Shown here in pieces: positions 1 through 64,000 of a stretch of 64,000 nucleotides of DNA. The stretch comes from Tubiluchus corallicola (Eukaryota > Animalia > Priapulida). Location: the NCBI GenBank assembly GCA_030141605.1, contig JAQGDQ010000019.1, forward strand, positions 248,001 through 312,000. The letters are read 5' to 3'. How positions within the stretch are numbered: position 1 is the first letter of the stretch; every line of letters begins with the position of its first letter. Made by a program: the position numbers and the translations under genes. The notes beneath the pieces were generated by a model that worked only from the letters and a program-made list of their open reading frames with translations, was not told where the DNA came from and did not search any database.

Positions 1-289
1 AAAATCACTGTGTTTTCTAAATATTTTGCGACAAATCAATAAAGTCAGAAAAAGCAAAAGTGTCATATTTATTAGCAGAGGGATGAAGGCCTCTTAACCT
101 CAACCCCTGCTCACCCAACAAAGTTTTTGTCAATTTCGTGCGATCATGGATTGCCTATCACCGGTCAAATTTAATTGCTTTACACAGTAAGCTGTGGGAG
201 AGAAGGTGCATATAATCAAATGACTATATAACCACATATAATCACAAACTGTAATTTAGGGATACTGTGAAATACAATAAAGTTCTTAC

Positions 290-3200
290 CTGACTAGGCT
301 TAAGTAATTGTGAAAAGACTCGCGTCTGGACAAATAAATATTGAGGTCTAATTGATGGCGGATCATCTCCTGCTAAATTCTATAATAAAATAAAGTTTGT
401 ACCTAGTTATAATAATCTAAATGTCAGCCACCTAATACCAATAGTGAATTAGATATCACATCAAAGTAATATAACAAACGAAAATAGAAAAGTTCTGCAC
501 AAAAACTGTAAAATTGGTTACCTGCTTGCACAAGAATACATTCCATATCAGTAATAATTTTTGGCTTTATATTTATTTAATTGCAATTTTCTCAATTCAA
601 TGCCATTAAGAAGTTTTAGAAAATATCTGTAAAGCTCACAATGCTTTTGTGATTCTTATGCACATATGGGGTGCAATGGTTAATTCAATTAACTCTTTAA
701 TGCATAGCAGAGATTATCAGTTAATGTGTGACAAATACCCTCAGTAAAACAAGAACAATGGGTGAAGCCTAAAGACTATCTGGAGCCCTATTACTTTAGC
801 AAACACTTCTTTAAAGAAGTTTTAGCCCTACTGTGGACATTAAGAACTAATTTTATCACAATACAAAGTTTGTTCAGATAACAACCAGTTTTCATAAAGC
901 AAACAAGAATGACAAAAAACAGAACACAAATTATCTTGACACTGTGCTGCTGTTTTCAAAAATTCAAAATGCGCTAAGGCAAGTAATCAGCAGCTATCAT
1001 GCTTTATCAGATTTCGGAATTTGACTGGACACTCCACATGTGCTCAAACAGCCAAGAAGCTAGTTAGCTGTTCTCCTATATTGCCATAATTAAATAGCAG
1101 CAGCATACTTTGACCAAAATTTACAAGTGATGAACCTAACAAGTGCCAGTTGAAGCAACCAGTAAGGCGTTCGAAAGAAACTGCATATAACCAATATGCA
1201 ATTCACAAGGATACGAGCCACGACTGCTTTCTTTGTGTTATTTCTTTCATCCTTGAATGAATTTTTTTCAATTTTGATATTCAGGCAAAGCCAATTTACA
1301 TAAATTGCTTTTATACACTGAATTTAAAGGTCCTCACTATGTCGTTTATGCTAGCTCTAATCAAGTTAATCCGGTTCATGTAAGGTTTCACTGCTTCAAA
1401 GTGTTGCACAAATCTTAGTGGCCTTGCTATGTGTAACATTGGATCCATGTCTTTCATTGCTTCTAAATGTGCCATCCTGATGAAGACTGAAAAAGATAAG
1501 CTTAAATGAGCATCAGTTTATAACGGATTCACTTGAAACTAGCATAATATACAGTCAAACCTCATCATAATGCCCCCTTTTATAACACCAACCTCAGTTA
1601 ACACCCATGTTTTTGGAAAACAAAATGCCCATATCCACATAGATGTGTATATTAATATAAACCTTGTTATAATGACAAACTCACTTAATGCCAACTTTTT
1701 TGCAGTTCCAAATTAGCAGTAAAAAGAGGTTTGACTGTACTACTAGTAGTATTAACAGCATTGGTGTTGCCATCTACTTAAACAGTTAATAGTGTACATT
1801 TAACCTAAACTAAATTGATATGAAGTGACCAAACCATAGACTGTAGTTAGTAAAATGATTTTTGTTGTTTTAGATTTAGAAAAAGTAGCAGGGCTAATTC
1901 CTGTGATAATTTATTAAAAAGTGTGTCTAAAAGCATTGTTCAATCCAGAACTTGGCAATAACTACAGATTTTCCTGAGACAGACCTGCCACATACTATTC
2001 CAAATTAAAACTTTCAAATGCCAAATGCAAAATTTCATGTCTAATTATTGCCATTTTTGAACTATCAGGAGATGATTCTATTTATCTATTGATAGTAGAT
2101 AAACTATCAACAATGTATGGTAAATTGATTCAAAATACCAATAATGTGAAACAAAATTATTTAAGTTAAACAGAAACAAAGATATTTCTGTCGTAAGTAA
2201 TCTGAGTGATTCTCAGTGAAGTTAAAATGTTTTCTGTCAGGTGAATGATGGATAACGTTTGTTCAAATGAAGGTCACGGTGAACTTATGATCCTGTTCTC
2301 CCTGGAAGTGTTCAAATGAAGTATGCGAAAGCATATTGATACTACAGTTCCGCACACTAAATAAGGCTTCTGCACATGTCATGTTGCCATTATTTAACCC
2401 AAAAAATTAAATAACCAAACTACACACAGAAAGCTCATTCTTTCGTTTAGAATGTACGTTAGCCAAATATGCAAGAAATGCGATAATTCAGCCGCAGAAT
2501 TGCTGCAGAATCAATATCAGTAACTTCAAAATCTACGATAGTGAATAAACTGATGCTTAATTAACAAGTAACTGCCTTGCCAGTCACATATTCTACCAAA
2601 CCTGTTGTCACCAAATCAATGCTTATAAATCACTATTGCACCACTGTATGTGTGTGTATGCCCATGCCACCTCTGCAGTGTATGCATAATACTAAATTAC
2701 TGATATAAATTATACTCACTACAACCAGCCATAAAAGCATCAAAACCAGCTTCATGTATTGGAGAGCTCTCACCTGAAATATTAAGTGCTACACCTTTTT
2801 CTGAAACATATTCTGTGAGACTACTAACTCACGTATAAGAATAAAACATCACAAATTTTTCTGTGTTGCATGTTATTACTTAAAAAACATTCATGTCTTT
2901 TGGTCATCAGATACAAGCTACCTGTTATTATGTTATAACAAATGTAAATGATCTTGAACTAAACAGTAACAGTTTTATATAACAATAATATGTAACAGTT
3001 TAACATGAGATGCAATATTAGTCAGCCTAAATTCACATTATGAGCCTGTTAAAAATACGAAAATAAAAAGAACAGAATTGGTTTATTTTTGCCAGTAGTA
3101 TGTATACGTATTGGTAGAATATAAATACATGAATAGTAGCAAATACTTCTTGCTGCAGGACATTACTACCACATTTCAGAACAATGAAATTGCAACAACT

Positions 3201-6200
3201 GCATCATTCATTAGATGGGTCTTTTGTAAACTAATAGTTGACCCATTCAAGGAAATCTAACACTCTTAGGGAATGACATTAGAATTTTCTAGACAAAAGG
3301 CTTACCCACAACATTGAAGAGGGTTCATTATTTTTAAACTGTAATGGTCGTCATAGTTTTTGTATCTTTATTGTTAGTTGTGGCTAAGACTCTTCCATTA
3401 CAACAAATAATACAAGTAAAATACATATTTGCCTCATACTACAAAAATTGTTTAGGCATGGAATGTCTACATTTTCCCACTAATTATTAAGCAGAATTAA
3501 AGGTGGTTAACAGTTGTGCTGAGTCGCTTTAATCATGTAGTGCATTTAATAACAATAAAGTGTGTAAATATGTTCTGAACTAAATAGCTTGCCTTGCTAT
3601 GTTCACTTAGTCTGAGGTGTGTCTGTTGAGAAGCAGCAATGATTTAACAATTGCAAAAATTCACTGCATATATCATATATGCATAAACTAGTACAAAACT
3701 GCACTTACTGTATTGCACATGATTATGTGCATGCTTTATAGATGGGCAGAACAGTACAGCACCAATCTTCATATATTCTGCAAATGCTAGATGTAAATTC
3801 TGTAAGCCGGTGTGATCAAACAATCCGGTATCTTTGTATGGCTGTAATAATAAAGGTGGCTGTATTTGCAAGTATACAGAAAAATGCAAGGAAAGCAAAA
3901 TTAGACAAAAAAAATTGTGTTATGAAACAAATCGATTCATGCGACTGTTTATAGCTTTTTCTTAAAAGAAAAACAGCCCACTTTATTACAAGAAGCTCAA
4001 AACATTTGTTTCAAAATTTACATGATTTCCAAACCTGTGGTCACCAAATCAACGAGTTTTATATTGTTTAATTGTTAATGTTTGTTTCAAAAACTTGTAA
4101 AAAACATCATGCTTAAAATATGACATTCCAAACTTTAGTGCAAACAGTCAGAAACTGACTTGTAAAACTTATTAGTAAATGTCGGCATCTACTAATTATA
4201 ATTCCTAATTACACCTTTTGTGGAAAATAAGCAAAAGTTACCTGGTACACAAAATTATATTTAGTGAATGAAAGATGAATATATTCTAAAACTCGAAATC
4301 TCATTAATGCATTGCACACACACACACAACACTACATGACTGTCAAAACTCTCATGTAACTAACTAATGAGAAACCTGAAATACCTTTCTAAAATTCGCC
4401 GAGATGTGTTTTGTGTCAAATACAAATGGAAAGAGAGCATTCACATTTTCTTTAAACTTTTTATAACTGTCTACAAAACAAATGCCAAAATCTAGATAAA
4501 AGCAATTAAAAGAATAAGGCAGTAAGATCAACAACAATAGTAATGGAAGATATGCGTTTTCAACTAATACAGCTGAATAAAATGTGCAGTTTAGCAACTA
4601 GTCTGAATGTTGAAACATTGGGCAACTCACTTATTGAGTTTTTTTTGTTCACAAGCCTGGATATGTCATTTAGAATGCCATTGATCATTGATACGGAAGT
4701 CATTTTTCGTAATTAACCCTATTATGACGTCACACTGTAAAAACTGGCCAAAAACTTATTATTTAAACAGCAACGAGAATGGCATTATGGCAAAACAGAT
4801 TGCTTTATAGAGCTACTTCGCAAGACAATAACCCAAAAAAGATAAGAATGAAATACTGAGAGATAGATACTACAACAAAAAGAATTTTAAATACTAAGAA
4901 GCATCAAGAAAATAACAATAAATGCCTAAACAATTCTAGTTGTATCTTCTATCAGTTCTAGCATTACTCACAGGAAAGATATCTCCAGCATAAATAGACA
5001 TCAAAGTCTTTCTTAAATTCTTGTGTTATAGATTTTTTATCCAGATTATCCGACCATGCTTATACAGCAAAGCACAGCAAAATTTTGAAGAAAGAAATTG
5101 CTTCCCTGAATATAACGATTAAGTCATGACATACAATTGCTATTCATCAAAATAGGTAGATTTTGCAATAACATGTGAAGCGTTACATACCTGGCAGGGG
5201 ATGGTAAAACTTGTCGTGCATCAGCATCAAATCCAAGAAGCAATTGTGTCCTATAAGTGGCTTCTTGTATTTCACCAACAAACGAAAAACACGTGTAAAA
5301 CCCAACATGTCTGAGACAATCCTTTAAAAAAGTTCAAGCAACAAATGTTACAAATAAGTCTAGTAACTAAATCTCATATGATATTTCAAAAAGACCTAAA
5401 ATTAATTTTAATTAATACAGATTTTTGTTATTTCTCACAGCACTGCTCCAACAGTTGTGTGTTGTGTGTTATGTCGATAACAGTGTGTGCTCTACGACTG
5501 ATGTGTATCATAGCATCATAGCATATTTCAACAACAAAACCTGACAGACAGGTTAACCATCAGTCCATGACATAAAATAAAACTGCTACATGGCTTTAAG
5601 ATCAAAAAGGACGATGACTTAAAACCAAAGACGTAAACCTAATGGCAATGCCAAAGATCTAGAAAAACTCGCGACACTGGACAGGCAGACAGGTGTGAAT
5701 TCCGGCAATTGATGACGTCATGCAACAGTTTGCCTAGTTTAAAACTTTTTCTGTATAGGAAATCAATAGTTCAACCAATAGAAAGTATCAATATGGGCGT
5801 CCTGTTTTAACACGGGGATAAAAACTTTATCCTGTAGGTTGGCTGGCCAGGTGTCCTTACAAAAGATACGAGGCACTCTCTCACCTGTTCAGTTCAATAT
5901 GATAAATGATGTCATCAGCATACATCAGGGCTGTTATCGTTATAAGCTGACAGATCACATATTAAGGCAACATGATATAGTAATTGGGAATAGGGTGGTT
6001 CTAGTGTCCTCAAGTTTACTGATTTGTGATTTATGGAAATTTTGGACATGCTTGGAAATTCAGGCACTATTATATGATCTTACTTGGGATAACCACAGCA
6101 TAGAAAATTCACTTATCTGCTTAGCACAAGCCAGCATTCCAAATGTAATTGAAGTGCTCCTCCTTGAACAAAGATGAAAATTTCAAAACTGGTTTAAGAA

Positions 6201-9200
6201 TAACTTCTGACTCGATTTTCCTCCCTCGCAAAAGCATCTATACTCTTATATTAATATTCTTGGTATATTTATATATATATATATATATATAAGATTCGAG
6301 GCTACAGCCCGGACGAGGGCACCATTTGCGGCGATCTATATATCAAACGAAAGGTCTCGATCTAGTGTCTTCTCATTGATGGTTTATTTTTCGAATCGGG
6401 CCCACCGGGAGGAACGGGGGGCGAAAAAAACCCAAAAATGGCCCCTTTTCGGCCGTTTTTTGCAAAAAATTGCAAAAGTTATACGGCTGAGATGTAGAGA
6501 ACGGGAACGGGCCGAGGGGGGTACTGGGTATGGATAGATAGCCCGTTCAGCGGTGGGTGTAGTAGGTATATTTAGAATTCGCGAGAGGGCCAGGGCACCC
6601 CGCAACGGGCGTTTTCTCGGACCCAACTCGCGATTTTTTCGAAATTTTGACCAAACAGCATGCGGGAAAAACGTTCTAGCGTCGCCCGGTGGGACTCTAG
6701 GAAGGAGATATATAGCTCATCAGAAAGAGGAAGGACAGGGCTACACGATGATGTGGGCTATATGTTAGGGCAGGTCCACCGAGAGGAGTACTAGCGAGTT
6801 AATTAGATGTTCTATTTTCGGCAGTTTTCGTTTAGAAAACTGTCCTAACGCATTCCATTGTGCTGACGTCATCCATTGTACTCTATAACTTTAATTCAGC
6901 AAAATGCTGCTCTGCGTTGGATAAACAGACATACTGTCACATACAGTAGGCATGATGTTACGGGCTACAGGCTTTGCTAGGTAAGTAGGCAGGATGTTAC
7001 GGGCTTTGTGTTATAAATGAGGACTAGGTAGGATGGTCGCGTATTATTAATTACACGTGTATTTATACGCAAAATCTTTTGCGGGGCCTTTGCTAGTTTT
7101 GTATTAATATGTTAATGTATTAATGTTTTAATATATACCTGTACAAATGTAACCCGTTGTTTCTTGGATTTATTTTTAGTTTGCATGTTGGGCTATGTTG
7201 GTCCAAAATTAATGTTCCACATATTATTTTCATTAGGAACTCATCTTCATAAGACTAGACTCGAGGTTTTGAACCAGATGCAGCTATCAGATGATGATTC
7301 AATATAATGATCGCACAATATAAACGAATTTCGCTAGATGATAGTATTGTATGCTATCAGACATATGCTAGCCAAGCAATACTTCATTATTGCAAGTTTC
7401 AATTCACTGAGAATAATTATTTTTTATGAATGTAGATATACTTGGCAGAATGTTACCGTTCTTTTTCCAGCTTATTTTCTTCTTCTATAGCAGCTCGTTT
7501 TGCTTCAGCAACCTTTTCACATTCTATCTGAAAGCATATTGATGTGTACAAACTGAACAGACAAAATGTTAATAAAAACAATATTATGAGAAAGATAAAA
7601 GACCTACAAGTTTTGAGTAACAGCAGACCAAACATGGTTCTTGAAATTGGTGACTATTAGCATTTTTATGGATTCGCTGCCCAGCTTAACAAAACGTGAA
7701 ACTGTTCTTGTTTGGAAAGCAAAAAGGTCAAGCAGTTTTGTTAGTTTGGTCATTTCTTTAGTAGCACCACAGTCTAATATGGAGCTTATATCCTAACATA
7801 GTAACATTAAATACAAAAAAAATAATCTTTATAATTATGCCACGTGGCTTTTTTTAATAAAATCTGAAAAAGAGTAGTAGGCTTTCTGATACGTATGCTA
7901 TATATGGTAAATACAAACTATAAAATAATTAAACTAAAATAAATCAAGTACTCACTGACATTTTATCTTTGCTCCGAGTCCAAACATTTGGAAAACACTC
8001 TCTTAATACTAAATGAATGGTATAATCAGAAACATCTGAAAAGAGACAAAATGCTTGTAAAAATAATCAGCAAATATGCACTTTGTCAGCATCAACTACC
8101 AGGCGAACGGAAAATTAAACAAAAAGTTTAATTCTGATTAGAAAATTAAAATTTTGCAAAATAGGTAATTTAAGATCTACTGTAATAGATTGAAACACTG
8201 ACAGATTTATTTTAACAGACTGTGCCTTTAACTATAACTTTCTTTCTACTTGAATAGAAAATCTATTGAGGAAGCATTCAATACATTTTCATAATGGTGA
8301 AAGCAGTCAAGATATGGTAAAAATTAGAAATCCGTATGTCACATGAATCACTTAGAAATCCGTATGTCACATGAATCACATTACAGTCTAGACAGCAAAA
8401 AATTGAGCAGAAATCTTGAATTGAGCAAGAAATGTGCATGATTTTGAAGCTGCAAATGCAGTTATTTTTATCATGATATACTCGTGTTCTGCATAACAAA
8501 CAATGGAATTTAGTATAACATGCTAATTATTTAGTTAGAATTTTAAATTATGTATAAATAAAATGATGATTCACAAAAGCATTTGCAAAATCCTGTATAC
8601 TGTTATGTGTGAATGCTCTCACGGGCATGTTAGGACCATTTAATAACTATCACTCTAGCTGACAATCTGTAAAAGACTACACATTCTGTGTGACTTACTG
8701 TTTCATTATGACCTACTGTGTGACCGATGTTTCCACATATCTTTTAGTACTTAACAAATCAAACAAATAAGGTATTTTCAATGAATGTTCTTAAAACAGA
8801 AAACAGTAAACACGAAAATATACATATAAAAATGAATTAGCAAAACTTACATAGAGGTTTTATTAGTGTCAGCTTGTCATCATCTTTGGCAGTGGCTAAC
8901 CACTCACTGACTTTTGAGTTCAAATCCTGCATCTGCCATTCATCATAATTGCTAGGAATACAAAGAATGTAAGACACTGTTTAGTAACTTAATATGATTC
9001 TAGGAGCGCATTCAGACTAGCGAGTTTTCTGTCGTGGGTTTTCTCTGGCGAGTTATTGTTGGCAAGAAATTGCAAACTCTGACAGTTGCTGCATGTTGAT
9101 TTACTGTCTAGCGCGAAAGCTCTGGCAAGTTACTTTCACAACTTCTCACAGCGAATAGGGAACTGACTGTCAGCTCGCACTTCCTGTCAGAATGTAACTT

Positions 9201-12200
9201 GCAGGAAGATTCGCTTTCTAGTCAGAACATGAGTCTTTCTAGTCTGTCTAGTCTGAACAGTATTTTGGTGAGAAAACTCGCTAGTCTGAATGAAGAATAG
9301 GGAAACAGATACCTAAATTGCTGGCAAAAGTGAATCAATAAATCGCAGCTTTGCAAACATAAATAAGACCAGATAAACAACATTTGATACCTCAGTATGA
9401 ATAAAAAATTCGGGCTCAATAATGCTACATTACCATTTATAATATTTTACAAAAACCCATGGAAATCAACAATGCCTCACCTCACATACTCATGCAAACA
9501 TTCACAAAATCATGTCTATTGTTTTGTGTACGAAATACCCTGACGGTCATTTAATGTCATTAAGTTAGAAACATTTAATAACTATCACTCTAGCTGACAA
9601 TCTTTAGCTGATATTCGTTTTAACAACTACTCGTCACTGCTATCTCAAGTCTTGTACTAGACCATGAACACCGAATTTACTCAGCATTGCCTTAACTTAG
9701 CCCTCAAACTTGTGTATAGAATTTGCAGCTAAAATAATCTAATCAATAAAGGTGGCTTGCCTGAATGAGAAACAATCACTGGAGCAATCAAGCTCCCCCA
9801 AACTTTCACTTCAGAGGTAATGATAATGGTTTTAGCAATCGGCCACAATAACAACAATCATTTGCCTATAATCTACATATTGTGCTCATATGTGCCTCGT
9901 ATCTCCTGATACACAGCAACTAGATTAAATTTAGTTGTAGTTTTCAAGTTTCACCATGTGTTAATGATGACCTCTATGTAAGAATATTAACAAATTAGTA
10001 AGCAAGGTCAGTCAAAAGCTGTTTGCTGTTTATGTCACACTCTTATCTAGACTAGAGGAAAAGGTGGACGATCTGGTCACTAATTAAATTATCAGGTATA
10101 AGCATCAGCCCAAATACTGTAGGTATGCAAAAGCCATGCAAAAGAAAAAGTATGTTACTGCAAATTGGTTTCTGTTAGGACAAAACAAAAATTTAATATT
10201 TGCCATTAATTTAATATTGGCCATTAATTTCCATTCATTATTTGCTCTGGTATTCTAAAAACAGACAGTAAACTATTTGTCAATTATGTGCTACTCATTT
10301 TTCATAAAATGCTAATATTCACTATTTGTACTATTCATTGTTTGGCAAAGGCATAATCAGCATCCATCACTTTTTTCATTCAAAATCACCCCATTATAGC
10401 AAAAAGAATGCATTTTTGGCATCGCTATCGTCACACCAAAAGGTTTATACATGGAAATGGGAAAATCTTTACGACATCTGATGACCCCAGCAAAACAGGT
10501 GAGACACAGCTTTTTACATAATAGCTCCCGGAACTTACAGCCAATTCTAGTAATAGCTGGAATAAGTGATTGGTTAACAACAGGCAGCAAGTAACATAAC
10601 TGTTGCTGAAGAAATTCTTTTAAACCTTTCATCATAATCATACCTGTTTTCACCTGTGCTGTGTGATCCCTCCTCAATGTTTTTTCTCAGTAGTTGTTCT
10701 TGTTCTTCGTTTAGGTAAGAAATTCCGCCATAAACAAACTGAAAGATTTGATGAAAAATTTCAGTAAGGCTCATATCTTTTTACTTTTTTTTGAGCTAAA
10801 ATTTCACAAAACTTCTGTCGCTGTTTACCACAAACAACTTAATCCTTTTTTCTTATTTTTAAAAATCAGATATAAAAAGTCCTCGTCCATTTACTATGAT
10901 GACAATACTTAAAAAAAGCTTATATTTTTTACATTGCAGCCTTCTAAAAATGGATTCCACAGATATATACTTTCACTTCTCTTCAAGCTGCCAGTTACAG
11001 TGTATGTATGTCAATATGATGTAAAGTGGCGTACTACATTGCTTGTGTGCGATGAACTTGTGCAATGCAGAAAAACCATTTTATCTCCCAAGAAAATTGA
11101 GAGAAAAAGAGACATCAACCCATCAAGCACAATTTACTGTATGAAAAAGGCACAATGGATGCCCTATATACACAAATGTTCAATGAATATATATATACAT
11201 ATTCTGAGCCATAACTCTGTGCAGCCATCATACATTTGTTCTTTAAGGTAACTCCTGACACCATGATTTAAAGAATTAAGTCCCATATATTTCTTGACAA
11301 GAAATCTTAGTCAGCGATTTATTTTCTGCGGTGAAGACTATGATATAAACTGGCTGATTTCTTTTTGTTTTGCCGTCATGAAATAAATACTTTGTACATA
11401 CTTTCTACAGCATCAAAGCTGTTTTCTCACTTGATGATTGGTTCCGACACTTAGATTTTGAACACGTAAAAGTTTCTCGGCCATAACTTAAAAACTACTA
11501 AAAATATAAACTATAATTTTCACAGCATAAAGTCAATGTATTGTAATATCATGCTGTTAAATTTCAACTTTGTAGAGACTTGCTTCTAACATTGTTGTAG
11601 TCTAAACTTCAGCATACTTGTGCCAAGCATTATAAAATTTAAATATTCATGCCAGGATGTTATGTCCTGCAGAAACACAGGATCACTTATGATTTACTAC
11701 AACAAAATAGTCATGAAACATAGACTACCTACAACACATTGAAATTGCATGCAACAATGTTACTAAAGTGCTCCTTTTTAAACAAGTGGTATAATGGGAG
11801 ATGCATATAACAAAATTAATGGTATCTCCAGGGACATTAAATGAACAAATAAATAAACATCAAACAAATGTATGAACAAACATACAAAGGACTGACTAAA
11901 CAAATGAATTAACAACTTACACCCAAATAAACATGTGAACAAAACAATAAATTAAGTAAACATTATACATTCTAAATATTATCAATTAAAGATTGACTCA
12001 GCTAATTACATCTTGGAAGCACTATGCAATACTTACCTTGTTAAAATCGAAGTTGTATTTACATAAGAACTCTAATGACGATGCCTAAAGTAGAAGCAAA
12101 ACTACATTAAAATCTTACACACTTCAGCAATTTTGTGGCACAAATATGATTTTTGTGTTTTTTGCTTCGTTTTCTTTTTTGCATTATGGTTGATCAAGCT

Positions 12201-15200
12201 CTCATTGATAAACAAACTGGATACCTTGTAACAACAGTCTTTTTGTCTACATTGTATGTTTGTATTTTCATTTCTTTTTCTTCATAGTCTCTTGCTCAAA
12301 GGCACACTTTATTCAACATCAACAATTTGCCACCATACAATAGGTCATCATAATTATCAAACATTCCCGTGTGTTGTAGACACAACACACATTATGACAC
12401 TAACTTTCGAGTTATTAACAAACTGACATACATGCGTCAACAATTACAATTAATAATAAATAAATAATGTGACGATTTCACTAGTTACATTTAGTAAATA
12501 TTATTTTCATTAAAAGATATTTATGCGCAATAAAATTTACCCAGTTAGTTATTTATTAAGTTAGCTTGACAAATACAGTGAAATATCTGCTGTATTACCT
12601 GGCATAGAAATTTAACGTCAGTGGAGCCAAAAGACCTTGGATAAAGGTAAAAATTAAAGGTGTGTGCTTCATACCTACAAATAAATTAAAATATTTCTTA
12701 TAGAAATATGGAAATAAACAAAAAGTATGATCTAGGCATACAACTATTAAAATATGAAAGACACTTACTGATTTTCATTTTCAACCTTTGTGAAGATGGA
12801 TAAGCCGAGCTGCATCATAGTGAACTGTGACACGTCCTTTCGCTTCTTCGCATACCTAGCAGGCCCATTGTCAAACAAACTGTCCTTTGTACTGACTTGA
12901 GATAGCAAACCAGTAAATTCAGAATCAAAGGCTACGAAGAGAAACAATTTGCCAGATTTTAGTTTTAATGCAATGATAAGCTGAACTGGACTTTGTCTTG
13001 AGACGTTGTCTTTAAGTCATGCAACAAAATACAGAAATTAACTATGCAAATATGTATTATCATGACACTTTTTTGTCAGTAGTCCACTATTATCAGCATT
13101 TTTGAATTACTGCAGATATAAAATTTCAGTGGTGTCAAAATAGTTTTTGTATCAATAATTTATCTGTATGCATAGACACATGATGCGACAAAATAATTAA
13201 GCTAAAAAATTTTGATTTGGTATAAGACTTTTCTGTAGAAACTGACAATAAGTTATTAATCAACAGGCCTGGTATGGTAGTGAATGGATGTAAGTTCAGC
13301 TGAACCAATGGAATAATGCAGGGTTCCGTCCTTGGACTAATACTTTTGATATTTATAACAATGACCTACCAGAAATTATAACAAACAAAAGTAAACTTTT
13401 TGCTGATGGTACTAAATCATGTGATGATTGAGTGTCCAGTGAAGATGACCAGTAGTGTATCCAGTCTATTATTAACAGCATTAATGATTGGTGTGGTAAA
13501 TGGCAATGGCTCTTAATCATGATAAATGTCAGATTACGACAGTGGGAAGAGCAAATATCGACACAAAGTGCACAATGAGCAGTGCCGCATCAATATCTTT
13601 TTGTGAAGATGGAATATGCAGGAATGAAAGGCAATCTCTTCGCATTGTTCCAGTATTGTGTGACAAACCGCTTTCAATGTGTGGTCTTGAATGGCACAAC
13701 CACATGCTGAAAATATGTTAGTAGTGGCATATCTCAGGGCTCCCTCAGTGGTCACTATTCTTTCCTAATCTTCATAAACGTTATTACGAATTGCATATTA
13801 AGTGGAACATCATTGTTCTTGCATTTTGATGAATTAAAGCCATACCATCAGATATGGTATGACAGTGATAGGTGTATGCTACAACTCAAACGCAATAACA
13901 TTGAAAAATGGCTATTGGAGCTTAAAAAAGCAGGAGCCATCTTTTGTGTATCCGTCCTAAGACACAAACTCCATATTATCTTAAAGACGGACCAAATGAG
14001 GATAAATCATCCATTAAAGAACTTTATGTTACAATAAAGAATGATTTAAATTGGAATGTCCATATAAGCAATATCACTTCACAAGCAAATCAGCATTATA
14101 GGTATCACATATTTGGTGATCAAACATTTATCACAGCCAGGAAAACCTCGGTAATCATCACACTTTACAAAGCTGTTGTGCACCCAATTCTTGAGTATGC
14201 TTTGGTAGTCTGGTCACCGCAGTATTCCACTCTTAAAGCATCTCTGGAAAAAACACAAAATCAATGTGTTCGACTAGCAGTCACTATCTGACGATGCTGA
14301 CCTTTCTACGATATCAACTCTGGAACAATGGAGAGAGACTACTAACCTCATCAAATGTTATAAGATGGGTCATCCATTCACCAGGAAGATGATTTTTCAT
14401 GCCCTCCTAAACCCCTCCAAAGTATTTGTTCCCTTTTCATCCTACTTTTTCGCCTCCCGTGTCATCGACACTTGCAACAAATTACCCAAAGCAACCACTC
14501 AAGCACCATCTTTCAATAATTTTAAATCGAATTTGAGAAGGGACCGTAACCGAGTTCAATTCTAGGTCCCCATGACTTTGAAATGCAAGATTACTAGGCA
14601 AGAAGAGACTGCTTGCTTGCTTATTGCCTTATCCAATACCTTATCCAAAGAAATAAGGACCTAGATGGTAACTATCTATAAACGGTCATCTCTTATATCA
14701 TGCAGGGCACTTTATTTATGACTTTAGTCATACATTGCATAAATAGCTTATTTAATACTAATTTCAGATTTTATTTATGACTATTTATGACGTGTCAAAT
14801 TTTGACCAAAAATGCCATCCTGAGCTAAAAAGAAATACATATTTTTAATCAGAATCTTGTATTTTGCCTTTCTTCGTTCTTCATTACATTAAAATGTAAT
14901 AAAAATGTCTACTTTCATCATTCCAAGGCCTGAAGTTTCTCGTATTGTTTTGCATGCAGGCATCCCTCCAGACTGAAATCCGTGATCGTGTTTCTATACT
15001 CATCTTTGCACATTCCAAGCAAGCTGAAGTCCGCTTCCACACTTGCGGTATTGGGGAAGGCGGATGCGAAACCACCAGCAAAATCCATCAGATTCGAAAG
15101 CATGCGAAAATCTTTCCAGGCGGTTGAAAATGGCAGAGATTCCCAGTTTGGGGTGTCCAAAGCTTCTTTCGTTGGCATCTGATCTCTGTACATCTTCAAT

Positions 15201-18200
15201 AGACTGTCGTGGTCTCTCTCAATCCCTTCTATTTGGTTCTGTTGCCATCCCGCCGCAGTCAATCGTGGGTACTGCTGAAGAATAAGAGCCGTCATTTCGG
15301 ACTTTTTCATTTTGACAAGTTTGTGTGGGTGAAGCAGTGGCAGATCCTTCATGTCAGCAACTGCGTCAGATTGAAGGATTCCGTTGATACCACCCACAAG
15401 CCCCGCCATCAGATTTCCAAATGAAGTGTCAACATGGTTGACCTCTTCCTCGCTGAAGTCCTGGATCAAGTTGTGAGCGAAGATACCAAGGTTTTCCCTG
15501 AACTCCCTTGCATCACTTTTTGAGCAGATCCAGTGTCGATTTCCGACTTCCACATCACAAATAGGATCTGGATCTCCTTCATTTTCTCCTTCACGACAGT
15601 GAATGGGACAGAGTAATTGCAGAGAAGTGAGAAGATCTTGAATTTTGTGTCTTTGCACCCCGGCAATAACATTCTTTCCTTGCAAAAAACGAACTGTCAA
15701 ATGCACTTCGGTTGCAATTGAATCCAATCCAATCAACAGTACCCACCAGACTGGGCGAGGAGAAGCAGCGGGCTTTGCCTCTTGCAAGTGATTTTGGATC
15801 GTCAGCTTGTGCTCAACCAACCAACCGGTGACTTTCTTCATTGAAGCCCATCTAGTGTCCACGAAACGAGGGCAAACAGTTTTCATTTCATTCTGAAGTC
15901 TCTTCTGCCTCCTCAAGTATCCGATCAAATTGAAAAGCTCGTTGAGAAAGAGTCCATCTCCAAAGTTCTTATAGTTGCTCTGCATCTTCAAATCCAATTG
16001 ATGCAAAGCGCACCAAATTCGATAGATTTCCTGTGTAGCGGTTGCTGCAAATCGAGTGGCTACACCTGACACACGTCCAGTCATGCTGGGTTCACCGTCA
16101 CTGGTGAATGCCAGCATAGTTCCTCTCCAACCTGGCAAAATCGTATCCAAGAGTTTCTCGCAAGCATTGTAGAGGTTCTCAGCTGTTTTCTTGCAATGAA
16201 GCGGGATGGCCAGGACATGAAAATTCTGAATCTCTCCTCCGTAGTGAAAACGAATCCTGAAATCTAAGTAGTTTGCATTGTGCTTGTTTCCAGCATCTAC
16301 AGCGAGTGAAAATGCCCAGCATCCTGCCAAGAGGTTTGCCAACTTTTGCAGGTTCAAAGCCACTAGAACTCGTATGTAAGAAGCACACTTTTCCTCGTTA
16401 CAGCCAACATAATAATGCAGATTCGTTTCTTCCTTTGTAGACTGAACAAATTTCGCGGCCTGCCTGAAAGTTGCTCCGTCCCTAACGAACTTGACCACCA
16501 ACCTGAATTGAGCTGAAGACTTCACGGTAACTTCAACCTCATCGTCAGTCTCTGTGTTATCAAAGAAGGCAAGAGCTCGAGCTGCTGAGAGTCCCTCTTG
16601 TTCATCCGGATCAAACAACATTTCTGCAATGATGTTCTGGACGATGGAAGATTTTACCCTGAACCGTACAGGAGCCTCACCTTCAAAATGAACTGCCAAG
16701 GAGTTAGAACGCGGAGTTCGTTGCTCAAAAAACGTTTTCTTCTCATCGTCAGACAGTTTCTGGTAGTCCTGCCACATCAGCTTGTGCTGCTTCTCATGAT
16801 GTTGGTTGTAAAGGAAAGGTCGAAATGTTGAGAAAAACTTGATGTTGTCAGTTCGTTGACGCTTTCCTCCAACGTTTTCTTCTCGTCCATAAAATTGGCA
16901 GAATTCGCATCGAACGCTTTCAACCCGCCTGCTTTGTGTATTGACTTGCACCACCTTCAACCCGAACTTCAATTCATGCCCGTTTTGGAATTTACTAGCC
17001 ATCAAGAACACCGAGTTGATCTGCTTATGCTACAAGCATTTAGGGAGTCATGATAGTAACCGATTATCTATTCGTTACGTCACAATCAACTATTGGCGAC
17101 AGTATTTTAAAGAAAAATTCTGTGTACCGACTTTTAAAAGCATCACAATTAGCGAAAACAGTGGCTACCAGGCTGGGGTAACGCCGCTAGGATGAGAAAG
17201 GCACTGAAATGAATGTGCAAAGAAAAGAATTAGAAGTGTAGATTTCTGTTATTGTGCAGAGCGTAGGTTTGAGGCAGCAGAACTTTAGGACATTAAAATA
17301 GGTAAGCTGTCTTTAATTCAAATTTTCGATGGAACGACAACGATTCTGTCGGTGCCTATTTATTTTTTCGCAGTAACGCGCTCATTAACTTTTTATTATT
17401 TAGGTTGCTTCTAGACGAGTTAATGACAGATAAACGCATCAGTTAGACAGTCTCAGTTACTGTGTTAGTCCACCAAACAGTCACGCGCAAGTTTCTTATG
17501 GACTGCCTGTGTGTGTGTGGGAGAGAGAGAGAGATGGTGGAAACAGTTTTCTGTACTGAATTTTTTGTTCCATTCATCGGGAAATGATTCTTTTTCTTTC
17601 GTTATTTATGACAAATTTGAAATCTTATTTATGACTATTTAGGACTATTTTGCAAGAAAAGTCATAAATAAAGTGCCCTGCTTATATGCCTTTTGAAACT
17701 GTCAACTAATGAAGCACTGATGGTTGATGATGAAAGATGATTCCATGGTCGAACTACACGATGCCCAAAGAAGTGTGATCTGATGTTGGTTGATCCACTA
17801 ATTATTTTGAAGCAGTTCACAAGGTCTACAGTCTCACGCCTTTGTTCAAGAGTAGAAATTGAAGCGGGATGAGTGCAACTATCCTGAGTTCTTTTAAGAG
17901 CATTCTTGAGAGTAGCATACTGGGGTGACCATAGAAAAGACAGGTATTGCAGAATGGGTTGAACAACAGCTTTATAGAGAATAATTACTGCTGCATTTCT
18001 CGATATTACACAACGCTTAATCGTGCCAATACACGGTTTGCTAATTGGTTTAATTTAACAGAGTAACATAGAATAACACAGAGCACATAATTTAAATCAC
18101 AAAAATCAAGGTGCCAAAACGTCACAAACCAATAAAAGTTGAGTTTTTGATACAGGTTTCTAAAATTTCAAACAAGTATTCGAAATTCGAGTTTGTAACC

Positions 18201-18208
18201 TCCACCAT
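290..18208 (-). CDS. PNLDC1: PARN-like/CAF1-family poly(A)-specific ribonuclease, most similar to PNLDC1 (piRNA 3' trimmer); 14 exons visible, gene continues beyond window start
   Basis: Phase-consistent GT-AG exons: 18130-18208 (MVEVTNSNFEYLF..), 12769-12931 (AFDSEFTGL..), 12599-12674 (FNFYLYP..DVKFLCQ), 12037-12084 (ASSLEFLCKYNFDFNK), 10644-10738, 8851-8951, 7956-8035, 7457-7527, 5191-5321 (KPLIGHNCFLDL), 4385-4470 (FPFVFDTK), 3709-3841, 2720-2773 (HEAGFDAF), 1338-1486 (PYMNRINLIRA), 290-379 (NLAGDDPPSIRP). Together they give 452 codons with no stop. DEDDh residues are present (DSE, DTK, HEAGFD). The NLIRA..PSIRP segment resembles PNLDC1 more than PARN (recalled). Confidence 0.88.
1552..1737. 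mobile_element. Short pogo/Tigger-like (Tc1/mariner superfamily) MITE
   Basis: 12-bp TIR CAGTCAAACCTC...GAGGTTTGACTG, flanked by TA on both sides (1550-1551, 1738-1739). Confidence 0.7.
5890..6180 (-). pseudogene. Possible highly degraded LINE reverse-transcriptase fragment
   Basis: Minus strand reads LMYADDII around 5905-5928; the flanking sequence is too decayed to confirm. Confidence 0.35.
6237..7096 (+). mobile_element. Non-autonomous Helitron, copy 1
   Basis: 5' TC (TCTATAC), 3' CTAG, subterminal hairpin CGCAAAA-TC-TTTTGCG at 7068-7083. Inserted between A6236 and T7097 with no TSD. A second copy lies at 46543-47343. Confidence 0.85.
8324..8379. repeat. Short tandem duplication (about 27-28 bp x2)
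   Basis: TTAGAAATCCGTATGTCACATGAATCAC occurs twice in tandem. Confidence 0.8.
9004..9297. mobile_element. MITE, possibly PIF/Harbinger-like
   Basis: Perfect 22-bp inverted repeat CATTCAGACTAGCGAGTTTTCT (9009-9030) / AGAAAACTCGCTAGTCTGAATG (9271-9292); possible 3-bp TSD TAG at 9001-9003 and 9298-9300. Confidence 0.65.
11245..11580. repeat. Dispersed repeat (probable non-autonomous DNA transposon remnant) related to 41590-42100 in inverted orientation
   Basis: TGTAATATCATGCTGTTAAATTTCAACTTTGTA (about 11542-11574) matches the reverse complement of about 41596-41630; further similarity around GGTGAAGAC..TAAACT. Confidence 0.5.
13262..13530 (+). pseudogene. Degraded LINE (CR1/L2-like) RT fragment
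   Basis: QGSVLG..NDLP..KLFADGTK motifs interrupted by frameshifts and stops. Confidence 0.7.
13660..14570 (+). pseudogene. Degraded LINE (CR1/L2-like) ORF2 3' half
   Basis: SGISQGS..FLIFIN, NDLNWNVHISNI, LYKAVVHPILEYALVVWSP and FFASRVIDTCNKLP..FK motifs with disruptions. Confidence 0.8.
14703..17680 (-). mobile_element. Full-length autonomous-type hAT DNA transposon (2978 bp) in PNLDC1 intron 1
   Basis: Perfect 23-bp TIRs CAGGGCACTTTATTTATGACTTT at 14703-14725 and 17658-17680. 8-bp TSD CTTATATG at 17681-17688; the left copy reads CTTATATCATG (3 nt longer). Subterminal TATTTATGAC repeats at 14772, 14782, 17603, 17626 and 17636 (variant). Contains an intact transposase ORF. Confidence 0.92.
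14918..17002 (-). CDS. hAT-superfamily DDE transposase, about 694 aa, intronless and uninterrupted
   Basis: N-terminal BED-like zinc finger (CEFC..HHEKQH); catalytic D (FSLAVDAG), D (FTSDGEPSM), CxxH (WCALHQLDL), RW (DTRWAS) and E (NTASVEADFS). First ATG at 17002; lies between the TIRs. Confidence 0.92.
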   Translation of the reverse strand: MASKFQNGHELKFGLKVVQVNTQSRRVESVRCEFCQFYGREENVGGKRQRTDNIKFFSTFRPFLYNQHHEKQHKLMWQDYQKLSDDEKKTFFEQRTPRSNSLAVHFEGEAPVRFRVKSSIVQNIIAEMLFDPDEQEGLSAARALAFFDNTETDDEVEVTVKSSAQFRLVVKFVRDGATFRQAAKFVQSTKEETNLHYYVGCNEEKCASYIRVLVALNLQKLANLLAGCWAFSLAVDAGNKHNANYLDFRIRFHYGGEIQNFHVLAIPLHCKKTAENLYNACEKLLDTILPGWRGTMLAFTSDGEPSMTGRVSGVATRFAATATQEIYRIWCALHQLDLKMQSNYKNFGDGLFLNELFNLIGYLRRQKRLQNEMKTVCPRFVDTRWASMKKVTGWLVEHKLTIQNHLQEAKPAASPRPVWWVLLIGLDSIATEVHLTVRFLQGKNVIAGVQRHKIQDLLTSLQLLCPIHCREGENEGDPDPICDVEVGNRHWICSKSDAREFRENLGIFAHNLIQDFSEEEVNHVDTSFGNLMAGLVGGINGILQSDAVADMKDLPLLHPHKLVKMKKSEMTALILQQYPRLTAAGWQQNQIEGIERDHDSLLKMYRDQMPTKEALDTPNWESLPFSTAWKDFRMLSNLMDFAGGFASAFPNTASVEADFSLLGMCKDEYRNTITDFSLEGCLHAKQYEKLQALE
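17681..18035 (-). pseudogene. Degraded LINE ORF2 3' end, interrupted by the hAT; it continues at 14655-14702
   Basis: LYKAVVQPILQYLSFLWSPQY..RSHFFGHRVVRPWNHL..SFKRH|IRDDRL* reads through once the hAT and one TSD copy are removed. Confidence 0.8.
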
Positions 18209-19129
18209 TTTGCACAAAAACCAAGACGGGAAATCTGAAATTGATTTGTTATGTCAAAGAAAACGAAGAGCTCTCCGATTTCCGTACAGTATCAGTAAAT
18301 TCCAGAGCGGGTTTTTGCAGTTTGTGTATTTATGATTTTGTTAAAAGAAAAACCTTTTAATCAATAAAAGCAAAACAAGAGAGTAACACAGAAAGGAAGT
18401 GATATGTGAAACAAAGTTGAAAGTGTACTTCATAGTTGTGAGGTATTAATTTTAATATTAAGCGAAAATAATAGCTTTAGCTGCATTGTGTATGAATACG
18501 ATACTCAAACTTTCAAAGTTAGAAACAATAACAAAAATGTTTGACTAGTCACAAAAAGGGAAGTTTTGTGATCTGCATTAGTTGAAACCCGTATGTCGCT
18601 TTTATGAATTTTACAAATTTATTGTTAAACTTTATACACCTTTTTTGGGGTATCAAAGCATGGATAATACATATACAAATTACAATAGCTGTGGCAAAAC
18701 GTGAAAGCCGCTACAATAACGATCAATATTAGATCGAAGATCACAGAACAGTTGTAGCGCTGGCATCTAGTACTAACTGACGAAAGTTATTCAGTAACAT
18801 TACAAGCATACTGAGTTAATTGTCTCTATTAAACTGCAACATTATATGCTTAACAAACTTAGCTACATTTGACAATACTTTGATTTTTTTCACAACTGAA
18901 TAATTCACAAATTTTTACAGTACTGGGCCTGTTATAATAATATCATTTGATATATGTGTGCTTGCAAACCAAAACCATCCATAAGTCGGCATAGTTAAAA
19001 CTACGTTATGATGCTTCAAACTAGAAAGTACCAAAATTTGGCCAATGTAGTGTTTAATGTAAGTGTTTCTGTTTTCTTCACGATTGTGCGACTTGAACTT
19101 TTTTATAGTTATGGCATCCACGAGAATTA

Positions 19130-19720
19130 TTTCCATAGCTCCAAGTACTTCCTAATATCCAGACTCACTCATTTTTTGTAATTGTATGTCCCTTGAGATC
19201 TTGTTTCATCTTTGAAGCTAAAAAAGTCTGCTATCCACACTGTCTATAGATATTTTAATGCTTTTAAATGCTTGTGTGAATGAGCCTGTGCTTTACGAGT
19301 GACTAAAATTTATTCCTTGTTTGTTGACATCAAGAGCCACCATTCTGGATATCACTTTAGCAGATCTATATTGTACTTCTAAAAGTGTAACACCTTTAAT
19401 GTGATGCGGATTCTAAACCAGAGAGGCTTGTTTGACAATTGGTTAAGCTTTGGAAGTGTACGTTCTCTATATCACTAGAGAACTTTTGTTAATGAAGCTT
19501 CTGTTGACTATCTTAAAAACTGAATTAGCTTTCGTGACCCCGTTGCTGGTTTGGATCCATTTGTAACGTTGACTCCAAGGTGGACTTCCTCATATATCTC
19601 AGAAATGGGCATTGTTCATGCAGTGCTCCAACTTTAAGTTTGCATGCCCCCTGTGCATTAGCTTCCATTTATCGTTTTGAATAATTTGCCACTTCATGAG
19701 CCACTGATGTAACCGAAGAG
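19130..19720 (-). pseudogene. Degraded LINE RT fragment
   Basis: Minus strand shows LGV..KANSVFKIVNRSF-type LINE ORF2 remnants with stops. Confidence 0.5.
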
Positions 19721-20522
19721 TTTTCAAAAAGAAACACATTCAGTTGTTAGAATGCGTACTTAGCAGAAGAGATTTGCAGAGCCCGTAGTTATTTGTACCC
19801 TGATTGGAATATTGTGAACAGTATAATAGCAGAACTTTCAAGGGATTTTTCTAAAAACAGTTTAAAGCCAATACACAGGTAATTGTTGTAATTTTGTAGG
19901 ACAAATGAAGCTCAGCCATTTCTTGCTTTTACTTTTGCTCATCTTTTTGTTTCTGCTCTTTTCATTAGTGTACAGTACTTTGGCTTTCACTGAAGCTTTT
20001 GCCTTTAGCAGTGTAAGTCTTGTTTATTTAAATAATATAAATGATCATGTGTATAATTTTTTTTCAGTGATTATATTTATATACGTGTGTATGTATGTAT
20101 GCACGATTATGTCATTGATTCACGTCTGATAGTTTTGAAGATGCAAATCAATGGTAAATTTTACTGTTGTGGTCACACTTACAGCTTAGGTCATTTTCGT
20201 GATATCTAACTAACTGCACATGGTAAATTTAAAACCCCAGCATAAAAATAATGGTGAGGTTACTATGAAGCAATTAAGTCATTACAGCATGAAAATGTAA
20301 CGTAAAGAAGTGCAGCAATACATCCTTAATTTGTTCTGTAGCTAGCCTTTTAATAACGCTGTGTCTAATTTTATGAAGCATCATGTTTTTTAGCAATTTT
20401 ATTCTAGCATTTGCTAGCAGTGTCAATCCTTAGTTATGTACACTGAATGATATAATGCATTGTATGATGTTTATAATCATTATTTTTTATGGCAAATAAA
20501 GATATTATATGTCATATATGTG

Positions 20523-20543
20523 TGCGTGCGTGCGTGCGTGCGT
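20523..20543. repeat. (GCGT)n microsatellite
   Basis: Direct reading. Confidence 0.8.
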
Positions 20544-20752
20544 GTGCATATGTGCATTCGTACTCAGATTTTTTTATTATTATTGCAGGTGTTGTTGGAC
20601 AACGTGTAGAAGAACTTCACAAATAATGCAAAAATTGTAGATGGAAATCCACTTTTTACTCAGACTTGTATTGTGTAGAACAATTATAAACCACCTGCCT
20701 ATGTATTTTGACTTCAGAGGACTTACATAGCTTAGGCTGCATTGAACCAGTA

Positions 20753-21635
20753 ATGCAGTCAACTAATGCTGCACTTCTTATATTTCCTATGCTCTTGCTT
20801 TTGACAAAATCTGATGATTTTGTTATTTTAGACAGCAGAAACACAGGTGCAAGTTGGACAATGTTTCAGACAGATAAGGATGAGAGCACTTGGACATATG
20901 ATCCAGTATCAAATGCCTTTATGGTAAATTCTACCCTAACTGCAACTGCTCAAGACAATTGGCTAGTGTCACCATTTATTGCTGTTGAAGGATTATCCAG
21001 CATACATGTTCGCATAGAGTTGTTGTTTAAATGGTGTAACTATAGCGATAGCAAATACACTCTAGACAATTGTAAATTAGATATAGAATTGTTCCAGTTG
21101 CCATCATCTACACCCTTGGGCAATCTTATTAATCGTACTAATGACTTCATAAAAATAGATTCAATAAAACCCGACAAATATGATGTCAGCTCAGAAATTT
21201 TTATTGAAGACATTCCATTAACTACAGGCTTACCTGGTCTTTATGTGGCCTTCATTGATAAAGGTACAGAAATGTCAATTACAGGAATTGCTGTGACAAC
21301 AAAAGAATTTTGCCCGGAAGTCGTCACAAACCTTGTTCATTTTCCGCGTAGTTTGGCATCGCAAAATGTCACAGGAAGTTGTGTGCCAAATGCACGATCT
21401 TCGGAAACCTTTCAAAGGGAATGCAAAACTTCTGGTCACTGGGTGGTGTGGCTTTCGGGGTCCTGTGATTGCTTACCAGGTTATTTTGAATGTAATGACA
21501 CATGCATTCATCTTGATTGTCAAGGACAAACTTGCACAAATATTGATGCATGTGGAAAATTGCCTTCATTTTCTTGTCAATGCACAATGGAAAAGTGCAC
21601 CTGTCAGGATCTGGACCTTTTAAAGCAAAATGCAG
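20753..21635 (+). CDS. Exon encoding signal peptide, Eph receptor ligand-binding domain and sushi/EGF-like Cys-rich region
   Basis: Hydrophobic leader MQSTNAALLIFPMLLLL. Eph-type motifs VILDSR, QDNWLVSPFI, WCN..NCK, FIKIDSI, GLYVAFIDKG, CPEVVTNLVHFP, VTGSCVPNA and C..SGHW..GSCDCLPGY. Ends at a phase-1 donor CAG|GTATGG. Confidence 0.85.
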
Positions 21636-24600
21636 GTATGGTATTTCTATAAAGCTTGTAGTGTTGTAGATGCTCTGCTACACACAGTTGTACTTATATT
21701 TCGTTAGGCCTCAAGTATTTTCTGTACTTGTTTTTCATATAAGAGTTGCATAGCAATGTTGTTTACAATAAAATGAGTTTTACCACTATAGTAAAATACT
21801 TCATTTCACAGATTCACTTAGATTTGTGTTTTTTTTTTCAAATTGTTGTAAGTATGTGCTTAGTGCACTATGTACTGTTGTGGAATAAGTTAAACTTAAT
21901 TGCATATCCAAACCTTGCATAGTATCAAACCATGCAGGAAGCCTCTACAAATATTTCTTTTTTCAATGCGTAATAGCTATATACCAGTCGCGGCTCGTGC
22001 ACTGTTTACTAGCGTCTGCTGCTAGGTAGAACAGTACTATCTCTGTCACAGTAACAATTGCCACATGTTTACTGTGCAGCATCATATTTTTGGATGTGAT
22101 AAAGTGTAAACTTAGCATGTGAGCTTAAAACATAAATTATTTAATAGTGAATGACATGCATCCCCAAGAAATAAGTTCTGTGACTGTAAGAGCAGCCCCA
22201 CTAATTTTAGCTACGTGCCACCACTGTTATGTACAGTGCAAGTCATTTTGGTCCAGTGCACCAGGATCTCAAAAATATCTCTGAGTGACCTTTGCATGTG
22301 AAATAAATTCACATAATGCATTTTCTTTTAGCTAAATTTTCAGTGGATGGCTTTTCACATTTTTTATCTGCAAAATTGGAATTTATAATGTTAGCTTCTG
22401 TTTGTGGTAAGACTGTTTGTAACATTATAAAATTTCAAAGATAGATTTTCCACTCTATATTACTTTAATTGTAGATTTGGTAATATATTGTACAAGAACC
22501 TGTTTAAATTTAAATTGTGTGAGAGTCACTGGAATTATTTATAACTATAATTCTGTTTTCCCAAATTGACCACTATGGAGAAAGTGTCTCATCTCAATTT
22601 CATTTTACTCAACTTTAATTTAAGATTAAGTTGTAATGCTACTGTATGATGTGCAGAAAGTTAAAGCCTGTCTCCTCTTTTCATTGCAGATTTTACAATG
22701 TTGAACTATCCAGCAACAGAGTTTGCTTTCAAAACAAATGATGTGTACTATTATGGTTACATCGAAATTCCACTAGACTTGCAGCCATTACAGCCAGATC
22801 TTGATGATATTGTTGCTGTAACCTGCAGTGCTGTGGAAACTTATGAACGGGAATCGACACAAATTCATTTTGAAACTGTGAATGTACCACCTGGCACAGA
22901 ATCCGTCATGGTTAAAGGTTGGATAACTCAGTATAATGCAAACAGCACACCTCGAGTGGCATGTTTTGTAAAATATGCTATTGCTAATCAAGATGATTAT
23001 ATGGGACCAAGGGTCTTTGTCATTGATTCAGAAATCAGATATAGGTACTTTTTTGCATATTTGCTAATATCCTTTAGGTTTTCAGTTCGTTAGGTTCTTT
23101 ACACTTTTTTTGGCTTGACATTATTAATTGAAGAATTATGATTTCTTATGTAGACAATTTAATGCTTATTGTGGTTGTGTTTATTGGCACAAATTTGTAA
23201 TTAAACACAAAATATGTATATAATAAGTGTTTGAAACAAAAACTTAAAGGAAAAACTGCACCCAATCTTAAACTATACCTCAAAACATTATAGCCTATAA
23301 AATAGTGAAAGGGAATGTACTATTGTTTCAATTACAACTTACGTAAAAGAATTATTGCCACAGAATGGTAATTGCACGTTCGCATGACTTGTTCTTCGCT
23401 GTTACTTGCATTTCACTGTTTGTTAGTTAGATGGACACTTGTGCTTGCATCTTGGAAAGGCTTTGCACAAAAAACACGTGCTGTACCCTCTGTTCAGTGG
23501 TGATGTAGTGCACACATCAAGAGCTCCTGCGAGCTCAAGCAGTAAAGTTGAAATTTAAATTTTTAAACTTAAAATTTGCTAAGTTTTTTGTATATCATGC
23601 TGAATGTTGTGCAGTAGTTTTGCTTTCGCAGACATGTGTAGCACCTTGTTGAAAATTATATTCAATTGTGTTGTCAACAGTGTGGGGCTTGCCTGCTTTT
23701 AATTGCGTGAGTGTGTGCATCTTAGTCTTTTCTTATAGTACCCACATCCTAAGCGTTCTTCATATAAAGTGCGTTAAAACAACAGCGATCTAACTACAGT
23801 TGAGATCTGATTACTGCTTGGCACGTCTGCCTTCATTTATCTATGGTAGTTTGACTGACGGGATTTACTAGGATGTGTAAATGCTTTAGAAATCATATTG
23901 TTTACAGCTTGAAGGTGGCAGATCTTTTTTTCTTATTAGTTTTCTCTAGCTTTTATGCTAGTGTTAAAAACTTGGAACAGATTGCTTCTTAGGTAGCATG
24001 ATGTATAGAAAGTAATGCCACACCATGAAATTGTTGCCACCTGTTACTAACATTTGGGTAGTACTTTCATAATTCTTATGATGCAGAAATCTCTTCATGG
24101 CATGAATAGATCGCAGTAAACGTTTTTCATTTTACACTATCATCTCAATGATTGCTCAGCTAGATAAAGCAACTAAACTGAACTTGGAAATTTTGACTAA
24201 ATTGTTTATAATAAGAAACCTTGTCACGCAGTCTATTTTCATTTATCAACTGCTGATTTTTTTAGGATGTTCACTCTTGTCGCAGCAAAAGCTCCGGTCA
24301 TTCAGTTGTGCGGTGATTTGATAACTGTTCCACAGTACAGTGATATGGATACATACATTGTGCAAGTCAAGCTTTCTGAAGCAGTTGAGAACAGCAGTGT
24401 TACAGTGACTTGTGCTATAGTTGATGAGCAAGGTATGTAGCTGCAGACTTGCAGCATTCAAAAAATAATGTATTATACATAGATACATTATGCTGTATAC
24501 ATTGTACACTAAATTATAATGTCGAAGGGGTACACTAATAATAGTCGTGACCTACTTGTGTTTCCTTATTAAGTGTGCGCTAGCGTTTGCATTTGTCTTA

Positions 24601-27600
24601 ATATTTCATTTTTTTGAATTGCAATTTTCTTGGGCTTGGTCATTAACTTAACCACAGTGATCATAAATCATAAATAGAATTCTGTAACATTGAAATCTGC
24701 TTTATTATAGAATATCCAAAACTTTTTAAAAGTTAATTATCATGTCTAAATTTATCTGATAAAAGTAGAGTTATAAAATTAGAACTACTGGATAAACATA
24801 TTACGTTATTTGGTAATATCGCTTAACATTGCAACCTACCGTAACACACTAACAGGAAATTTGTGCATTGATTTTTGTTTCACCACAAAAGAAAAATTAT
24901 AATTTGTAAATTACTAGCATTTAAAGTTATTTTTAGCGATCGGAAATATTTTTAAATGCACTGTTTTTGACCACAAGGGAGTTTTGGTGACCGTAGCTCA
25001 ATGTGACGCCTGGTAAATTATTCCAGCCATTTTGTTCATCAGTCAGTATTGTTTTACCTTGAGTTTCCTCAATAAAATAAATAATATTAATAATAATGAT
25101 AGTTGTATAAGATGCTTATCTGGCACTAAATTCTGCATTCTCTTTGTAGACAATGGCCTGAAATTATCTTTTCATCCTGCTGTTGCTGAGTTAGGAGCTG
25201 TTTTGTTGGACATATATTACAGTCTAATTTCCATTGGTAATCCAGTATTAGTGCAGTGTTTTGGTAACTCTAATTATGGTACACAGTACGTTAACAATAC
25301 ATCAGCTGGTAAGTGACAAAACCGCATTGTAGTTGTTTGCTTAAGTTGACTTAAGAAAATCAGTGTAACGATGTCAATTGTTTTTTCTTAAATTATTTTT
25401 GTTATTCTTACAGTATTTAAAAACTATTTGCCTGTATATAAATTATAGGTTTTTCACTGAAGATTTTTTTAGTTTTTGACAGATTAGCACAACTCACATC
25501 GAAACTTAAATGCCATCATACATTGGGAATTGAAGATTTTATGACTAGTTTAGGAATTGGATCAGCTTACTGTTCTGTCTAAAAAATGAATTTTCAGAGA
25601 GCTTACTTGAAGCCATAGCTTACATTAAAAATGGGTGTACAGAAGAGAGTAAAAAGCGTAGAGTAGGGGGAGTAGGGGGACATTTGTGCTTTGATATGAT
25701 GTTAAGCAGCACAGGTGGCTGGCTAGAAGAGTAGCAGGAAGACTACTGCTGGGCAATATGAGCTTTGAAATTACTTTTTATATAAGATATTTTCTTGTGT
25801 ATACGCATGCAAATGTGGCTACGGCTTTTCTGCTGTTTTAATGTCTCATCTCTGAGGTTTACACACAATGTCGTTGAATGGTGCTGTACCCTAGGTTGCA
25901 AAGTGTCAAACTATATACTAAAATTTGACTCCATAGAGCTTGTTTCATATGTTTTCAGGCTAGCCTTATATGTTTAAATGCCCACAGTTTGCATAGAAAG
26001 CTATTTTCTACATAAAAATTTGATTTTGCAATTGTTAGTGTTTATATTAAAATTATCTGACACTAGGTGAGTCGGTGATGTTTGTGCTGGATACTGGTTC
26101 CGTCCATTTAACTCCTGTTCAGTCTCCAGTCTACACTACAAAGATTGAGCTATTGTTGCTTCTCGATGCTGCATTGCCTGAAGGCGAACTGATTTTTCAG
26201 TGCTGTGTGGATTCTGTAAGTACAAATGCACATATAATTAAAGTTAACTAACTTTGGCAATAGTTAAGCAAAGAAATATCTCTAGTGTGAAGGAAAAATC
26301 AGATATGTCAGACAATTCAGCTTATCACATTAAATTATTTTCTTTCACAAAGACATCATCTGGTGCTGGTTGTTATATCCTATTTAATTAACATAATTAT
26401 ATGGAAATCTAGTGACATTAAAAACGAACGAAAACCAGTAACTGTGTTTTTCAATATCAACAATACAAAAATAAAAGCAGAGAGTTAATGTATTATCGCA
26501 GTGGCAAGTCAACCAGATAAATCCAAACATTCTACACACAACAAGTTGTTCTGAATTTTCTGTTTAAATTCTGACCAAAGAAATAATGTTTCAATGCTTC
26601 TGAAATTTAAACAATGAACTAGAAGTAAAATTAAGAGGAAATAATCAAGATCCTGACTTTCCTGGAACTTTGAATTGCAATATTTTGGATTCAGTTTTTT
26701 CTTGTTTTGATTTTTGCTATGCCACAATGCTACTTTAATTTTGGTTATAGGCAAGTTTATGTTTGTTGTAGGTATATTACCGTGCCTTGAAAAACAATTG
26801 CGAGAGTTGGCAGTATTTGTTTTAAGTGGGTATCGGAAAGGAGTTGCTTACTGCTTGTGTCGTTTATATTGTGCCATATTATGGCATTGTTAGTGTAATT
26901 ACAACATTTATTTTCTATCAGGATATTGCAGCAATCCAGGCTTTAAGTGGATTGAGTGCCTGCCAGTGTCTTGCAGATTACAGGGGCTTAGATGCTTCAA
27001 TGTTTGTTACCTCATTAGCAGATGAGGCTGTGATTAACAATGCGAGTGCAACATTAACTACCACTAACGTCATTGCTAACACAACAAACACTTTACACTT
27101 GGTGAATGAAACAACTGATGTAAATGAGACGGCACCATCCAATGAGACGACAAGCAATCTAACGACTAATGGTATATAGAGGAATTTATACATTTTACAT
27201 TAAGCTAGTACAGTGATATATTTAATTGATAACATAAGCCCCTATATAACAAGTGAGTTCTCCGTGTTTTTATTTATTTAGTATTCCATTTAGTATTTTG
27301 GTTCCTGTGTATTTAGAACCTTCTCCATGTTTTGCATATAGCAACATATTGTTTTCGTTTGGCTGCAAAATGTTCTGGCTAAAGACAGTGTAATGATGCC
27401 AGAATCAGTAGTATTACATGTTATGTCCATGGTCCCAATCCAGGGACTACTGCTGTCAGTCCCCTTGGGATTGGTGTAAAAGGCAATAATATACATTGTA
27501 CTTTAACAAAGCAAGTAACAAATTGTAACAACATCACTATTAAAAGTAGTATCTGCATTTTTGCACTTATGAACCTCTTACGTGGAACAGATTCAAGATT

Positions 27601-30600
27601 GCTGTTAAGCTGTAAAGAGTAGATCTTACCTGAGGGTTAGTTCTGGAGTCTAGTGTTTGTCACTGGTGGCTCTGGATGCCACTTGGATAGGTTAGAGCAC
27701 CTAGGTTAGAGAATTTCTCTTAAATTTAGAAGATACTGCACACTTGGAAATAATCAAATCAGTGTAGTGTATATAAATCAGGAAGTGGGGGCCCTGGCTT
27801 TTTAAAATCATTTAAATGATTCCTTAAATTGCAATTAGTAAATTTCTTTCTCCTGCAGGCACTGCATCGATCCCACTGGTGTCAAACAATGATGATGCTG
27901 ATAAACAAACGTTTACTGCCGAAACCAACATATCAACTGACAATGGTGTCTGGCAGCTTGTTGAAGACAAATTTTTATTTCAAGTTAGTGCTAATGTTAA
28001 TGTGTTTTTGGTAGAAGTTAATTGATATTTTTTATTATTCTTAGTATACCCACTGTATTTATGATGTTGATGTAGTCAACATGCTCAGCTGTAGTTAGTG
28101 TACATTCTCATCTTCCTGCAGATGTTTTCAAAGCTTTTCTTGTTTTAAGGTCTTGAAACATAAAAACCTTAATATTTAGTACTTTTTGGCACATTACTAA
28201 TAGTTCATCTAAAAAGCTGTTCGATTTTATACTGGGAAGTAATTTTTTTTGAAACTGATACCGTAGATTTTTACAGACGGAAAAAAAAGAAAAACTATAA
28301 ATTGTGCCCTTGTGCTAAATTTTCTCAGGTAGCCAAGCAAATGCCATTCCTTGCCAAAAAATTCATATCATTTGACTGTTACTCATGATGGATATGCATT
28401 TTAAAGGCAAATTTTCATGTTATTTTAATTTTCTTACATAGATATCTTGGTTGTTTTCTTCAGACTGACGAAGTATACAAGAAAATTCAAGTTGTTCGAA
28501 ACAAGTATACACAGAAACCTAGGATAGAATACGTGTCAGTCAGTTGCTGTGTTCCACCAGTTATCAACAACGTCGAAAAGTATATCAATATGACCGTGAA
28601 TTCCACTGTAGCTGCTGACATATCACCAACATGGCAGTTCAGCTGGAACAATACCACAGGTGAGTCATATGATATGAGTATGTGATAAAATTGAGAATTT
28701 GTCTTTATTGTTTTGCACAGAGAGCTGAAATCTTACAGAGTAGATGTGATTCTACTTCAGGTTTCACTTATACTGTTTTGGTCTGTCAAAATAAAGGGTG
28801 TCAGGGCCGAGGAAATGATTGCTCACTTCTGTACAGAAAGAAACTAACAACACCATGCCATTAATCACAACATAAGTGTCTAGTACTGTCATTAATCACA
28901 ACACTAAGGGCCATAAATGAATAGTGTGATTTATGTTAGTTGCGCAATGGTGTCGTCACTCTTTTCTTCAAAAACTTTGTTGATTTTTGATATCTCACAA
29001 TGAGAAGTGAAAAGAATTTAAAAAAAACATTAAATAAAATGTATACTAATGATTAAAGTACTTAAAATATGTTTATATCTATTGGTGATAACTTTTACTA
29101 TATCAGGTCTGTCATATCCTGACACCCTGCAGTTTGTATGGAATCTTAATGTTTGCAGTTTTTACTCTATTCTGTAATCACATTTCTGTTCAACTAACTG
29201 GTCCCCAAGACAAAAATAACACATGTCTACCTTTTCCTACAATTTATACAATAGTTTTTCTTCTTCTTATTTTTATTTTCTATTCTTGGAATGGCTGTAC
29301 AGTGGTAGCAATATGTTAATTTGGTTATAGTGGAAGAAGATCTGGAAACTGAAACAGAATTTCCTGAACCCGAATTTGTGGAAATCTCTCCTTGCACATG
29401 TGATGTTTACACTGCTCATTGTGATACAAACTGTTGTTGCGATAAGGTGAGAGCCAGCAGCTTTACTAATTAATGATTTTTTAATAATTTTTTATGCGCA
29501 AGCATCGTAACTGCTCCCGGAGGCGCAACCAGGGTTTCATTTAGCTAGAGTTGCTAAAGTTTTTTCTTCTTAAAGTTGTCTATTTGAGTTATTTGTCCAT
29601 TTCTCCATGTCTTTTCTTTCATCAGTAGTACCTTTTTGATTGGTGGAGGCATTGGAAATAATGGGAAATTGCGTAATCGTCCACAAAAGTTAACGAACTT
29701 GAGAGCAGCAGTCATCCCCTTCTGTGCCCAGAGGTAACTGGGAGTGGGTGGTCACACACACACACACAGTATAACCTCTAGCAGCACAGTATGTCATTAA
29801 TGGTGTCATTTCTGTGTTTAGTTCAGCTTCATGTAATGTTTTGCCACTTGAAGTGGGGCCCTTAATGCTTGCTGCCCCGGAACCCTCAATGGTTTTCGAG
29901 GGCCCTGGTGGTATTATGAAAATGCACATATCTTGCTCATAGTGAACACTTTTTGTGTAGTTTTTTGTGTTTTGTTCACTGAACTAGCATTTAGTTTTAT
30001 GGTTTGTTAACATTAAGAAACTCTGGCTTAGTACTTCCATGCGTGACTACAGATGATTCCGTTGTTAGTCGTCCAACCTTTGTCTAGCATTAATTAACGG
30101 TGGGAAGTAAACAATAACAGAAATGGCTTGTCAGAAGCAAATTATAGAAAAATACCCATTCATAATATCTTCTGTTTTGCTGCAGTGCTTTTAAGAAATA
30201 TTGCTGATTGTTTTATTAAGAAAACTTTGTGCCTGGTATGATATTTATTAATGTACATAGAAGTGTGGTAACAGGAACAATAACAAGATTATGGAACAAA
30301 TGAGATGGTAATTGTTTTTACAGGATTGTTCTGAAGACGCATTACATGTATTTCATTGTTTGCCAGACCTATTTGGTGGACAAGTTGCTGATCCATATAC
30401 CTATAACTGCTCAGCTCGTTCCCTTTATTCACCTGATTGGTTTTCACTTATGTGTGTGCAAGTCAGTAATACAGCTTATCTCGGTGAATACTTTTCAGTC
30501 GTTGAGGGATTAAGAAGTACAGCAAGGTGAGAGCTAGTATTAAAAAATCGGAAAAACACTTAAAAGGGTTTGTTATTTATTTTTGCACTTTGTTTTTATG

Positions 30601-33600
30601 TTTGGTACAATAAGTCTAAAAATATTTAAATTTGAATTATCTGTATTGCCGTTGCTTTCATTTCGTTATTCCTATGACCAAAGGTAAGCTTTCTAAGTCC
30701 CAGGTGAAAAGAACACAAGGTTTGCCACATTTTTAGTAAATCCATGTAGGATCATTCTATCCATGTTGTGCAGATTAGTTACTAATAGTTCCCAATTCTT
30801 TACTAATTCCAATTTACCAATTCCTAATTAGTTACTAATTCTTTACTGATTTTACTGGCTTTACTGCTACCTTTGCTACATTCAAATTTTACTGTTGTTT
30901 TGTAATTTTAGTTATGCCCAATTTGTAAATAACAGAAAACCTGACTTCGGCTTCCAAGAGACTAGCGAGAGAAATTTTGAAGGTAATGGACAAACTGAAG
31001 AAACAGCCGGCTACATACATGGCAAGTTTCATATCTTAATTTTTTACTTTGAAGAAAACTAGCAAAATTGGATTAGAATGAAGTAAGGAAGTAAACAGCG
31101 TTAAAGTGTTGATTTCTGTAAGCCGATTGTTTTTTTTTTGTATATTTAGAAACACAGCATCTGCTTGAGAAGCATGGAGGCTTATTTTTTAAATTGTGAC
31201 AATACTAGCTTTTTCTGTTGAAAATATATTTCTGGTTATTAGTCTTTAAAAAGTTAATTGTTATTAAGTCTTTAATTCTGTTTAATGTTACATCAAATTT
31301 CATTTACTATTTAGTTCACTAGAATATGGGTTACATTTTTATAGGTGTTTAACATTTACTTAAATGTTAATGTTAATTTTGATTTAGTTTTATGTTTTTG
31401 AATTTTGTGTAATGTTGAACAACTTCACTGATGAATAGTAATAATTCATTTGTCTTAGTAAGTTAGTACATGTACCAATCTTATGTTTGTCAAATACAGC
31501 AATAATAATACTTATAATGTCTAGGTACCACACTTAAGACAAGAGTGGAAATTAATGGTAAAATACAGACTGGATATCTTGCTCTTCCTACACGTTCAAT
31601 CAATGGGCAATGTACTATGGAATCTCCTCTTCGCTACCTTTTTGACTTCTCTGATACTTGTGTAAACACCATAAGCAGTCAACTCTGCAGCGAAGAATCT
31701 ATTTTAAATGCACGCATATATGTGCTTCCATCAGCTGTAACAAAGACCATGTGTCCTTTGCCACCATTGTTGTTAAAGGAACATAATGGAGTTGAAGTAA
31801 CTGACATTGTTGTCGACTATTTGTGTTTAAACAATAGCAACAGAAAGACTGAGAATTTCTCCCTCGCTTCCTTGCTAAATTTCAATACAGTGCTACCAAA
31901 TGGTTTTGCTGATGACCTAATAGACTGCCAATACGTGTACAGTCGCAACATTACTTTGCCACCCCTACCTACATTTAATTCTTCAATAAACATTTGTTCT
32001 AATGTTGTTCTTGATGTGAAGTACACATTTTTCTGGACGGGTACCATGATATCAAAACTTCATGCTTTGATTATACTTGGAAATATTTCTGCCTTTGATA
32101 CTGTATCAACTAAGCCAATTCCTACACAGATTATACAGTCATTTTCTGCTGCGTATCGGCACATTGGACGCAATACATCTCTAGAAAATGATGAGCCAAA
32201 ACACCGCTCTGGTATGCCAGGATACGATATTGGGAAACCCATCTTTAGTGGAGTACTGCAAAACAATTCACAAACAAATGACCAGTACATAGACACAAGC
32301 AAAGCATTCGCTATTATTAAAGCACATAATGATGGTCTTTGTCATAATTCTACAACAGAAGAAATATTATTTGGCTGGAATATTCACACTGGCTGTCTAG
32401 TGAAGCTTAGTTTGGAAGACTTGTCCGACTGTGATAATTTAAATAAGCAAGTGAAACAGTTCCTTGATAATCTTATTCCTTCTTCTCATATCAGTCGTGG
32501 AGGAAGTCCAAATAGGAATGTTCTTGCAGAATGGATTTCAATTATTAGGTAATGGCACATATTGTTTTAATAATTGACTGTTTTGTGCATATATTTATTT
32601 AGCGAATGTTAATTACGAGGTAGTCCTATATTTCATAGTGCTTTTGGTGAAACCATATTACATTTGCAAAGAATATGCTGTGTATATCTAACATGCATAT
32701 ACCTTTTATAATGTAACATTAAGAAAAAACAGAGTTGTAACTGGTCATCAGTATTTCTCATCCACAATTTGTGGGTTTTCATAGTCGACATGACATTGGT
32801 TACACTTGAACAAAAAGTAACTGCTACTGTGGGTGTGTGGTGCAAATTTACCAGGCACAGCTAATCAGTAGTCACTAATTTGAAGTTGTTTCTTATCCTG
32901 GATTTCCTTACATCTATTATAGTTGTATTAAAAGTAATTACAGTGAGTCTATACTTTATTATTGAGCTGTTAGTCTCAGACAAGTCACTCAAAACATTCT
33001 TTTTCTATATACATATAATGAGAAAGGGTTAGTTTTTGGAGCCCACACCAAAACAAGTCCTATTTGGTGTATACATGTGGCATCAATTTATTGGCCTAGC
33101 ACCTGCAAATAGTTCTCTAAGGTGGAATTGAAAGTTCTTGCATAGCTAACTGTTTTAAAATATTAATTTTTTAAATAGACCTAAAATAAAAAAGAATTAC
33201 AAAGAATAGTAGTTTCCTAGGCACCAAAAATAAATATTTTTTGGTACATGCAAAAGGCATATAAATTTGGCCAAATAATTCCAAATTAAGCTTTTGGAAA
33301 AGTTTCGATATTCGGTTCTAAGGTTTTGGCAAATCATTTTAGGCCCATGACAGTTAGAGAAGACAACAGTTAAAAGAGGATATTTCAGCACGTGCTTTTA
33401 GCTTTGCTACAAGCTCTTTCATGATTGTAAACATTTCTAGGGATACAAGAGAGAGTACAAACAAAACTGAAAATGTTACCAACTTTCACAAGAGTGACAC
33501 CTCGGCCACCTACTCCTTCCTTCAACAAAAGGTAAGTTCCAAACTCATCTTGAAAATGATACCAATTTTCAAAAGAATAACATCTTGGCCACTTACTCCT

Positions 33601-36600
33601 TACATATGATACGTGCATAATTATTACCGAAACTTTACATTATGATATTTACAATGATTACATGAGATGAACTGTATTAGTAGTTTACAGTAGTACAAAA
33701 CGATACGTTGGTCTTTTACCTTATAAAATAGTAAACGACCTAGCTCAACTCAGTACAGATTGCCCAGAAAATATATAAACGTGGACAAAAAGCCAATTTG
33801 GTATGAATAGGTAAATAACCTTTTGAGAAGTGATTAGGCAGAAAGCCATATAATAAGGCCTACAAGTTATTGATACAGAATGGTTGCACGTTCATTCATT
33901 AGCAAAGAGAAACTTGTCAGCATATCCAGGCAACCAATGTTGTTAGAAAATAATGACACCATGCCTCAGAATATGCCATGCTGGCACATTTCTCGAACCG
34001 GTAAGTTCCAAACTCATATTTTACATGGGGTGCTTTTCTTGCTGGATTTGGATACCTGATATATGGATGGATCGGGTATCCGGTGCATCCCTAATTTTAT
34101 GTAGCAGTCATGAACTTATGTACTCACTAGTGCTTCAGCATGTAAAGATGTACAGTCATTAGTTATTGAGTATGTGACAGTAATTTAGTTAAATGTTTAT
34201 TTATAAATGTTATTGACAGCAAGGATATGGAGCCTAAGGAATCTATTACATTCATTATTATTTAAAAATCAGAATATGAGATGTACATTTGTTAGTTATG
34301 CACCAGTAATTTATTTTAATGTTTATTTATAAAGATTACCGACAGCAAGGGTATTGAGCCTAGGGAGCCTAGGTTATTTAGAGTTTTGCCTCAACCTATA
34401 TGCGAAAACATAACAAGTGGAGTAATGATAGACATACTTTACACCAAAGCTGGTCAAAGCAATGGGCATTCAATATATGAAATAAATGGAGCTAAGCTAA
34501 AGTGAGTAACAGTATTAATTTAGAAAGGTAAAGTCATGCTGTGCATTTCAGAGTATTTCGACAGGCTACCATAAGACACTGTATTTCTGCTCAAGCTACT
34601 TTTTAACAGCCTTGGCTGATCAGTTTAATCAATGCATCTAGTTAACTTTTCAGCTGTTGAGAGTGTTTAGATTGTAGCCGCATCTATGTGTTTTTGACAG
34701 AAAGCCCTTAATGATTTTATAAAAGGGCGGCAAAATGCAGTCAACTCCCAGATAAATGCAAATGCAAACCCGGATACATTCACCTGTTTGCTTCTGATTA
34801 AACTACTCATTAAAAAGCACCTGTTATCTGTGAAAGCAGAAGCATAAAACAGTTTAATGTAAAAGTATAACAGATAGATTATTTGGTCTTGTCACCAAGC
34901 TTATCGGTCTGGAGAATACCACGATTTTCATATATGTTTAGGTGCTAACTATAGTGTTACACCTTGTGATATATGACAATTTTAGGAAATGTTATTCATC
35001 CAGCTTTTAAACTTATATACCAATTAGCCATAAAAAATTAAAACTTTTGCATTGCATTAGTGGCAGATACATTAATTTCACTAGTTGTGATTGTTTTAAC
35101 GAATTACCAGAATTTATCAGGTCAGCTGTTTTATTTTCTGTTTACAAGTAATTGTGCCTGCTATTTAAGGTACATGTACTCCAACTGGTATTTGAGTTGT
35201 TCTGGAGCAGATGCTATTCGTTGTCAGGGTAACATTACTGCCGTTGAATCATTTGTCATCTCTAGTGAAGTTACATTCACAGAAGTGCCACCTAAGCCAT
35301 TGCCAGTGCAAAAACGGTTAGTCTTTCTGTTATTTCTAAAGTTTTGTACATTTACCTGGCACATTTGTTACTCATAAATTACCCTTCTTAATCTGTTACA
35401 CAAATGCATTTGACAAGGGGAACTGTCCGAGCTGTGCAATAATCAGAGTTCGGCGAAGTCACATATTTTTCTCGGTGAACCACTTTCAGTCAAAGTTACA
35501 CTGAAAGTTAAACCCAATTGTTTCGTCATGACCACTATGTATTTTTCATCAATTCATTATCAGCTAAGTTCATTAATGACAAGATCATTATCAGTGTAAG
35601 ATAACTTTTTGCTGATTCCACAGTGATTTTTATGTAGTGACTAGTGACTACTGTATTATATTATTGGTAAGTTTATTGTTTATTTTACATCCCTATTTAC
35701 ATGACAGCTAGTAAAGCCCCGTACTGTACTGTACCATATTGTACTGACAATAATCTTTTAGTTACTGTTATCAGTTTTTGCCGTTAGTTTGACCTAAGTT
35801 TGTTAATAGTTTGAATGATTTTTCTACACGAAATGTATGCATTTCTTTCTCTTCCTAATATTGCCCGATTTGCCTCCTCGTTTTTACTGTAACCATTCTC
35901 TGGCTCAGAAAAGTCACTAAAAAGTACAGTCACCTCTGTAAAGTCTCTTCCTTGAAATATTCTAGTCAGAGTTATAAAAGGCAGTTCAGGCAGAGAGATT
36001 TTTGTGTGGGAAACTTTGATTAAGTAGTTTCAAACCAAATCCATCTGCATCCGCATCATACTTTACTGAATTGAGCGTTTCCAGCCATATTAGTTCGCTA
36101 AACTGCTATTTAATGATCCAGCTAGCACTGCAAGGAGCAGACCAAAAACAGTGGTTTTTGCATAAATTGTTCCCCCTAAAATATATCGAATTTAGCCATG
36201 TGCAGAATTTTGTGATTGCTTTATAACATGTGACAGTATAACATGTAAGAACAAATTCCGCTTACAGAATTTGAGGCGAGTTGTGTTGCAAATTAAACAG
36301 AATTGAATTTTTGCAGAGTAATGGTGAGTCTACTGCACTTTCCAAATAAGTTTCTTGTTGCTATAAATAGCCTTTGACTCTATGATTTTTGCACTCTCAT
36401 ATTATTTACATGTATTTTTTAGATATTGGGCAAAGAAATTACCAGCAAATTTATGTAAGTATGACACTTGTAGACAAGAGATACTTTATCCACTCACCAG
36501 TGCCTATCTAGGACAGAAACTTTCGTATGGTCTCGAATTTACTTTAATAGGTGTACTCTTCCTTTGTGGTTTGTTCATAGTTACTAAACCATGGTGGTGA
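20753..36600 (+). CDS. TCTN2: Tectonic-2-like ciliary transition-zone protein with an N-terminal Eph-receptor ligand-binding/Cys-rich extension (about 1439 aa, 16 exons)
   Basis: Phase-consistent exons: 20753-21635, 22690-23044, 24266-24432, 25150-25308, 26067-26215, 26922-27171, 27859-27983, 28464-28659, 29331-29446, 30324-30526, 30912-31021, 31525-32548, 33441-33531, 34335-34501, 35170-35316, 36423-36600. They sum to 4320 nt in one open frame. Tectonic motifs: PCTCDVYTAHCDTNCCCDKDCS, FGGQV..PDWFSLMCVQ, RSGMPGYDIGKP, ILFGWN..GC. The TCTN2-type C-terminus is ILYPLT..TM..KPWW*. Confidence 0.8.
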
Positions 36601-37699
36601 AGCATATAAGTGATATCAAACAATGAACATCCAAAGATCAAGAAATCACTTTGTGTATGATTAAAGTTTGTGATCATGACTGTCTACATTTGTCAATTGT
36701 TTTATGGGCAAACTACCAAAGACTGTGGATATTGTTACATGTTTGAAGCAGTTACCTAGTGCCAGGTGACTGAAAATAACAACCGAGAAAACTCCATTTA
36801 TTCCAAGAGCCAATTGATGACAATGTACTGTGACGGCCATCTATACTCGAAATGAAAATTTTCTATATATGGAATAACTTGTGAGAATAAGTAGAACAGT
36901 GTGTCATTTATCAGGAAGCAAATTTTAATGACATATTTTGATGCTCGCGCTGCACAACATCTGGTTGTATACAACCAGAGATGCTTCTCTAAATCTGATG
37001 TTAGTAGTAAACCAACTAGTACTACTAAAATGAATCAACGTGATAGTGCAACAGGACAGTGTTGCATCATTTGGAATGAATTATTTGTTTGCTCAATGCC
37101 GTCTTACTAAATCATGTTTAGGTCTAAATAATGCTAAGTTACTAAAATGAATATTCATTGAGCTGTGAAGGACATGCTACTATTATGACTTACTCCAAAA
37201 CTTTGAGTGGCATTGTTTTTAATGCAAATTTAATGAGCTGCCACACTAAACATGTTAGCAAAAGAATCAGTGCAAATTTTTAACTCAAATGGTCCAAGCT
37301 GGCTAGCACTTTTTATAAATATTCCGTGTACAGTTGAATCTCTGTAATACGATTCGGCTTCAGTACCCTGTGCCATCTAGACACTCTTCACCTGTGGCCA
37401 CAGTGATAATGTTTTTACAACCCATTAAGTCTCGTAATGTTATGCATGTATGTGCAATATAAAAAGCTACTCACATATCTCGCATAAGTCTCGTGAACAG
37501 CATTCAGGCAAATACTACATATTCAACGCTCAGTACAAAAGTTTAAATGAGTTCACGATAAGTTTTGCTTGTAAATCTGCAAAACAGAACCAGACCATCA
37601 ATAACGGTGCAGGTCCCCTGAAGAATAATTGTATAATATTATGTAAAATGGTGGTGATGCTCGATGTTTTAATGAACCATGTCAAACCGCCTCGGCATA

Positions 37700-39000
37700 A
37701 GATTTATTTGAATATTTTACACAATATGTTTGTCACATTCCCTGTAGATGCCCTTTAGGTGACCCCAGCTGGGCCAAAATGTGGCAGTGTCAAACCCATC
37801 TCGCCGTAAGCTTTAATTTGATATATTACTCGTTATGATTGAGACATTCCCTGTTGATGACCTTTGGGTGACCCCAGGAGGGCCAAAATTTTGTCAATGT
37901 CAAAAACTCTAGCATTACAATGTTTTCTGTACGTTGCATCTGTTTAGCCTCAAAATTGTCAAAGAATATGTACTTCATCTGTTTTAGAAGAAATGGTCAT
38001 GTTTACACCCTAGCAACTGTCAAATTAAGACCTTGTATACCACAGTAACTGCTGCACTTTTGAACGGTATTATATTATCTAGCGTCCAAAATTGCTATAA
38101 AGACATTTTGTTTACAAAAATACATCATGTAGATTTTCAGCAAAATGTGCAAAATCCCACATAACTTGAACATTCATGGTCCTCTGGGTCATGACCTTTC
38201 AATGCTTTTGACACAAGACATGCATCTTATGCCAAGGTTGGTGCACACCAAAAGTCTACAACATGAGAAAAAAGGTTTTGGCTAATTATAGAAAATTAAG
38301 TCAATTGTGGATGACGTTCAACAGATGCCAGATAACAGCAATGGATCCTCTGACTGGGAGGGACCTAATAAAACTAGTGAACATTTTTTGACTTTGTCAA
38401 AATTTGTGGCAAGAATTCTGATTCTATCACAGAAGACGCTTTAAATGACAGCTTTTATTTTGTATTTACAACTAAAAATGTTTTTCAAAATAGTTAATGG
38501 TATGTATGTAATGGTATGTTGTGTTTGACATTTACCCACCCAATTTTGGTTTTTTGCCCTTGGCAGGGTCAAGAATCAACCAGTCTTATACCATTTAATT
38601 CATCTCATCGAGACCTTTCATTTGAGGTACTACAAGCCCTGTTTCCCTATAATGGAAGCATTGGTGCCCTCAACCTTCAGCTTTGGTTCTTGATCACTAG
38701 CAGGTCCATTGAAGCTGTGCACAACTCATACCATTCAATTTGCAGAATCAATACCTTTCATTTGATGCACTACAAGCCACTATTACTTGACAATGAAAGC
38801 ATTGGAGTTCTTGACCTCCCAATTTTGTTTTTGCTTCCTAGCGGGAAATTTTTCCATATTCAAATGGCTCATATTCAGCCGTGCACAAGAACTGGACCCC
38901 ACCTAGCCAAACACCAAAAATTATGGCCCTAGCTTAAAACTGTAGGAGATCCAGCCTAATAGAATAAATAATAAACCCGACTCATTTCCTAATATTTGAC
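37700..39000. repeat. Degenerate interspersed repeat region with internal direct repeats
   Basis: GGTGACCCCAG..GGGCCAAAAT occurs twice (about 37758 and 37868); ACCTTTCATTTGA..CTACAAGCC..AATG.AAGCATTGG occurs twice about 121 bp apart (about 38612 and 38753). Confidence 0.5.
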
Positions 39001-40596
39001 CTGTGGGTAATGGGTGGTGATAAATAAGAGTCTTAATTACTAATTTCTTCAAGTAAAAAGTAGAAGTAATAAAATAAAACTATGGGGAGTTAAATACAGT
39101 ACATTTTTACTTTGTTAATTTTTTTCAGGTCAAAAATTCAATCATAGAAATCAGCCTCAGTTCAAATCCCAAAATACGCAAATATTTCTGTAGGCTAATT
39201 AATTACCGCACTGAATATACAGTGTTTATAAATCTCTGTTGTTATAATATAATTGCCTGCAGTAAAATTGTTGATTTCCAAAAAGATTTTCAACTCTGAC
39301 AAAAATCAATCTTTATTGTTTAAATCACTTTTAATTGTTACTACCTCCCTATGCATAAATAGCTAGGTCTCGCTTGCATCATCGAGTTGCATGTATCCAC
39401 TTACATTACCAACATAGCAAAAAGCCATATACTGCAAACTCTTTCTGGTACTGCCAAGCCTCTTGTTTGCAGGCTTGTCTCTAAAACTGATTGACTGGTG
39501 TTGATATAATTTGGTAGTTTTTACTTTTGTCAAACGGGGGGTTAAACAAGCTTAAATTATGTTCACTGATCAAAAGACAACGGATGTAGCGACTACAGAT
39601 GTCAGTTAGTTGCTATTTTATTTCTACTTTGGAAGTAACGTGTAAGAAAGAAAACGACAAACTATTATTTCGTCAGCAGCTTGCTTTTAATTATATTACA
39701 ACATGGTTGCTTGCATTCCAGAGCAACTCGCCTCGTGGCGGATACTCATATTTTCCAAAACTCTAACACTTAAACAATTTATGGCTTTTATGCAGCACTA
39801 TCGCTAACATAACATATTATGAGTTAGTAAAAATGCAGGTAATGGATACTATGAAATACGTAAAAATATCTTGGTCCCTTAAAATCATATTACCAGGATT
39901 TAACTGTACTAAATGGTTAGTGTACTAGGTTCAGTTAATGTGACATTAGAACAAAATTAGAGTTAGTTACCATTAAAACAAAGTTAGATTTATGCACAAG
40001 TATTTCCGCCCAAAAAACTTAGTTCAATAGCATTTATATTGAAAGTGATTTATCTCAAACCATGCTGTGATAATTAGAAGGCTGTAAATGTCAGTACCGT
40101 TTCATTAGTATTCTGTTTGCATTTCCTGTTCATCACAATTGAATGGAGAGTAGTTAAAACTTATTTTGTGGTTGTTTTATTTTAACTTTGTGACAAAATT
40201 TGTTCAGAAAATTATGGAATAGCCTTCAATTAACAGTGGGTCAGGATTAAATATATCATTGATTCATAAGTCAACCATTTGTGTGGAGATCTCATTTAGA
40301 ATGATATTGTAACTGATTTTAAACCTATTTATTATTCTTCTTGTGCCGTCCAATTTCATTAGTAAATTTCCATGTATATTCAGTACCTCACAGTGTCACA
40401 ATATTGTAAATATTATTATTTTTATACATTAAGCATTGTGTTAATTCTCTGTTTACTTTTGTGAATTACATATGTCACACCTTTCTAGATCACCACCAAG
40501 CACCAACACCTCGGGTGGAGTAATTAAGATGCTTTACTAGCTCCAGCTACAGTAAATCTGAATAAGAACAGCAAAGTTTTAAGCCGAGAATGTTTA

Positions 40597-43500
40597 TCAG
40601 CTGTGTCCACTCTCTAGTTCATTAATGAGCTCAGCAAAATTGGTAACGAACCATTTGGATTCCTGTTGTACTTTTTGTCGCACCTGGTTTCCACCAAATC
40701 CTATGAATGCATCCTGGAATTTAAATTATACAAAAGGGTACTAGAACAAAAAGAATAGTTTCAAGAGTGGCCACAGTGACCATGACTAAGGTGATTGTGT
40801 TTAGTGACCAAGGTAGCACAACACATCTTGAATCAGGTTAGTAAATAGATAGGTAACCACCAAGAAAATCACTTCTGGCCAGTTATGTCTCCCACGCTGC
40901 CCCACCATTTATTTAGTTGAGGTAGAATATATATGTGGATAACATGGCAAAGATACTTTTGCCACATCAGTATTTTGTCTTACAAAATTATCCTTGATAA
41001 TGGATACAGCTGTAGGAAATAGGTCATGATTTTAAATGCTGAAACTGGTTTGGGTGTATTAAAAAAATTAAAATACAAAATGCACAAAGCTGGCAATAAT
41101 TTTTGAAGTAACCTGTACATGTTAAAAAGATCAAATATGTAAACGCAAAACTAACAGCGGTAACGATTAGCACTTGAAAGGGGGTGTAATGTCAGCTGAT
41201 TTTGCATGTGCAGTGCTAATTAATTTGTCTCAGTTTGCCTGTCAAATATGTCAACAAGTTCTAAACCTTGAGCTAAGCATAACACTTGGTAATACAGTAA
41301 GTCCTCTCTTAAAGACGCTAATATGTTCTTGTTACATATAATGTAAAAGCACTCTGTTGTATTCCAGGAGTAAAAATCAATACTCGTTAGTAGTGTAAAA
41401 GCATTCAGTTGCTTCCATTAGAACAGATCCAGTGGAACAAAAATCAGTGAAGCTTAGCTGTGTAAAAGTGAAAAGTGTTCAAATATGTTGCATTCAATTA
41501 AACACTATAATTTCAGTGCTTACAGTTCTAGCATCAGGCGGCACAGAAAAATAAGTGCTGAAATATAGATTGCAATAATATTGAACTGAATGGCTTACAA
41601 AGCTGAAATTTCACAGCATGATATTACAGTGCATTAACTTTTGGCTGTTAAAACTACAAGTTTATATTTTTAGGGGTTTCAAAGATGATCAAAAAGTTTT
41701 TGCACGTTAGAAAATTAAATACCAGAAGGCAGAACTATGTCAGCTAATCATCAACTGAAAAGCAGCCACATTTTGTAACTTTAAAGCATTCAGTATATGG
41801 AGTAAAAGAATAAAGGAATCAACTAGTTTACATCACGGTCATCACCAGAAAAAATAAAGCATTGATAAAGATTTGTTACCAAGAAAAAATGGGACTAACC
41901 CAAATTAAAAAGTTAAAAAATTAACTACCAGAAGGCAGAACTACGTCAGCTAATCATCAACTGAAAAGCAGCCACATTTTGTAACTTTAAAGCATTCAGT
42001 ATATGGAGTAAAAGAATAAAGAAATCAACTAGTTTACATCACGGTCATCACCAGAAAAAATAAAGCATTGATAAACATTTGTTACCAAGAAAAAATGGGA
42101 TTATTGATTAAGAATTGGGCTTTATTTATAGAATGCGAGCGCAGTAAACAAGAATCAATACTTAAAGCTGAAAAATTGTTGTTAAAACAATATATGAGAA
42201 GTGGTGCATCATTGAGTGAGGACTTGCAATATAACTGAAAGATAGCTTTCTGACATAAAACAGGCTTTCAAGAGACCAACATTTAGTAGTGTCAATTGTT
42301 TTCTTTAGGTTGGACTCGAAACAGTGTTATATTGTATGTGTTAATCTTTTTTCGTGCAATCTTTGGGCTCATCATTTCTTTATTTGCGCTCAAAAATTGT
42401 AAAGATTTTCACAAGTATTTGCAAATTTATAAAATAGAAGGCATTTAACAAAAAAGAGCTCTGTTTCGTGACCTGATGCAAACTGTCAATATTAATGAGC
42501 TTAAGTAATTTTCATGCCAACTTTAAAATGTTCAGTTACAAAACAAATAGCTTTGTGAGAAAATTTTTTGTACTTACTGCATAGTCAGGAAATGTCTCCA
42601 AGTCTGTTGCTCCATCTCCTATCATGACGATCGTTTCATACCCATGTTTTTTGCGAAGCACGTCTAAGACTCTAGGCTTGCCTCCTGATTCTGACGTTGG
42701 CTGCTGCAGATCAAAACCTACATAGCAACCTGAAATACTATCATTATAACAGTTTCCATATGAAGTGCTGTCATTATCATTAAAATGGACATTCAGAATT
42801 AAGGTATTCCAACAGAATGAGCAAATTTGCATTTTGTGAAAGTTGTGTGCTGTGCCAGTTTGTTTCTGTATTACCAATGTTGACTCAGTTTTGATGCACC
42901 AAGCAGCCAACAGCACCCTGTGATTTGCTATAATAAAATCAATTTCAGCTAATCTGGTTAGATGTAGACAAATTATAAACTCACAGGAATCATTAAATGG
43001 TGTTTTCCTGGATAGCACCAGACATGTAAAAAATAAAAGGCACCAAAATTCACTATATACAGGAGGCACCGCTTAATAGACTCACTTTGGGACCGAAGTG
43101 TTTTGCCACAATTAACCGACTGAACCTATCAACCGATGGTTGTAGTATTACTGGTATAGAAGTATGAGTCATCAGCTTAGTATGCACTGCAAAAGTTTTC
43201 AATGAATTTTAGAAATGAAGTAATGCCTAATTTCCTTTCTACAGTTAAAAATTTAAAAAAAAATATTTTAAAATATTAATTTATATAAGTGAATTAGCAG
43301 TAAATTAAAAAGTATACTTTTCTAAAGCACACAAGTCTGTTTATTTGCAAAAATTACAAAAATTCCTTCAATGTCGGCTGCTTCATTTCATTGTGAAGAA
43401 GTTGGCTCACAAAGTTCTCAAAATTATAAAATGTTGAAAATCTGTTGTTTTTTATGATGCACAAATTCTCCTAAAATACTTTGTGCTTGGCATGTTTATA

Positions 43501-46447
43501 CTGTTGGTGGCAGTTATACCGAGTTTTCCTGCAGCTTCATCTGAATTATTGGGTAACGAGGTTAACTGCAGTGGATGACAGGTCAAAGCAAACCATTAGG
43601 CTAGCATAATTTGTGTATGATAAACGTTCCTACTTACAAACAAAATGGTACTTAACATGATAGGACAAAAGCAAACTAAAATTATATAAAAGTCATGAAA
43701 GCTTTTAGTCACACGAAAGTGTCTTATCGAAGCAAGTGTGTTGAGATAATTATGCAGAGTTATTCGAGTCAACTGTAGACAGTTTTTATGTGCATTTGAA
43801 TAGAAGCGGCCTGTACCAGACGTTTTTGAGTCATTTAAGTAAAAAAGTGATTGAGTCTATTAACCGCGAGTCTATTAAGCGGCGCTTACTGTACATATGA
43901 TTTATAGCTTATACTAAATTTAATACTGACACACCATTCCTTTAATACAAAGCTGCACAAAAATGCTGCGGTAAATGCAAAAAAGAAGCTTTTTAGAGCT
44001 TTTTTCCACTGTCAATGAAAAAGGTGTGGAATCCATATTGGTGATTTGAAAACATAATCAATGACCAACCAGAACTAAAAAAATCCATTATGTGATAATT
44101 AAGCGAACCTATAATCAAGAGATTAACTAAAGAGTTTACTGCCACTTAATGCACAACTATCAACTCTACATGTTCGTTTGAATTAGAAGTCGTTTTTAGG
44201 TATTTAGCAGTTACCGAGCAGGGCTGTTTCGAGAGATGGTCTGCCTTAAATTTATATTGACATAAGCCTTATCTAGGTCCTGAAAAGCTTTCAGATGAGT
44301 GCTAAATCTTATAAGTCAATAAATTTATATGCTACCTTCCTCAATTGGTATTTTACAGTACTAAACTTACCATTGCTATCAAACTGAAGCTTGTTAGCAT
44401 AAACATTCTGGGAAGGAATGTGTAAAATATTTGCTAATGGAATGAGGATTTCTTGAAAGCCACCAGAAATGAGGTACACAGCAACCAACCTTGATTGCAG
44501 CAATGAAACTAAATCCCTAAAATCAATTTAAAAATCATAAGCCAATCACTCAGAAATTTTGTACTGGCAGCAGAAATAATACAAAATACAACCTGGCAAG
44601 CTAACTCACACTTCAGCACTGGAAAGTCAGCAGACAGAAATGAACAAAACAAAAAGCAGTTTATGGCATTTAGAGAAGCACACCAATCATGAATCTTATT
44701 TCTGTCAAACAATGGTGGCACATGCTTTTTATACAGTAGCACACCACGTAAAGCATGCATGGCATTAAGATCTACAATCAATGCCAACTACTAAATCATT
44801 ATCAAACTAACAAAACTTTGTGTATTTCTATAATTTAGAAATTTAATTTCAAACATGAAGATATCTATATAACAAAGATAACTGTTATTAATACCGATAA
44901 TATAAATAAAAACCGTGGTGCAAATTTTATTTTATAAAACGATGAAAGTATGGAATACGGTAATACAGTAAATGCTTATATATAGCGCTATAAGAAAATT
45001 TTAATTAAACCACTAACATCCTATAGCACTTTTTTGCATATGGATAAATGAACTGATGTTAGATCAGATAATTTAGGTGCTAGATTATTAGTGGATGACT
45101 ATGCACGGACTCAACTTACTGTCATACTGAATAGAAAAAAAGATTCCATTACATCATGTTAAAAGATTTGCTGCAGGAAATGAATGAAAACTTTAACAAA
45201 GAAACGTTTATAACAGAAGTGCACACAAATGAAGTTATTCTTACTTGATACCAGGTGTCAGTCTAGGCGGATGTTGTCGAATGAAGTCATGAAGCTGATT
45301 CCTAGTCGGCTTCATCAGACAAAGCCGCTGTTCTAAAGCTGTCCTGTAAGTTACGCCACCTTTCATTGCATTAGCTGTCCTGAAAACAATGCAATTGCTA
45401 GTACCAAATGATTTTCACTGAAATCTATATCTTGTATCATCTATTATTTACATTGGGTAAGGATTTAAATCTAATCTAAACTCAGTCTTTGTAACCGCCC
45501 CTATCTTAACCCCTTTTGAGTCATCAAGCAAAAATGCACATAAAGGTCAAATGCAGTTGTGGAATGAGTCCACCACCATTATTTTTTTAAACCAAAGCCA
45601 ATGATATAAAAAAACTGAAAGTTGTGAGAATCGAGGTTCAGCCCTCGACTTTTCTACGTTTCTTTTTTCGGTCGAGTTTTGGTTTCCAATAAACTTGATT
45701 GAAACATTTCACCATTAATTAAAATCTTACAATTAATATTAAAATAACTAACGTAAACCAAATGAAAAGTCAAATAAAATGTGCACAATTTGGGGACGTA
45801 AATGCGATTAAACGGGTCTCAATAAAAACTTTGTCCTTTTGCAATGTAAACATTGATAAAATTTGACCGTTATTTTGCAGTGACTCCCAGTGGACTCAGT
45901 ACTGACAGAGTGTAGCTACTGCAGCATGTACAATCTGTAGATTTGGCATTAAAAAGAACTAGAGACTAACGATGTACTTTCCAAAAACCTTAAATTACTT
46001 TACTTATAATTATGCAAAATTAATGCATATGTATTTTAATGCAATCCTTGAAAACATGATGGGTGCTAATCTGAAAATCTCCAAGACTAAAAAGCACACT
46101 TAAAAACTCAGTGCAATTGTTATGATGCATTCAAAAAGACCTGCTCCAAACATGTGCTATGATGTCAATATTATTTTTCTAAAAATGTATTTTTATTATT
46201 AAAGTCCATTTCTAGGACATATTATTCTGTAACAGTTAGTGTAACAGACAACCTAATTTGTGAACATGGTATAAGTACTGTAGGCACTATATACGCACAG
46301 TTCAGCAACTTGCTTTCCACAACCGAGAAATGAGGCAAATTCGTCAATCGCTTCATCTATGCAAACTGTAGAATCAACATCGAAACAAACTGCATCGCAT
46401 ACTCTCCATAAACGTTTTGTCTCCTCTTGTGTACTCATTGTTCGCAT
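40597..46447 (-). CDS. PSPH: Phosphoserine phosphatase (HAD family), about 232 aa, 5 coding exons
   Basis: Exons 46299-46447 (AVCFDVDSTV, HAD motif I), 45245-45379 (AMKGG..RLTPGI), 44371-44516 (LISGGF..YANKL), 42578-42729 (SGGKP..MIGDGATDLE), 40597-40713 (DAFIGFGGNQVR..*); 699 nt in frame. Confidence 0.95.
41720..42100. repeat. Near-identical 175-bp tandem duplication (period 206 bp) in PSPH intron
   Basis: 41720-41894 and 41926-42100 differ at only a few positions. Confidence 0.9.
43060..43891. mobile_element. pogo/Tigger-like MITE, copy 1
   Basis: Imperfect TIRs CAGGAGGCACCGCTTAATAGACTC / GAGTCTATTAAGCGGCGCTTACTG with TA on both flanks; homologous to 57554-58517. Confidence 0.8.
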
Positions 46448-46542
46448 TTTCTACAAAATTAAACTACATTTAAATAAAATATTGGCCATATCACATTCCT
46501 TTTAAAATTTAAATCAAGATATATTATTACATTATTATTATA

Positions 46543-47343
46543 CTAGCAAAGGCCCCACAAAAGATTTTGCGTAAAAAACCACGTGTAATCAATAATACGC
46601 GAATATCCTACCTAATCCTCATGTATAACGCAAAGCCCGTAACATCATGCCTACTGTTTGTTTAACTAACGCAAAGCCTGTAGCTTTTACTGAATTAAAG
46701 CTATAAGATTATAGACAGAGTACAATGGATGACGTCACAACAATGGCTTTGCGTCAGCAGTTTTCTAAGCGAAAATTGCCGAAAATAGAACTGGTAATTA
46801 ACTTGCCAGTACTCCTCTCGGTGGACGTATCCCAACATATAACCCACATCATCGTGTAGCCCTGTTTTTTCTCTTTCTGATGAGCCGTATATCTCCTTCC
46901 GAGAGTCCCACCAGGCGCCACTAGAACGTTTTTTCCGCATGCTGTTTGATCAGAATTTCGAAAAAATTGCGAGTTGGGTCCGGGAAAACGCCCGTTGCGG
47001 GGCGCCGTGGTCCTCTCGCGAATTCTAAATAGGCCTATGACACCCAACGCTGAACGGGCTATCTACTCACACCCAGCACCACCCTCGGGCCATTCCCATT
47101 CTCTACATCTCAGCCGTATAACTTTTGCAAAAAACGGCCGAAAAATGGCCATTTTTGGAGGTTTTTCGCCGCCCGTTCCTCCCGGTGGGCCCGATTCGAA
47201 AAATAAACCATCAATGAGACGACACTAGATCGAGACCTTTCGTTTGATGTATAGATCGCCGCAAATGGTGCCGTCGTCCGGGCTGTAGCCTCGAATCTTA
47301 TATATATATTAAGATACCAAGAATATTAATATAAGAGTATAGA
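46543..47343 (-). mobile_element. Non-autonomous Helitron, copy 2
   Basis: Reverse-complement homolog of 6237-7096 with the same TC...hairpin...CTAG ends, again inserted between A and T. Confidence 0.85.
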
Positions 47344-49382
47344 TAGATATAATGTCATTGAGAATGTCTTGAAATTCGCATGCACACATATAATATAACA
47401 TCCACAAAAGAAAAATACTGTAAATCTATTACAATAAATAAACACTCTAAAATTAATGAATTTTGCAATCATCATTTTGTTCACCCTCAGCAAAATATAC
47501 AACAGAAAATAACTGCCCCTGTCTACTCCTTCAAGTAAGTATATGTTTGGCACACTTGAAAAAGTTACACTTGATGATCAATCTAGTGATTTGTGAAGCA
47601 TCCAGCCTTACTTAGCAAAAAAAAAACTCTACTAATATTGTCAAAGGTTGTTATATTTTGTCACTGTATTGTTAGTAAAATAGTAACATATGGTTTAGTC
47701 ATAGTGGGTGCAATTATAACCAAGACACAATTATCTTCATCTTTAACTTCAATGTGTTTTGGTTCTTCACCACCCCGACTCTATATTCATTTATTAATCT
47801 TTCACACACAAAGCACTTTACATGAAAAAGGGAAGAATAAAATTGCTAAATTGAAGTGACATGATTTCGGTTAATAATTAAGAATTAACAGTTAGAATAA
47901 AGGTAATAACAATGCATGGTGGCCATGATAATGGCAAAAAAATATGCTTGCTGAAATGTTGGAAATTAATATTATGATAATAAAAGATGCCAGTTAATTC
48001 TTGAGCACCTGTTATCCCCTCTATTCTAAAGGTAAGACTCCCAGGTCACCATATTAGCACTTACATAAAATATTCCCATGTCAGATAAAGCTTTAGCCTT
48101 ATTGTTATTACTCAGTTTGGTAATAACACTTGACTTAACAGATAAAATGTCTAGCTATTGCTGATCGGACGCCAAAATTTAATGACAGCTATGATGCAAA
48201 TTTCCTAACAAAAAGGCAAATCTTAAATAAATGGATGTGATGAACATAATTTTGATGGGATAGACGTCTGTCTATTCACTATTTTGATGGACATTGTTAA
48301 AATTTAAATCATGTGGCAAAAAATGCACATAACATATGGACTTCATTAAAGCTAATTAAACCCACCACGTCAACAATTATGTAAGTCCATTTATTTACTT
48401 TAAATTATTTTGTGAATGGATACTCAAAATTACGTCCACCGCGGTCAGATGCACTGAGTAAATAGCCTTCAATTTAGTGAAAGGATGCTCGAAGTTACGT
48501 CCAATATTATGTAGGTCAATCAGTTTAGTAGACGAACATTCAACTTACGTCCAAAATCACGTTGAAGTGCATCGAAATAGTAAACGAATGTCCATCAGAC
48601 ATAGACATTTTATTTATCTCCTCATTTACACCAGAATACAAGTAGACTATTATTGCTATAGTTATTAATTAAAAAGGATAAATTATGCATAAAGGAAAGA
48701 GTTACGGGCTGCAGGAGAAAGGGAAGCGAAAGACCAATTGGTCATCAAGTCAACTACCCTTCTCAGGTTAGTGTAACTTGTAAAAAATTTGTAGCGCTGC
48801 TAATTGAAAGGTGTAATATAATTATGAAGTGGGTTAAGAAAATCAACTGTTAACATAAATTTATAGCCATTAAACTTGAAAGCGAAATAACTAAACAGGA
48901 GAGTGAATGGACGCTCAAAATTACGTTCATTAATTCCATCAAACTAGGGACACCCCAAAAAGAATATGGTGATATAGAAAAATATCCAGGCGGGTTATTT
49001 TTAGTAAAAGGCGTAAATGCAGACCTCTCGACTCTCACGGTAATACCGTGAATCTCACACTCACAGTATACTTTTGCTTTCTCAGGGTAAATAAGAAGAT
49101 CGGTAATTTTGATTTTGATGAAAGATACTAAAAGAAATACGAAAATTTTCTTCTACGAACCACCTTAACAGTTCTGCCATATCCAAAGACCTTCTTTAAA
49201 AAACTCATTTTGCATCGAAAGCAACCATGATTAACGAAATTTAGGAACGTACAAACGAGTAACAACAATTATCTTTTTAGAGAAAAAGTTTAAATTCGAT
49301 TCAATTCAAGTTTTTTGCGCAAATGATTGAATTACAGAGCATATTCTTCTCTAATAATTGAGAACAGCAAATTCTAACGAAG

Positions 49383-49493
<111 letters not shown>

Positions 49494-52447
49494 CATGCAT
49501 ATACTCAAATACATAATTATGGTATAATATATTTATGTATGTGGATCCAAATGTATCAAAGCACATGTATCGAATGCAAAACCTCCAGCTTTGAGGGCAA
49601 CTAGTTACTAGTATAGATAATAATCATTACACCACAGATCGGGGTACTCTAACTTTTCAAATTTAGAAATTTACAATATCAGCCACTAGAGATCATACAC
49701 GGAATCATAGTTCCTACCAGCAGGCCTTCACATCATAAAGATAATAGTAAGGTCTTTATAGCTTTTTCTAACTTTATGAACCACACTGCTTCAAGACGCA
49801 GTGTGAAATCAAAACACATCAGTAAATACATGATAACAATACTAAATTAGAAGGTTGAATGTCATTCACTTTTTAAGAATTTGTTTTTGATCAATTCTTT
49901 TTTTAAATTCTTAAGAAGCTAGCACTCCAAAATTAGTTTTATTATTTTATGTTATTCTACGAAAACCTGGAAGAGCAACAGTTGATATAGTATAAAGGCA
50001 CTGAATATCCATATTGTTCTGCCAGGGTCTTAGCAATCACACTTTGAAACATTTCTATCGGTAGGCGAGAGGCCTCGGTTTGAAATCAACATCCTGATCA
50101 CCAGGGAGGATCAAAAAGAGTGGTATAAGGCCCGTCTAAAAAAAAACTTAGCTTAACTTACTAACTTTGCAATAAACTAGATTCTTACTGTTGAATAAAG
50201 TTCTCTACTCACGACCGAAATATACGGCTGGCTAACCTTGAAAAACACAAAAAACCAATCTACCCTTGAGGGTCTACCACTTCCTCACATTATGCTGAAA
50301 TAGTTGGAAGACAGGTCCTGGGAGGATGGGTGCAGTTTAGTGTAACAAACAGTTGTCCTGTTTAGTGTAACAAACACCAGCAACCACCAAACTTAAAGAA
50401 ACAGGATGCGGCAGTAAGTCTTGTATTTATAGACTTGCAGGTGAAAACAGGTGAGTATTCAAATTTAGAACCAATCAGAACACGGGGTTTATGAATCCCA
50501 TTCAGGTAAGACTAGTACCTTTCGAATTTTTAGGGGTGTTTTACTTTAACACGACTCGAAATAACATACAAGCCACATATCTGTGTCCTTGAGTGAGTGA
50601 AAAGTTTGAACGCAAAACAGAGTGAAGCTCAGCCCCATAACAGTATATGTACTGAGATTGGAATAACTTAATAGCGGAAAATTTCAAACTGTATGTAACC
50701 AAAACAGTCTCTTCTTATGTATGCGTTTGTAAGGTTTTCCCGATAAAAAGAAAAGGTATATGCAGAACTAAAATATGTCCATTACTGTTACAAGAATGTA
50801 ATTTGAATTTTAAACTCAATTATAATTAATTAGGCAATTTCTAATTAACTGATTAGTAAATTACTAATTAATTAATTGACTAATTTACTGAAATTAATTA
50901 TGTAATATAAATCCCTCAAAAAGATTTATTAGTTAGGAGTTAACAATTAAAGATTATAGAGAGTCTGGTAACATAATTATTATAAACTTAATGTGATTGG
51001 GCTAGAACTACTATATCAAACCAATGTGGCTAGTTTAGCCAACCCAGGCCTTTTAGAGAAAGTAAGAATGTACATTAGGAATAGAAACTAGTTTGGCCTA
51101 TTTAAAGGTAATTGAAAATGGTAGTTAATGTGGCCTAAACTCACTTTATTCTGTATGAGATTTACATTGGTAAAAAATATTAATACACTGAATTGTGCAA
51201 ACCAGGGTGAGAAGGTGAGAAGCAGTATACAACGAGTTACAACAAAAATTAAAACAAGTTTCTCGAAGATGATATGCCATGCACGTACACGCACAGGTTT
51301 CACGACACAATTTCAACTGTTTTTTCCCAATCTTATGTATTGCACTCGCTTCTTGTTTTTCTCATATTATTAGTTCATCTTAGTGTTAATTGCATAACTT
51401 AGATCAATTGTAATTTTTTACGTGCTAGGCGTGCAGTTGAAACTTAAATGCTGGATATTCATTTTTGCTCTGATGGGTTGTAATAACATGTAGTGTATGC
51501 GTCAAATGACTGAAATCACATTACGGCCATTTTATTGGAAAAGTTGTACCCGTCAGTCGTGACAGGGCGTGACGGTAGTCGGTAGCCAAGTTTATGTTTA
51601 CAACACCCAAAGTCTTGGAACTTGGGAGGAATTAAATCTGTCCAATTCAACAGTATTTCATCGTTTTTTAGCAATTTTCTATTATCAGCTTGATAACGCC
51701 ATCTTATTTCTCTGTTATTACGATAATGGATTAGTTTTTGGCTGTGGAAGTCGATTGTTTACGCGTTGAACTATACATACGGTACGCTGCTTTGGACGCA
51801 TCAGTTTGTGTCAGTTTCTATTTATTCCAATGTGCTAGGTTTTTTAAAGGCCGATTTAGGTTTACAAACAATTGCTTTAAAATGATCCTTTTTACCATGA
51901 TATAAGTAGCTGACACAGCGTTTAAAAATGTTCGTCACTAACCGAAGGGCAGCTGATTAGATGACCAATTGGTCTTTCATTGACTTTTCTTCACAATTTT
52001 TTTCAAATTATTATTTGTATTATAACTGTAGCTTTGTTGCTTTGATTTTTTATAGCATGAGTGGTTAGTGCATAGTACTACATTGCATGTATAGTATAGC
52101 TAAGCCTATTAGCTAGAGTAGTGATTATTAATTATTTATTAATTTCTTATAATAAATCAGTTCACTGATTAGCCTGCAGCTACGCTGACTTGTTTTTGGA
52201 ATGAACAAAGATTTCCAGACAATTGAAACTGTACCTAAAGGTACAGACCTAACAACAAATGCTTGAATTATCGTTAGTTTCGATCATTTAATAGAAACAA
52301 GACTATATTTTTACATTTAAAGTTGTAGATAAGCTCCATAAGCCTTTCGTTGATTCAAAAATACAAAAAGGCAAAAGCATAATTACTGTTAATATGTTTG
52401 TTGATTTTTTTCTGTGATCTTTAATTCGAATAGCTGCAAAATGAGCA

Positions 52448-54877
52448 ATGGATGAGGACGATTTGGAATACCACATCACATTTCCTTCACCAGGGCTTGA
52501 AAATTCTGACGATTCTGGAGAAGACAAAGAAACAGTTGTACTAATTCTTGGCTGGGCTGGAAGCAATGATAAACATTTGGCAAAATATAGTTTGCTATAT
52601 GAGCAAAAACGGTTAGTAACTTAATCTAGGTTTTTTCATACAACTTGGCACACTGCAAACTGGGATGAAGCACTCAGTGTAAAGGTCTACTTGATGAGGA
52701 TGGTTACTTCTAGACTGGATCATTGTTCATCATCAAGGATAATTCTCTAAGATATAACACTGATTAAGCAGAGGTTAGAATCAGTATGACAAACAAAACC
52801 ACCAAGAATGAGTATAGAACCATGGTGATTCGCCATTTTTGTGCTGACTAGCCTCTGCATTACTTAAGTCATTTTTGAGCACACACTGTGACCATTCGGT
52901 TAAATACCCGTGCTATGAGGCAAAAAGAACAGCATATTGTACAGGGATGAATTTAATTTTTCAATGTATTTTTAAATTTTAATATATATGCTGGTCCACT
53001 GCAATCATTTTTTCCACATTACAGTGTTACATTTTAAGGTGTTTTCACTATCATCCACTATGACTGCGGAGCTATATTTATGCAAACTTATTTTAAATTT
53101 ATGTAAGTCTTTTATGTGTATACTTGTGTTGCGCAATAGGCTATAGGTGACACTAAATTGTTTCATTTTCAATTGTTTTATAGCAGAGCCTATAACTATA
53201 TGACTGTACTGTTTACCCTTCTGGTTATTTGTGAAATGGTTTTGAAGAGTGGCTAGTACTGGCTTCTCTAATAAATGTTTGGTTTTCAGTTTTCGCCCAG
53301 TCTTACTGTAACAAAAAATACTCTATAAGCTTATCAGACAGAAGTGACTACCAGCTGTACTGCGCTATTTCGCAGATGCTAGGCCTAGTTAACAATCTAC
53401 TGAGTGCAGCTGGTTAGAACTTAGAACTAACTAATAAACTGCCTGTTGCATTATTGCACAGGCAAACAAATAGCCCATTTTTCATTAAAGGCTGTGCCAT
53501 TATATATGTATCATTATATATGTATCATGCTTGCTTGTATTTTTTTGTGTAGAGCAAAATTAGAGTAATAAATACATTTTGTATTTCTTGAATTGCGTGT
53601 AGTGCTAGCCAAAGTGAATAAAAATTCGCAAACACAAGCAAACGGGTAGCATGGTGTGACACAAATTCCACTAAATTCATCTCTACTGTACTAATTTAAC
53701 GTTAAGTGAAGTGAAATGGTAATAGCCTGAATGAAAATTGATTGTATAATGCATATGCTTGAATTCATGCTTACATATGCTTGCATGCCACACAATGTTG
53801 ATAGCGAAGTCAAGTTAAATCACTTGATGGTGAAGCCTATGTACTAAAGCCCTGCATAGTGCTTTTTGTACTATAAAATTGGAATTTTTTGCTCTGAATT
53901 TAAGCAGTGTTTGACAGGGACAAAATATTATTGTCATAACTACTGTTGGTCCTTAGGTACTTAGTTGCAAAAATTTTAATTCCTAAAGGGCTGTGTTTCT
54001 GCACGGGTTGTCTGTATGTAAAGTATCCTAGAAATGCATATGTTCTGCTAATTGGAGAGTTTTGTAATGAATGCCACTTTATTTGATACTAGACATGTTA
54101 TGTATGCAAAACATATGGCATTATTTTTTAATGAAGAATAGTAAGCATTATATGTTGGTGCCTCTTCAAATTGCCTTTTATTTCATTTATTCCATTTGAT
54201 TTATTCACACAGTTTTTATTTGCTGCAGGTGCATAACAATAAGATGTTCAGTATCGATGGAGCAACTACTTTTCAAAACAAATGGCGCAAGAAAGGTGGC
54301 AGAAAAACTACTTGAACTACTAAGTGATCTAAGTTTAGACCTCAACCCAGTTATGATCCACCTTTTTAGCAATGGTGGAGGCGGTGTCTATCGTCAAATC
54401 TCGCAACTTGTTCACCAGTCAGATCCACCATTACTTAACATAAGAGGTTGCATTTTAGACAGTGCACCTTCTAAAGTTTCCATTTTCACAGCAGTACGCG
54501 CTTCTTTTAGAGCTATTCAAGTGAAGCTAACGTGGTTGCGATACCCAATAGCAGCTTTCATATTTCTTGTAATGTCTACTATCTATCTGTACAATTTTAT
54601 TGCAGCACTTTTGGGATTGTCTACCACGCAGAGACATTCCTATTATAGAGCCATGAAGGAAGACAAAGCTCGCTGTCCTCAGCTTTACCTTTTTTCAAAG
54701 ACTGACGATCTTGTACCACATAAAGATGTGCAAGAAGTGGTAGACTATAGAAAGAGTAGGGGTATTGATGTGGAAAGTATTTGTTGGGATGATTCACCCC
54801 ATGTTCAACATCTTCGTGTATACAGAGAAGCATATATCACGGCTGTCTACAATTTTCTGAATAAATGTTTGGCGTGA
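52448..54877 (+). CDS. TMEM53: Transmembrane protein 53 (DUF829 alpha/beta-hydrolase fold), paralog A, 270 aa
   Basis: Exons 52448-52611 (MDEDDLEYHITFP..ILGWAGSNDKHLAKYS) and 54229-54877 (HLFSNGG, ILDSAP, PQLYLFSKTDDLV, SPHVQH); phase-2 intron; 813 nt. Confidence 0.92.
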
Positions 54878-55326
54878 GGAACTGCCTGTGTAGTGCTTGT
54901 TTCTCAAAATCTGAAACAGACTCACTTTTGGTGTTTAAGTGAGCTGCAATAGAAAAAACAAGGTTATTTACTGAGAATGAGATAACTATGTATATTTAGT
55001 ATAAAGTACAATTTTTGTGCCTGTGTGATATTCATTTCCGTCCATGATTGCATTTACAAATGACGTAATTCGTATTGTATTAATTTTGTTAAAACATAAA
55101 AATTTAATCTGTGTACATAAAATTTGAACATTTAAAGTGTGCATTACTTGACATATAGAATGATAGTATTTCGCTTAATGTACAAAGTACAACTTTTGCT
55201 GAGGGAGCTGAGTAGTCTCTCACACAAATGCAGTTGCATTTGTCTTGCAACTGTGCAGTATCTCATGGATAAATTTGATGGGATTCACATCGCATTTTGC
55301 TATCAATTTTCTTGTATTTGCAAATC

Positions 55327-55473
55327 ATTATTCACTTTGACTAGCTCTAGATTCGATAGAAGAAATATGAAATTTATTTATTCTGATTTTTACCAAAGTG
55401 AGTCATTATTCACTTTTGGCTAGCTATAGATTCGATAGAAGAAATACGAAATTTATTTATTCTGATTTTACCA
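55327..55473. repeat. Tandem duplication of about 68 bp
   Basis: ATTATTCACTTT..CTAGCT.TAGATTCGATAGAAGAAATA.GAAATTTATTTATTCTGATTTTACCA occurs twice. Confidence 0.8.
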
Positions 55474-57553
55474 TACTGAAAAAATGCAAGCAAACGTAGG
55501 TCTAATACATACTTTTCCCTTGCAATAAAATAGGCTGTTTGTTCATAAATGTAATAATGCAACACACAAATTTTCTGGTTAGTCTTAATTAATCGCAAAT
55601 TTCAACATATTTTTAATTAAGCCTACCATTTGTAAAATGTCACAAACATGGTAGTCGTTTCTTGTTTGATGGCTGTTTGTTAAACATGTGACCTAATTTG
55701 TTCCTTCTATTACAATAACCAAACTGAAAACCAAGAGTTCATTACTGTAACCAGTAGACCTACTATCTGTGGCCTATACTTAACCAACTATAATTTAATA
55801 AAAATTTAAAAAGGAAGTGATTCTGATGAAATTTCCCATGCTACATGATTTCAGTATGGGATAGCACCTTAAACATTTATCTAATTCAATGTAAGTGATG
55901 TGATATGAATGCCTGATTCTTTGCCCGCAGCTACTACTGTGGTAAAAACTACTTCAGTACGTGACTTTTCTTCGCTGTCTTTTTTTCATGCTAAGTATGG
56001 TGATAATTATTTACGTGATAAACTTTGTAATTACATAGTATTTTAAATTAACTGGCACTTTGTTTTTTTTTGTCTATACTACTTTATGTGATTAAAAATA
56101 AACAATTGTACTATAAATACGTTGCTTTTTTTAAACATCAGATCTTCAAATCATAGGAAGATTTTAGTACTGCTTAGTCAACAGTTATTTAGGTCATTAT
56201 TGCCAAATGCCAAGATGACAACAATATGTAATTTAGGCACTAAGTAAGTTAACTAAACGATTCTTTCGGGGATAATTTTGTTGCTAATTCATTACCTTTG
56301 TTCATAGTTTTTTCAGTGCCTTCAATGCAAGCTAATAGAGTTACTTTTTGAAAATATTGGTATTTCAACGTGATTCGTAATGTCATATTGGCAGTCAAGT
56401 CTAGTTCCAATAGACACACAACTATAGCTAGTTTTACGTACTATGTGTAGATTTTGTGACCTTTGTCTAATAATTGCATGTACTAATATTGATTTAATGA
56501 TTATCTCTTAATGCAGGTTGATCCTTTGAGGTTTAATAAAACAATTGCTGTGTAACAAGTTGGAAATATTTCAGCATGAGAAGAGTAACTGTTAATAAAT
56601 TCACCACAATATTACAGCAAGTTGGTATTTACAGAAGCACCTTAAGCAAACTTCGAAAAATGTCACCATGTTTGCCAGATATTGCTGCACCACCGTCTTT
56701 TCTTTCATCAAAGACTTCTCTTCATAATGTCAATGGTGTAAGTATAAGATTAAAGCATTTTAAATTTTATAAAACAGTTAAAGTTAATATAAATATTAAT
56801 GTTTTTGCACTTGAGCTCTGTAGTTATGGACACAACATTTCGCTGCAATTAATAGAATCAATAAATAATTCAAATCCAGTTGAATCCCTTATAAATCGGC
56901 TTTTGTATAAAAGTGCTTTTCGATAACACCTTAGTTAATAAAGATCTTGAACTTTTTTGTTGTCAATGTGTTTTTTTTTGTGCATTAAGTGTGTATTTAT
57001 TGTTGTTTAAGGTAATTACTCAAACACTGGATAATAATACTGATTTTTTATAATACATCACTAGCTGCAAAAATACAATTCCTGCAAATGCATGGCAGTA
57101 AGAAATGTGGTGTTTTGTGTTTGCAGTTTGAAGTTTGATAATGTTACATAAATTTGTGTGAGCTTGGTTAAAAAAGGACAGGACAGTTTTTTGTACTGTA
57201 GGACATTTTGCAGATTGATTCATATATTTTTAAATATCAGCTTAGTAATTTCTGTAACAGCCACGAGTGTAATTAGCAATAAGATAACATCAATGTTTCA
57301 CATAATTATTCAACGACAGGAGTCTTACAGGTGCTTGAGGTGCATGTTTCTGAAAGTTAAAATTGCAGTCGGCCACTGAAGCACAAAAACCATCATAACT
57401 TTGTTGACTCAGTGGCCAGTTTTTAGCCATTCTTCACTTTACCTAGCTTACATTTCAAAACTGAAAAATGACTTATTTGTATCAGTTTTGGCATGGGTTT
57501 CTCTCAGCAGCCATAAAACAGTATTGGTACTGTTATCTGTAACAAAATTAGTA

Positions 57554-58517
57554 CTGTAGGCGCCGGTTAATAGACGCACTTTGGAACCGACGTGTTTTGA
57601 CCCATTAACCGATGGGTGTAGTATTACAGGTATAGAAGTATAAGTCATCAGCTTAGTATGCACTGCAAAGGTTTTTAATCAATTTTAGAAATGAAGTAAT
57701 GCCTAAATTCCTTTGTGCAATTAAAAATTAGAAAAAATATTTTAAAATATTAATTTATATAAGTGAATTAGCAATAAATTAAAAAGTATGCTTTTCTAAA
57801 TCACAGATTTTTCTAAGTCTGTTTATTTGTAAAAAAAATCCTTCAAAGTCGGCTGCTTCATTTTCTCGAGAAGAAGTTGACTCACAAAGTTCTCGTAATT
57901 AAAAAAACGTTGAAATTCCGTTGTTGTGTGTGACTAAAACAGTTCTGAATCGTCTGCTCATTTACTTTGCTCTTATTTGGTTTAGGATGTTTACTCTTGT
58001 AAGTCACAACGAATACCAGCTGATTACTGTACCTGCATCTTTGACTGTTAACTCATTAAGCCTGAAAGCGTGATTTGCAGGGAGAGCATCAAAAGGAAAC
58101 CGCTAGACAAGTGATTTTAATCATGATTTTAAAAATGTTTACCTTCCAGAAATTCTTTGTGCAACAGTGGGCGAGCCGGTAACAGATTCAAAGCAAAACC
58201 ACTACGCTAGGGTATTAGCGCATGATAAACGTACCTGCTTACAAACAAAACGGTACTTAACATGATTGTTTCTGCATACATAGTGCACAAACGGAAAGTA
58301 AAGATGACATAAAAGTAGGAAAGGCTGTTTGGGCACACACAAATATCTTATGTTGAGTAGGTGAAGGAAAAATATTGAGTAGTTGTGCGGAGTTATTTGA
58401 GTCAATTACCGATCGTTTTTATGCATTATTTGAATTGAAGCGGCCCGCCCCAGGCGTTTTTGAGTCGATTAAGCGATTCAGTTTATTAACCGTGAGTCTA
58501 TTGAGCGGCGCCTACTG
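57554..58517. mobile_element. pogo/Tigger-like MITE, copy 2
   Basis: TA-flanked; TIRs CTGTAGGCGCCGGTTAATAGAC / GTCTATTGAGCGGCGCCTACTG; long homology to 43060-43891 with a different middle section. Confidence 0.8.
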
Positions 58518-58625
58518 TATTGCCTGTCATTACCATTTAGCTTACACGAAAGTTTTACATCTAGCTGTGCAATTACCAAAGTCATAACAACTATGCTAAT
58601 AATATTGTCTTTCACTTTGTATCAA

Positions 58626-58938
58626 ATGTCTATTTTTGGACAGGTTCATCTTTTGCATTCGCTGGCAGTAGATGACATTCATATCAACCTTTCTTTTCCC
58701 GAAAAAAACATTTCTAGTCATTTAGACAAAAAAGAGGCTCTGCCAGTGATTATACTTCTGGGCTGGGCTGGCAGCTCCATTAAACAGTTGTCAAAGTATG
58801 CAGAATTCTACCGCAAAGAGGGGTAGGTTTGTGATTCTACATAATTATCATGTATTGGTGTGATAATAATTACAGACAAAAGTTCTCTTTCTCTTCTTTT
58901 CTCATTTATCTTTGACTTCCTGGTTTTCTTGCTTATTT

Positions 58939-59011
<73 letters not shown>

Positions 59012-59967
59012 TCCCTCTCCCTCTCCCGCTCCCTCCCCTCCCTCTCGTTCTTCCCTTCTTGTGTTCCCCCTTATCTTTGCTGTATTACCTATTTCATTAC
59101 AGTATTAGGTCGTGATTGGGCCTCTTTTTCTCTACATTATTGTTACCGTTTTCATTGTCCTCTGCCCAGAATTTTGAACTGGTGAATTATTAGCCTGTTG
59201 AAACTTGCAGCAGTACTATGCACTGGAAAAAATTTTTCCATACGTATCTATTAAAAAATATTGTATTTTACAATGAATTTGATAAGTATTTTTGATTTTA
59301 CAGGTGCATTACCCTTGAATGCTGCTCCATAAATATGTGGCAGCTGATGTTTAAAAGAATTCATAGGTCAAATCAAGTTGCTGACAGCATTCTGGAAGTG
59401 TTGCAGGAATTTGATGTTGTTGAGAATCCAATATTTTTTCACTTATTCAGCAATGGTGGTGCTGTCATATACCTGCAAGTTTTAGAAAATTTCTACCAAA
59501 GGTGTGGAAGAAACCTTGATCTAAAGGGTTGTATTTTAGACAGTCTGCCAGGAAAATATTCAGCCATTATCATCATGCGAGCAACATTTAATGTTTTCAC
59601 ATTCAAGTATAAGTTATCATATTATGTCATATCCACTGGTGTATTCTTTGTTTTGTTGATGTACAACATGCTCTGCAAAATCACTGCATACCTTACGAGA
59701 AAACCACATATTGCTGTACATTGTTATTATGATCGTATGAAAAATGACAGAACTCGCTGTCCTCAGCTCTTTCTCTTCTCAAAATTGGATGTTCTCATAC
59801 CTTATGAACATGTACAAGAAGTGATAAACTACAGAAAATGTCTTGGAGTAGATGTAAAAAGCATTTGCTGGACAGATTCTCCACACGTTAAACATTTTGT
59901 TGTACATAAGGAAGCGTATTCTGCAGCTGTTCGTTCATTCCTTTTCAACTGTTTGAGTAGAACGTAA
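58626..59967 (+). CDS. TMEM53: Transmembrane protein 53-like, tandem paralog B (about 286 aa; start codon uncertain)
   Basis: Exons about 58626-58822 (LLGWAGSSIKQLSKY) and 59304-59967 (HLFSNGG, ILDSLP, PQLFLFSKLDVLI, SPHVKH); intron position and phase match paralog A. Confidence 0.88.
58940..59045. repeat. (CT)n / CT-rich microsatellite
   Basis: Direct reading. Confidence 0.95.
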
Positions 59968-61679
59968 GATGTGGAGTGCTTTTTTATATCTGATTTTTGT
60001 TTCTGTAATAAGTGATATGAATGTTATGATAATATGATAACCACGCCTGTTATTGTGATTATTTTGTTAAATGTGGATTCCTAATTATTTTCAGTCAAAG
60101 TTATCGGTTAACGACAGATTAAATGAATAACTTAAAAGTGCTGGATTGGTTGAAAAGCAATAGCAATTAATGTAGTGTACCTGGTGTCTATGGGATAGTA
60201 CACTCGCAGATAGGTGGCAGATCTTCGATGCTGCAGTATACGTGTCATTAAAAATGACTATGAAATGTAATATTTACTACCACGAAGCTCTACAACTCAT
60301 CCTTGCATAATATATGTGTGTGTCCATTTGTGTGTACTTATTTGTGGTGCAACATAAACTTGAATACTGAATCTATGATAATTGCTACGTTTATTAAATG
60401 GCTAACAAAAATATCCAAGCGTTTAGCAACGTATACTATAATTCTTGGCTAAGTCCAATTTATTAGAATAAGTTGTAAGCATACATCAATCAGTTCTGTA
60501 ACCATACATTTAACTTGACAATGGTAACTATAGCTTCATTTTAATAAGTGTTCAGTTTACAACAGAATTTGTAGTGTTTTAATAAATATGCATGCTACTA
60601 AGCTTGTATTTACGAATGCGTATAGCTCTTTCCATTTCTGACAGATTATATACAGCGGTAACGATAGCGGTAATAATTTTACAAGATTGCGCAACACTAT
60701 AATTTGTTCATGCTAAGTTGCTTTTGGACAATATCTCGCAGTTAAAATATAATTCATCTGCTGAACAAATGTTATAAAGTTTAAGAGCATATGAAAGCTA
60801 AAATAATTTTGTGTTACTACATAACCAGCTGCACGTCGTCCTCGGTTACATATCGGGCGATTGTGGACTGAATTTTAAAACGAAATACTTTGCGCGTACA
60901 GCTGAATCTGTCTTTCCCCAAATGGATGTTGTGCGTGTCCTTTTCAAAATGGATATCTCGCCTTTGTTTTTATTCTGTTTTAACGTGTTGCAAAACTGTT
61001 GTTATGCTAATTCAAATAAATTGAAATTGAAAATTGTTTTCTTATCTTTCACCCACCTGTTACCTTGCGGCTGGTACGATCGAGATAATTATAACGTTTA
61101 ACTTAATTCTGTCCCGTTCAAGTCGCATCCCTATAATAACATGCATTCCAGGATAGATAAGGTAAAAGTTGTGCCTAGACCTTGTACCAAGCTGCGACGG
61201 GATAATATGTGTTGGTGATATTCCATTAAAATCTATGTGTAAAATGCTCGAGCAATATCTTTTGCTTAGATGAATGTGACAATTGTTCAATTGCCTATTG
61301 TAATTTCCATGTACATAAAGCCCAACTCATTACATTAACACCTACTTTGATCAGAAGCAGCTATATAGCTTGCCTGTCACTACTGATCGATTATATGCTT
61401 TGACTTGTAATTCAATTGCCTCTGGTTCAAATCCAGATTCGTGCTCGACTTTCACATGTCCCTTTCGGTTTAAGTAGGCTCTTCCATCATTAACCATACA
61501 GTTACCAAGACATGATAATCATACAGTCTTGAAATTAAAATGATAAACAATTGATCGACCTCAGATTACTCTAGATTTTAATTATAAAAATTAAGCTGCA
61601 GAATTATTTTAGTGTGAATTTTTAGACTGATGTGCAATGAGGATTTAATTAGGACCTGTTCTGAACACAAGATGCTGTG

Positions 61680-62174
61680 ATATGCTTATAACACCTTAGT
61701 TAGACCTAGAATGGATTATGCTTGTTGTGCGTGGAGCCCTTATGCCCAGCGTAATATCACTAACTTGGAAAAGATTCAATGCCAAGCAGCCTGTTTTGTT
61801 AAAATGAATATCGCCGAGAAATTGACATTGTGACGTCACTACTACAACAACTAGAATGGAACACTTTGGAGAACAGACGGTTGCTCCACCAAGCCACAAT
61901 ATTCTATAAAATTCAGTGTGGAGTGGTGAATATACCCTTTCCTATGCGCGTTGTACCATCCTCCTTATGCACCCGTTCATGCCATCAGTACAAATATGTC
62001 GAAGTTCCTTGTAGTGTCCTCTTCTACATATATTCCTTTTACCCCCAAACAATCAGGATATGGAACAGGCTTCCAGCCATGGCAATAAATGCTAGCTCCA
62101 TCAAGACATTCCGACACGTGACTCTTGATGCCATTAGAGGCATGGAGCCGCCCGTTCATATGGAAAGATTGTAA
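61680..62174 (+). pseudogene. 5'-truncated LINE ORF2 3' remnant
   Basis: DYACCAWSP..LEKIQ, SLLQQLEWNTLENRR..FYKI and YSFYPQTIRIWNRLP motifs with frameshifts. Confidence 0.8.
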
Positions 62175-63169
62175 AAGAATTACATGTTTTTAATGCAGAC
62201 TAATAAACCACTCCTAACGCCTTGTACCATTAAGCTATCGAGTGGACATTTTTGGTTGACGCATGGGACACGTTGACATCACTCGATCACCATTCCAGTT
62301 CAGCCATTTTGAGCTTTTACAATTATCGATTGAACATTGAAGATGAAATAAAAAAACTCGTTCGAATCGAATTCGGACGTTCAATGTTCACCCCTAACAA
62401 TAGGTGGCGATGATGTACATACTTTATACCCTCTAGGTACACTGTATAGGAAATGATCATATCCCCAATTGTCTTCTTCTTCTTCTTCTGTTGCTCTAAA
62501 TACCTGCTGCAGACATTGAGCACCTATCCTTTATTAGAACACCTATTGTTTCCCGTTTGAAGCTACAACTGCTGTAAATATTTATTAATTCTTGATGTCC
62601 AAGCTGTTTTTTGTTTGCCTGGGGGCCTTTTAGCAGGTTTCAACACTTGTTTAATGTTAACCTTACTGATGTTGTTTCATTAAACTCATTAAATGTCCTA
62701 CTTACCTCAGCATTCTGATTCTAGCTTTAGTGTTCCATTGTTCTTCTTTAATTCTGTTGTGCTGCTGCTCATTTGAAAAGATATAATGAGCAATGTATTT
62801 CTAAGAATTTTTCTGATTAAACACCTCTCTGGAACACATCTATTTCTGTTTTCTGCATGAGTTGCAGCCAAACTCCACATTTCACTATTACATGAAGATA
62901 CTAATACATATGCATTAATTTGAAGAGTCACAGTCTTGTTTCGAGGGGTAGTTTCTTGTTACATATATTCAGAATTGATGTATTTTGAATAAACCGCACA
63001 TGCCCAATAGTGGGCTTAGTGATAGTCAAATGTGTCACAGTACGGTGCGCCACGTACATTTGCTTTAAAATATGGTTGCGCCCGTAAAAGTTAAGGCGCT
63101 TCTTTGTTGTGTTTTAAATTAATTTAACATTAATGATGTAATAATTTTTATTCAGTTCAAAACGAAATA

Positions 63170-63269
63170 ATGAAACTTCTCAAACCAAGCTGGGTGTCAC
63201 ACGGAGGTAAACCTTTGTTTTCCGTCGATATACACCCAGATGGATCTCGTTTTGCCACTGGTGGACAAG
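63170..63269 (+). CDS. HIRA: Histone chaperone HIRA, first coding exon (gene continues beyond window)
   Basis: Translates MKLLKPSWVSHGGKPLFSVDIHPDGSRFATGGQ(G), the conserved HIRA N-terminal WD40 start, followed by donor CAAG|GTTTGT; not listed in the ORF track. Confidence 0.93.
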
Positions 63270-64000
63270 GTTTGTGTAACACTTTGTTAGCCATTTAACA
63301 ATAACGTCAGACATTAAGTTGGCAAATATGACTATCCCACTTTTGCCTATTATTATGTGCTCTGTAAAGTGAGTTGTAGTGGTAATTCGGGTGACAATGT
63401 TAATCACAATTTTCTCCCAATACTTAGTACATCTTCTTAATTTTAGACGTCAAACTCCCTCTATTAAAATATTATTTTTAGACATATCTAAATAAAATAT
63501 GAGAATTTACATGCATGGAAGATTAGTTTTACGTTTCACTAACCTACAAAAATATAGTTCCAGAACAGATGGGCCATTAGTAGATAGCTGGTTCTGCTAA
63601 AGTCTCAATTCACTTTTTTCCTCACCTGTTGTCCTTTGCCATCCTTTGAAATTTGAAAATCCAAACTATATTTACGCTTTCTGCTAAGGTACAAATTTTG
63701 GCTGCCGCAGATGTGGTGTTACCACTATAATATAGATCCACACTATAGGCTTAGGGCATACAGCAAGTTGGACTCATCTAAAACTTTTCGTCCCTGTGCT
63801 AAGTGTTGGTGGTAGTATAAACTCTAATTAAATTAAATATTGTTAGAAAGCTATGTAGTTCCTCCTCAAAACACAATTCATTGGTCGAATCATTTAAACT
63901 GACTGTGCTTTCACTAATTTAAGTCAGTCTTATCGACAATCACTATAAAACTATTAAAGTTGTATGTGTGCTTAGAGTTTGTTTCTTGCAACAAGCTTCA

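What the first reader, a model, noticed from the sequence alone, without database searches (positions are those of the whole stretch)
20753..36600. Apparent Eph-receptor ectodomain :: Tectonic-2 chimeric gene
Seen in sequence: 16 exons with matching splice phases sum to 4320 nt in one open frame. They run from a signal peptide and Eph ligand-binding/sushi/EGF module (first about 294 aa) to a complete Tectonic-2-like protein with a C-terminal TM helix. I found no Eph FN3, kinase or SAM exons and no second signal peptide before the tectonic motif. Established: Tectonics are extracellular MKS-module transition-zone proteins that affect Hedgehog signalling, and the ones I know lack Eph domains. 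Inference: exon shuffling through the phase-1 intron at 21636 put an ephrin-type binding module on a ciliary-gate protein. This could be an undescribed link between ligand sensing and the transition zone.
Basis: partly seen in the sequence, partly recalled or inferred. Interest (0 to 1): 0.85.

Follow-up and report, generated by a model that had tools for sequence, protein, structure and literature searches.

The report
Eph-like head on ciliary tectonic protein
In this invertebrate (likely a priapulid worm), an exon for a domain of the kind Eph receptors use to recognise neighbouring cells sits in frame in front of the gene for tectonic, a part of the gate at the base of cilia, likely giving one long surface protein whose altered binding head would tether the gate to something outside the cell rather than signal like an Eph receptor.

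Summary
Sixteen GT-AG exons give 4320 nt and 1439 aa in one frame. Exon 1 encodes a signal peptide plus an Eph LBD-CRD-EGF module (Pfam; fold Z about 21). Exons 9-16 encode a tectonic with a C-terminal membrane helix.

Corrections: (1) About 470 aa lie between the two; exon 2 is predicted to be an Ig-like sandwich. (2) The head groups with kinase-less Eph-like membrane proteins of Priapulus and Lingula, not with Eph receptors. It shares their loss of one of the two conserved LBD disulfides, so ephrin binding is doubtful. (3) The cytoplasmic tail is four residues.

A probable RNA run at about 90% identity holds exon 1, a spliced exon 4-5 junction and exon 14, and exon 1 shows purifying selection. 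No contig crosses the fusion junction. I put one protein at about 0.75. No Eph-tectonic protein was among 150 relatives or in seven literature searches, but no tectonic orthologue could be retrieved. The scan earlier noted a C-type lectin add-on at the front of another genome's long tectonic (unchecked). Verdict: new variant of a known kind.

The parts
20753..21635 (+). Exon 1 (coding part): signal peptide (aa 1-20), Eph-type ligand-binding domain, sushi/CRD, EGF-like module; no introns inside; ends in a strong phase-1 donor
   Evidence: Pfam; AlphaFold pLDDT 85.5, pTM 0.75; Foldseek E 1.5e-18 and VIA Z 20.9, rmsd 2.0 over 156 aa to EphA2; X2 contig 20881-21072; donor score 10.3
21636..22689 (+). 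Intron 1, phase 1, the proposed fusion junction; holds an in-frame read-through stop (21650-21652), two AATAAA (21767, 22302) and repeated DNA
   Evidence: not bridged by any X2 contig
22690..23044 (+). Exon 2: one predicted Ig-like beta-sandwich of no named family
   Evidence: single-sequence AlphaFold pLDDT 63.9, pTM 0.58, all-beta; best structural matches PapD-like, ASH and MSP folds at Z 7.4 or less, none decisive; no Pfam match
24266..26215 (+). Exons 3-5 (24266-24432, 25150-25308, 26067-26215): further likely beta-sandwich repeats
   Evidence: recurring strand-loop-strand-Cys pattern by eye, pairwise scores mostly not significant; exon 4-5 splice seen in X2
26922..27171 (+). Exon 6: Thr/Ser/Asn-rich stalk, likely heavily glycosylated
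   Evidence: S+T 0.30-0.35, N 0.15-0.17 over aa 601-680
27859..28659 (+). Exons 7-8 (27859-27983, 28464-28659): likely the TCTN2-type N-terminal domain
   Evidence: weak likeness to exon 2 (z 2.9, p 0.02, best of 6 pairs); 196-nt phase 0 to 1 exon as recalled for human TCTN2 exon 4 (recalled, not verified; one search found nothing)
29331..30526 (+). Exons 9-10 (29331-29446, 30324-30526): tectonic Cys-rich region with the CxC-x6-C-x3-CCCD-x2-C motif at aa 783
   Evidence: PF25752; motif
30912..35316 (+). Exons 11-15 (30912-30982, 31525-32548, 33402-33531, 34335-34501, 35170-35316): tectonic core
   Evidence: PF07773 in exon 12; X2 contig 34374-34456
36423..36600 (+). Exon 16: C-terminal hydrophobic helix (about 36529-36585, aa 1417-1435), four-residue tail, stop; ATTAAA at 36660
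   Evidence: hydropathy 2.17 over 19 aa
20589..20752 (+). Likely 5' untranslated part of exon 1 (strong acceptors at 20589 and 20718, so a non-coding exon probably lies upstream)
   Evidence: acceptor scores 12.2 and 9.4; no RNA cover

Best explanation
Sixteen exons form one open frame that runs from a signal peptide and an Eph-type binding head, through about 470 residues of predicted Ig-like repeats and a stalk, into a tectonic core with a C-terminal membrane helix; they are likely spliced into one mRNA, and the protein would sit at the ciliary transition zone and hold the head outward as a tether rather than as a signalling receptor. Origin (inferred): the 5' exon of a kinase-less Eph-like gene, of the kind found in Priapulus and Lingula, was joined through a phase-1 intron to a long-form tectonic gene and now supplies its signal peptide. 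Working (inferred): the tectonic core assembles with the MKS complex on the outer face of the ciliary base. The arm lifts the LBD-CRD-EGF head clear of the membrane, where it binds a matrix or neighbouring-cell ligand that is probably not an ephrin, or self-clusters through its sushi surface. With a four-residue tail it cannot signal alone; any effect would pass mechanically or through MKS partners. Shown: frame, domains, subfamily, lost disulfide, splicing of exon 4-5 in a close relative. Inferred: the exon 1-2 splice (about 0.75), ciliary location, ligand, tether role.
For: One frame with 15 of 15 GT-AG introns. Complementary anatomy: no membrane or Ig-type exon for the Eph part (tblastn 0 HSPs outside exon 1), and no in-phase hydrophobic first-exon candidate with donor score 6 or more in introns 2-7. 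Strong donor and acceptor at intron 1 (10.3 and 11.0). All coding exons but the membrane exon score positive for codon usage against introns. Run X2 (RNA is the tool's guess) holds exon 1, exon 4 and exon 14. The exon-4 contig ends in 18 letters that match the start of exon 5 (26073-26090) with 1 mismatch, the only place in the window with 4 or fewer. Contig depths are 29, 23.8 and 27.9, a weak hint of one transcript. 9 of 13 listed exon-1 differences fall on third codon positions (p 0.009) and 8 of 11 changed codons are silent. Tree: exon 1 with P0001-P0003 at 98/94 and with P0004 at 97/89; these are LBD-CRD-(EGF)-(Ig)-TM proteins without kinase, P0002 from Priapulus and P0004 from Lingula. 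Lost disulfide cysteines: absent in 5 of 5 subfamily rows, present in 54 of 54 and 58 of 58 other rows covered; the disulfide and pocket loops are described in PMC3782497 (passages). The transition zone anchors dendrites to matrix in C. elegans (PMC4493997, passages). Tectonics are signal-peptide proteins predicted on the outer side of the transition zone (PMC4635004, passages).
Against: No contig crosses intron 1 or any junction between exon 5 and exon 14. Phase agreement at one junction arises by chance about one time in three. Two intronic first-exon candidates were found against 0.63 expected: 21773-21851 and 29049-29106, the second signal-peptide-like and in phase with exon 9. An upstream signal-peptide-like frame at 19905 has a weak phase-1 donor that fits exon 2. 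Only 21 of the 42 X2 differences were listed and tested. X2 contigs could come from paralogues. The tree has long branches and I did not run a one-clade test. No X-box promoter motif was found near exon 1. No evidence on location, ligand or partner was obtained. The Chlamydomonas TCTN1 N-terminus matters for targeting (PMC12723291, passages), so a large N-terminal addition could disturb gate function.
Confidence: 0.5

Rival explanations
1. Two transcription units or alternative first exons. Exon 1 makes a secreted 299-aa Eph-like protein ending at 21652, and the tectonic starts from its own signal-peptide exon: 19905-19974 spliced over exon 1 to exon 2, or 29049-29106 spliced to exon 9 for a standard tectonic of about 700 aa.
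For: In-frame stop 5 codons past the donor and AATAAA at 21767. The 29049 candidate has a basic start and a hydrophobic core and is in phase with exon 9. The 19905 frame is the most hydrophobic of 11 such starts in the window. No RNA crosses intron 1.
Against: AATAAA is expected about once per kb at this base content (my estimate). The candidates' donors are weak (6.2 and 3.1, against 10.3 for exon 1), and the 29049 candidate has intron-like codon usage (-0.19). 19905 lies in a bin of multi-copy DNA (depth 96, where the least-covered bins of the stretch show 1-14). If exon 9 had its own start, the spliced exons 2-8 would have no end.
Confidence: 0.2
2. The fusion is real and the head still binds an ephrin, so that contact with an ephrin-bearing cell clusters or positions the ciliary gate.
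For: The LBD-CRD fold is intact (Z about 21 to EphA2). The G-H loop disulfide and the NW motif are kept. The exon is under purifying selection.
Against: Both cysteines of the E-F/L-M disulfide are lost and the D-E and J-K loops that cap the ephrin pocket are shortened (PMC3782497 passages). The Pfam score is low (49.8 bits, against about 145-255 for kinase-bearing Ephs). There is no kinase or tail.
Confidence: 0.12
3. The fusion is real but this is a spare tectonic paralogue that has left the cilium and acts as a general cell-surface or cuticle-associated glycoprotein, while another tectonic gene serves the gate.
For: The tectonic core is very divergent: three word-based searches and the ESM Atlas found no relative. 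No X-box was found. There are about 34 N-glycosylation sequons.
Against: The Cys-rich motif, DUF1619 and the terminal helix are all kept. The searches need shared 5-mers, so a blank is weak. The rest of the genome could not be searched.
Confidence: 0.13
4. An assembly join at the repeats in intron 1 has placed the first exon of an Eph-like gene before a headless tectonic gene.
For: Intron 1 contains high-copy DNA (depth 130-207), and no listed DNA contig spans the intron.
Against: Strand, phase and anatomy fit exactly, the window has no N, and parts on both sides occur at similar depth in X2.
Confidence: 0.05

Closest known systems
Tectonic family (TCTN1-3, C. elegans TCTN-1, Chlamydomonas TCTN1; PF25752 + PF07773)
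   Same: Signal peptide, Cys-rich region, DUF1619, C-terminal hydrophobic helix (family features from PMC4635004 and PMC12723291 passages). Several intron phases match those I recall for human TCTN2.
   Different: About twice the usual length (1439 aa against 679 aa for Chlamydomonas TCTN1 in PMC12723291), with about 780 aa before the Cys motif, including an Eph-type head that no paper or record I saw shows on a tectonic.
Kinase-less Eph-like membrane proteins: Priapulus caudatus XP_014668223.1 (P0002), Lingula anatina XP_013417960.1 (P0004), unnamed P0001 and P0003
   Same: LBD-CRD-(EGF) head at 27-35% identity, one clade, the same lost disulfide, no kinase.
   Different: They continue into true Ig or EGF repeats, a stalk, a helix and a short tail (457-571 aa); here the head continues into unnamed beta-sandwiches and a tectonic.
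Eph receptor tyrosine kinases (EphA2, EphA4 ectodomains; PDB 2x11, 4m4r)
   Same: LBD jelly-roll plus sushi fold.
   Different: No FN3, kinase, SAM or PDZ tail; one of two LBD disulfides lost; pocket loops shortened.
TMEM67/meckelin
   Same: An MKS-module membrane protein with an N-terminal receptor-type extracellular domain (a Frizzled/ROR-like CRD that binds Wnt5a; PMC12119803 passages). It is a precedent for a ligand-binding head on a transition-zone protein.
   Different: Unrelated protein, conserved architecture, known ligand and co-receptor; the head here is a lineage-restricted add-on.
Long-form invertebrate tectonic with a C-type lectin exon (scan note e1-9514229, unchecked)
   Same: As noted there: a long tectonic with repeat exons and a foreign binding domain at the front.
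   Different: Another genome and another domain; there the lectin exon follows a separate signal-peptide exon. I could not retrieve those sequences.

Membership tests
Tectonic family | DUF1619 tectonic domain (PF07773) | tested here: met
   E 6.5e-16, 59.6 bits against cut-off 22, exon 12
Tectonic family | Cys-rich N-terminal region (PF25752) | tested here: met
   exon 9 E 1.6e-6, above cut-off; exon 10 continues the profile at 44-105; motif at aa 783
Tectonic family | N-terminal signal peptide on the same chain | tested here: inconclusive
   a hydrophobic start exists in exon 1, but its splice to the tectonic exons is not shown; no dedicated predictor was run
Tectonic family | Location at the transition zone in the MKS complex | not testable with these tools
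   needs imaging or pull-down
TCTN2 subfamily | Orthology to TCTN2 rather than TCTN1/3 | tested here: inconclusive
   no tectonic sequence could be retrieved; the terminal helix and intron phases agree with recalled human TCTN2 only
Eph receptor tyrosine kinases | LBD + sushi + EGF ectodomain | tested here: met
   the EGF part is modelled at low confidence (pLDDT about 50)
Eph receptor tyrosine kinases | Two FN3 domains, kinase and SAM | tested here: not met
   0 tblastn HSPs outside exon 1 for 172 Eph-related proteins, many full-length
Eph receptor tyrosine kinases | Two conserved LBD disulfides | tested here: not met
   G-H loop pair kept; both cysteines of the E-F/L-M pair absent
Eph receptor tyrosine kinases | Ephrin binding | not testable with these tools
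Kinase-less Eph-like subfamily (P0001-P0004), head only | Clade membership and shared disulfide loss | tested here: met
   98/94 and 97/89 support among 37 rows, long-branch caveat; 5 of 5 rows lack both cysteines

The most novel reading that the evidence does not exclude
The front end of long invertebrate tectonics is a swappable cassette that different lineages have loaded independently with recognition domains: an Eph-type head here, a C-type lectin in another genome by the scan's unchecked note. The ciliary gate would then carry its own addressable adhesion head, here one from an undescribed non-ephrin Eph-like subfamily, and this would be the missing direct link by which the transition zone grips matrix or sheath cells during dendrite anchoring.
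Probability: 0.2. Interest if true: 0.8.

Novelty: new variant of a known kind. Interest (0 to 1): 0.52.

Why it matters
What the extracellular tectonic domains bind is open; PMC12723291 (passages) says DUF1619 lacks functional annotation. The transition zone anchors dendrites to matrix in nematodes (PMC4493997, passages); the passages I read name the matrix proteins but not the transition-zone surface protein that grips them. A natural fusion of a cell-recognition head to a tectonic would suggest that the outer face of the gate is a place for ligand contact and gives a defined domain to test. It also exposes a kinase-less Eph-like subfamily in priapulids and brachiopods with a remodelled pocket, which I did not find mentioned in the Eph-evolution passages I read. 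The limits: one poorly tractable lineage, an unproven junction, and domain shuffling is common in animal surface proteins.

Tried and rejected
Whole-genome search: no genome is held. Sequencing runs: no holder on record as RNA; only X1 (contigs, apparently DNA) and X2 (RNA by guess) were listed. The lack of X2 cover over exons 2, 3, 6-13, 15, 16 and intron 1 is no evidence either way. Word-based protein searches with exon 12 (longer and near lengths) and with exon 9 plus flanks found nothing, so the question whether annotated TCTN2 orthologues carry this head stays open from the tectonic side. The ESM Atlas gave no usable hit for exons 2 and 12. PDB sequence search gave no tectonic. Metagenome scans with exons 2 and 12 found no relative. 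Exon 2 fold searches gave only a generic Ig-like sandwich, best Z 7.4; the ASH/MSP rows are not taken as a ciliary link. Internal repeats in aa 295-761 were not significant in local alignment and significant in only 1 of 6 semi-global pairs. X-box scans were at chance level (5 against 3.3 expected; 11 against 12.1). Three early exon-7/8 boundary options were dropped for the stronger acceptor at 28464. A search for human TCTN2 exon boundaries failed. Literature searches for an Eph-tectonic link or long tectonics listed nothing that describes one; I saw listings and abstract starts only, except for the papers named as read in passages. Supplements were not opened; those of PMC6993872 may list Priapulus or Lingula Eph-like sequences. 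No complex prediction was run, because no partner sequence was available.
Full report
1. Observation. From the sequence and splice-site scans I rebuilt the gene. Two exons have alternative in-frame acceptors, so the true length may be 1418-1439 aa. Pfam finds Ephrin_lbd and Ephrin_CRD in exon 1, DUF1619_N across exons 9-10 and TCTN_DUF1619 in exon 12. There is a hydrophobic N-terminus, a 19-residue C-terminal helix followed by four residues, and about 34 N-glycosylation sequons (on a near-identical model). tblastn with 172 Eph-related proteins hits only exon 1 in the whole 64 kb.

2. Anatomy. The protein has five parts: signal peptide (aa 1-20); Eph-type LBD, sushi and EGF-like module (to aa 294, all in one exon); a middle of 467 aa with no Pfam match; the tectonic Cys-rich region and core (aa 762 on); and the helix. 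Exon 2 alone folds as an all-beta sandwich at modest confidence, with generic Ig-like matches only. By eye the middle holds three or four copies of a strand-loop-strand-Cys pattern and a Thr/Asn-rich stalk, but the statistics are weak. From memory, human TCTN2 has a 196-nt phase 0-to-1 exon just before its Cys-rich exon, as exon 8 does here, and the same phases around the Cys-rich exons and at the last junctions. I could not verify this. If right, exons 7-8 at least are tectonic's own.

3. The head. AlphaFold with a 64-row alignment gives pLDDT 85.5, and the model matches EphA2 and EphA4 ectodomains (Foldseek E 1.5e-18; VIA Z 20.9, rmsd 2.0 over 156 residues). An exhaustive phmmer over 1.84 billion representatives gave 254 hits, 150 listed; four stand far above the rest (E 1.8e-41 to 9e-24, next 2.8e-16). 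These four are kinase-less single-pass proteins, LBD-CRD-(EGF)-(Ig)-TM with a short tail; two are named, from Priapulus caudatus and Lingula anatina. In a tree of 37 rows (36 hits that I chose from the 150, plus exon 1) exon 1 joins P0001-P0003 at 98/94 and P0004 at 97/89, on long branches. All five lack both cysteines of the disulfide between the E-F and L-M loops, which are present in 54 of 54 and 58 of 58 other covered rows of the 59 in the alignment. In exon 1 the D-E and J-K loops are shorter than in the vertebrate-type rows. PMC3782497 (passages) describes these two disulfides as conserved and these loops as capping the ephrin pocket. The donor was therefore likely not an Eph receptor but a derived Eph-like gene, and ephrin binding is doubtful. 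The nearest named relative, and earlier notes on this genome, point to a priapulid.

4. One gene or two. For: the two halves complement each other. The Eph part has no Ig-type or membrane exon by tblastn. The tectonic part has no convincing signal-peptide exon in introns 2-7 (one weak candidate in intron 2 passed only the looser scan). The intron-1 sites are strong. Run X2, about 90% identical and RNA by the tool's guess, has three exon-matching contigs: exon 1 (20881-21072), exon 4 (25171-25314) and exon 14 (34374-34456). The exon-4 contig runs six letters past the donor, where intron 4 and exon 5 begin almost alike, and its 18 loose letters match 26073-26090 with one mismatch. The middle exons are thus spliced as modelled, on 24 letters of evidence, below the tool's 31-letter bar for a bridge. 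Of 21 listed differences (of 42 in these contigs), 13 are at third codon positions (p 0.007), 9 of 13 in exon 1, so exon 1 is a living coding exon. Depths of 29, 23.8 and 27.9 fit one transcript but are a poor measure. Against: no contig crosses intron 1. Exon 1 could read through to a stop at 21652 with AATAAA at 21767. Two intronic first-exon candidates appear against 0.63 expected, one of them (29049-29106) signal-peptide-like and in phase with exon 9, though with a weak donor and intron-like codons. A signal-peptide-like frame at 19905 has a weak phase-1 donor that would fit exon 2 and skip exon 1, but it lies in a bin of multi-copy DNA. I put the fused mRNA at about 0.75.

5. Is the architecture known? 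From the Eph side, 0 of 150 relatives matched the tectonic part by blastp or significantly by phmmer, and none carried the Cys motif. Pfam scans of 61 of the 150 listed no tectonic family (for 12 of them only the best five families were shown). The same scans show the Eph head on other non-receptor bodies, such as ZP-domain proteins (P0049 from Mercenaria, P0119), so it is a mobile module. Clustering at 50% could hide a fused form, and 104 weaker hits were not listed. Seven literature searches showed no such fusion. PMC6993872 has no occurrence of 'tectonic' or 'Priapul' in its main text and states that Eph architecture is unchanged in Metazoa (passages; supplements not seen). PMC10084454 gives the canonical Eph layout and notes that sushi contacts help clustering (passages).

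6. Mechanism. Tectonics are signal-peptide proteins of the MKS complex, predicted on the outer side of the transition zone (PMC4635004, passages). With a four-residue tail this protein cannot signal by itself. I infer that the core docks in the MKS complex and that the beta-sandwich arm and stalk hold out a recognition head which binds matrix or a neighbouring cell, or clusters with itself. In C. elegans the transition zone anchors dendrites to a DEX-1/DYF-7 matrix (PMC4493997, passages), and TMEM67 shows that an MKS protein can carry a ligand-binding head (PMC12119803, passages). A tether role at the ciliary base is therefore my best reading (0.5 overall). Rivals are separate or alternative first exons (0.2), a non-ciliary paralogue (0.13), true ephrin binding (0.12) and misassembly (0.05). 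Nothing here shows location, ligand or partner.

7. Verdict. The tectonic core meets the sequence tests for its family; the protein fails the tests for an Eph receptor. It is a new variant of a known kind: a domain-shuffled, long tectonic with a remodelled Eph-type head, probably lineage-restricted. A cilia or Eph specialist would find it odd and worth an RT-PCR, more so if the lectin-headed tectonic noted elsewhere in the scan holds up.

Noticed in passing
P0001-P0004: A subfamily of kinase-less Eph-like single-pass proteins (LBD-CRD-EGF/Ig-TM) in Priapulus, Lingula and two unnamed assemblies, all lacking the E-F/L-M disulfide; P0001 and P0002 share a conserved tyrosine-containing motif in the short tail. 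I did not find it mentioned in the Eph-evolution passages I read.
   Followed up: partly
window 34162-34248: Degenerate tandem copy of the exon-14 acceptor region and its first 45 or so coding bases (34291-34376); the copy has lost the AG. The X2 loose end fits both about equally (7 against 9 mismatches in 30).
   Followed up: partly
window 19905-20012 (+): Signal-peptide-like open frame with an acceptor at 19900 and a GTAAGT donor (phase 0); X1 contigs match up to 20018 and then diverge, which suggests copies elsewhere in the genome. Its downstream partner exon is unclear.
   Followed up: partly
window 14918-17029 (-): Intact intronless 703-aa ORF that looks like a hAT-type transposase by eye; no Pfam match at E up to 5.
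   Followed up: no
window 54200-54877 and 59296-59967 (+): Two tandem TMEM53-like exons; the first matches DUF829 at E 5.8e-43, the second was not scanned.
   Followed up: no
window 42536-43072 (-): Frame containing a phosphoserine-phosphatase-like motif (recognised from memory; no Pfam match for the whole frame).
   Followed up: no
window 13926-14291, 17662-18054, 61803-62174: Short frames resembling decayed C-terminal ends of LINE reverse-transcriptase ORFs (by eye).
   Followed up: no
P0049 (Mercenaria XP_053400627.1) and P0119: Eph LBD-CRD joined to a zona-pellucida domain: another non-receptor use of the Eph head.
   Followed up: no
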